DNA from: Lingula anatina | Lineage: Eukaryota > Animalia > Brachiopoda | Direction of reading: 5' to 3' | Length of the DNA: 64,000 nt | Assembly (NCBI GenBank): GCA_051362555.1 | Contig: CM120640.1 | Coordinates: 32,507,967 to 32,571,966 of the forward strand | In this document: positions 1 to 64,000 of the stretch, one piece after another | Position numbering within the stretch: position 1 is the stretch's first letter | Layout of the letters: every line of letters starts with the position of its first letter | Program-made: the position numbers and the translations under genes | Notes under the pieces: generated by a model | What the model saw: only the letters and a program-made list of their open reading frames with translations | Told to the model about the DNA's origin: nothing | The model's database searches: none

Positions 1-3000
1 AAAAATCAAATTTACTAACCTTAGCTTGGATCTAAGAGTGAAGTCCATGTCTGGGCGGGGTAGCTCATTATCTTTTTTGTCCTGTAAAAAAAAAATGAAA
101 AACAAGATAAGATTTTTTCAATTTACCCATCCCACCACACCCAAAAAATCAAATTTACTAACCTTAGCTTGAATCCAAGAGTGAAGTCCATGTCTGTGCG
201 GGGTCGTTCATCAACTTCTTTGTCCTGTAAAAAGAAATAAAAAAGAAGATTAGATTTTTTCAATTTACCCATAACAAAAAAATCAAATTTACTAACCTTA
301 GCTTGGATCTAAGAGTGAAGTCCATGTCTGGGCGGGGTAGCTCATTATCTTTTTTGTCCTGTAAAAAAAAAATGAAAAACAAGATAAGATTTTTTCAATT
401 TACCCATCCCACCACACCCAAAAAATCAAATTTACTAACCTTAGCTTGGATCCAAATGTGAAGTTCATGTCCAGGCAGGGTCACTTATCATCTTCTTTAT
501 CCTGTAAAAAGAAATAAAAACCAAAATTAGATTTTTTCAATTTACCCATCCCACCACACCAAAAAATTAAAATTTACTAACCTTAGCTTGGATCCAAGAG
601 TGAAGTCCATGGCCTTGCAAGTCGTTCATCATCTTCTTTGTCCTGTAAAAAGAAATGAAAAAGAAGATTAGATTTTTTCAATTTACGTATCCCAAAACCC
701 CAAAAAATCAAATTTACTAACCTTAGTTTGAATCCAAGAGTGAAGTCCATGTCCGGGCGGGGACGTTCATCATCTTCTTTGTCCTGTAAAAAGAAATAAA
801 AAACAAGATTAGATGTTTTCAATTTACCCATCCTACCAGCCCAAAAAAATAAAATTTACTAACCTTAACTTGGATCCAAGAGTTAAGTCCATGTCCAGGC
901 TGGGTCGTTCATCATCTTCTTTGTCCTGTAAAAAGAAATGAAAAACAAGATTAAGTTTTTTTCAATTTACCCATCCCACCATAACAAAAAAATCAAATTT
1001 ACTAACCTTAGCTTGGATCTAAAAGTGAAGTCCATGTCTGGGCGGGGTAGCTCATTATCTTCTTTGTCCTGTAAAAAAGAAATGAAAACATGATTAGATT
1101 TTTTCAATTTACTCAACCCACCACACCAAAAAATTAAAATTCACCAACCTTAGCTTGGATCCAAGAGTGAAGTCCATATCTGGGCGGGGTCGCTCATCAT
1201 CTTCTTTGTCCTGTAAAAAGAAATGAAAAACAAGATTAAGTTTTTTTCAATTTACCCATCCCACCATAACAAAAAAATCAAATTTACTAGCCTTAGCTTG
1301 GATCTAAGAGTGAAGTCCATGTCTGGGCGGGGTAGCTCATTATCTTCTTTGTCCTGTAAAAAAAAAATGAAAAACAAGATTAGATTTTTTCAATTTACCC
1401 ATCCCACCACACCAAAAAAATCAAATTTACTAACCTTAGCTTGGATCCAAGTGTGAAGTCCATATCTATGCGGGGTCGCTCATCATCTTCTTTATCCTGT
1501 AAAAAGAATTGAAAAAGAAGATTAGATTTTTTCAATTTACCTATCCCAAAACCCCCAAAAAATCAAATTTACTAACCTTAGCTTGGATCCAAGTGTGAAG
1601 TCCATATCTATGCGGGGTCGCTCATCATCTTCTTTATCCTGTAAAAAGAATTGAAAAAGAAGATTAGATTTTTTCAATTTACCTATCCCAAAACCACCAA
1701 AAAATTAAAATTTACCAACCTTAGCTTGGATCCAAGAGTGAAGTCCATATCTGGGCAGGGTCGCTCATCATCTTCTTTATCCTGTAAAAAAAAATGAAAA
1801 AGAAGATTAGATTTTTTCAATTTACCTATCCCAAAACCACCAAAAAATCAAATTTACTAACCTTAGCTTGGATCCAAGTGTGAAGTCCATATCTGGGCGG
1901 GGTCGCTCATCATCTTCTTTATCCTGTAAAAAGAAATGAAAAAGAAGATTAGATTTTTTCAATTTACCTATCCCAAAACCACCAAAAAATCAAATTTACT
2001 AACCTTAGCTTGGATCCAAGTGTGAAGTCCATGTCCAGGCTGTGTCGCTTATCATATTCTTTGTCAGTAAAAATAAATAAAAACAAGATTAGATGTTTTC
2101 AATGTACCCATCCCACCACACCAAAATAATCAAATTTACTAACCTTAGCTTGAATCCAAGAGTGAAGTCCATGTCTGTGCGGGGTCGTTCATCATCTTCT
2201 TTGTCCTGAAAAAAGAAATGAAAAAGAAGATTAGATTTTTTCAATTTACCTATTCCAAAACCCCCAAAAAATCAAATTTACTAACCTTAGCTTGGATCCA
2301 AGTGTGAAGTCCATGTCAGGGCGGGGTCGCTCATCATATTCTTTGTCTGTAAATAGAAATAAAAACAAGATTAGATTTTTCAATTTACCCATCCTAGCAT
2401 CCCAAAAAAATAAAATTTACTAACCTTAACTTGGATCCAAGAGTGAAGTCCATGTCAGGGCAGGGTCGTTCATCATCTTCTTTGTCCTGTAAAAAGAAAT
2501 AAAGAAGATTAGATTTTTTCAATTTACCTATCCCAAAACCACCAAAAAATCAAATTTACTAACCTTAGCTTGGATCCAAGTGTGAAGTCCATGTCCAGAC
2601 GGGGTCGCTTATCATATTCTTTGTCTGTAAAAATAAATAAAAACAAGATTAGATTTTTTCAATTTACCCATCCTAGCATCCCAAAAAAATCAAATTTACT
2701 AACCTTAGCTTGGATCCAAGTGTGAAGTCCATGTCCAGGCGGGGTTGCTTATCATATTCTTTGTCTGTAAAAATAAATAAAAACAAGATTAGATTTTTTC
2801 AATTTACCCATCCTAGCATCCCAAAAAAATCAAATTTACTAACCTTAACTTGGATCCAAGTGTGAAGTACATGTCAGGGCGGGGTCGTTCATCATCTTCT
2901 TTGTCCTGTAAAAAGAAATGAAAAAAAAAATTAGATTTTTTTCAATTTACCCATCCCACCACAACAAAAAAATCAAATTTACTAACATTTGCTTGGATCC

Positions 3001-6000
3001 AAGAGTGAATTCCATGTCCAGGCGGGGTCACTAATCATCTTCTATGTCCTGTAAAAAGAAATAAAAAACAAGATTAGATGTTTTCAATTTACCCATCCTA
3101 CCAGCCCAAAAAAATCTAATTTACTAACCTTAACTTGGATCCAAGAGTGAAGTCCATATCTGGGCGGGGTCGCTCATCATCTTCTTTGTCCTGTAAAAAA
3201 AAATGAAAAACAAGATTAGATTTTTTCAATTTACCCATCCCACCACACCAAAAAAATCAAATTTACTAACCTTAGCTTGAATCCAAGAGTGAAGTCCATG
3301 TCTGTGCGGGGTCGTTCATAATCTTCATTGTCCTGTAAAAAGAAATGAAAAAGAAGATTAGAATTTTTCAATTTACCTATCCCAAAACCCCCAAAAATTC
3401 AAATTTACTAACCTTAGCTTGGATCCAAGTGTGAAGTCCATATCTATGCGGGATCGCTCATCATCTTCTTTATCCTGTAAAAAGAATTGAAAAAGAAGAT
3501 TAGATTTTTTCAATTTACCTATCCCAAAACCACCAAAAAATTAAAATTTACCAACCTTAGACTGGATCCAAGAGTGAAGTCCATATCTGGGCAGGGTCGC
3601 TCATCATCTTCTTTATCCTGTAAAAAGAATTGAAAAAGAAGATTAGATTTTTTCAATTTACCTATCCCAAAACCACCAAAAAATCAAATTTACTAACCTT
3701 AGCTTGGATCCAAGTGTGAAGTCCATGTCCAAGCGGGGTCGCTTATCATATTCTTTGTCTGTAAAAATAAATAAAAACAAGATTAGATGTTTTCAATTTA
3801 CCCATCCCACCACACCAAAATAATCAAATTTACTAACCTTAGCTTGAATCCAAGAGTGAAGTCCATGTCTGTGCGGGGTCACTAATCATCTTCTATGTCC
3901 TGTAAAAAGAAATAAAAAACAAGATTAGATGTTTTCAATTTACCCATCCTACCAGCCCAAAAAAATCAAATTTACTAACCTTAACTTGGATCCAAGAGTG
4001 AAGTCCATGTCAGGGCAGGGTCGTTCATCATCTTCTTTCTCCTGTAAAAAGAAATGAAAAAGAAGATTAGATTTTTTCAATTTACCCATCCCACCACACC
4101 AAAAAAATCAAATTTACTAACCTTAGCTTGGATCCAAGAGTGAACTTCATGTCCAGGTGGGGTCACTCATAATCTTCTTTATCCTGTAAAAAGAAATAAA
4201 CACCAAGATTAGATTTTTTCAATTTACTCAACACACCACACCAAATAAATCAAATTTACTAACCTTAACTTGGATCCAATAGTGAAGTCCTTATCCAGGG
4301 GGGGTCGCTAATCATCTTCTATGTCCTGTAAAAAGAAACAAAAAACAAGATTCGATTTTTTCAATTCACCCATCCCACCACCCCCAAAAATTAAAATTTA
4401 CTAACCTTAGCTTGGATCCAAGAGTGAAGTCCATGTCCGGGCGAGGTCGCACATCACCTTCTTTGTCCTGTAAAAAGAAATGAAAAACAAGATTAGATTT
4501 TTTCAATTTACCCATCCTAGCATCCCAAAAAAATCAAATTTACTAACCTTAACTTGGATCCAAGAGTGAAGTCCACGTCCAGGCTGGATAGCTCATCATC
4601 TTCTTTGTCTGTAAAAAGAAATAAAAACAAAATAAGATTTTTTCAATTTAACCCATCCTAGCATCCCAGAAAAATGAAATTTACTAACCTTAGCTTGGAT
4701 CCAAGTCTGAAGTCCATGACCAGGCTGGATCCCTCATCATCTTCTTTGTCTGTAAAAAGAAATAAAAACCAAGATTAGATTTTTTCAATTTACCCATCCC
4801 GCCACCCCCAAAAATTAAAATTTACTAACCTTAGCTTGGATCCAAGAGTGAAGTCCATGTGCTGGCAGGGTCGTTCATCATCTTCTTTGTCCTGTAAAAA
4901 GAAATGAAAAACAAGATTAGATTTTTTCAATTAACCCATCCCACCACCCTAAAAAATTAAAATTTACTAACCTTAGCTTGGATCCAAGAGTGAAGTCCAT
5001 GTCTGGGCTGGGTCGCTCATCGTCTTCTTTGTCCTGTAAAAAGAATTGAAAAAACAAGATAAGATTTTTTCAATTTACCCATCCTAGCATCCCCAAAAAA
5101 TCAAATTTACTAACCTTAACTTGGATCCAAGACTAAAGTCCTTGTCCAGGTGGGGTCGCTCATCATATTCTTTGTCTGTAAAAAAAAATAAAAACAAGAT
5201 TAGATTTTTTCAATTTACCCATCCCAAAACCCCAAAAAATCAAATTTACTAACCTTAACTTGGATACATGAGTAAAGTCCATGTCTGTGCGGGGTCGTTC
5301 ATCATCTTCATTGTCCTGTAAAAAGAAATGAAAAAGAAAATTAGATTTTTTCAATTTACCTATCCCAAAACCCCCAAAAAATCAAATTTACTAACCTTAG
5401 CTTGGATCCAAGTGTGAAGTCCATATCTATGTGGGGTCGCTCATCATCTTCTTTATCCTGTAAAAAGAATTGAAAAAGAAGATTAGATTTTTTCAATTTA
5501 CCCATCCGAGCATCCCAAAAAAATCAAATTAACTAACCTTAACTTGGATCCAAGACTGAAGTCCATGACAAGGCTGGATCGCTCATCATCTTCTTTGTCT
5601 GTAAAAAGAAATAAAAACAAGATTAGATTTTTTCAATTTATCCATCCCACCACACCAAAAAATTAAAATTTACTAACCTTAGCTTGGATCCAAGAGTGAA
5701 GTCCATGTCCGGGCGAGGTCGCTCATCACCTTCTTTGTCCTGTAAAAAGAAATGAAAAACAAGATTAGATTTTTTCAATTTACCCATCCGAGCATCCCAA
5801 AAAAATCAAATTAACTAACCTTAACTTGGATCCAAGACTGAAGTCCATGACAAGGCTGGATCGCTCATCATCTTCTTTGTCTGTAAAAAGAAATAAAAAC
5901 AAGATTAGATTTTTTCAATTTATCCATCCCACCACACCAAAAAAATCAAATTTACTAACCTTAGCTTGAATCCAAGAGTGAAGTCCATGTCTGTGCGGGG

Positions 6001-9000
6001 TCGTTCATCATCTTCATTGTCCTGTAAAAAGAAATGAAAAAGAAGATTAGATTTTTTCAATTTACCTATCCCAAAACCCCCAAAAAATCAAATTTACTAA
6101 CCTTAGCTTGGATCCAAGTGTGAAGTCCATATCTATGCGGGGTCGCTCATCATCTTCTTTATCCTGTAAAAAGAATTGAAAAAGAAGATTAGATTTTTTC
6201 AATTTACCTATCCCAAAACAACCAAAAAATTAAAATTTACCAACCTTAGCTTGGATCCAAGAGTGAAGTCCATATCTGGGCGGGGTCGCTCATCATCTTC
6301 TTTATCCTGTAAAAAGAAATGAAAAAGAAGATTAGATTTTTTCAATTTACCTATCCCAAAACCCCCAAAAATTCAAATTTACTAACCTTAGCTTGGATCC
6401 AAGTGTGAAGTCAATGTCCGGGCGGGGTCGCTCATCATATTCTTTGTCTGTAAATAGAAATAAAAACAAGATTAGATTTTTCAATTTACCCATCCTAGCA
6501 TCCCAAAAAAATAAAATTTACTAACCTTAACTTGGATCCAAGAGTGAAGTCCATGTCAGGGCAGGGTCGTTCATCATCTTCTTTGTCCTGTAAAAAGAAA
6601 TGAAAAAGAAAATTAGATTTTTTCAATTTACCTATCCCAAAACCACAAAAAAATCAAATTTACTAACCTTAGCTTGGATCCAAGTGTGAAGTCCATGTCC
6701 AGGCGGGGTCGCTTATCATATTCTTTGTCTGTAAAAATTAATAAAAACAAGATTAGATTTTTTCAATTTACCCATCCTAGCATCCCAAAAAAATCAAATT
6801 TACTAACCTTAGCTTGGATCCAAGTGTGAAGTCCATGTCCAGGCGGGGTTGCTTATCATATTCTTTGTCTGTAAAAATAAATAAAAACAAGATTAGATTT
6901 TTTCAATTTACCCATCCTAGCATCCCAAAAAAATCAAATTTACTAACCTTAACTTGGATCTAAGAGTGAAGTACATGTCAGGGCGGGGTCGTTCATCATC
7001 TTCTTTGTTCTGTAAAAAGAAATGAAAAAAAAATTAGATTTTTTCAATTTACCCATCCCACCACAACAAAAAAATCAAATTTACTAACCTTAGCTTGGAT
7101 CCAAGAGTGAACTTCATGTCCAGGTGGGGTCACTCATAATCTTCTTTATCCTGTAAAAAGAAATAAACACCAAGATTAGATTTTTTCAATTTACTCAACC
7201 CACCACACCAAATAAATCAAATTTACTAACCTTAACTTGGATCCAAGAGTGAAGTCCTTATCCAGGGGGGGTCGCTAATCATCTTTTATGTCCTGTAAAA
7301 AGAAACAAAAAACAAGATTAGATTTTTTCAATTCACCCATCCCACCACCCCCAAAAATTAAAATTTACTAACCTTAGCTTGGATCCAAGAGTGAAGTCCA
7401 TGTCCGGGCGAGGTCGCACATCACCTTCTTTGTCCTGTAAAAAGAAATGAAAAACAAGATTAGATTTTTTCAATTTACCCATCCTAGCATCCCAAAAAAA
7501 TCAAATTTACTAACCTTAACTTGGATCCAAGAGTGAAGTCCACGTCCAGGCTGGATAGCTCATCATCTTCTTTGTCTGTAAAAAGAAATAAAAACAAAAT
7601 AAGATTTTTTCAATTTAACCCATCCTAGCATCCCAAAAAAATCAAATTTACTAACCTTAGCTTGGATCCAAGAGTGAAGTCCTTGTCCAGGCGGGGTCAC
7701 TTATCATCTTCTTTATCCTATAAAAAGAAATAAAAACCAAGATAAGATTTTTTCAATTTACCCATCCCGCCACCCCCAAAAATTAAAATTTACTAACCTT
7801 AGCTTGGATCCAAGAGTGAAGTCCATGTCTGGGCTGGGTCGCTCATCGTCTTCTTTGTCCTGTAAAAAGAATTGAAAAAACAAGATAAGATTTTTTCAAT
7901 TTACCCATCCTAGCATCCCCAAAAAATCAAATTTACTAACCTTAACTTGGATCCAAGACTAAAGTCCTTGTCCAGGTGGGGTCGCTCATCATATTCTTTG
8001 TCTGTAAAAAAAAATAAAAACAAGATTAGATTTTTTCAATTTACCCATCCCGCCACCCCCAAAAATTAAAATTTACTAACCTTAGCTTGGATCCAAGAGT
8101 GAAGTCCATGTCTGGGCTGGGTCGCTCATCGTCTTCTTTGTCCTGTAAAAAGAATTGAAAAAACAAGATAAGATTTTTTCAATTTACCCATCCTAGCATC
8201 CCCAAAAAATCAAATTTACTAACCTTAACTTGGATCCAAGACTAAAGTCCTTGTCCAGGTGGGGTCGCTCATCATATTCTTTGTCTGTAAAAAAAAATAA
8301 AAACAAGATTAGATTTTTTCAATTTACCCATCCCAAAACCCCAAAAAATCAAATTTACTAACCTTAACTTGGATACATGAGTAAAGTCCATGTCCGGGCT
8401 AGGTCGCTCATCACCTTCTTTGTCCTGTAAAAAGAAATGAAAAACAAGATTAGATTTTTTCAATTTACCCATCCGAGCATCCCAAAAAAATCAAATTAAC
8501 TAACCTTAACTTGGATCCAAGACTGAAGTCCATGACAAGGCTGGATCGCTCATCATCTTCTTTGTCTGTAAAAAGAAATAAAAACAAGATTAGATTTTTT
8601 CAATTTATCCATCCCACCACACCAAAAAAATCAAATTTACTAACCTTAGCTTGAATCCAAGAGTGAAGTCCATGTCTGTGCGGGGTCGTTCATCATCTTC
8701 ATTGTCCTGTAAAAAGAAATGAAAAAGAAGATTAGATTTTTTCAATTTACCTATCCCAAAACCCCCAAAAAATCAAATTTACTAACCTTAGCTTGGATCC
8801 AAGTGTGAAGTCCATATCTATGCGGGGTCGCTCATCATCTTCTTTATCCTGTAAAAAGAATTGAAAAAGAAGATTAGATTTTTTCAATTTACCTATCCCA
8901 AAACCACCAAAAAATTAAAATTTACCAACCTTAGCTTGGATCCAAGAGTGAAGTCCATATCTGGGCAGGGTCGCTCATCATCTTCTTTATCCTGTAAAAA

Positions 9001-12000
9001 AAAATGAAAAAGAAGATTAGATTTTTTCAATTTACCTATCCCAAAACCACCAAAAAATCAAATTTACTAACCTTAGCTTGGATCCAAGTGTGAAGTCCAT
9101 ATCTGGGCGGGGTCGCTCATCATCTTCTTTATCCTGTAAAAAGAAATAAAAAACAAGATTAGATGTTTTCAATTTACCCATCCTACCAGCCCAAAAAAAT
9201 CAAATTTACTAACCTTAACTTGGATCCAAGAGTGAAGTCCATGTCAGGGCAGGGTCGTTCATCATCTTCTTTCTCCTGTAAAAAGAAATGAAAAAGAAGA
9301 TTAGATTTTTTCAATTTACCCATCCCACCACACCAAAAAAATCAAATTTACTAACCTTAGCTTGGATCCAAGAGTGAACTTCATGTCCAGGTGGGGTCAC
9401 TCATAATCTTCTTTATCCTGTAAAAAGAAATAAACACCAAGATTAGATTTTTTCAATTTACTCAACACACCACACCAAATAAATCAAATTTACTAACCTT
9501 AACATGGATCCAATAGTGAAGTCCTTATCCAGGGGGGGTCGCTAATCATCTTCTATGTCCTGTAAAAAGAAACAAAAAACAAGATTAGATTTTTTCATTT
9601 CACCCATCCCACCACCCCCAAAAATTAAAATTTACTAACCTTAGCTTGGATCCAAGAGTGAAGTCCATGTCCGGGCGAGGTCGCACATCACCTTCTTTGT
9701 CCTGTAAAAAGAAATGAAAAACAAGATTAGATTTTTTCAATTTACCCATCCTAGCATCCCAAAAAAATCAAATTTACTAACCTTAACTTGGATCCAAGAG
9801 TGAAGTCCACGTCCAGGCTGGATAGCTCATCATCTTCTTTGTCTGTAAAAAGAAATAAAAACAAAATAAGATTTTTTCAATTTAACCCATCCTAGCATCC
9901 CAGAAAAATGAAATTTACTAACCTTAGCTTGGATCCAAGTCTGAAGTCCATGACCAGGCTGGATCCCTCATCATCTTCTTTGTCTGTAAAAAGAAATAAA
10001 AACCAAGATTAGATTTTTTCAATTTACCCATCCCGCCACCCCCAAAAATTAAAATTTACTAACCTTAGCTTGGATCCAAGAGTGAAGTCCATGTACTGGG
10101 CTGGGTCGCTCATCGTCTTCTTTGTCCTGTAAAAAGAATTGAAAAAACAAGATAAGATTTTTTCAATTTACCCATCCTAGCATCCCCAAAAAATCAAATT
10201 TACTAACCTTAACTTGGATCCAAGACTAAAGTCCTTGTCCAGGTGGGGTCGCTCATCATATTCTTTGTCTGTAAAAAAAAATAAAAACAAGATTAGATTT
10301 TTTCAATTTACCCATCCCAAAACCCCAAAAAATCAAATTTACTAACCTTAACTTGGATACATGAGTAAAGTCCTTGTCCAGGTGGGGTCGTTCATCATCT
10401 TCATTGTCCTGTAAAAAGAAATGAAAAAGAAAATTAGATTTTTTCAATTTACCTATCCCAAAACCCCCAAAAAATCAAATTTACTAACCTTAGCTTGGAT
10501 CCAAGTGTGAAGTCCATATCTATGCGGGGTCGCTCATCATCTTCTTTATCCTGTAAAAAGAATTGAAAAAGAAGATTAGATTTTTTCAATTTACCCATCC
10601 GAGCATCCCAAAAAAATCAAATTAACTAACCTTAACTTGGATCCAAGACTGAAGTCCATGACAAGGCTGGATCGCTCATCATCTTCTTTGTCTGTAAAAA
10701 GAAATAAAAACAAGATTAGATTTTTTCAATTTATCCATCCCACCACACCAAAAAATTAAAATTTACTAACCTTAGCTTGGATCCAAGAGTGAAGTCCATG
10801 TCCGGGCGAGGTCGCTCATCACCTTCTTTGTCCTGTAAAAAGAAATGAAAAACAAGATTAGATTTTTTCAATTTACTCATCCGAGCATCCCAAAAAAATC
10901 AAATTAACTAACCTTAACTTGGATCCAAGACTGAAGTCCATGACAAGGCTGGATCGCTCATCATCTTCTTTGTCTGTAAAAAGAAATAAAAACAAGATTA
11001 GATTTTTTCAATTTATCCATCCCACCACACCAAAAAAATCAAATTTACTAACCTTAGCTTGAATCCAAGAGTGAAGTCCATGTCTGTGCGGGGTCGTTCA
11101 TCATCTTCATTGTCCTGTAAAAAGAAATGAAAAAGAAGATTAGATTTTTTCAATTTACCTATCCCAAAACCCCCAAAAAATCAAATTTACTAACCTTAGC
11201 TTGGATCCAAGTGTGAAGTCCATATCTATGCGGGGTCGCTCATCATCTTCTTTATCCTGTAAAAAGAAATGAAAAAGAAGATTAGATTTTTTCAATTTAC
11301 CTCTCCCAAAACCACCAAAAAATCAAATTTACTAACCTTAGCTTGGATCCAAGTGTGAAGTCCATGTCCAAGCGGGGTCGCTTATCATATTCTTTGTCTG
11401 TAAAAATAAATAAAAACAAGATTAGATGTTTTCAATTTACCCATCCCACCACACCAAAATAATCAAATTTACTAACCTTAGCTTGAATCCAAGAGTGAAG
11501 TCCATGTCTGTGCGGGGTCGTTCATCATCTTCTTTGTCCTGAAAAAAGAAATGAAAAAGAAGATTAGATTTTTTCAATTTACCTATCCCAAAACCCCCCA
11601 AAAATCAAATTTACTAACCTTAGCTTGGATCCAAGTGTGAAGTCAATGTCCGAGCGGGGTCGCTCATCATATTCTTTGTCTGTAAATAGAAATAAAAACA
11701 AAATTAGATTTTTCAATTTACCCATCCTAGCATCCCAAAAAAATAAAATTTACTAACCTTAACTTGGATCCAAGAGTGAAGTCCATGTCAGGGCAGGGTC
11801 GTTCATCATCTTCTTTGTCCTGTAAAAAGAAATGAAAAAGAAAATTAGATTTTTTCAATTTACCTATCCCAAAACCACAAAAAAATCAAATTTACTAACC
11901 TTAGCTTGGATCCAAGTGTGAAGTCCATGTCCAGGCGGGGTCGCTTATCATATTCTTTGTCTGTAAAAATTAATAAAAACAAGATTAGATTTTTTCAATT

Positions 12001-15000
12001 TACCCATCCTAGCATCCCAAAAAAATCAAATTTACTAACCTTAGCTTGGATCCAAGTGTGAAGTCCATGTCCAGGCGGGGTTGCTTATCATATTCTTTGT
12101 CTGTAAAAATAAATAAAAACAAGATTAGATTTTTTCAATTTACCCATCCTAGCATCCCAAAAAAATCAAATTTACTAACCTTAACTTGGATCTAAGAGTG
12201 AAGTACATGTCAGGGCGGGGTCGTTCATCATCTTCTTTGTTCTGTAAAAAGAAATGAAAAAAAAAATTAGATTTTTTCAATTTACCCATCCCACCACAAC
12301 AAAAAAATCAAATTTACTAACCTTAGCTTGGATCCAAGAGTGAACTTCATGTCCAGGTGGGGTCACTCATAATCTTCTTTATCCTGTAAAAAGAAATAAA
12401 CACCAAGATTAGATTTTTTCAATTTACTCAACCCACCACACCAAATAAATCAAATTTACTAACCTTAACTTGGATCCAATAGTGAAGTCCTTATCCAGGG
12501 GGGGTCGCTAATCATCTTTTATGTCCTGTAAAAAGAAACAAAAAACAAGATTAGATTTTTTCAATTCACCCATCCCACCACCCCCAAAAATTAAAATTTA
12601 CTAACCTTAGCTTGGATCCAAGAGTGAAGTCCATGTCCGGGCGAGGTCGCACATCACCTTCTTTGTCCTGTAAAAAGAAATGAAAAACAAGATTAGATTT
12701 TTTCAATTTACCCATCCTAGCATCCCAAAAAAATCAAATTTACTAACCTTAACTTGGTTCCAAGAGTGAAGTCCACTTCCAGGCTGGATAGCTCATCATC
12801 TTCTTTGTCTGTAAAAAGAAATAAAAACAAAATAAGATTTTTTCAATTTAACCCATCCTAGCATCCCAAAAAAATCAAATTTACTAACCTTAGCTTGGAT
12901 CCAAGAGTGAAGTCCTTGTCCAGGCGGGGGGTCACTTATCATCTTCTTTATCCTATAAAAAGAAATAAAAACCAAGATTAGATTTTTTCAATTTACCCAT
13001 CCCGCCACCCCCAAAAATTAAAATTTACTAACCTTAGCTTGGATCCAAGAGTGAAGTCCATGTCTGGGCTGGGTCGCTCATCGTCTTCTTTGTCCTGTAA
13101 AAAGAATTGAAAAAACAAGATAAGATTTTTTCAATTTACCCATCCTAGCATCCCCAAAAAATCAAATTTACTAACCTTAACTTGGATCCAAGACTAAAGT
13201 CCTTGTCCAGGTGGGGTCGCTCATCATATTCTTTGTCTGTAAAAAAAAATAAAAACAAGATTAGATTTTTTCAATTTACCCATCCCAAAACCCCAAAAAA
13301 TCAAATTTACTAACCTTAACTTGGATACATGAGTAAAGTCCATGTCCGGGCTAGGTCGCTCATCACCTTCTTTGTCCTGTAAAAAGAAATGAAAAACAAG
13401 ATTAGATTTTTTCAATTTACCCATCCGAGCATCCCAAAAAAATCAAATTAACTAACCTTAACTTGGATCCAAGACTGAAGTCCATGACAAGGCTGGATCG
13501 CTCATCATCTTCTTTGTCTGTAAAAAGAAATAAAAACAAGATTAGATTTTTTCAATTTATCCATCCCACCACACCAAAAAAATCAAATTTACTAACCTTA
13601 GCTTGAATCCAAGAGTGAAGTCCATGTCTGTGCGGGGTCGTTCATCATCTTCATTGTCCTGTAAAAAGAAATGAAAAAGAAGATTAGATTTTTTCAATTT
13701 ACCTATCCCAAAACCCCCAAAAAATCAAATTTACTAACCTTAGCTTGGATCCAAGTGTGAAGTCCATATCTATGCGGGGTCGCTCATCATCTTCTTTATC
13801 CTGTAAAAAGAATTGAAAAAGAAGATTAGATTTTTTCAATTTACCTATCCCAAAACCACCAAAAAATTAAAATTTACCAACCTTAGCTTGGACCAAGAGT
13901 GAAGTCCATATCTGGGCGGGGTCGCTCATCATCTTCTTTATCCTGTAAAAAGAAATGAAAAAGAAGATTAGATTTTTTCAATTTACCTCTCCCAAAACCA
14001 CCAAAAAATCAAATTTACTAACCTTAGCTTTGATCCAAGTGTGAAGTCCATGTCCAAGCGGGGTCGCTTATCATATTCTTTGTCTGTAAAAATAAATAAA
14101 AACAAGATTAGATGTTTTCAATTTACCCATCCCACCACACCAAAATAATCAAATTTACTAACCTTAGCTTGAATCCAAGAGTGAAGTCCATGTCTGTGCG
14201 GGGTCGTTCATCATCTTCTTTGTCCTGAAAAAAGAAATGAAAAAGAAGATTAGATTTTTTCAATTTACCTATCCCAAAACCCCCCAAAAATCAAATTTAC
14301 TAACCTTAGCTTGGATCCAAGTGTGAAGTCAATGTCCGGGCGGGGTCGCTCATCATATACTTTGTCTGTAAATAGAAATAAAAACAAGATTAGATTTTTC
14401 AATTTACCCATCCTAGCATCCCAAAAAAATAAAATTTACTAACCTTAACTTGGATCCAAGAGTGAAGTCCATGTCAGGGCAGGGTCGTTCATCATCTTCT
14501 TTGTCCTGTAAAAAGAAATGAAAAAGAAGATTAGATTTTTTCAATTTACCTATCCCAAAACCACAAAAAAATCAAATTTACTAACCTTAGCTTGGATCCA
14601 AGTGTGAAGTCAATGTCCGGGCGGGGTCGCTCATCATATTCTTTGTCTGTAAATAGAAATAAAAACAAGATTAGATTTTTCAATTTACCCATCCTAGCAT
14701 CCCAAAAAAATAAAATTTACTAACCTTAGCTTGGATCCAAGTGTGAAGTCCATGTCCAGGCGGGGTCGCTTATCATATTCTTTGTCTGTAAAAATTAATA
14801 AAAACAAGATTAGATTTTTTCAATTTACCCATCCTAGCATCCCAAAAAAATCAAATTTACTAACCTTAGCTTGGATCCAAGTGTGAAGTCCATGTCCAGG
14901 CGGGGTTGCTTATCATATTCTTTGTCTGTAAAAATAAATAAAAACAAGATTAGATTTTTTCAATTTACCCATCCTAGCATCCCAAAAAAATCAAATTTAC

Positions 15001-18000
15001 TAACCTTAACTTGGATCTAAGAGTGAAGTACATGTCAGGGCGGGGTCGTTCATCATCTTCTTTGTTCTGTAAAAAGAAATGAAAAAAAAAATTAGATTTT
15101 TTCAATTTACCCATCCCACCACAACAAAAAAATTAAATTTACTAACCTTAACTTGGATCTAAGAGTGAAGTACATGTCAGGGCGGGGTCGTTCATCATCT
15201 TCTTTGTTCTGTAAAAAGAAATGAAAAAAAAAATTAGATTTTTTCAATTTACCCATCCCACCACAACAAAAAAATCAAATTTACTAACCTTAGCTTGGAT
15301 CCAAGAGTGAATTCCATGTCCAGGCGGGGTCACTTATCATCTTCTATGTCCTGTAAAAAGAAATAAAAAACAAGATTAGATGTTTTCAATTTACCCATCC
15401 TACCAGCCCAAAAAAATCAAATTTACTAACCTTAACTAGGATCCAAGAGTGAAGTCCATGTCCGGGCGGGGTCGTTCATCATCTTCTTTTTCCTGTAAAA
15501 AGAAATGAAAAAGAAGATTAGATTTTTTCAATTTACCCATCCCACCACACCAAAAAAATCAAATTTACTAACCTTAGCTTGGATCCAAGAGTGAACTTCA
15601 TGTCCAGGTGGGGTCACTCATAATCTTCTTTATCCTGTAAAAAGAAATAAAAACCAAGATTAGATTTTTTCAATTTACTCAACCCACCACACCAAATAAA
15701 TCAAATTTACTAACCTTAACTTGGATCCAATAGTGAAGTCCTTATCCAGGGGGGGTCGCTAATCATCTTCTATGTCCTGTAAAAAGAAACAAAAAACAAG
15801 ATTAGATTTTTTCAATTCACCCATCCCACCACCCCCAAAAATTAAAATTTACTAACCTTAGCTTGGATCCAAGAGTGAAGTACATGTCCGGGCGAGGTCG
15901 CTCATCACCTTCTTTGTCCTGTAAAAAGAAATGAAAAACAAGATTAGATTTTTTCAATTTACCCATCCTAGCATCCCAAAAAAATCAAATTTACTAACCT
16001 TAACTTGGATCCAAGAGTGAAGTCCACGTCCAGGCTGGATAGCTCATCATCTTCTTTGTCTGTAAAAAGAAATAAAAACAAAATAAGATTTTTTCAATTT
16101 AACCCATCCTAGCATCCCAGAAAAATGAAATTTACTAACCTTAGCTTGGATCCAAGTCTGAAGTCCATGACCAGGCTGGATCCCTCATCATCTTCTTTGT
16201 CTGTAAAAAGAAATAAAAACCAAGATAAGATTTTTTCAATTTACTCAACCCACCACACCAATTAAATCAAATTTACTAACCTTAACTTGGATCCAAGAGT
16301 GAAGTCCATGTCTGGGCGGGGTCGTTCATCATCTTCTTTCTCCTGTAAAAAGAAATGAAAAAGAAGATTAGATTTTTTCAATTTACCCATCCCACCACAC
16401 CAAAAAAATCAAATTTACTAACCTTAACTTGGATCCAAGAGTGAAGTCCTTGTTCAGGCGGGGTCACTTATCATCTTCTTTATCCTATAAAAAGAAATAA
16501 AAACCAAGATTAGATTTTTTTTAATTTACCCATCCCGCCACCCCCAAAAATTAAAATTTACTAACCTTAGCTTGGATCCAAGAGTGAAGTCCATGTGCTG
16601 GCGGGGTCGTTCATCATCTTCTTTGTCCTGTAAAAAGAAATGAAAAACAAGATAAGATTTTTTCAATTAACCCATCCCACCACCCCAAAAAATTAAAATT
16701 TACTAACCTTAGCTTGGATCCAAGACTGAAGTCCTTGTCCAGGTGGGGTCGCTCATCATATTCTTTGTCTGTAAAAAAAAATAAAAACAAGATTAGATTT
16801 TTTCAATTTACCCATCCCAAAACCCCAAAAAATCAAATTTACTAACCTTAGCTTGGATCCAAGAGTAAAGTCCATGTCCGGGCGAGGTCGCTCATCATCT
16901 TCTTTGTCCTGTAAAAAGAAATGAAAAACAAGATTAGATGTTTTCAATTTACCCATCCTACCAGCCCAAAAAAATCAAATTTACTAACCTTAACTTGGAT
17001 CCAAGAGTGAAGTCCATGTCCAGGCTGGGTTGTTCATCATCTTCTTTGTCCTGTAAAAAGAAATAAAAACAAGATTAGATTTTTTCGATTTACCCATCCC
17101 AAACCCCAAAAAATCAAATTTACTAACCTTAGCTTGGATACATGAGTGAAGTCCATGTCCGGGCGAGGTCGCTCATCTTCTTCTTTGTCCTGTAAAAAGA
17201 AATGAAAAACAAGATTAGATTTTTTCAATGTACCCATCCAAAAAAAACAAAAAAATGAAATGTACTAACCTTAGCTTGGATCCAAGTGTGAAGTCCATGT
17301 CCAGGCGGGGTTGCTCATCATATTCTTTGTCTGTAGAAAGAAATAAAAACAAGATTAGATTTTTTCAATTTATCCATCCCAACTCACCAAAAAAATCAAA
17401 TTTACTAACCTTAGCTTGGATCCAAGTGTGAAGTTCATGTCCAGGCAGGGTCACTTATCATCTTCTTTATCCTGTAAAAAGAAATAAAAACCAAGATTAG
17501 ATTTTTTCAATTTACACATCCCACCACCCCCAAAAATTAAAATTTACTAACCTTAGCTTGGATACAAGAGTGAAGTCCATGGCCGTGCGGGGTTGTTCAT
17601 CATCTTCTTTGTCCTGTAAAAAGAAATGAAAAAGAAGATTAGATTTTTTCAATTAATCCATCCCACCACCCCAAAAAATTAAAATTTACCAACCTTAGCT
17701 TGGATCCAAGAGCGAAGTCCATGTCTGGGCTGGGTCGCTCATCGTCTTCTTTGTCCTGTAAAAAGAATTGAAAAAACAAGATAAGATTTTTTCAATTTAC
17801 CCATCCTAGCATCCCCAAAAAATCAAATTTACTAACCTTAACTTGGATCCAAGACTGAAGTCCTTGTCCAGGTGGGGTCGCTCATCATATTCTTTGTCTG
17901 TAAAAAAAAATAAAAACAAGATTAGATTTTTTCAATTAACCCATCCCAACACCCCAAAAAAATCAAATTTACCAACCTTAGCTTGGATCCAAGAGTGAAG

Positions 18001-18700
18001 TCTATATCTGGGCGGGGTCGCTCATCATCTTCTTTGTCCTGTAAAAAGAAATGAAAAACAAAATTAAATTTTTTCAATTTACCCATCCCACCACACCAAA
18101 AAAATCAAATTTACTAACCTTAGCTTGAATCCAAGAGTGAAGTCCATGTCCGGGCGGGGACGTTCATCATCTTCTTTGTCCTGTAAAAAGAAATGAAAAA
18201 CAAGATGAGATGTTTTCAATTTACCCATCCTACCAGCCCAAAAAAATAAAATTTACTAACCTTAACTTGGATCCAAGAGTGAAGTCCATGTCAGGGCGGG
18301 GTCGTTCATTATCTTCTTTGTCTTGTAAAAAGAAATGAAAAAGAAGATAAGATTTTTTCAATTTCCCATCCCACCACCCCAAAAAAATCAAATTTACCAA
18401 CCTTAGCTTGGATCTAATGTGTGAAGTCCATATTCGGGCGGGGTCGCTCATCATCTTCTTTGTCCTGTAAAAAGAAATGAAAAACAAGATTGGATTTTTT
18501 CAATTTACCCATCCCACCACAACAAAAAAATCAAATTTACTAACCTTAGCTTGGATCCAAGAGTGAAGTCCATGTCTGGGCGGGGTAGCTCATCATCTTC
18601 TATGTCCTGTAAAAAGAAATGACAAACAAGATTAGATTTTTTCAATTAACACATCCCACCACCCAAAAATAAAATAATAAATAAATAAAATTTACTAATC
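1..18700. repeat. Tandem satellite-like array, ~141-142 bp monomer, about 130 copies, open at the left window edge
   Basis: Recurring unit AAATCAAATTTACTAACCTTAGCTTGGATCCAAGAGTGAAGTCCATGTCYGGGCGGGGTCGCTCATCATCTTCTTTGTCCTGTAAAAAGAAATGAAAAACAAGATTAGATTTTTTCAATTTACCCATCCCACCACACCAAAA. Most copies carry a BamHI site inside the 12-bp palindrome CTTGGATCCAAG. A degenerate final unit runs to ~18790. Confidence 0.98.
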
Positions 18701-18789
18701 TTGAATTCTTGATACGGAAACTAGTCAATGTCTGTATTTTGTCGATCAGGAGATTAGATTTTTTTCAATTTACAACCCCCCCCCCTTCC

Positions 18790-20069
18790 AAAAAAAAACT
18801 ATATAATTTCCAGAACGTTTAACCAATAAGACAGGTTTTTCAACTGAAGGTATGTTTAAGTCCTATGCTACTTTTCTTTGTTTGAGTTCTTAAAGTTGGA
18901 GATGTGAAAGTAAGATGGTTTTCCTTTAATGGTCACTGTGGAGGCAGTGCCAAAACAGGGATGTCTTCAGTTTTGATGCAATATTACATAATGCTTAACA
19001 GAATAATGACCATCAAGTTTTAATAACAAAATAAAAGTATAATGGACATTTAACAAATGTGACATGGAAAGGTCTTCAAGGTCATGGAAGTTCAGAGTCA
19101 CACCCTCAAAATACCGAAATACAAACGAGAGATAACTGTACTGAAACGATTTTCTTTCCAATTTCAACACCTTTTTTTACATAAAACAAAATGAGCAATT
19201 TACTGTCATTTTGAAATGATCAACTAAGAAAATTGTTGACATAGGAAAAATATCAATAGAACAATTTCAAATGTCCTATTTGCTCCATTCTGAGATTCTG
19301 AACATAGTGAATGATTGAATCTGACAAACTGTAAAGAAACTTTATTACACAATACACAATAACAGGTTTACCATCATTTTTATATAATCAACTAACAATC
19401 TTGTTAAGATGCAGAAAATGTCAAAAGAACACCTTTACATATCTAATTGGTTAAAAAAATGAGACTGTTAACATGCTAAAGATTTAAATCTGAGGAAAAA
19501 ACACTTATATACAAAAACAAGGCATAACTTCAACAAAACCTAACCAATCAAGCTTATTTCCGAACTAAATCTGTATTTCAGTAAGACTGATCACTCCTGT
19601 GAATTTCCAGACAATTGGCCAATTGATTTTCCTTGAAATGTGTTATCGGTGGTGCATATATGGTGAAAAAAGTTTTTAAAAAAGAATAGCTTTTATATAA
19701 ATGGCCTGTTCATGCCAATTTTCTAACTTGACCTGTGTACTATGAATATTCAACAGTTCTGTAAGTTTCAATCCAAATGTAAAAATGGTTTTCCACATAT
19801 CGTGTTATCGGTGTTGCATATATGTTGGAAAAAAGTGAAAAAAGCAGTATAACTTTTATAAAAATGACCCGATCATGCTGATTTTCAAACTTGACCTGCG
19901 TATTATGAATGTTCATCAGTTCTGTATGTTTCAAGCCAAAAGGTAAAAAGGTTTTCCACTTATAGTGTTATCGGTGAAAGTGCACGGCAACGACAGCGAC
20001 GACGGAGACGACAGACGCAGGTGAAGGGTAGGCCTATATGTACAGACGAATGTGTCTGAACATAAAAAC
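18790..20069 (+). mobile_element. Non-autonomous Helentron/HINE-like element, family X, 3' portion abutting the satellite
   Basis: Collinear similarity to ~40300-41410 and ~43270-44150. Internal ~150 bp repeats, GACGACAGACG microsatellite, terminal hairpin TATGTACAGAC...GTCTGAACATA followed by an A run. Confidence 0.7.
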
Positions 20070-20319
20070 AATACACAAAAGGGAAAAACACTCACTCACA
20101 TTTGAGAGAAAATGCACATCAGCCTTAGAAGAGAAACACGACAACCAAACAAGCGTGACCTAAATAGGACATATGAAGGTTTTGTTCTAGCCTCGAAGGG
20201 CATTCAACTTTCAAGAACGACCTAGAAACATGGGCGTAAGAGGAATATGACAGAAATGAAAAGAGAGTATGACAAGGTGGCACTAACCCATCTCCAGTAG
20301 CTTGGATTTCAATCCATTT

Positions 20320-20830
20320 TCGATTAATTTTTCTGCGGCGGTTATTCGAGGTCCGAGCTAAGAGCTGAGTGTTATTTGTACATGTACATTTCCCAGAGCG
20401 AAGAGTTCGCACGGATTGAAGGGTCGAATTCACAGAAGCACACCATGGAGAAAATACGAAGCATTCGTTGTTTTGTACTAGTAAAGAAACTATCCTCAGG
20501 TGCGATGCATTGGCGTTGGATCACATGAAATTTGAAGGCGGTTGCCCGAAGAAAATCGCTCTCACTTCGCGTCCTATGTACTCCTCTGGAGTGAAACGCA
20601 ACATGTCTATCCCGCTTCACAATTGCCCGCTCTTAGACTTCCAATCTCAGATTGTTGGCTGGGGGCGTTGCTGTCGTCAGCATCCTGTCAGTTTGAACGA
20701 GGGGGTGTCGTATGAGAATGAAACCCAAATTTTATTATTGCATTGTGTATACACCTACGTTTGAAATGCATTCAGCGTTTTCATACCTAAACTCTTTTGT
20801 TTAAACAGAAAAAAAACGCGCATTAACCTC
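20320..20830. promoter_or_regulatory. CpG-enriched putative promoter/first-exon region not assignable to any coding gene in the window
   Basis: Visible rise in CpG and GC against the flanks; CCAAT/ATTGG at ~20509 and 20641; lies directly upstream of minus-strand splice donors at 20287 and 20099. Confidence 0.45.
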
Positions 20831-23800
20831 GGAGGGAAGAATTAATGTACGGCTGTAATAGTTTTTGGAGGGAAACCACGCATGCCTCTCCCCCAATTAT
20901 TATTGACAGTGTCTTTGCATCTTGTTGACATGATATCAACCTGAAGTTTATAAACCTGCCCAAGGCCATCATTGGACGACCTTGTCCGCTTACACTGGAA
21001 CACTTATTCACAATATACACTGATCCACAATGCACTTTGAAGAAACTTTCATTTCATTTCTTGTTTCACAGATGATGATAATAAAGATAAAGTGATAATA
21101 CTTTTTTGCTATAAATATTTATGTGGAGTTGTCAAGTTTTTTGGTAGCATTAATTTTCCAAGGAGAAAGGATAACGAAAGGATAATAAGCTTGGTGTGAT
21201 TTAATGTTTTAGTTACTTTTTACATTTGCTTAAATATTTTAACTACTTCTTATATTTGCTTGAAAGAAGATGGCATGCAGGGCTCCATAGTCCCCCTTTT
21301 CACTGTTTAGAACTGGCATGGTTTAAAAAAACTTTCGTGTGTGCGTGTGTGTGTGTGGGGGGGGGGGGGGGGGGGGGGAGGGAGTTACCTCCCTCAGCTC
21401 CTGTGATCTTTTATGTTCTTTAATTACCAAAATTAACAGGTCTGTAGACGGAAAGGGGGGGGGGGGCGAACCCCAGAAGAAGTTTGTTTGGTTGTTTGCT
21501 CAGGGCAGCATATGACCTACGTACACGGAGGTTTCATGGTAAGAGGTCAACTTTTAGGGGAAAAAAAACGTCATGTTTTGATAATCTACATCTACTACAA
21601 TTAACCAAATGGTCTTTTATTTAAAAAAAGATTAACAAAAAGCATACAACCATATAATGAAGAGGACATAATCAGACTGGGTCTCTAATAACTAAAATGA
21701 AAAAGTATACTTTTAGCTGAAGATGGAGTTAAACAATCTGCCTCAACGGGTTCTGGGGTTGGGGTGAGAAGTAAATATTGTCATTTACACGAAAACAGCC
21801 CTCTCTCCGTCTCTCTCTCTATATAGATACATATGACCTTTTATGTAGATAGATAATATAGAATCCTTAATTGTGTTTGGACTTTGCTGAGGACTTTTAT
21901 TAAGACGACTGCCAGAATGTTTAAAGCACAATTCTCTGATGCTGTCATGTTTTTCTGTGAACAGAGTGTGATAAAAATATTATCGAGACAAGAAACACTG
22001 TTGGTAAATATTGCACATTTTTTTATTTTGACTAGCACATTAGTGGCATTAATGTGTATACAGTACAAGATATCAGATTGTCAGATGTGCAAGCAAATGG
22101 CTTGGTGAAGTAAACAGTACACCTCTTATACAAGACTGTTAACATAATAATTGCTACCAGGCAAGTTAACAATGCAAAATGTTACTTAAATGTATTCAAA
22201 ACATGCTACAAAACTTAAAAATACTATGCAAAATAATGTTACCAAAGTGAACAAATAATGATAAATACATAACAAAAATATGCACTATATCTTTCGGATA
22301 AACATTTTTACAGATTGCTTCTCCATTATCTCAGTGCTTCAGACAGTCTGTACGGACCTGCATGATACCAGCAGATATTTTACTGTCACTGCATGTGCCA
22401 ATGATATGTGCCCCCATCAAACCACGCATGAGACTTTCACATAGTAAAGTATTATTTGCCTGGAAATTTCAACACCCTTCTTCACCAAGGCAGACCATAT
22501 CCCCAACTGGCCATAGAATTCAGGTTTAGTAACACTAGGTTGCATGTTTCTAGTTTTTGAGTCTTCAGGTAATGAAAATGCAGACTGGTCATTTGTCACT
22601 TTTGACAGTAAAAGTTTGAAATTTTAAAGTCGAAAAGAAGTTCATAAATTGTAATTTTTTCAATGGCTATGGATAGTGTATACCTTGGTAGACTAAAAGT
22701 GCTGAAATTTCCCCAAAATAATCTTTTTCCCCTTGTATATAAAGGTCTAATTGGCACTGTACGCCTTAAACTGGGTTGAACCCAATACTGATTTTCTCAA
22801 ACTAACTGCCTCTCCAACATCTGGCATTCGGCTATATAAATACAAACTTACATTAACATGTTGCCTATCAAATGAAATTAATTTGCAAATTCCAATTACT
22901 TTTTTTCTCCACAAAATACAGATTTGATCTCTGCAAAACCTTCTGCAGTACATTTTGTGTCATTATAGTTACAAACCAGCATATAAAGTTTTTTAATTTT
23001 TGCCATCTTGATCTTAGTCAACAAGAAAAAATAAACAAGTGCAAAAACAAATAATATACAAAATATAAACTCACCTTCCTTTGAAAAAAAATTTAAATAA
23101 AGATGTCCAAATATGCAACAAATGATTACATGAAACACTTCAAACACAATTGACACTAAAATGTAAGATATAAGATTTTTAATAGTCTTACTATCTTCAT
23201 CAACAAATTGGTTAATAGTATGCTGTGAAATCACACAACATTGAATCAAGTGTATTTTACTCTACTACATGTCAGCACATTCTATGCAAGGGAGATACAT
23301 GCTTGAAGAAAAATGGAAATCGTGAGCAGTAGTATTTAGGTTAATAGCAAAAAGGTTTAACCTTTATTGGTCTGTGTTGTATTTAACCATGTTTATTGTG
23401 TAGTAATGATCAGGTCATAAATTTCTAATGTTATGTCATCAGTTAAACCTTAAATCTTCTGTCAACGATTTCTTTTATATAACATTATCCTAACAGCCAT
23501 ACTTTTATGTTGGCAATAATTTAATACTTACATTTTTAATACAATCAAATATTCATTATGACAACAGAGTTAAATATTACTTATAATGCTTATAATATCC
23601 AATAAAAAGTACTGAGCACCTATAATGTCATGTTGTAACAGATTTGCTTCAAATCTCTGATCAGTTTTTCAAAATAAGTCTCAATGCATGCTAAAATGCT
23701 GTGGTAAGAAGTGTATTTAATGGAATCTCTTCAAAAGGACAACAATTACCCTTAGTTGTCTTTCATTGGTAATTTTGATCCATTTCATAAAACCCCATCA

Positions 23801-23840
23801 AGGCTTAATCACTGTGATGTGGTGATTCAAGTTTCCATTC

Positions 23841-25052
23841 TCACAATCTGGTGTTGCTGCTTTGTTCAGCAACATTGGATGCTTGGTCCTCTGTGACAGG
23901 ATTTGGGTCAATCTGTAAAATGAACGGATCCCAACAGTGGTTATAACTTGAACAGCAACCAAACCGAAAAAAAAAGAGAGAAAATGTTGGCGACAATTAA
24001 AGCCTTAGAAGTTGTTAGTGCATATAAGCCTTTTTAAACAAGGGATAAACAGCACAAGGAACAGTTAAACAGACCACAGCCAGAGGTTGAAAAGTAGTGA
24101 GGAAAACGTCCATTATCACTACATCCCTGACCCTGAACTGGTATCTTATCTCTGATCCTCAAATGTGCACTCAATAAGTATTGAGAAGTTCTGAAAATTT
24201 TTTAAAGCCCTTAAAATCACTGACTCTAAAATTACTGAATTAAAAATATATCCATGCAGCACAAAAGCAACCTCTTGTGAGAAGAATTTATCACGGTCTG
24301 ATATGAAAAAATGACTTAAATTCACAGAGTGAAAACTGGTACATAACCAATGGTGCCTCTCTTAACTGTCATAAAAATTATACAAATTGCCATAGTCACC
24401 TCAGAGTAGGCTGGTGGTGGTCTGTATCTGTACCCATAGACATATGTATACATAGGTGTGTATGTCCAGTCCCCCATGTTGACCCCTCTATTGTCATCGT
24501 CATCTTCATCTCTGATGTCCACTGCACCGCTGTATGTCTCGGCATATGTAGGTGGAGCTGAATATAACACCCAGAATATCAGCTATGGAAAACCATTTCA
24601 TTATTGTGCATTTCTAAATGTGAAATCATTTAAATTTAAAGGTATCCTATCCAATATCTTCCTGCCAAATTGCATTTTTCTAATATAAGAAAAAAGTCAT
24701 TTACTCAGACTCATGAATCATTGCTCAACCAATTTCTGGACTGGGATCCTGATAGAATAACTCAAAAGTTATGATCTGATTTCAGTTTTACATTCAGCAT
24801 TTTTAAAAACATTTTATTTTCCATAAAATGATGAAATCTGCTGAATAGCTTTAACCAATTTCTCCCTTTTTATACTCAAAAAAATTAATGATAAATATCA
24901 ATTTTAGACACTGTAAAAACTAAAAATTCTGAAAATGTAGCCTGCAAATTTTCATCGCATTTAGACTATATGAAAAAAAAAAGATCAAAATGAAGACTGA
25001 ATATCCTGAAATCAGGCATAATCCTGAAAACATTTACCTATGGATTTAGATA

Positions 25053-25095
<43 letters not shown>

Positions 25096-28000
25096 CTACT
25101 GAAGGAAAGAAAGAATGTATACTAGTGTCAAACTATGGGACAAATTAGTACCTTCAATTGCAGGAAGAGGAGGAGACATCTCTCTGTAAGGGGGTGGGAC
25201 TGGTAACATTCTGCTATCAAAATAAGAAACCCCCACTTCCTCAATGACTCTAGGATAGGAAACCATGTATGGCGAAAACCTTCTGTAAGGAACAGTTCCA
25301 ATCACTATCGGCAAATGGACTGACAAGTTGTAAGCCCCTGGAATGTGGAGAGCTACCTGAAAGTTAAAGAAAACAAACACATGAAATGTGCCTATTTTAA
25401 AGCTAATAATTTTGATATAGCCCAACTTCATTCATCCATGGTTAATATTAGTGAAAACTTCAATTAGACAAATATAATTGGAAATACAATTCAAAATTTG
25501 TAGACTAAAATGAATTCACAACATCTTTCCTACCTCTATTCTAGTAATTTTTTCAACTACATAAATCACAGCTTACTATACCTTTACATAGTACTCCACT
25601 TTAATAATTCCACAGTTGATAATAGATGGAGACACTGCAGGGATCTTGAGTAGCTGAGCATCCCAAGTAGCCCTATTACCAGGTGTGATTGGCAAGCCTA
25701 AAAATATAGACAGAAAGAAATTTTACAGACAAGCAAGTATCCAATGGATGTTGATACTGCATTTGTTTTAATCACATTTCTTTGTACTGATACAAAAAGG
25801 TGTACATTAGTTATTCATAATAGCTTTAGTATTGATAATGGATACACTAGATCCAATCTATGTTGTATGTCAATTACAACCTGGAAATTCAAAGAAATAC
25901 CAGACACGAGCGGCGACGAGCCTAGGTTTCAAAAAAAAAAAAAAAACTCTCTGAATATTTATCCTCCCAGATTTTATTGCAGATCTTGACAAATCTCAGG
26001 AACCATAAGAACTGAATTAAAAAACACAGAATTCTGTTTCCATGGAAAAAGCTCAGCTCTGATGATATAAATTTGATTAAAACTTAATTTGTTTTGGCAT
26101 CACATGTCAAACTTGGAAGTATCATTTACCACATGAATACTTATGCACAACAGCAGACAATATAATATAAATGCACTTCTTACATAATCTGCCCCTACCA
26201 CATTTTGTAGTATATACATACATGTATCTGATAATACACACCTCAAGCAACTAAAATTTTGGAGCTGTTACGGGATATCGGACAGGGCCGTAGCCAGCAA
26301 TTTCAAAAGGAGGGTTCTTTTTCTGAAAGAGTAGACCCATAAAACCTGTGTGTGCCTAGATAAAAAATTTCCCCAGAGGGGACCTTTCCGAGAAAAAAAG
26401 TGGTTCCAACGAACCCCCCAAACCTCCTTGTGTAATGGGCCTGTATAACCATCTGCTGTATTTCCATTACCTGTCAATACGGTAAACTTGGTGCTCCTCA
26501 ATCGCGACTTTCCATTAGCAAAGAAAGTTTGTGTCTGGTGAAGAGTGGCATATGGGATGATAGTTCTTGAGGAATGGTTCTCAAAATCGGCAGATATAGC
26601 AATTGATTCCCCTGAAAGCATTCAATTCTATATAAAAAACATTTTGTGCCATTTATCTAACTGCCCTGTAAAACCTTTAAAAAAGTTTAAGTTAAAAATA
26701 TTGTTTAAAAAAGCTGATAATATAACTTACAGGTACTCCAACAAATGAGAATCAGATAAGTCAGTTTCCAACTGGGACACAATCAAAATGGAAGTCTTCA
26801 CCCATGCATTCGTTACACATATACATGTTGCAAGGAGTGGTAATTTTCAACTGCCTGCTAACCAAGGCCATATTCCCATACTACTTAGTAACACTCACTG
26901 TGAATTGGAAATACATCACTAAAGTAATGGCTTTGTGGCCATTACAAAAACTACAAAAATGTGATGCTCAACCCCTGTATTACATATTCAGATATGAACA
27001 TGTCCAGGTGTGGTTTTTCACTCACCTGGGCAGTATCCTCTCCTGTCTGTTCTGGCACATACTGAGATAGGGCCAGATATACATAGCCAGCAGCACAGAG
27101 ACTTCTCCACACTGTTTTCAACTGGAAGCTGAATTGTACAACACAAGTGAATGAAACTACGGAGTTGATTTTGATACTGATAAGAAGTTGAACCTCAATT
27201 TTTTTTTTTTTTTTGGGGGGGGGGATACTTTTATAAAGAATCAAATGTCCTAGAGGTCCTCTCACCAATTAATGCTCAACTGAAAACCAAAATATAATAA
27301 TGGATAAATTTTTTGTTTTAAAACAACATTTTTTTTCACATACAAAATATTTGCACATTGGACTTTGACATAATATTTTTTTAAGTAACTGTCTTTTTGG
27401 TCAATAGTCACTTTTAAGTTTCACTACTTTTTAAAAAATTCATCTTACCTGATATTCTTGTTTGTTGATATCAATTGGGCTGATGACTGTAAATGCCTTT
27501 TTTGTCTTGTGATTAAAAGCCCAAGGTTTCTCAAGTTCCCCTTTTAACCAGTAACGAATATTACCATGCTTTCCTTCAAATGAAGTAGCAATGCACCTAA
27601 AAATAAACAATTTTCTTTGTGGTCACTTTATCTAACTAGGGCAATGAAAGGAACAAAAGATAGCAAATCAAGAAAACAGAAAGTTAAAGGGATAATAACT
27701 CTTCGTATGATATCTATATTTCACAATAAAAACATTGTGAACAAATCATAGAAATATAATATATTCTGTTTTACCACAAAAACGGCAGATATAGCTATTA
27801 TTCTGATATCTGAGCTTGTCTTCAGATCACGTGACCTCCATTGATGGCTGTACTCTGTTATAATCTCTTAAGAGAATTTAACAAAAAAACAAAATTTTTT
27901 AGAAAAAAAAACAGGGACTAACTTTGAATGTAAAAATGAATTCATTAACCATTGGTAAGTATGGGAAAATTAACAAGTTGTTTCAGGGATTTTTGATTCC

Positions 28001-29792
28001 AAGTTTATACCAGAATTATACTTACTGAAAGGGAAGTTCGAAGCAAAATTCAAACTCATGTCTACCATCTGACAGAGTTTCTCGAGGTTGGTCTGGAATA
28101 TCTAAGAAAAACACCACAGATTCTTTTATAAGCAAGTTAAAAGTAATGAACTTGACTTAGCACTATTCATATCTAACCCATGTAACCATTTTCTTTTCTT
28201 TCTAGAGGTCTGTTTATTTTGAACTTAATGTAATTTATTGTTTAAATTTGCATTGCTTCCACCTTAATTGGTTGCTATAATTTAAAATAAACTTATTATT
28301 CTAACCTTAAAATTTTGCAATTTGTGTTTTTTTTCCTTGAATACAAAATATGCTCTGATGAAATGGCAGCTGCAGTTCTCATATAACATCATTATTTGCA
28401 ATAGCATGCATGAACAGACCATATTACATTCGGTTCCTAACAAATGTTCAATCAAGTTATTTCCCTTATAATTGAATTTCACAGTAATGCCTGCCACTTT
28501 TATCCTATAGTTTCCAGGACACATGGGATGGGATTACAGAAATAATGAGGAACACTGCTATGATGTGCACATTAACATCAGTTAATCAAACATAGGGACC
28601 ATTCCCACAATCCTATCGTTCTAGCAGGATCGATTTATCTTCAAGGGGATTCTCCCTAAATCCTATTCAGTTTAATCGTGCAAGAAAGTTAATAACCCCT
28701 CTAGCAGCTTCAGTGGACATTACAGACATTTAAGCTGCTTAAACTAAATGCAATTTAATGAGAATCCCCTCGAAGTTAGATTGATCCTGCTAGTATGATA
28801 GGTTTATGGGAACCCAGTCCTAATCTCAATCATTGAAGTGTCATATATAATTACTCCTTCTTCTTCTGCCAGCTACATATTGTGTATGGCATCACTTATA
28901 TATGCATTTATCAGGCCCGTAGCCAGCAATTTCAAAAGGGGGGTTCTTTTTCTGAAAAAGTGGACCTTTTCCCATTAAAACTTCATGTGCCTCGATCAAA
29001 TTTTACCCAGAGTGGAACTTTTCCCAGCAAAAGGGGCGGTTCTTTCGAACCCCCCCGAACCCCCCCTGGCTACGGGCCTGTTTATCTTTAAAAAAAACAT
29101 TTGCTTTTAACTACTCATCCAATTTCTAACTAGCTATGGCTGTCCATTTAATAAAGAGACATATTTGTGAATATCTGTGAAAACTAAATCTGTCGCCCTG
29201 GTAGAGGGTAGTACTTCCCCCAGATTTTTTTCTTTTTCTTCCCAGACAAAGACAAGCAGAAAACTTTTCCATATCTCCCCTGGGCCTTCCTCATTACCTG
29301 TTAATGCACATAAACTGGCCTAGGGCCTCAAATTGCAATGTTTCATTTTAAGTCAGAATGCTTCAAACACTGTATTTTCATGTTGTGATATACTAACGAA
29401 ACACGCAAATCACAACATTTAGACTTTTGAAACAACTGTTCTATTTGTCTCCTAAGTAAACATTATAACTACTCTTTGCCAGAACATGAATTATGATAAT
29501 TCTACAATCAACTTCTACTGTCATTCTCACCTGCACCATGCAGTGTCTGTCGCTTGAAAAAGTACTCAACTTCAGAATTATAATGTTCTGTGTATGATCC
29601 CAGTCTTGTTCCCGTGCTTCGTGGCTCAGTCCAATGCACCTTGGCAAGACCTCTCATGAATATCTTGAGCGCTTTCAGCTTCAGTTCACCTTTCACATCA
29701 ACTACACATTTCCCTTGCACTCGTTCACCAGGATGGAAAACGCTTCGATTATTATCGAGTACTATCTCAAAGCTTTTTAATTTCCCCATCAT
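23841..29792 (-). CDS. Arrestin domain-containing protein (alpha-arrestin, ARRDC2/3/4/TXNIP-like), 9 coding exons
   Basis: Exons 29792-29531, 28101-28026, 27596-27449, 27128-27026, 26611-26471, 25697-25582, 25356-25152, 24557-24400, 23912-23841; all introns GT-AG with consistent phase. Motifs VFHPGERVQG, AKVHWTE, ATSFEGKHGNIRY, GYCPGESI, LPIVIGTVP; PY motifs PPPY, PPTY, PPAY in the tail. Confidence 0.95.
25052..25095. repeat. (TAAA)n microsatellite
   Basis: About 11 units in an ARRDC intron. Confidence 0.95.
26283..26443. mobile_element. Short CAGG-terminated MITE, diverged copy of 28912-29080
   Basis: CAGGGCCGTAGCCAGCAATTTCAAAAGG ... AATGGGCCTG; collinear with 28912-29080; no intact TSD. 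Confidence 0.75.
28594..28821. mobile_element. MITE with ~60 bp imperfect TIRs (PIF/Harbinger-like)
   Basis: TTCCCACAATCCTATCGTTCTAGCAGGATC...GGGGATTCTC pairs with GAGAATCCCC...GATCCTGCTAGTATGATAGGTTTATGGGAA. Confidence 0.7.
28912..29080. mobile_element. CAGG-terminated MITE with 5-bp TSD (hAT-like)
   Basis: TIR CAGGCCCGTAGCCAG / CTGGCTACGGGCCTG; TSD TTTAT at 28907-28911 and 29081-29085. A lone left end also occurs at 60902. Confidence 0.85.
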
Positions 29793-30211
29793 ACAAAGCC
29801 CAGGCTACTCGCAAGAAAACAACAAAGCACCATCGCCCAGAAACTGCCAGCTAGCTGTCATTCCCCATTCATTTTCTGTTGACACCGGAAGCATAGCTTT
29901 TATTTTTGCGCTTGCGCGCTGATGCTCAACTTTCGCGGAATTTTCCTTGTTTATGTTGATTAAAATATTTTAATTTCTTGAATTTGAATAAAATTTGGTT
30001 TGTGTCATTAAAAAAAGTGAAGTATTTAGTAATATCTTTATTCTACCATTTTAATAAGGTCATCAAAGTTCAAAGGTTACGTATTGGGCTAATATCAGCC
30101 AATAGCACGAACACACCTCAACGTGCTACTTAACAGCCATTTTGAGCTGTCTGCTCGGTGCAAGTGGTTCGAATCGTTCTGGCAAATTTATCTGTTTTAA
30201 AGTCAAAGAAA
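29793..30211. promoter_or_regulatory. Probable bidirectional promoter between ARRDC and PPIB
   Basis: Divergent ATGs about 420 bp apart; ACCGGAAG (ETS-type) at ~29883, TTTCGCGG at ~29931, ATTGG/CCAAT at ~30084 and ~30099. Confidence 0.7.
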
Positions 30212-32949
30212 ATGAGGATACTCGTGGGAGGCATTGCACTCACTGGGATAGTGCTTCTGGTTGTCCCAGCTCTACTTGCCAAAGATTCAAAAGGCCCAAA
30301 AGTAACTGATAAGGTAATATTGGCAAGTGAAATGCACGTGTGGCTTTTCCTCGGTAAAATGCACCGGTACGTGCATGATGTAGTCCCAAAAGTGTTTTTT
30401 TTTTTTTTTTTTTTTTTTGCATTCATGTGTTTGATTTTTCAAATGTAGTGTTGTGTCCAGCTGACAGTTTCCATTATCCATTAGATGCATTACTGGGTAG
30501 CAATACAATTTATATGTCATCCTTTGTTATATACTGGTAGTTGCATTTTAAAAAATATAAATTGTAACATTAAATGTTCTTTATCATTTAGAATGTTTTA
30601 GTTTTTGTTTGTTAGTTTTTTCACTTCTAAAATAATGTCTAAAAGACCTGAATACGTTACATAATAGAAGCTAGTAAAACTTTGGGTTCCATTATTTTTT
30701 TAAGCAGAGTAACTGTTTTGTATATATACATATATGTGAAGTAGGTAAAGTGAAAGAATTTTTATCAGTAGATGCATGGAATATGAGAAGTACAAATGGA
30801 TTCAATGTATCTTCCAAATCAAAGGCAATAGAACTTGATCTCTTTGTTCTATATAGTACAGAAAACAAATATTGTATTTTACTTTAAGGAAATAGCTGTG
30901 AGACTACTGTATGTTCTTTGGTATTTTTCAAAGTTACACCATTAAAAACTATATGATGGCATTTGGTTGGGTTTAGTGGCAAAGATTACTTTTAATTGAA
31001 TTTAAAGCAGTTGAAGAATACCAATGTGTACTAGAAAAAAAAACATTTTTTTTTCTTTTATAAGGTTTATTTTGATATTGAAATTGGTGGCGAGAAGCAA
31101 GGTCGAATAACTATTGGGCTGTTTGGAAAAACAGTTCCAAAGACAGCGAAAAATTTCAAAACATTAGCAGAAGGATCAATGGAGGTATGCTTTTTCATAG
31201 TTGGCTTAATAATCCTTTACCAAACATCTTTATTGCTGCATTAATTACTTAACTAAGTGCCAACCTTAATTTTTGATATGGTCAGGATCTTCAGCATCAA
31301 TTGACATTTTATAGTTTATTTATGATTCATTATATATTTTAGAGTAGATGTCATTTTATAAACTCTCTTGAAACATTTTATTTAAACTTCAGAAAGATGG
31401 CAAGAAACTTACATACAAGGGAAGCAAGTTTCATAGAGTTATCAAAGACTTCATGATCCAAGGAGGGGATTTTACCAAGGGAGATGGAACTGGAGGTAGA
31501 AATCCTGTTTAAGTTCTAATTTATTTTATGGCTTATGGTAATGACTCGATCTTTTCAATGGGGAAAAGTGTGAATTTTACAGATGCTGTATTTTTTAAGG
31601 CTTAATTTCTTAACACAAGAGCAATCTCTTTCAGTGATGGCAACAAAATTTAAATTTAGTTCTATTCTATGCATTAAAAGCACCACAAATGCCATACAAA
31701 AATATAATTTTTATGGTCCTAAATTGATGTATCAGAAACTGTGATAATTTTTGCCCATTGAAAAGATGGAGTCATTACCGTTACGGTAGTAACTGTAAAA
31801 AATAAAAAGACAAGATTGTGACTGTGTGCAATGTTGCAATAAACACGTTTTCCGAAGATTAACAGCTTAACCTTTCACTGGGAGACATCCATGCATGAAA
31901 AGTGTACCACATTAAACTCTGCATGGCTCAACACTTTGGAATCCCAAAAAATTGTTCAAGTTGCACAAAGATTCCAATTAAGCAATGTTCACATTTATTT
32001 TATCTTATCCCAAAAGAAAAAAAAAATGTTCCGTATGAGATAATGATAAATCAGGCTATAAGATAAGGAGCCTACTTTTCATGAAATAATGATTAAGAAA
32101 CCACTGATTTCTTCTTTTTATACAGGTGCCAGCATTTATGGAGATCGTTTTGAAGATGAAAATTTTAAGCTGAAGCATTATGGATCTGGTTGGTTGAGCA
32201 TGGCTAATGCTGGCAAGGACACAAACGGATCTCAGTTCTTCATAACGACTAAAAAGACAAATTGGTTGGATGGAAGACACGTTGTATTTGGAATTGTCTT
32301 GGAGGGAATGGTCAGTGTACTATTGATCTGAAGTTGAATGAAAATGATCAAATGTAATATAATGTGGAGGAGTTGTTATAAATTGCACCACCCTGTTATC
32401 TAAAGATGTTGCAGGGCTTGAAATCCCTATTGCCTACTTGCTGAGCAGAGCAAGTGGCAGAAAGTAGGCCAACCCTGTATAGGTGTTGGGTATGTTAGCT
32501 CTAGTTGCAATCAGTGTTTGCCTCTTAGGAAAATTAGTTGCTGGACCGAAAGTTCAGCCATCTTGAGAAGTAGCTGGCTCGAATGTCTGCCGGGTGGGAA
32601 AACTTCTCAGCCCGTTCTGAAAGTTGTCAGCCCCGGGCAAACGGTCCAGCCTTAATTTCTAACACTGGTTGCAATGTTAACTGTTGAAATTGAAAAATTT
32701 CTATTACAATAATCTTATATTTTTTGCATTTACTATCATTGAAAATACCAACGTTAAATATTAGTGAAATTATCATGCAAAAAAAATGTGCCAAAATCTT
32801 TTCCTTTTTTTCAGAATGTGGTGAGAAAAATTGAAAATACAAGCACTTCACAAAATGACAGACCTTCTAAAGATGTTGTAATAGTGGATTGCGGCGTACT
32901 GCCTCTTGACAAACCATTCGCTGTTGGCAAAGGTGATGCTGCAGAGTAA
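30212..32949 (+). CDS. PPIB: Peptidyl-prolyl cis-trans isomerase B (cyclophilin B), 5 exons
   Basis: Exons 30212-30313, 31065-31184, 31393-31495, 32126-32310, 32815-32949. Hydrophobic signal peptide, [78 protein letters not shown] at ~33214 and ~33304. Confidence 0.97.
31536..31780. mobile_element. MITE with ~30 bp TIRs in a PPIB intron
   Basis: GGTAATGACTCGATCTTTTCAATGGG / CCCATTGAAAAGATGGAGTCATTACC. Confidence 0.7.
32412..32667. mobile_element. Degenerate hAT-like MITE
   Basis: Ends CAGGGCTTGAAAT / ATTTCTAACACTG with a GC-richer interior; TSD unclear. Confidence 0.45.
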
Positions 32950-33504
32950 AGGACCAAATAGCTTTATAATCTTTTTTTTTTTTTTAACTTCAAGTAAAAA
33001 TTAATGGGTCCATAAGATACAATTACCAAAATACCTATTTTGTCATTCAGTTTCATGTTTTGTGATGGTATGCCCTAATTTTGTTTGTCCATTGAGTGCT
33101 GAACTAGTTGGAAAGACTAGTTGGAGAATAAGTTAATACAAGTGCAGAAGAATCTTGCAATGAGCAGACTGTCAAATAATTACTTTCAAGAAAACGTTTT
33201 TTGAATTTACAGTAATAAAAATATACAAATGTGATATTGCATTGATGCCTGTGTGTACAGGGGGGAATCAGCCTTTTGTTCAATTAATGGATGCAATAAC
33301 AAGAATAAACAACTTTTGAACATAACTTGTTTTGTTCTATAGTGCATGTATGTCAAAAACCAAAAAGGTCACAAAATAAAAGGAAATGCATGAACTCTGT
33401 CAATAACTTGAAGAGACCCAGATTTATGTATTGTCCAGCAAACAAATTGCCTCCCACCTCCTGAGGTACATGCATTATGCCCGAATAACAGCATGCAGGT
33501 GTGG

Positions 33505-33708
33505 CAATCCTACAAATCACTTCATTCAATTGTAGATATCTCCAACATAAAAAACAATTTCCAAGGTTTCACGTACAAATCTCCTTCCATTCAACTGCAG
33601 ATATCTCCAACCTCTAAAAACAGTTTCCAAGGTTTCACCTACAAATCTATTTCCATTCAATTATAAATATCTCCAACCTCCAAAAACAATTTCCAAGGTT
33701 TCACCCTC
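33505..33708. repeat. Three-copy ~65-66 bp tandem repeat spanning the PTCD2-like stop codon
   Basis: CATTCAAYTRYARATATCTCCAAC...AAAAACARTTTCCAAGGTTTCAC at ~33523, ~33588 and ~33654. Confidence 0.9.
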
Positions 33709-36700
33709 AAAACCAAAGTTTTATCTGTTTTGTTTGAATATTTTTGGGGGTTTTCTTTTTCTGGGGTTTTTAAATTATAAAGTACAGCTTTTTCGGTACG
33801 TAGCATTTCATCAAGTGTCTCTTGCCTTGTTAAGTTTTTCAAGGTAACTTCTTTCAGCAGTTTTTCATGCATGCTTTTATATTCATCTACTTCTGGGATG
33901 ACTTTAGTTAACTCAGCCATCTGGAATAAAAAATTAAGAACAAATATCTTGGTTCTCCGGGGTTTCTAGGATGAGTGAACTAAGATCATGACAATTTACT
34001 GTTAATGACTTGGACATTCTTTATTTTAAATACAACCTGAAAATGGCAATTGGCATTGGCTAAATTATTTTGGCAATTTCACAAACCTGCCACTGTAACA
34101 TATAAAGCAAGAGGATCAGAGAGGCGATATCGCCTCCAGGTATTGTACCACTAGCTGGATTAAAAGCACTTGCATGGAAAAAAAGGGATACCACCTCCAG
34201 TGTTGTACTTGACAAGCTCTAAAAAATATAGTAAACAAGACCCCCCCCCCCCCCCTTCTCTTTTCTTACTTTTCTTTATTTATTTATTTATTTATTATTT
34301 TTTTTTTTTAAATTTGATTTATAAGAAAAAATCGTGGGGAAAAGTAAAAGGTAAAATTCAGGGTTGCAGTAAGACTGTGAATATAGGATATATATATGGG
34401 TACATAGGCTCTTGTAGTCTAGGGAGAAGCGGTAACATGGCAAGGGACGCGACAGGTAGGGACTAAAACCATGTGTACCGCCAGTGCCGTGCTAGTGGTA
34501 CAATAATTTAAATTCCATTTTCACTTGCCTTGGTGTACAGGAGTTGGGGTTGCATAGATCATAGACTACATATTTTACTAAAAAAGAGAATGAGGGTATT
34601 AAGTAATCTGTGAATTATTAAATAGTGCACGGACTTACCACATCTGATGCAAAGAGTGCTCTTTGAGGGATGTTTGAATTGTTCAAGAGGTCATTTGCCA
34701 TTTTTATTGCATGCTCCCAATCCTTTGAGGCTAAATAAAACACCACCTTCAAAAAATTATAAATTCATTAGGAAAGGGCTTTAAAAATGTCTTTCATATC
34801 TAGTTTTGACAAAAGGTTAAATTTCAGGAGGATGCACAAAAAATTCTTTCGTTCAAATAATATTCAATTCAGAATTACAGCTATCAGTATAATCACCACA
34901 ACAAAATTCATTTGATAAAATGAACATGCCTGTAACAACAGGCTTCCCTTAAAAAATAGTGCATTTACTTGATCTATGGTCTAATTCTTACCTGTGTATT
35001 TATAAGCAATTTATCTGGCTTTGTCCAGTGCTCCGTATACTCAAACAAAACTTGTTCTGCATATTCCATGTCCCCCTGTGCAAAAGAAAATAAATTCACC
35101 CTGCATTCACAACAACGGACTAACTAGTCCGCGGATCAAATATGGCCGAACCATTTGAATGTTTGTTGCGAAAACCCTTCCGGGAATCTCTCCAGTGTCT
35201 ATAAGGGGATTAAACTGCAAGCTTTTTACTGGGTCGCCATATTGGATCCGCGGACTAGTTATTGTGAATGGGACCAAAGTAACTCTAATTTGCTACTTAA
35301 CATTGTTAATATAATCTAAATTTCATTAGAGGATCAGAGGGGCAATACCACTGATATTGTGCCACCAGTGAGATTAAGTGCATTCAAGGTCAAAGGTAGC
35401 TATGGATGTATCACTTCCTGTTTGGAAGACATAAGGGCTACCTTCTACCGGGCGAGTGATAGATTTTTTACAGATATTCACAGATATGTCTCTAGCTAGA
35501 TAGATGGTCATTTAAAGCTCAACTCACCCTGTTGAGAAATCTCAAGGCTGATTACATGGCTGATAATTGTTTGCATAACTGCTCAGGCACTGCCACTTGG
35601 CAGGTCCAGTCTAAGTCTGCGTGACAGCAATCAAGACAGTTAATTACTCTGACTTCAATCACTTGCTCTACTGTGACAGATAAAAAAGCCTTAGACTGGT
35701 TGCGTAACGAGCAGTTATCACATCATTGTGAAGCTCAGCTCATGCAGAGCAAGTACAAAGCCTTTGGCGCGCGTGCAGAGATAATTGTTTCCACATGGGA
35801 TTCCTCAACAGGGTGAGTTGAGCTTTACATGACCATCTATCTAGCTAGAGACATATCTGTGAATATCTGTAAAAAATCTATCACTCGCCCGGGTAGAGGG
35901 TACATAAGGGCTAGGAAGTTTGCAAAGTGCATCTCACAGTGGAAAGTAAGGAAAGGATAAAAATTCAAGATCACATCAAGATTACCAATATACGATTTCC
36001 CATTCAACAGAAAGCAAAACAGAAACTTTGGGTGTATCTCTGCTAATTCTGGAGACATAAGGGCTCGAAAACTTGTGTTTCATGGCAAAAAGTAGGTTAA
36101 ACACCATCTTCAAGTTCAGTAGTTTCTGTGGGTGAATCTCTGCTAGTTTTGGAGAAATAAAGTCTACAAAATTTGCAAAATGCATTTTATGGGGAAAAGT
36201 AGGTCAAAGGTCAAACTAGAGGATCAGAGAGGCGATATTACCTCCTGATATACAGTAGTACCACCAGCAGGTGCATTCAAGTTGAAGGGGAAGTATGGAT
36301 GAATGTGTGTTAGTTTTGGAAAAGTAGGGTAATAGTAGGGCAAATATGGTGAGAGTATTTTATGGGGAAAAATAAGCTTAAGGTCCAATTTAAATGTAGA
36401 TGAAGATGCTCAATGTGTGATTGTTTATGGATTATGCAGTTTGTATATATAGCCTATAGTTTAGTTGATTGATTTTATTGTACGTAGACAGTGTTCCCGA
36501 AAAACATGTCCATCATTAATTGAAAATGTCCGACGTGAAACGTCAGCATGTCAGTCAATGTCAGTCATTGTCTGTACTATCAAATGTCCCGGGCCAGATG
36601 CCAGTGCTTTTTGCCACTGCATGGAGTGCCCTGGCTGAAAAAGTAGAATATGCGTTGATACTAGTGTTGCCATAACAAGCATTTTCTAGCCTCCTTACGA

Positions 36701-39700
36701 AATTCAGGGATTAAGCACATTGTTTGTACAACTTTTTATTAATTTTTAAATTTACTTTAAAAAGCAAATGCATAGTCTACTGCAACTTACTTTATTGTTT
36801 TGAACTAAAATAGAATATCCACGCTTGGACTCTGAATCAAATTCTCCCAAATAACTCAATTGTGTAGTTAATAAATGACACCGAAAAGTATTCCCCACTA
36901 ATACACGTTTGGCTTACCACTGCTGAACCAGTTCAGGCCAGCTTAGTAGCCACTCAGTTGAGGGATGAGCATATGTCGACAGTGCAGACACAGTGGCACC
37001 ATTCTCAGTCTCCCCCCAGAGCAGAGCAGGAACTTGAAGTTGATATAACTTGCATAACAAGGCAAATATCTTTTTGGTTTCTGCTCAGCTGCCATAAAGT
37101 ACAGATTCAGTGATAAAAACGACATGACAACTTTTTAATTTTTAAAAAAGTAAATAGTGGATTTTAAAAATAAATGTGAGATGATCTTAATATTTTTTCT
37201 TAATCCAACATGCATGATGGACCATTGTGTTGTTGTGTATAATTTTATTATATTTGATTTTTTTCAATTGGCAATTTACAGGTGTATGTGATAAAAGTTT
37301 CATTTAAATTTTCAAATAGTTATAGTGACTAAAATTTAAGGTTATTAATAATAATATTAGTAAAGCGATGTGTGAGCACCATTACATGGCTTTCCCTTGT
37401 ATTTTTTTTATAAAAAGACAAGGATTTTAAAAACAAAAAATAATTTAAAAAATAGTAGATATGCATTTTGCATTTTTTTACTACCAGTATTTGTGTGTGG
37501 AAAAATTTAATGTATGTATTACATATACATCCAGTTCTTCTTTTAGTAAATTTTTCAGGCAGTACTCTTATCCTACCAAAACAATTTTTGTGAAACTGAA
37601 AGTTTTCAGTAGACATTTTCAATTTGATTGCTATTTTTCTGAAATCTCAAACTCTTACACGTAATTCTATATATAAAACGATAATTCTATATATAAAAAG
37701 ATTTGACAAATCAAGGTCTTTTATTTGCTAGTATTGATGTAAAATAGGTAAATGTCCAGTCTGTTGGATTTTTTTTTTTTTTCGGGCCAGTGAATTTTAA
37801 GTCGGACCAGTAAATTTTAAGAAATTGGTGATCCGAATGGTCAGAGAGCTGAAAAGCATATGTCACACACTGTGACATGCTGAAAAATGAGGCCATTATT
37901 TCACAGTGTAACTGATGTAGGCACTCTTTTGTGCTGCTGTTGCTATTGGACTTTATTGGTCTTTATTATTAAAAAATGGAAAATGATATACTTTTCAAAT
38001 GTCAGACATGATCAAAAAAAAGTCTGACATCGAGATATTTTATGCCAGACAGGTGTCCAAAGTTTTTCGGGAACACTGCGTAGATGGTTTATATTACATT
38101 TGGTGGAAATGGGAATAATGAAAAGTAAGTTGAAGGTCTCAGTGAAAAGTAGATTTAAAGTCAGATTCAAGGTCACATTAAAATTGCCAAAATATGACTT
38201 CCTATTCAAGTTGAATAGTAACTGTGGGAATATCTCTGCCAGTTTTGGAGATCTAGGGGCCTGAATATTCACAATGTACAGTTCATACAAAAAGTAGGTC
38301 TAAGGTCAAATTCCAGGTCACACTAAAATTGCCTATATCCAAGTTCAATATGGGAGTATATCTGCTAGACCTGCATTATTGCAAATAGCATTTTGAAAAA
38401 TGTTCCCCACTGGCTGGCAACATTGTACTTTTTAAATAATGCAACTCCTAAACCATATGGAAAAGAAAAAAATTCACACTACATCTAGTGTTGTTCTTAT
38501 TCCAAGAGACAGGGACACAAGCCCTTGGAGTCCAGGAGGAGCACTAATGGGTACTTATGTCCACCGACACGGCTTGGAGGCAGCATCGCCAGTAGAAGCC
38601 ACATGCAACGGGTCAGGACTCAAACTATCAGTACCGCCAGTGCTCACACTGGTGGTACAAATTAAAAACCAAGTTTGTCCATACCATTTTCAGTGCAAAT
38701 CTTCCCATAACTGCCTGAATCCTACACCGTGTCTTTACTCGGTATAAGTGTTTCTCCTCCATAAATTCTTTTAACAAGTCATAGCTTTCTTCGTCCCCCT
38801 AATGCAAATGCAACAAAAGGCTGTCAAAACTTCAATTAATCACTATTCTTTTCCTTAAGTTTTCCTAATGGACATTTGCATATGTCTTAAAATAATCATC
38901 AATGTCTTACTGAAATTTTTGACATCCACAAAATTTCTAAAAATTAATAAGTTGCACTTAAACATTGCAGCAAAGCTGTCAAATGTACAGACATAAAGCA
39001 GAAAATAATGATGCTGGTGCACAATATGATTTTTTTGTCATTTTTGATGCAATATTACACAAGGCTGTCAAATGTACAGACAAAAAGCAGAAAATAACAT
39101 TGCAAAAAATAGGCTACTGTCAATTCTGATGCAAAAATACATCATGCTTAACTACAAATTCAACATCACATTTTAATTATGCTCAACAGGTAATACCAAT
39201 GTAAGTAAAATGTGTAACAAGCATAAGGCTTCAGGCCCATAGGACTTCAAGTTCACACTTTGAAAATGCCAGAATGAGAAAAATGAAAATTTCACACAAA
39301 ATTGCATAAATTCAATAATAAATGATAACCCAATTGAGCTGGCTTTCTAATTTAAACTGCATGCCAATCCTAAAAATCATACTTGTAAGTTAAAAATAAT
39401 AATAAGTAACACAGTTTTCTTTTCATAATGTTTGTAGTAGCAGTGCAAAAAGATTTTTTGTCAATTTTGATGTAAAATTACATAATAAATTACAGAATAA
39501 TTATCACCAATTTTTGATTATTGACTATAAATAGCATGGACATGTAGAAAATTTGATTATCATTCGGCTTCATGTCCATGGGAGCTCTGAGTCCCACAAT
39601 GAATATGCCAACACGATAAAAATGAATATTTCACTAAAATGAATAACTTCCAAAAAAAGAAGCCAATTAGACTGCTTTTGCAACTCAGGCTGCATTATAG

Positions 39701-42700
39701 TCCTGTGTTTCTTTTTTGAAAGTTTGACAATCATAAGTAACATGGTTTTCTCATAATGTCATCATGGCAGCAGCACCTAAAATTGTGTTTTCTTCTATTT
39801 TGATGCAATATTACATGATGCTTAACAGCATAATGACCATCAATTTTTAATAATAAAATATTCGTATCATGGATTTTCAGAAAATGTGACTAGCATGGGT
39901 CTTCAAGACCGTGGAGGTTCTAAGTCACACCTTGAAAATGCCAATATGTGAAAAATTAAATTTTCACAAAAAATCTGTTTAACTGCCAGAAAAATTTACC
40001 AAACAGACTGCATTCCCTACTGAAGCTGTATCTTAGTCCCAAGTTTCTTTCCTGTAAGTTTGAGAACAGTAAGTGACATGGTTTTCCTTAAATGGTCATC
40101 ATGGGAGCAGTGCCCAAAATAGGGGTTTCTTCAAATTTTGATGCAACATTACAGAATGTTTAACAGCATAATGACCATCAATTTTTAATAATAAAATATT
40201 CGTATCATGGATTTTCAGAAAATGTGACTAGCATGGGTCTTCAAAACCGTGGAGGTTCTATGTCACACCTTGACAATGCCAATATGTGAAAAATTAAATT
40301 TTCACAAAAAAACTGTTTAACTGCCAGAAAGAATTACCAAACAGACTGCATTGCCTACTGAAGCTGTATTTTAGTCCCATGTTTCTATCCTGTAAGTTTG
40401 AGAACAGAAAGTGACATGGTTTTCCTTAAAAGGTCATCATGGGAGCAGTGCCCAAAATAGGGGTTTCTTCAAATTTTGATGCAATATTACATAATATTTA
40501 ACAGCATAATGACCATCAATTTTTAATAATAAAATATTAGTATCATGGATATTCAGAAAATGTGACTAGCAAAGGTCTTCAGGCCCATGGAACTTCAAAG
40601 TCACACCTTGAAAATGCCAAAATGTAAACAAGACAGCACTGTTCTGAAATTGGTTTTTTTTCCCCCATTTTTAACAATTTTTTAACATAAAACAACATTA
40701 ACAGTTTACTGCCATTTTTATATGATCAACTAAGAAAATTGATGAGATGGGAAAAATATCAATAGAACAATGTTAAATGTCCAATTTCCTCCATTCTGAG
40801 ATTCTGAACATAGTGAATGATTGAATCTGACAAACTGCAATGATATGAGTTTACTTTCATTTTTGAAACTCTATTACACAATACATGATAACAAGTTTAC
40901 CATCATTTTTACATAATCAACTAACAATGTTGTAAAGATGCAGGAAATGTCAAACAAACACTTTTACGTATCTTATTAGTTAAATAATGAGACTATTAAC
41001 ATGCCTAAGAATTGAATCTGAAGAAAAGTGAAAAAACAGAATAACTTCTACAATAATGGCCCGATCATGCTGATTTTCGAACTTGACCTGCATTTTAGTA
41101 AGATTGATTAAGCTCGTGAGTTTCATGACAACAGGCATATCGGTTATCCTTGAAATGTGCTAACAGTGTTGAATATATGCTGAAAAGTGAAATAACAGCA
41201 TAAATTCTACAATAATAGCCCGATCATGCTGATTTTCGACCTTGATCTGCGTTTTTTGAATATTCATCAGCTCTGTAAATATAAAGCCAAAAAGTTAAAC
41301 TGTCTTCCACTTATCGTGTTAACGCTGAAAGTGCACGGCGCCGGTGACAGTGACGACAGACGCAGGTGATTGCAATATGTACAAACACATCTGTGTCTGT
41401 ACATAAAAATGTTTAACAGCATAATCACTGCAAAATATAAATTATTTACTAAAGGAAACATGTCAGGCCTACCTAACTACCAGACTCGGCACCAAATGAT
41501 CCCCAATTCACCAGTAGATCGGACCACAATACCTGTTTTCAAGGTGTGCATCAGTACGCATTTCACAGTATCACTCCAGAACAAATTTTGAGATGAGATG
41601 CTTTACTTTCCAATCCCACTCAGAATCATTGCTATCACATCGCGTACTTGGCAAGAGCAGTGTTGCGTCTGATACTTCGAAGAGCATACTGAAGCACACC
41701 TTGAAAACGAGCAGTGTTCCGATCTACTAGTGAATTCAGGATCATTCGGTGCCAAGTCTGGTAGTTGGGTAGGCCTGCATGTTCAATCAGAATATGTGAC
41801 TAGTACTGCGTCTGCACATAAAGAGATAGCTGAAAAACTGCATACCTTTGAAAATAAACTTAAGACCATCAGAAGCATGGAAGCATCTCTTTCCCCCGCG
41901 TTTTCAGCCCTGAAACCTTTACCTTCTACTATCTTGAACACTATATCTAATAACTCATCATACATTTTGTTATCGAACAAACAATCGAGAGCAGGAAGGA
42001 TAACTCCACTGTATGAACTACGCGTCAAATCCTAGAAAAAAAGAAATATAAGCAAATTATATTATTGTTTTACCTGAAATTTTCCCTTTTGAAATTATTC
42101 ACCAGTTAACTGTCTGCAATTTAAAAAGTAACTGAAGTCAATTTATAAATTAATAATTAACAAAAGCAGATTTTGACGCTAATTTTTTATATTAATAAGT
42201 ACCCATTTGATATGTATCTTTAATTAAAGCTACCAAGTATTAATGAAAATATGCCAACAAAAAATCAGTTACTCATAAAATAACTTTTATTTTATATTTA
42301 CCACATTTGAGAGGAGCTTAGCTATGTGAGATGCCATATTATTAATATGCATATTTTGTACCAACAAGCTTGTCAGTTTTGCCGATTTTGAGGTTGAACC
42401 TGGCTTTGAATTGAATCTGAAAATATGAAAGGAATTTAAATGCATTAAAAGGGAAATTTAACAACAAGGAGTAACAAAGCAGCAAAGCTGTCGGCTGTAC
42501 AGACAAAAAACAGAAAATAAAGATGCAGAAAATAGGTCATTTTGACAATTTTGATGCAAAAATAAATAATGCTTATAATAGCACAGTATATCACCACTGA
42601 ATTTTGATCATGCACACAGGTAACATGGTCAATATAAGATTACAGTTCCATGAGAGTTCAAATTCACATAAAGAAAATCCCAATATTTGAAAAATGATGA

Positions 42701-45700
42701 CAGTGCATAAAATATTATTACATAATGTTTAAGACATAAATACCAATACAACTGTCAAAGGGCCCAAAATAGTGTTTCTTCAATTCTGATGCAATATAAG
42801 ATAATGCTCAACAGCATAATGACCATCAGTTTTTTATAATAAAATAAAAGTATCATAGATATTCAACAAATGTGACTAGCAAAGGTCTTCAAGCCCATGG
42901 AAGTTGAAAATGTCAATATGTGAAAATTTTAATTCCAGCAGATTTTAATTTTTATTTTTATTTCCAGAAAAGTTAACCAATAAGACAGGTTTTCAAACTG
43001 AAGCTGTATTTTAGGTATATGTTACCTTTCTGGAAGTTTGACAAGAGTAAGTGACATGATTTTCCTTTAATGGTCACTATGGAGACAGTTCCCAAAATAG
43101 GATTTTCTTCGATTTTGATGCAATATTACAAATGCTTAACACCAAAATGACCATCAATTTTTAATGATAAAATAAAAGTATCATGGATATTTAAAAAATG
43201 TGACTTGCAAAGGTCTTCAAGCCAATGGAAGTTCAAAGTCACACCTTGAAAATGCCGTTAAGTGAAAAATTTAATTTTCACAAAAAAACTATATAACTTC
43301 CAGAAAATAAACTAATGAGGCAGATTTTCCTACTGAAGCTGTATTTCAGTCCTATGTTTCTTTCCTGCAAGTGTGAGAAATGTAAGTGACATGGTTTTCC
43401 TTTCATGGTCACTATGGAGGCAGTGCCCAAAATAGGGTTTTCTTCAATTTTGATGCAATATCACACAATGTTTAACAGCATAATGACCATCAATTTTTAA
43501 TAATAAAATAAAAGTATTATGGATATTCAGAAATGTGACTAGCAAAAGTTTTCAAGCCCATGGAAGTTCAGAGTCATGCCTTGAAAATCCCAAAATGTAA
43601 ACAAGAGATAAATGATTTACCATCATTCCTATATAATCAGCTAACAATATTGTCAAGAAGCAGAAAATGTCAAAAGAACACTGTTACAAATCTAATTAGT
43701 TCTTTAATAAGACTGTTAACATGCCTAAGAATTAAATCTGAAGAAAACCACTTATAAACAAAAAAAAGGCATAACTTCATCAAAACTGATCAAGCTTATT
43801 TTCAAACTTGATTTGTATATTATTCAGTCTGATCACTCCTATGAGTTGCAAGACAATAAGCCCATTGGTTTTCCTTGAAATGTGTTATCAGTGTTGCACA
43901 TATGCTGAAAAAAGCGAAAATACAACATAACTTAATAATGTCACGATCATGCTGATTTTTGAACTTGACCTGCGTACTATGAATATTCATCAGTTCTGTA
44001 AGTTTTAAGCCAAAAGGTTAAAGGGTTTTCCACTAATCGTGTTATAGGTGAAAATGCGACGGCAGACGCAGGTGATGACTATATGTACAGACACATCTGT
44101 GTCTGAACTGCAATGATATGAGTTCATTTCACACCTGTGTCTGTACATAAAAACAGTAATAACAAATGAACAAAAAGCTAATTAACAACTAAGCAGATTG
44201 AGGATTTCACAGGAAATAAAATGATATCTAAGAGAGACCTTATTTCCCTGCAATATTTCATTGATTTTTTTTTTTTTTTCTGAAAAGAAATTTTTTTAAA
44301 GAACTGTTAGCATGGGAAAATGAAAGACTGACCGCTCAATGTACCCATATATCACAGAAAACAAAGGGTGGTGCATGCACATAGCATTTCATTACATATT
44401 TTACTCATTTTACTTTGATCTGTTCAAAATCAGAGATTAGGCGAAAATGAAATTTATGCTGAAACAAGGGTTAAGCGGGGGCGTCTCGATAGTCCGAAGG
44501 TTCATTGGTCCTAAGGTTCATTGGTCCGAAAAGTGGTAACATTTTCATCGATTTTTTAATCAAGGGTTAGCCATGGAGCTGTTATATGGATGGTCTGTTC
44601 ATGCAGAAGACAGCCTATTGTATGGCAGGATGCCTCTATAAAATTACACTCGTTGAAGTTAAAAGTTGGATTGGACTTGAATCTATATACTTGTACCAGC
44701 AAGTATTAATTATGATAAAGTGCTCAGATGGTAAGAATGAAACATTGTACCATAAGAGGAAATGTACCATCATGATAACATCTTTCCATGGTTGAACTTG
44801 CAATGAGCTTGGCAGAAGCATGACTAATGTAGTTACCATGAATGAAATTGACTTTCATTTGCCAAATTTCAAAGTCCCTGTCAGACCATCAGTTGATCAA
44901 GATATATATATTAATTACTCAATATTGCAATCAATAAGTTGCATGTGCATTTTGAGTGTTTTTTATCAAAATAGTAGTAAGAAGTTAACACTTGCTCAAT
45001 TGATGATATCCAAATTAATGTGAAGGTCATGTACTCCCAAGTAAAATTCTTTCATTACAAGAGGTCAGGGGTCATCTCTCATGGCAATGCATTGTAATTT
45101 TATTTTGGTGCTATGAAATCACTCCAGTAAGTATGAGGATTATAAGTCATATAGTACATCAATTTGTTGCATTAATGATGACAGAGCATAAAATAGTTTT
45201 TTTCTGAATTTTGGTGCAATATTTCATAATGCCTAATAGCATACACAATGTTTCATTACCTCCGCCAAGAAAGTTATGTTTTCACCCCTGTTTGTTTGTC
45301 TGTTTTTCTGTCATAAACATAACTCAAAATGTCATGGACTGATTTTGATGAAATGTTCAGGAACTGTCAGAAGTGGGCCAAAGCACAGATGATTAGTTTT
45401 TGGTGGTGATCCGGATCAATTATCAATCAATAATCATTAATAATCAAAAATTGCTGCCTTGGCGGAGGTCTGCGCTCTCGGAGTGCTTTTCTATATATTC
45501 CCAGCGCTGTGAAGATTAACACAATCTTTAAAGCAGACAGCTTCAGGCCCATGGGACTTCAAAGCAAACCCTTAAAATGCCAATGTGTGATAAATAGAAA
45601 ACACACACGCACACCCACACACACAAAAATAAATAAATAAATAAATAAATAAAATAAAATAAAATAAAAAAATTAATATTAAAATAAAAAATAAATAACA

Positions 45701-48075
45701 AAAATACATTACTTTAAAAAATTTGGTCCAATCAAACTGCTATTAAAACCTGGCCTGTATTTTGGTGCCATGAAGCACCCCAACAGTGAAAAGTGCACAA
45801 CACAATGCCAACAAATGCAAGAGATGGCTATATGTCCAGACACATTGTGTCTATCCATAAAAATATGATATCAACTACATTATGAGAAAATATGTCCATT
45901 ATGTGACTTAAAAAAAAAGAAAATGCATCTACTGACTTTTATAAAATGCAGCACTATGAAAGGGATAACTACTGTTCGTATTGACCAAAAGGGGATTTTT
46001 CTGGGGTAGACCACAATTTTGCCATACATAACAAGGTTAACAAATCTATTCTGACATTTTTTTTATTTGTAGGGGGATTTAGCCACATCTGAAGGTCCAC
46101 ATGGTCTGATAGAAAGCACAGATTCCAGAATAATTGAGATAACCACTGTTCTGGTGGTAATGTGGAATTTATTATATTCCTATAAGTTGTTTAAACAGTG
46201 TTTTTATTGTGAAATATGAATCTTGTAGGAACAGTTGTTATCCCTTTAAGTATTTATTTTAACTTTTCATAGGTAAACACTTACATATTTAACACATCCA
46301 TGAGTATTTCACAATCATCTTTGTCCGCCAGGTAAATTGCGGTTTCAATGTCATTACCATGATAAGAATAATCTACTTCGGTAAGCTTATGCAGGAAGGT
46401 TTCTGAAATAGCAATGTCACTCGGTTTGGACGATCAAAAACAAGCCAGCTTCATTTGACTAATGTACAGACAGAAAACCTGAACTGTTCAGGAGCTCCAG
46501 AGGCAGAAAACAGGCTATTGAACTAGTAATTACCAGTAATAATATTTAAAGTTGTGTATGTCTGGAAAACTGTGGCATTCCAAATGAATCATGATTCAAT
46601 TAGAACTAAGTCTTCTTCAACCAAAATGCACATTTCTCCTACTCATGAATCATTGTTCATCCTGTCCCTGCACTTGAGTTCCATGTTTTATACCATTTTT
46701 TTTTATGTAATGATTTAGTTCTAAATGACTGGCCAGTCATTTAAAACACCATGTTTGCCTGTAGATTTCAGAAGGAACGATTGTCCATAGGTACTTTTAA
46801 TTGAGGGTTTAAGCGATTTTAATGTCTGAATCTAGGAAAAGTTTAGTAGCTTTGCAGGATGTGTAAACAAAATATGACTTTGGGATATTTCAAATGTTTG
46901 CAGTATACTTTTAATTAGAAATGGTATGAAAAATAAAATCCAAGAGCTGGGATGAGTTGGCAATTACTTGTGAGTAGGAAAAATGAGTTTTTTTTTCCTT
47001 GAAAATATAACATTTGGCATGAAAATCCTGCACAGGATATCTGGTAATAAAAATTATAATTACCTTTGTCATATTTTGAACGTATTCTCTTTTGTTTCTC
47101 TTTGAACAAGTCCAATTTCAAGGCTTCATGACTGAAAAAAGTCCTTGCACCTACACAGAAAAGAATAAAAAAAGGTTCATCAATTAGAAAATTTTAAATA
47201 TGCAAGTATGTTTATAAACATTACAAATCCTGTTAAAACATTGGTTCAACAAAACATATTACCAAATTAAGATATACTGCCATTACATATCCTGTAAAAA
47301 CATTAATATGACATTTTTCATCAAAACCTAATACCAAATTTATATATAGTTCCTTACGACTGGATCTGCTATCACTATATGTGTCCTGCCAAAATACGTA
47401 TGTACATTGTTGCGAATGTAGCAATAACATATATAACACAGGTGATGCTCTCACTAATACACAGTAAAATTGGGGTGTAAGTAAACTGACCACTAGTGCT
47501 ATATTTTATGGGCACATTTTGGGCAAAGAAAGTTGAGATATATAATGTAACATATAGTTGCTGCAAGTTCAAATTAAGTGGTCTGTGTGTAATAGAAAAA
47601 ATACCAGAATTATTTATCTACTCATCATACTTTCAGTTTTGGAGTTCCACCCCTTGTATCCTAAAGCATGAGACATTCAAATAACACTTGCAGTACACAT
47701 AAACTTCAATGGTGTCACAATGACCCCCCCCCCCCCCAGCCCCCCCCCACACACACACACTGAATTATTAATAAATTGAGTTTAAAATATAACTTTATAG
47801 ATGAACTAAAACTATAAAATATATATTGATGTATTTTAACTCTATTTATTTTTTACGATCAACGCGGTTATTGTCTATGTAATTTATTATGAAATAACAG
47901 TTTACTTTTGCACAGTGAGGAACTTTTATAACCTTAGTTTTCTATCCTATAAATCTTAGGTCATTATAAATTATGCATTACCAATAGGTGCGACATTAAA
48001 AGCACTCTTTAGAGATACGGCACTGCGGTAGAAACTCAACAACCGGCGTACATGCTTGCGTGCGACCGAAGCCAT
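33657..48075 (-). CDS. PTCD2: Pentatricopeptide repeat-containing protein 2, mitochondrial (PTCD2-like), 9 exons
   Basis: Exons 48075-47982, 47150-47064, 46402-46285, 42416-42302, 42031-41846, 38798-38685, 35075-34992, 34746-34639, 33920-33657; GT-AG and phase-consistent. The N-terminus MASVARKHVRRLLSFYRS looks like a mitochondrial presequence. GARTFFSHEALKLDLFKEK, ETFLHKL, LDCLFDNKMY and ETLDEML fall in the same order as the vertebrate PTCD2 segments I recall (GAKRYLLTDNVVKLKEF, ETYFRNL, MDMLFIKGKY, DSLDAVL). Identity is low, so the symbol rests on recall. Confidence 0.8.
34105..34508 (+). mobile_element. HINE-like element family Y, short complete copy
   Basis: Starts AGAGGATCAGAGAGGCGATATCGCCTC..GTACCACTAG and ends with hairpin GTACCGCCAGTG..CTAGTGGTACAATAA. 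The same start recurs at ~35327 and ~36217, the same end at ~38630-38667. Confidence 0.65.
35099..35272. mobile_element. MITE with inverted repeats
   Basis: CATTCACAA..ACTAGTCCGCGGATCAAATATGGC / GCCATATTGGATCCGCGGACTAGT..TTGTGAATG. Confidence 0.7.
35439..35902. mobile_element. Mutator-like (MULE) MITE with ~95 bp TIRs and 9-bp TSD
   Basis: Near-perfect TIR TACCTTCTACCGGGCGAGTGATAGATTTTTTACAGATATTCACAGATATGTCTCTAGCTAG...; TSD CATAAGGGC at 35430-35438 and 35903-35911. A decayed solo TIR ends at 29210. Confidence 0.9.
36489..38078. mobile_element. 1.6 kb non-autonomous CAG-terminated DNA transposon with 6-bp TSD (hAT-like)
   Basis: 17-bp perfect TIR CAGTGTTCCCGAAAAAC / GTTTTTCGGGAACACTG; TSD CGTAGA at 36483-36488 and 38079-38084; no transposase ORF. 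Confidence 0.85.
38960..41410 (+). mobile_element. HINE-like family X copy with internal ~338 bp tandem repeats
   Basis: ATTTTGATGCAAYATTAC recurs at ~39797, ~40135 and ~40473; start GCAAAGCTGTCAAATGTACAGAC; terminal hairpin TATGTACAAACACATCTGTGTCTGTACATAAAAA. Confidence 0.75.
41464..41777. mobile_element. Fold-back MITE with ~95 bp TIRs, CAGG ends and 5-bp TSD
   Basis: CAGGCCTACCTAACTACCAGACTCGGCACC... / ...GGTGCCAAGTCTGGTAGTTGGGTAGGCCTG; TSD CATGT at 41459-41463 and 41778-41782. Confidence 0.9.
42462..44152 (+). mobile_element. HINE-like family X copy with ~330-335 bp internal repeats
   Basis: Same start motif (GCAAAGCTGTCGGCTGTACAGAC); repeats at ~42783, ~43112 and ~43447; same terminal hairpin, partly duplicated at 44080-44152. 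Confidence 0.75.
45170..45863 (+). mobile_element. Decayed family X copy carrying a nested element
   Basis: TTTTGGTGCAATATTTCATAATG, CTTCAGGCCCATGGGACTTCAAAG and terminal TATGTCCAGACACATTGTGTCTATCCATAAAAA. Confidence 0.55.
45255..45493. mobile_element. Short Helentron/HINE-type element with subterminal inverted repeat
   Basis: ACCTCCGCCAAG ... CTTGGCGGAGGT inverted repeat, TGTTTGTTTGTCTG microsatellite, small end hairpin GCGCTCTCGGAGTGC. Confidence 0.75.
45959..46248. mobile_element. MITE with AAAGGGATAAC termini (Kolobok-like)
   Basis: AAAGGGATAACTACTGTTC / GAACAGTTGTTATCCCTTTAA; a related end occurs at ~27685-27740. Confidence 0.6.
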
Positions 48076-48457
48076 CTTTTTTAGACAGTAAAGCACGTAA
48101 ATGTACAACTGAAAGTGAAGAGTGAAATTATTCATCTACATAATATGTGAATGTTTTGAAGTCGATGAAAGTTGTATTTTTTATTCGAATTTATGGAAAA
48201 TAATGAAAGTTGGTCACCAACAGTTTAAAAAATATCATCATATGCAGCTTTACAACCTTGTACGCGCAAAAGGGTTGACAATAAGAAGGTCATGGCCACT
48301 CCTAAAACGGAGCTTCGTTGTCGATTTCATACACAGGCCAAGCGGTATCATTATTTCTCCATTTGAAACGAGACGAATATACGGAACAGAACACTGAACA
48401 AAATCAAGACTAAACCAGACTCCAGAACGATACCTAAAACTCATTTCTAAACTAAAT
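48076..48457. promoter_or_regulatory. Probable bidirectional promoter between PTCD2-like and the epimerase gene
   Basis: Divergent start codons at 48075 (minus) and 48458 (plus) with 382 bp between them; CpG-enriched. Confidence 0.7.
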
Positions 48458-51400
48458 ATGTCAGAAAAGGGAGACATTATTAACTTAACGTTAAACCGTG
48501 ATAGCAACACATTTGTCCGAGTTCATCCCCATGGTAAGTGAAGTAAAATATTCGCCACAAGCACCAAAAAATCCACACGCAGTCAACTCTCAGTGGCTTG
48601 AACTGATCTCACTAAACACCGAAATGACACCCCAGTGTTGCTTTAAACACCAAAATAACTTTCTATTTGGATTCTGCACCCCAGATTACATTAATCGTGA
48701 ACACGATAGATGTTTAACTGCAAAGAAATGTTTTTGCAGCTCCTGAGTTATAGCAGAACTTACGTCGCAACTGCAAAAAATATTTCTCTTCTACAGATCT
48801 CGACCAGCAGATAAAGCTTAGTGTTGACTGCAAGTCAAATGTAATTTGGGATGCAGGATCCAAATGATATTTAAAATAACATTTTAGGTAGGTAGATCAC
48901 AATCCGCTAGGGGCGCTACAGTCGTAACTGTCCACGGGCAGTGAAGTGTTAAACTGAAGTCGGCCTGCTGACAGTTCGCCTATGGAACCCCTTTTTTAAA
49001 TCTCTCTTTTAGCGCTGCGTAAAAAAACTAATTCAAGCCATTAACTAAATAAGTTGTAAATCAAAGAGTAAAATCCGGTCACATGATTTTCCCATGTTGC
49101 AGTCTTTGACAAGTTTCGGTTCTGCTTGTTTTAAGTTTTGCCTCTACAAAATGCTAAAAAATTTCAGGTAAGTGCTGGTATCATCTTTTTGAAATTTATA
49201 TCCAGCAAAGTTTATGAAATTTGCTATATTATGTAGAAAAATCATGAAATTTGAAGGTTGCGAAGTATAGTTAATTTAATCCGCAATATTACATGATGTG
49301 AAAATTACCACAGGGAAATAGCTCTGCCCTGATTAGTCACAGGCTATGTGAGCCAGACAATAGGCTGAGCACACAAAGACACACAGGGTGCTCTGCTGCG
49401 CCTGAGTGATCACTGCTGGTCAGTGGGCACAGGTTTTGAGCTGAGAAGTGTGGACACTTTTGGTGGATTTTTGCAGTTAAAAAACTTCAATATCTTTGTT
49501 GCTTGTAGGAATATTTAAAAAATTCCAAATGATTTCATCCGGTTTTTGCATTACCTTTCAGATGATATAAGTATTTTAATTTTCTGATCAGTTTGAAAAT
49601 TTTTCTGATATACCTATTTTAGGTGTCATTTGTGTTATGAATGACTTGAATGGATAGAGTGGCCCTGAACCTTAAATCCACACAAAAAGACTTTAGAATG
49701 CTACATTACTCTACCATAATGCAAAAAGCCTTATCAAAATTGCTTAAGTATTTATTTATTTATTTTTTTTACTGATTTTCATAAATCTGCATCAAAACCC
49801 GATCTGCACGTGGGGTGGTGAATAAACAACAAAAAACTTCATAGATATTCTAAAGTTATTTATTTTTTATTGCACAAATGTATAGGTTAGTATTTTATAT
49901 AAAAGAAATGGGCATTTAAAGATTCAAACCACCTTAATTAACTCAAATTTGGAATGTAGTTCCCTTATACAGTATATTACTATTATTGGTTATGTCTTCA
50001 GGAGCAACTGTCATAGCATGGCAATGGAAAGGCAAAGAGTTGCTATTTGTAAGGTAAGAATTTAAAAAATCCTACAAAAAACCCTTAGAAGTTTCAGTTC
50101 ATTAGATATACTTTGCTACTGTAGATGCTTTGTGCCCCAAAGTATTGTCTGCAAAGATGACAATCTTTTTCAGTGCTCTGCATATTTTTAATAGCCTAAA
50201 GTTTATAATAATCATAATCTTTATTCCAGCAAGCAGGCTGTTTTTGACAACAAGAAGGCCATCAGAGGAGGGATTCCTGTTGTATTCCGTGAGTAAATTT
50301 TAAACAGTCAATAAATGAGTGAAAAAGAACCGTGTTTACCATTGCTGCTATGGGTAACAGGGCATGTTCCCAATGAAAGTTTCATTCTACATAGATAGAT
50401 CTGACTCCGCATTGACTCACTGAATGCAATCAGTTTAACTTAATGACATCTCTCTTTAAGCAGCTAGGGGTTGATTAATACTTTCATGTGTATTTGGTTT
50501 CACTCAAAACAAAAGGAAGAAGCTAATTCCAGAAGTGGAGCCCATGCAAAAGTTTATCATCCCCTAGCTGCCTGAGGAGGTGTGTCATTTATTCAATTTA
50601 ATTGCAATCAGCTTGAGTCAACAATTGATCTACATAGAATGGATGTTTCATTGGGAACACACCCTTATTATATATAGGTTTTAAACGTGCCCTTGATGTG
50701 CATTTCATAAAAGCAGGGATTTTTCCGACTATTTGTGGATTTCCAACTTTTTGGGAGCCAACAATATCATTGCCCCACCCCCCCACCCCCCACCCCCCAC
50801 CCCCCACCCCACCCACCCACCCCCCATGGACCCCACATCTGGTTATCAAACTTTTTCTCTTAATGGCAATCTCATCCCTGTTCACAGTTTATAATTTCAT
50901 GTTTTCTGTGTATATTCCCTACCTAAAGGTGATCAGTACATTGCTTGTTTCTGCTAAATGCATTGTTATATACCTACTGTACAGGCTCTTTGATCAATAT
51001 GTTTTAAGTTCTAGATGTTATATTTATCACTGATTATTTCAGCTAACTTTGGCCCTTGGGAACTAGGCCCACAGCATGGCTTTGCCAGAACCAGTAAATG
51101 GAAGGTAGAAAAAGAACCTGTGGCAGTAAGTAAACCAAAACTTTAAAAAATGTGCTTTTAGATTTGTTTTGTGTTGGAGCTCCAAACATTCCATTTTCAG
51201 GAATGTTTGACAAAGTAGAAAGTGGCATAAATTCACCAATTTCCTGTCTAAATACACAGATCTGACTTAAAAGTACATTCATCAGTGACATATCTGACGT
51301 TTTATCATAATCCTAATTTCAGTAAGCCTAGACATCATGTTTCATAATTATTCCTGCATTTTATGTATACTGTTGTTTTTATCAAGGATAAAGATGGAAA

Positions 51401-54400
51401 TGTGACAGCAGTGCTGAGTTTGGAAGATGATGATATAACCAGAGCATTGTGGGACTACAGGTAACAAAAATTGTTTTTCAATGGTTATTTGCAGAGTGCA
51501 GCTGGAGAATGCGAGTGCAACTAGATTGAAGGGTGTCATGATTTTAAAGTTGTAGATTATCATATAACAATGGATTATTTAGAAAATTTGACTTCAAGGA
51601 AAGAAACCTGGTATCAGGTTGAAAAGAATGATATAATATGTTTACCAGTTTCTATAATATACCTACATGTTCAAGGCCACATTGCTGGGTGATGTCCTTT
51701 TTGTGCATGTTCATCATTGAATTGAGGTGACGTCTGCAATATAAGAAGGTCAAATGCAGATTTTTTATTTTATTTGCCTCAGGTTCAAGTTGACATACAC
51801 TTTGACGCTATCTGAAGACTCATTTGGAATGAAGTTTCAAGTAGAGAACAAAGGTTAACAACATTAATTGTTCTATATATTGGTAGAAAAAAAAATATAT
51901 ATATATATACATACATAATTTATGTGTAATTTATGTATTTACTTTTTGTAGTAGTACATTGCATATTAGACTGCAGCCAGCATTTTCAAATGGGTGTGGG
52001 GGGGGGGGGGTTAGATTAAGTGGACTTTTTACCCCTTAGTTGATCCAATTTGAGCAATAACATAGAACATATATCAAATTTTGATTCAGAGAAATGGAAT
52101 TTCTTCAACCCACCCCACTGTCTGCAGACTTGCACATTCTGCATATACTTTACTGTTAAATAGAATTATGACAATATAATATTAAACTAATGTATCTCAT
52201 TTGAAGTTTCAAAAGGGACTTCCTAACTTATACTTTCGACTTGCCTGATATGACATTTAAGACCACTGGAGCTAGCACATTGGTGACTATAAGTACTAGG
52301 TTGAACACTTTACACAATGTTGCCTCATCATATTTCACAGTTGTACCTTTGTAATATGCTGCATTTTTACATTTTTCATTACAGATAATAAACCCTTTGA
52401 CTTCACCTGTTTGCTGCATACTTACTTCAGAACATCAGATGTTGTAAAGACAGATGTGCTTGGGCTTGGCAACCTGCAGTACATTGATAAGGTCAGTCTT
52501 TTATTTACAGAAATTCAATGGACCTGAGTAAAGAATAAAATCTACAGTTTACATTTGTTAGAGCATATGATAATCAGAGACAGTTGCACTCTCCTTGCAG
52601 GGATGGTTTACTATCCATTATTATGTTTCATGTGCCTGAAGAGGTTAACTCTTGACTAGCAGATCTGGAAATGATATTGGGGGGTTGGGTGAGGATGGGG
52701 GGAGGCTTAGAGCGCATTCACAGAGATTTAGATCGATCCAACTAGATCGACCTAACTCCCTGGGGGTTCACGCTAAATTGCTGTCAGCCGACCGCTCAGG
52801 GAAGTTAATTACCCCCTTACAGCTTTTAGTAGGCGGGACAGACATTTAAGCCGGCTAAGCTGACAGTAATCTAGTGAGACTTCCCACGGGGATAGTTCGA
52901 TCTAAAATCTGTGGGAATGGGGTCTTAGAGGTTCATTATTTTTTCACATTCTTTCGCTTATACCTGCATGAATGACTTGTGTATCCACCGCCAGCACCTT
53001 TTCCTGAACCATTCTTATAGGGTCAATTTTGTTTGTCATTCATACGCTGTTGACTTAATTCCTCTAATAACAATGTTTTTTGTCAACAATGGAACATTAA
53101 ATTATTTGTTAAACATTTGCTGAATAAAATTTCCCATTAAAAAGGGTTTTATTTAATAGGTAAAAGGAGGCCAAACATTCCAGCAAGTAGACGACCCAAT
53201 TATAGTGGAAGAGAATGTGGACAGGTATAGTCTAGATGACTGGTGCAAAAATTGCTCAAAAGGTGGAAAAAGCATGAAACTTGGCACAAATGTTCTTTGG
53301 ACTATGCTGATCATTTTCAAGGGCAGTGCCCAAAATTTCAAAGCGTTGCTTAGCAACCGTTGCTAAGGAAGTGATTTACCTTAGTAACAAGCTAATTGGA
53401 CCTTTCTTGTTCAGTTTAAATGATTTAAAAAGGCTTTTAATAATGTTTCAAACCATCAGAACTATCACTATACTATTTTAAGACATTAAAAACCCAAGTA
53501 AACCATTGCAACAGTTGCTAGGCAGCATATTACCCTAGCAACAAGTATTTAACATGCTGAATTAGCCCAGAAAGTTAGTGTTAAGGTTGATTTTTTGTTG
53601 AGTTCCTCTAGACAGAGGGGAGTTCAAATGTCATTAATAATATCATTGATGTAAAAAAAACAAAAACATTTTTACACCATCTTTTATGGAAAATAGTTTT
53701 TTAATTTTTTTCAATTTTTGAGTTTTGACATAATGGCTGTGATAAGATTTCATCTGGGGTTAAATTGAAATTTTCCTGAATTTCACTCAAAGAACCAATA
53801 ATGTTTGCCAAAAGGGATAAGAAGTTGCTTTTAGTATTTTTAATCCACCTTTTGTTACTACCGATTCCTGACATTTTGCCAAGAAAAACGCTCTCCACTT
53901 ACTCTTATTTTCTTCATAAAGAAGTCTCTTAAGCCATGTAAAGTTTAGGGCCTTGGAAAAATTTTTATTTGCTGTACCTTTTTCCGTCCATTTTTGTAAT
54001 CAGAGGCCATCCTTGTTCATTTTATTTTGTATCTTTTTCCATTCCTGATAAAGTTAAATATGATATGCATATTTTAAGTATTCAGGGAGGGGGGGGGGGG
54101 GGGGCTGGTAGGAGAGTTTATACATGCCCTACGTAAGATGAGAAATACTAAAGGTTTAACCACTGTTGACTTTCCTATTATTGAAAGGTTTCTCAGAGAC
54201 CAGATTTCCAAGATATTTTTCATTTTGTTCAATATTTTCTAAAAAGTTTTTTCACATTGTATTTTGTCAGTTCAGCATGGTTCTATTTTAATTCTATTTG
54301 TTAATCAATAAAGTTCAAAAGTTTCTGTTCCCACACAAAGGCCGTTAGATGCCATATCTTACTTCCACCAAGGCTGCTCTACATCAATATAAGAGTATTC

Positions 54401-54626
54401 TTGCGAGATGAACATATCTGACTCAGCACTACGGTGCCATGTCATCAGATACCATGTGCTCACTCTGGTTGGACTTGTGCAGAACAGTGGGCCTAAGTGG
54501 ACACATTTGCCAAAAGCTATTGACCTGTCCAGAGTTGCTCCAGTGTGCATGTAGGTGCAGATGTAGAGGCTGACAATGTGCAAGGGCAAAATGCACTGTA
54601 TATTGCACATACAAGGGAGAATTAAC

Positions 54627-54670
<44 letters not shown>

Positions 54671-56255
54671 ATTGCAAAGTTTTATAAAGAGTCGTAAGGT
54701 GATAAAGCATGGAAATGGCTGGTTACTAATTTTGAACATGCTGCCTTAAGTATCTGCACTGGCAATTTATTTGATCGGATGTGTGTAAACACACAATTGG
54801 TTCAACTTACTGGATTAAAAGTATGAACATCTTGCTCAAAAGTGTAGTTCTTAGCTAGTATTATAGATTTGCCTTACTTAATAGACTAACGCAACTTAAA
54901 ATGCTTGTTGCTAGGGTAATATGCTGCCTAGCAATCATGGCTAAGGTTAATTTGGGTTTTAATTGCCTTAAAATAGTCTAGTGATAGTTCTGATGCCCTG
55001 AAACATAGTTATTAGCATTTATAAACTTTTTAAACTGGACAAGAAAGGTCTAATTAGCTTGTTACTAAGGAAATTCACTTCCATAGCAACGGTTGCTAAG
55101 CAACGCTTGGAAATTTTGGGCACTGCCCTTGAAAATGATCAGCATAGACCAAAGAACAATTGTGCCAAGTTTCATGCTTTTTCCACATTTTGAGCAATTT
55201 GGCCAAAATATAGCACCAGTCATCCAGACTAGTATGTTTTCAGGGTTAATATGCATTTACCCACATGAAAAGTAAAACGCTATTCACATAAATAATGGTA
55301 CAGCGTTCTTGTTATTACAGTACATTTGAATTGTGGCCACTTGAGGTTATTGATGATTAATTATTTCACTCTTCAAAATTAAACTTTTCAAATGTTTTCC
55401 TGAAAGTATTCATCAGACATGTGTCCCCATAGCAAAATGAAAAGTTGCTGCAAACTAAATGTTTGCAAAAATTAAACTGTTCATAAAAAAAAGTTGTATT
55501 GATGCTAATTAGCAGCAAATTTGGAAGAACATCTTAAGTTTGTGGCAGGTTTGCAAGAAAGACAATATATATTCTTGCAAATTTGCAAGAAGCCCCTTGT
55601 TGGCATAAAAAGTTTGCAAGAAAGTATTTACAGCAAATTTGGGGCAAATTTGCAACGAATTTGCAAGAACATAATAATTTATCTTGCAACTTTGCAGCAA
55701 ATTTGCCAGAGAGAATTGTCCCTGTATAAAAATTGATTTTGTGATAGAAATTTATTATTTCTTAATTTCCAATACAGAATCTACCTGAATACCCCAAATG
55801 AAATTCTTATAAAAGATAAAGAAGATGGGACCACTGTGAAGCTAACAAAGGATAACTTCCCTGAAATCGGTAAAATATTATAAATGGAAATGGGAGGGAA
55901 AAGAGTTTGTGTTAAATTAGTGATAACAAGATAAAACAATTTTGAATCAGGAATCTAGTATGTCTTTTTTATTTAAAATTGAACTAATGCTTTCCGAAAA
56001 AAGGAAATCTAGTTTCACCTTTTATTTACCTTTGAAATCTTTACCTGTGACTTACACCAGCATGTCATATGTATATCTAAACCATCTTTTCCAGTGTTAT
56101 GGAACCCATGGAAAGAGAAAGCAGCAGCCATGGGAGACTTTGGGGATGATGAGTATCCAAATATGATCTGCGTGGAAGCAGGTTATGTTCACAAGCCTTA
56201 CACATTACAACCAGGCTCTGTCTTTGAGGCATCACAGACTCTGACTGTTGTGTAA
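48458..56255 (+). CDS. Glucose-6-phosphate 1-epimerase (D-hexose-6-phosphate mutarotase, aldose 1-epimerase family, YeaD/YMR099C-like), 10 exons
   Basis: Exons 48458-48533, 50002-50053, 50230-50288, 51043-51125, 51387-51460, 51783-51853, 52385-52491, 53160-53224, 55778-55869, 56095-56255. Motifs HGATVIAW, KAIRGGIPVVFPNFG, QHGFAR, LHTYF, VDRIY, VLWNPW, MICVEAG. Confidence 0.95.
52710..52924. mobile_element. PIF/Harbinger-like MITE with TTA TSD
   Basis: TTA|GAGCGCATTCACAGAGATTTAGATCGA ... TCGATCTAAAATCTGTGGGAATGGGGTC|TTA. Confidence 0.65.
53228..55231. mobile_element. 2.0 kb non-autonomous DNA transposon with ~320 bp TIRs, TAG...CTA ends and 3-bp TSD (Academ-like)
   Basis: TAGTCTAGATGACTGGTGC... 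/ ...GCACCAGTCATCCAGACTA; the mirror ORFs 53153-53356(-) and 55093-55275(+) are the two arms; TSD GTA at 53225-53227 and 55232-55234. Confidence 0.9.
54627..54667. repeat. (ATT)n microsatellite
   Basis: About 13 units inside the Academ-like element. Confidence 0.95.
55425..55712. repeat. TTTGCAAG/TTTGCAGC motif-rich segment, probably a DNA transposon subterminal fragment
   Basis: About 10 copies of TTGCA(A/G)-type motifs in both orientations. Confidence 0.5.
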
Positions 56256-56507
56256 CTGCAATACCTGAAGCAGCATCTAAGGCATTGGAATATGTTAAAG
56301 ACCAAAATTATATATATATATATTCCAGTAATGGTTCAATGAGCCACATATTTTCAGTATTATGTATACTTAACTTACCTAAGTCAGTCTTCCTAAATCT
56401 AGTTTAACTTATGCACATAAGTAAGTACAGTCGCAAGTTGATTATAAGGGGTATAGAAATTGCCTGTGATTGTTGTGTTGCCAGAGCTGGAGTCGGACTT
56501 AAATGCT

Positions 56508-56635
56508 AGTTCTAAAGGGGACATATATCATTTTGGGGAAAAAATCTAAAGTGGACTTGTAACACTTATGGGGGTAAAGTTCTAAAGTGGGTCTGTAACA
56601 CTTTTGGGGAGTTAAGTTCTAACATGGGCATGCCA
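56508..56635. repeat. ~36 bp minisatellite, 3-4 degenerate copies, downstream of the epimerase stop
   Basis: TCTAAAGTGG...GTAACACTT(A/T)TGGGG recurring. Confidence 0.7.
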
Positions 56636-58255
56636 GCTTCATTTGGAATTGTGCAATGGGAGTAGTAGAAGTGGGGTTGCTACTTATTAAAGGTTATTAA
56701 TGTTTTGGTTATTATTAATGCTAATATACACGCACACACACACACACACAACACTTTGGATGTGACATGGAGTATAGTGAGGATGAGTGGGAAACAAAAT
56801 TTTATTACTGAAGGAAATTATTTATTTATTGTGAGATGGCATTTTAAGGAATAGGTGCTTGTAAAACATACAGTTTTGCCTTTGGGCCTATTTTTGTGCA
56901 AAATAGCTGTTATTGATATACAATGTAGGCAATTAATGCAGTATATTTCATTGCATTTCTAATGCTTTTATTTCATTTCTAAGGAATGGTTTGAGCATTC
57001 ACTCTTTACTTACCAGATGTGTCTATATTTATTTTTTCATATTTATTGCCTGCCATCTGCATTACATTTGTAAACATTTCAGCTTTACCCTTTAGTTTAT
57101 ATATAACTTTTACATAAACTTCTCTGCTAGACATGTCTATAATCTGTCTAAATACATCATTATTTAAGTACCATGAACAGTTCCACCTATTGAACCCGCT
57201 GAAAGCAAAAGTCAGTAAAAAGTATTTTTTTTAATTAACAAGGTTATCTCCTTTAAAATAATATGATTATTAATTTTATTTATTTAATTTTGTTAACTGT
57301 TTTAATTACCTTTACATATGTTATTACTTATGAAAATATATTTGTTGCTATACTGTACTGACATCAAAGACATTAAACATTTCTAGGACATACTAGTACA
57401 TGTACATGCAGGTATATATTTCTGACTAATATTTTACATTCCTCTGTATCTGTGAACTGAGATATCTATATATTTTATATATAAAATATAATGTCTACAT
57501 ATAAGAAAACTAGTTTATATTATATAATTCAAAGGGCAATAAAGTATACAATATCAAATGCTGATTTGTTGGGTCACATTTTGAATGCAAATAAAAGGGA
57601 TAAAGGGAATTTAATTCATTCAAGTCTTAAAAAAAAGAAAGAAAGAAAAGAAAAAACGGGACATTTGACCCAACTCCCACCTTCAAGGATCACAGTGCAC
57701 AAATATTGCAGATATTGCCTTCAGTAACACATCAGTATAAGTAGCATCTGAACTACGTGTAACGTGACAGAGAGTCCCCCATAACAGAGAGTCCGCTTCC
57801 CATTCATTTGTACAGGTGAGACTAACCCTAACCATTATAATTAAATGGAGGGCAGACTTTCTGTTACACAGACCCTCACTCCGCTAAAATTTTGTTCCAC
57901 CGGTACCTGTACTGTACTGTACGTACTGCATGCATGTACTGTTGTTATAACGCATTAAACTTCAGTTTAAGGGGCGGGAAGTCCATGTCTTTCTTTTCAA
58001 AATCAGTTAAAGAAAAATTGCTCTAATTACAGAGGTCTTAAACAAAATTGTTGCATTCGTAAATTCCGCTAATCTCCGCCCACTTGAAAAACGCGCATGT
58101 TGTCACGTGCTTGTGTTTATACTTTTAACTTTAATTGGGTCAAGGTCGTTTTGTGGGGAAACGTTGAAAGTGTACAGAAGATTTTGGATATCGCACTGCA
58201 GTTTGGACCCTTTATATGCGATGATTCTCTGATTTCAGAGGCGCTTCCAACAGTT

Positions 58256-61200
58256 ATGTCAGCTTATGATGCAACAGTGGTGTTCGTCACTTCTTTCTTA
58301 GCAATACCGCTTTGTTATTTCAGTAACTATGCATTCAATGCAGTTCAGTCAAAGAACGAACTACTGGTGTTCGTCATCGGGGCCGTCGCAATCCTGTTGG
58401 TAATATCCATAACGTGGAGTTTGCTCAGGAAAAACAATACCGGCAAAACGAACCCTTTGTTCACTGGTAAAGAAATTATTTAAAGGAGGGACTAGAATAT
58501 AAATATTTATCCTAATGAATTTGAGATTTGATCAGCCTCTGTATAACGTAACCTCTATATATTACTATTAAGTACTTAATTGTAAATAAATGCTAGAGAG
58601 TTGACATTTGGTACACATACCGGTATATACATATATAGCAACATATCTGAGTGTGAATAAAACATGTGGATGATTAGAAATATATTATTACATAAATTTC
58701 TTTACAGTGATGAGCATTTTCACACTGGCATCAGTAGTGGACCTTATATCGGCACTCGAGTTGGATGGCATCATTGAAGGTTTCATGAGCTTTTATCTGA
58801 AGCATGGTGAACCCTACCTTAGGACTGCCCATGGTACTATCATTAACTACTGGGATGGCATTATTCACTACGGGTTGTATTTGTCCATGCTGTCTGCTAT
58901 GGCATGGAAGTAAGTATTCATGAAATGGTACCAATTCACTGTCAGTTATACTCTTAAAGAGGAATGATCAGCTTATTTGTCAAAATTTCAATACTTTTGG
59001 TCATATTTGTTAATTTCATTAATGTGATATACCATCATTCAGCAATGGAAATCATTTGATAACAGGGGTACATGTAGACTGCCCAATCATGCCATACAAC
59101 TACAAGACTTAATGTTTATATAATTATAGTTGTATAAGAATCCACATACTGTAAGGTTAGGCAAATTTTTTTACAGGGAGATTGAAACTCTGTGGCAAGA
59201 ATGTCATTTTAGAAAGCAATACAAAAGTAACATACAAAACAGCATGGATATGCAGTGTTGTGTATGCAAAAGACAGCAATTAAGAGAAAATAAATTGGAA
59301 AATATCCATTGATATATTATGTCAACTTTCAATTGTTGCTGCACTGCGCTTGCTAGTCTACCATTATTTCTGATCCAAATTTCTTCCAAATCCTAAGAAG
59401 TCTCGCTTGCATGCATTAAATATGCCAGTAAAATCAAATAACTTTGGGTTACCTTGAATAATTCCCTTGAAGATCTTGGATAACATGGGGACATTGCTGA
59501 TTGCTACCTTTACCAATAACAGTGAGAGACTTCTATTTATTTATCAGCATTAAACTTTGAAGCTAATGTCAATTATTATTACATAGTGTTGTAAAGTTAA
59601 TGACTTACACTCAAGATTCCAGAATGTCGTTGCCATCACTATAATACTATGTCTTGAGTAAGAGATAGGTGCTCATATGTTCATGAATATAAAACTCTCT
59701 GTGTGAATGCCATGTTTGAGATCATTGGTCATTCAGATATATTTTGTCATTTTTATCTGGTATAATCTACTAGATGGTTGTTTCAGTGGCAATAGTTTGG
59801 CACACAATACCTATTGACTCGGTGATTGCAACCAAGCGAGAGTAAACAATTTGGAATACTGATAAATTGTATGTTAGATACATGAACCTATATGTGCTTC
59901 TCATTCTTAGTCCTGGCTTTGGTAGTGACATCAAAATTAGCATATAAAATGGTTTCAAAAATATTAATTTATTAGTATACCACCAAGTAACTCAAAGAAA
60001 GTTGAGAAGTGTAAACCAAGAGATAATTCAACAATTTTGATAATAACTCACTAATTTCAAACAAAATTATATTTCTCAAAATAATATTTTGTTTTGAAAT
60101 GATACTTCATAATATGGACAAGGCTCCAAAAGTAAGTTTGGTTCATGTTGGAAAGAATATATTTCTTTCACCAAATGAAAATGATTAACCTGGTCAGTGT
60201 TAAGTAATAGTATGAGCCATTTGTTTCTATGCTTCTTTATCCACTACTATTCACTTTAGCTGCTGGGTATGTCACAGACAATTATAATTTATCATTGCTG
60301 GTGATGTGTTCTTCACTGACACTTTGTGCATGACATGTTGTATGTTGCAGAAAATAGGATTAATTATAAGCACCTGCTCCTTTGTTTGTTTAAACCTTGT
60401 TATTGTCTCATTTGTTTTTATTCATTATAAGTGAACCAAGTCATTCAGCCAGCATACAAGGGTAGAAATACTTTACTAAGTATGGGTAGATAAAAAATAA
60501 TTGTTCATACACTTTTATTAGGCATTAAATGTAATTAACTCATGTCATCATACAAACATATTTCAGAGAGACAAATAAATTTAAATTACTTAGTTAATTA
60601 TTATCATCATCTCTTGATGCAACTTACTCACATATATATATATATATATGTAGTCTGAAGTGCACCTTATCTGAACAGACCATTGTCATTAGATCTAAGC
60701 TACAGAGTGATTATTGTGCTTTTCTTTTGCAGTCAGGGCTACCATGAAGTTGGTCTGTACTGGGTGGGATCTATCACACAAAGCATGATTGTGCTTGTGC
60801 TGGGTGCACTAACAGGTGAGCTATAGCAAAACAGCTTTATATGATTGTGTTGATACTAGGTGCACTGGCAAGTGAGTTTGAAGTCTGCATATGATTATGG
60901 TCAGGCCCGTAGCCAAATTTTTTAATACCACCAAAAAATGCAGTCCATAATTCCACAGTTCATGTCAGATTTACGTAAAGTCACTTGAAGAAAACCCAAG
61001 GACACATACCGTAATGACCAGTTTAATGCTTTATTTGTTGACGCTCACTATGTGCACTGACAGGTGAGTTTGGAGGTTATGCTTGCGTTGGTACTATTTA
61101 GTCATACACTGACTGATGAGCTTGGAGGCCACATATGCTTGTTCTGGTACAAGGCTCACTGACAGGTGAGTTTGGAGGTATATGGTTGTGTTGGTACTAG

Positions 61201-63823
61201 GTACACTGATAGATATGAGATGAGCTAGTAGGCTTGATTTGATTTGATTGTGCTTGTATTAGGCACACTGACAGGTGAGTTTGAGGGTAGTGTATGGCTG
61301 TGCTGATACTAGGTGCACTGGCATTGGGGGCTGCATGTAATTGTACATATACTTGTGTTAGGTATACTGACAGGTGAGCTTGCGTCTGTGTATCATTGTA
61401 TTACAGAGACAGAAATATAAATGAAAGAGATATAAATGAAAGGGTAAAATAACTCCCAGGTCTGTGCAGGTTTAAGGAACACTGGCAGGTTAGCTTGGGT
61501 CTGCCCGAAAAGAAATATTCTTAAGTGAGATAATTTTATTCAGAGAGACATCATTTAAGGACAAATGTATTGTTATAGTTAACAGTAAAGTAATAAAATA
61601 TTGTATGATACATATAATTGTTATAATTCAGGGAAGTATGGAATAAAATGGTCATTTCTCCTGAATATCCCATACTGTATTGTGCCTGTCTGGTTTGGTG
61701 TAAAACTTTTGAGGGAACCGGTTCCAGTGCTAAAGGTATTAGATTTTGTAGTGACCAAACAACCAATGAAAAAGAACCAGCATGATTTTATAATTTTAAA
61801 GTCAACAGAATTGCAAACAATGGACATCAAACAACTGACCAATTATTATTTGCATCATGTGATTTTTAATGGATAAGTGATGGCTATTTAGAATCATTTT
61901 CAAAACCATGTACATAATTCTATTATCAGCCTTTTAATTTTTATTGCTTGGATAGGAATCTTCTGAGTTCACCTTGAAGAGCATTTGGAAGAGACCCATT
62001 GATGTACTGCTCATCTTGTACTTCATATTTGCCTCAGGTTTGGCAGTGATGAGAGGAATGGTATATAAAATATATTTTTTTATCTTTTTAACAAATAACA
62101 TGGGACATTTTTGAATTACATATGACATTTTATGAAAAGAAAATGTAGCCCAGTAGTTGCACACTTGCTTTATTAAAGGTAAAAGACTTCCTTACTTAAA
62201 GCGGCACTTGAAGAGAGGAAAAGGGTTAGATCATAGAGGGGATATGTAAATAGAAAATAGCATATGTGTGGCTAGTATGTTTACATATAAGGCTTCGTTC
62301 ACATGGAATGTCTATTTTCTAAAAATCTATTTTCTATTCGCGCTATCTTATGATCACGGTCTGTGCCCTGAATATCCCGCCGCGTAATTACTGGCAGCGC
62401 GAGCCAGTTACTTATAGTAACTTATAGTAACTGGCTCGCGCTGCCAGTAATTACGCCGCGGGATATTCAGGGCACAGACCGTGATCATAAGACATACCGC
62501 GAATAGAAAATAGAATTTAGAAAATAGACATTGCATGTGAATGAAGCCTAAGTTGCATGTACAGTGGATATATTGAACATGCTCACCAAGAGGAAGATGG
62601 TAAAAACAAGCCCTCAGTATTACTACATAAAAATTTGTGTTAAACAACCGTACTTATATCTAATCCCCATACATATCAATTGATCAGCTATAATACTCTG
62701 TTTCAGGCTTGTTTAGACTCATCCATGGAGTTTACAAGGCAATACAAGTTGCAGTATGAACCATATCTAGGAGACCCTGGGAAATTTGGTACAGTACAGG
62801 TATGAATATAAACCTGCATTGAAGAAGTAATTTAATAGACTTGTGTGGTTCATCAGCTTCAAAAAATGTTCTTGGATAAAAAAAAAGAGATAACCTAACT
62901 TTTTCGTAATTGGGGGTCCTGCCTCAGATGCTTACGACTTGTCTGGATAATCTCTGATTGTCCATTCACACTGTGTTCTACTTATTTGCAGATCACATAC
63001 CTTATTTATTGTTTCATTGGTGTAAAAATAGATACATATTACAAATCATGTACCCAATTGTACCCAATTATTTAATTCAGTTTTAAATCTTTAAATAAGT
63101 TTATGGTTGATTTCAGCATATTTTTCTTCAGTTCCACCTTTTTAAACATTTTAAAACGACATTGTAACTAACTTTTAAATCTTTTTATGCCCAGATGCTG
63201 ACCTATTTGTTTTACTTCCTACCATACTATTTCCTGAGCATGTATGGTTTGACCAATCCAGGTTGTTCTTGGATGTTAGATTGGTCAATAATACACGCAG
63301 GAGCAGCCGCCCAGGTAATATATTCTGGTGCCGTGGTATTTGGTGCAACTTGATATATAATGAACACCAATCAAAAGTATTATCTCTTTCATAAATATAA
63401 AGATAATAATAATAACTTTTATGTTAATTTGAGAGTAGTTGATTCTGCCACAAAAGTCGAGGACAGATTTAGTTCATCTTTAAAACAAGTTGTCTGATAT
63501 TATTTCATGAACAACTATATTATCACTTCGACTTCGATCGTTGGTTTTAGTAATTGAATTGAACTTTTTTTTTACAGGCTCAGGTGTCTTATATAGGGTC
63601 CTCTCTCCATTATCGCACACCATATCTTCTGCGGGTTCCACAGGACATGCACGTGCAGATTGTGTTTTGGAGTATCAATTTAAGTCTACTTATTGTCCCC
63701 CAACTGGTCATGTACAGAGTCGTCCAGTATCCACAGTTCTTCCTTGAGAAATCCAAGACATCTTCCACAGCAGGAGACAACAGTTGGAACTCCCTAAACT
63801 CCAAGCCTGTGAAACAGCATTGA
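58256..63823 (+). CDS. TM6SF1: Transmembrane 6 superfamily member (TM6SF1/2-like, two EXPERA domains), 8 exons
   Basis: Exons 58256-58466, 58708-58909, 60733-60815, 61632-61735, 61956-62060, 62707-62799, 63195-63314, 63578-63823. Motifs VVDLISALELDG, GEPYLRTAHG..YWDG..HY, GLYWVGS, YEPYL, PGCSWMLDWS..HAGAAAQAQ.S.IG.SLH.RTPY. An upstream in-frame ATG exists at 58097. Confidence 0.93.
60786..61500 (+). repeat. Degenerate ~50 bp tandem copies of the TM6SF exon 3 end plus 5' splice site
   Basis: ATGATTGTG(C/T)T..TACTAGGT(G/A)CACTGACAG|GTGAG repeated about 10 times. Confidence 0.85.
62291..62548. mobile_element. Almost fully palindromic PIF/Harbinger-like MITE with TAA TSD
   Basis: TAA|GGCTTCGTTCACATG ... 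CATGTGAATGAAGCC|TAA; arms pair over about 120 bp up to the centre GTTACTTATAGTAACTTATAGTAAC. Confidence 0.92.
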
Positions 63824-64000
63824 AGAAATTTAATTTAGTGATTGTCATGTGTCAGAACATACAGAGTAAATGCTTTTTAAAGTTGCAAAATTGATCTTTA
63901 TTCTTTGTATTGATTTTTTTATGCTTTCCACAATTGATTTTAATTTACTTTCACATTGACAATTTGTTATATATTTTAAAGATTTTTGCAGCAAATTATT

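Follow-up and report, generated by a model that had tools for sequence, protein, structure and literature searches.

A satellite array of exon-plus-intron units in Lingula anatina and the splicing of its repeat family

Can the monomer of a satellite be an exon together with its intron, and, where such a monomer has been multiplied more than a hundredfold, are its copies spliced? The question is raised by the left part of the window, that is, the 64,000-nucleotide stretch of Lingula anatina DNA analysed here. A first-pass annotation, made from the sequence letters, had described about 130 tandem splice-competent mini-exons on the minus strand and had proposed that they form either a non-coding RNA built from more than 130 repeated exons, loosely like FIRRE, or a large field of decoy exons.

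Structure of the array

TRF places a satellite array at positions 1-18669, with a period of 142, 132.0 copies and 87% matches. Cutting the units at the donor yields 132 full exon-plus-intron units, which run from 18699 down to 20, with a further partial unit at 1-19 (Table 1). The array extends past the left end of the window, so that 132 is a minimum copy number, and the first-pass count of about 130 minus-strand mini-exons was borne out. Its finer details also hold: the example that it gave, exon 81-20 with intron 162-82, has exact coordinates, the exon block described as 62 nt with a 61-nt variant has one of these two lengths in 128 of the 132 units, and the CTAAT-like branch motif placed about 25 nt before the AG has its counterpart in a YTRAY at 25-26 nt in 109/132. 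Exons measure 62 nt in 87 units, 61 nt in 41, 63 nt in two, and 64 nt and 55 nt in one each, and the intron is 80 nt long in 77 of 131 cases (range 72-85).

The splice signals are nearly complete across the array. On the minus strand, the donor reads GTTAGT in 122 of the 132 units, GTTGGT in nine and GCTAGT in one (GT in 131 and GC in one), the acceptor is YAG in 130, AAG in one and lost in one, and a branch-like YTRAY lies 16-44 nt upstream of the intron end in 113. All three signals (donor, acceptor and branch motif) are present on the minus strand of the unit consensus, whose plus strand lacks every one of them. Among dinucleotide shuffles, donor plus acceptor on one strand arose in 1 of 5,000 and all three signals in 0 of 5,000; the criteria were set after the monomer had been inspected, and this chance estimate is therefore generous. 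The repeat intron also carries a short inverted repeat and, 3' of the donor, a U-rich stretch.

The locus has the hallmarks of a satellite, being a homogenised tandem array of at least 18.7 kb with block turnover. Ninety-five of the 132 units are distinct, and identical units reappear 35-37 and 17-21 units apart, a spacing that appears to fit duplication of blocks of 17-37 units better than an assembly artefact. CpG transitions are raised in the array (P = 0.006), as expected of methylated DNA; in invertebrates, methylation marks gene bodies.

Table 1. Positions of the array, of its reference units and of the features at its right edge
Feature	Positions	Strand	Remarks
Tandem array, 132 full exon-plus-intron units	20-18699	-	Units of 139-144 nt; one of 134, one of 155
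Last full repeat exon in the window	20-81	-	Example exon of the first-pass annotation
Repeat intron, 81 nt	18464-18544	-	Donor, branch-like motif, pyrimidine tract, acceptor
First intact repeat exon, 62 nt	18545-18606	-	Reference for exon-to-exon junction reads
Degenerate edge exon (unit 0)	18700-18747, upper end approximate	-	Donor AT, not GT; acceptor part missing
Repeat-intron remnant, model positions 16-60	18749-18795	-	Upstream of unit 0; nhmmer E 0.0007
Interspersed repeat	18786-20068		Between array and likely promoter
Possible second leader exon	20100-20221	-	AG before, GTGAGT after; predicted from sequence
Likely first exon	20288-20660, upper end approximate	-	Ends at GTTAGT donor

Splicing of the repeat family in RNA

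Nine raw-read RNA runs carry the label of the same species; five were mapped (X1, X2, X3, X4 and X7), all from other animals than the genome individual, with X1-X3 being three runs of one study and X7 belonging to another. The region 18464-24463 was mapped with X1, X2, X4 and X7, and a one-exon reference (18464-18785) with X1, X2, X3 and X7. Strand was assigned by means of the minus-strand arrestin 3' region, which is read as first-mate plus in X1, X2 and X4; X7 is unstranded. Expression of the repeat family is very low: the one-exon reference drew 67, 50, 53 and 19 reads from X1, X2, X3 and X7, respectively, per 11-12 million records each, and the mean depth of minus-strand RNA on the repeat unit was 18.9 in X1, 11.4 in X2 and 1.1 in X4, the last of which has almost no reads on the repeat.

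In sense poly(A) RNA, exons of this family are found joined to one another by splicing. The first-pass annotation had predicted an exon-exon joint recognizable by a junction k-mer absent from the genomic array, and this k-mer indeed has 0 occurrences on either strand of the window. Scans of metagenomes with the genomic donor motif and with the junction motif likewise gave 0 matches each, a result that says little about an animal repeat. The joint was found at the exact boundaries, running from 18605 to 18544 and going back 62, from exon end to exon start, in three of the four runs (one read in X1, two in X2, five in X3 and none in X7, with one, two and three start places in X1, X2 and X3). All of these reads are first-mate plus, that is, sense with respect to minus-strand RNA, and none is antisense. 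The opposite outcome envisaged at the time, unspliced RNA only and no junction reads, did not arise, as joints are present in X1-X3.

Further reads join unlike exons. At the donor, the loose ends of eight X1 and five X3 reads match the opening of a further exon, and those of four X2 reads are mixed. Four more X2 reads join the donor to sequence that has no match in the window, a candidate for a unique downstream exon. At the acceptor, the repeat exon is preceded within one read by an edge-type exon (11 reads in X1), by a 62-nt type with a different 3' end (four in X1) or by a type of about 50 nt (two in X3), the body of which is present in all four runs mapped on the one-exon reference. Because different exon types join within one read, circles of a single exon are disfavoured, and we rejected them. 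Also rejected was an alternative donor 4 nt downstream, giving a 66-nt exon: the observed joints use the first donor, and the alternative would leave 69 of the 132 exons in frame and stop-free, with a longest open stretch of 253 codons.

Across the donor, sense depth drops to 0.45, 0.44 and 0.50 in X1, X2 and X3, and about half of the sense reads retain the intron. Antisense reads are unspliced (depth 8 to 8 at the donor in both X2 and X3), and the sense and antisense drops differ (Fisher P = 0.012, after halving the counts to allow for mates). X7 has no joints and a flat depth at the donor (7 versus 6.7). An intronless copy with a 62-nt period elsewhere in the genome may be an alternative to splicing. 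The second of the two initial proposals, a pure field of decoy exons ignored by splicing, finds no support because the exons are joined with one another.

Conservation of the splice signals

Mean pairwise difference is 13.5% in the exon and 12.0% in the intron. The eight splice-critical sites required six parsimony steps versus 21.8 for base-matched sites (P = 0.0035), and five versus 14.4 (P = 0.024) against a stricter background, which drops the ambiguous acceptor G and removes CpG and a variable G/T stretch. Of the 34 consensus G positions, two are unchanged, namely donor +1 and +5. The test uses a tree of recombining repeats from a 131-unit alignment without the edge unit, with a site list fixed after the alignment had been seen, and its outcome is no more than suggestive of selection keeping the splice sites.

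Source of the spliced reads

Do the reads come from this array? At consensus positions 103, 127, 129 and 133, 20-39 of 75-85 sense reads have alleles carried by 0 of 131 units; an A at position 106, found in 14 of 131 units, is present in 74 of 86 reads; the window contains no match to a 16-nt motif of the short (about 50-nt) exon type; and only five of 189 reads are at least 99% alike to the edge unit used as reference. Since their alleles and exon types are absent from the array, the reads would derive from diverged alleles or from a paralog, each of which is possible. A diverged allele of this locus can explain much, because in unique DNA, too, the RNA animals depart from the window at near-fixed sites that lie in clusters (six in 22491-22529 and four in 20412-20477). 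As the RNA mismatches the array and comes from other individuals, the 132-unit array itself may be silent, and the transcription of this very array is something that we infer.

To the right of the array, the likely first exon sits in the window's most CpG-rich kilobase (20001-21000) and shows minus-strand RNA in X1 and X2 and none in X4 (mean depth 5.3, 16.3 and 0, respectively). The possible second leader exon has bin depths of 1.9/3.4 in X1 and 6.1/2.3 in X2, and candidate leader donors stand at 20287 and 20099. The link from the likely first exon to the array is a presumed one; no leader-to-array joint is among the 15 of 100 joints listed from the mapping of 18464-24463, which is dominated by the interspersed repeat. 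Copies of that repeat (18786-20068) at about 39100-41400 and 42760-44100 match it at 72-80%. In 11 X1 reads, the exon end joined to a repeat exon is related to unit 0, with five differences in 30 nt.

Depth bears on the number of exons per molecule. The repeat exon is covered 6-11 times as deeply as the likely first exon in X1 and 1.2-1.9 times in X2, not about 130 times, a ratio that assumes one transcript and few reads lost by mapping at 80%. If there is one transcript, a depth ratio of only about 1-11 between the repeat exon and the likely first exon suggests that the RNAs carry few repeat exons, not 130, or that the RNA animals have a much shorter array.

Of the rival explanations, the one that survives best takes the 132-unit array for an untranscribed satellite that descends from a small gene of several exons, and assigns the spliced reads to a paralog with a handful of diverged exons. 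It would account for RNA alleles and exon types that are absent from the window, for the mere 5 of 189 reads at least 99% alike to the edge unit, and for an edge exon with an AT donor, no acceptor and an interspersed repeat just upstream. We nonetheless consider it unlikely: the RNA animals diverge at unique-DNA sites as well, so a diverged allele can explain much of the mismatch; the edge exon is followed by a repeat exon in the same order in RNA and in the window; the splice sites of the array have changed less than matched sites; and X1 and X2 exceed X4 and X7 in depth over both the leader and the array.

The main idea of the first-pass annotation, a functional giant RNA in which most of the at least 130 exons would be joined into one molecule of at least 8 kb, serving as a multivalent scaffold like FIRRE's repeat, strikes us as quite improbable. 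Sense junction reads, the retention of both splice sites by nearly all units and the conservation of these sites agree with it, but the exon depths of 6-11 times (X1) and 1.2-1.9 times (X2) that of the likely first exon fall far below about 130, roughly half of the sense reads retain the intron, the exon is conserved no more than the intron, and none of seven sequences (three introns, three exons and one unit) folds above shuffles (z -0.28 to 0.77). What stands of the repeat-exon reading is that the splice sites are used and the product is non-coding; a single RNA of more than 130 exons is unsupported, given the foreign alleles and exon types, the shallow exon depth and the retained introns.

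Coding potential and intron cargo

Joined in order, the 132 exons amount to 8,140 nt, in which each frame has 161-170 stops and the longest ATG frame spans 70 codons; having stops in every frame and no long frame, the spliced product is non-coding, in line with the first-pass prediction. In no frame do the distinct alleles carry an excess of synonymous changes (frame 0, synonymous share 0.194 versus 0.239 expected), and a 16-codon mini-frame inside each exon (frame 1) is free of constraint (0.239 versus 0.229). Common exon alleles lean synonymous in frame 0, with 6 of 10 at a threshold of at least 20 units (P = 0.016), and 9 of 21 (P = 0.043) and, at a threshold of at least five units, 10 of 39 (P = 0.46) at others; with three frames and four thresholds tried, this lean could be a hint of a coding origin. 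The exon peptide has no Pfam match, and the unspliced 90-residue frame found no homolog at E 10 among 94 candidates in a weak search.

The lean, together with the open frame 0 of the consensus exon, bears on the doubtful alternative that the unit began as a protein-coding exon (frame 0, DKEDDERPRPDMDFTLGSKL-like), was multiplied in the manner of a whole-exon 'mirage' or of an SmPoMuc-like module and is now mostly frame-breaking, in which case nonsense-mediated decay would clear the exon-exon joins as by-products and the remainder of the gene would lie left of the window. Measured from a shared anchor, the edge-type exon end exceeds the 62-nt type by one base in RNA and could belong to a 63-nt in-frame exon, and there are precedents (PMC2576457, PMC3087553). 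This scenario is opposed by the lack of constraint on distinct alleles in any frame (0.194 versus 0.239 in frame 0), by exon lengths of 62, 61 and about 50 nt, none a multiple of three, by joints that use the first donor and not the 66-nt one, which leaves 69 of 132 exons in frame and stop-free, by the missing Pfam match and, weakly, by the missing homolog at E 10 among 94 candidates, and by neighbours of the repeat exons in RNA that are mostly other repeat exons.

That each intron yields a mirtron or snoRNA, or that each unit is a spliced-leader gene, is very hard to credit in spite of the mammalian repeated exon-intron units that host snoRNAs and miRNAs (PMC3413130 and PMC7692494), the nematode satellite that is a spliced-leader gene (PMC9673304) and the intron's short inverted repeat and U-rich stretch after the donor, because neither Rfam (no match at E 1 over 15000-21500) nor folding (three introns no better than shuffles, z 0.42-0.77) reveals a small RNA in each intron, and because a spliced leader would be abundant, joined to many mRNAs and without an upstream acceptor, whereas only 19-67 reads mapped per run and the repeat exons are preceded by used acceptors and followed mostly by another repeat exon.

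Proposed origin of the array

We lean, with about even confidence, to an origin in a weakly expressed non-coding gene that had several related small exons, one of which, together with its intron, was multiplied by unequal exchange into the satellite; growth from such a gene is likely because exons of the family are spliced together in RNA. The locus shares the traits of a repeated-exon non-coding gene, with 132 tandem exon-plus-intron units, repeated exons spliced together, in this case by diverged family copies, and no long reading frame.

Under this module-amplification reading, transcription would start on the minus strand at the CpG-rich stretch near 20.3-20.7 kb and pass through diverged edge exons into the array. 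Because duplication of whole modules gives every copy functional splice sites, each new copy would be born splice-competent and the gene could tolerate any copy number. The products would be a mixture of scarce RNAs, with few exons each and many of the introns retained. A weaker part of the proposal is that mild selection may hold the splice nucleotides while the exon drifts as fast as the intron; as the former are kept and the latter drifts, it would be being spliced, if anything, that matters, and not the exon sequence. The number of copies is itself probably a side effect of repeat turnover.

A bolder version, to which we assign a slim chance, is that the satellite is also a gene: transcription of the array would begin at the CpG-rich promoter upstream and, in an unsampled tissue or stage, splicing would remove most of the at least 130 cargo-free 80-nt introns, with selection acting on the splice sites and not on the exon sequence. 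Its function would then lie in the act or the marks of splicing, tunable by copy number, and the RNA would carry a spliceosome or junction complex every 62 nt or would serve as a splicing sink. If the RNA is only a low-level by-product, the locus still offers a clear origin story for one satellite.

Comparison with known systems

Non-coding host genes with repeated exons are known in mammals, namely the SNORD115/SNORD116 arrays, rat Bsr/RBII-36 and C19MC (PMC3413130, PMC7692494). They share with the present array a non-coding transcript of tandemly repeated, spliced exons with their introns, and differ from it in that each intron harbours a snoRNA or miRNA; here, an invertebrate has a 142-bp unit with an 80-nt intron and no cargo detected. 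Among invertebrates, the SmPoMuc genes of Schistosoma mansoni have a small exon plus intron in tandem, homogenised introns and a variable repeat number in transcripts, but the exon is 27 nt long, in frame and coding, and the unit of about 1 kb occurs in at most 20 copies (PMC2576457). The Lingula array has instead a 61-62-nt exon (in 128 of 132 units) that breaks the frame and shows no synonymous excess among distinct alleles, a 142-bp unit and at least 132 copies.

The 'mirage' minisatellites of amphioxus are likewise tandem repeats made from the splice signals of genes, with units of 150-160 bp in globins, concerted evolution, diverged edge units and lengths that differ between haplotypes; they span one exon-intron boundary, reportedly leave normal splicing undisturbed and number 3-6 copies (PMC3087553). 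By contrast, the unit here spans a whole exon with acceptor and donor, there are more than 130 units, and family copies are not ignored in splicing but joined together, with about half of the sense reads unspliced. The likeness to FIRRE drawn in the first-pass annotation is a loose one. Both concern spliced non-coding RNA, and in FIRRE one repeat, RRD, forms many exons; RRDs, however, are dispersed local repeats, accounting for 7 of 13 human and 11 of 23 mouse exons, and have a demonstrated role in nuclear retention (PMC4820808), whereas the repeats here are adjacent, in a head-to-tail array, and any function is putative.

No non-coding invertebrate satellite with an exon-plus-intron monomer was found in the open literature searched, a scope outside which most subscription papers fall. 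New relative to the known architecture of mammalian snoRNA and miRNA hosts and of coding SmPoMuc are the tiny cargo-free unit and the satellite-scale copy number. The array presents a satellite caught in the act, with a working exon-plus-intron module as its monomer and RNA evidence of module splicing, and joins two subjects usually handled separately, the birth of satellites and the duplication of exons. With more than 130 near-identical mini-exons that differ in their splice-site variants, it is a natural test bed for exon choice, for the retention of 80-nt introns and for whether selection can keep splice sites without keeping exon sequence.

Neighbouring gene

The window has about 34% G+C. 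An arrestin-domain gene on the minus strand neighbours the array (Pfam Arrestin_N, E 5.8e-13). In protein searches, its C-terminal piece had no match at E 1e-20 among 232 candidates, and its first coding exon, whose 39 matches include no close relative and point to a probable lophotrochozoan invertebrate as the host, is 71-75% identical to the best named proteins, which belong to an annelid, a nemertean and molluscs.

RNA reads at the array edge

Raw RNA reads of the same species label retain two diverged intron types immediately upstream of the minus-strand reference exon (window 18607-18640), one in 21 reads from four runs and the other in 30 reads from three runs; one of the two is similar to the repeat-intron remnant at 18749-18795. 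At the donor of the same exon (18545), four reads of run X2 connect the end of the exon with an AT-rich stretch that has no match within the window and is a candidate for a unique downstream exon. Antisense reads over the repeat at 18464-18660 are unspliced and reach a depth of about 8 in X2 and X3, with none in X1, a run of the same study, and double-stranded RNA is possible.

Each array unit also carries a 12-bp palindrome in its exon (consensus positions 126-137) and a short inverted repeat in its intron (positions 10-56) that includes the branch-like motif, and the folding of three introns, three exons and one whole unit did not exceed that of shuffled sequences.

Genomic surroundings of the array

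The arrestin-domain gene and the cyclophilin B-like candidate lie head to head, with about 420 bp between their start codons. The latter resembles cyclophilin B in its sequence type; its scanned piece, like those of the exon-like open frames, had no Pfam match. The putative motif in the CpG-rich stretch resembles the ZNF143/Ronin promoter element.

Features flanking the array (window coordinates)
Feature	Position	Strand or context
Interspersed repeat family	18786-20068; 39100-41400; 42760-44100	
Putative ZNF143/Ronin-like motif	about 20380-20395	within CpG-rich stretch
Arrestin-domain gene	23860-29792	minus
Candidate cyclophilin B-like gene	about 30213-32950	plus
Exon-like open frames, further genes	33657-33965; 41673-42035; 58088-58483; 61589-61876	

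In two intervals of unique DNA, 20412-20477 and 22491-22529, the RNA of three studies carries near-fixed differences from the window that fall in clusters, with 6 sites within 39 nt in the second interval. We read this either as polymorphism at a very high level or as a cryptic lineage sharing the species label. The interspersed repeat family contains tandem units of 335-338 bp and 163 bp; its reads reach an RNA depth of 1500, and one strand predominates in X1, X2 and X4.
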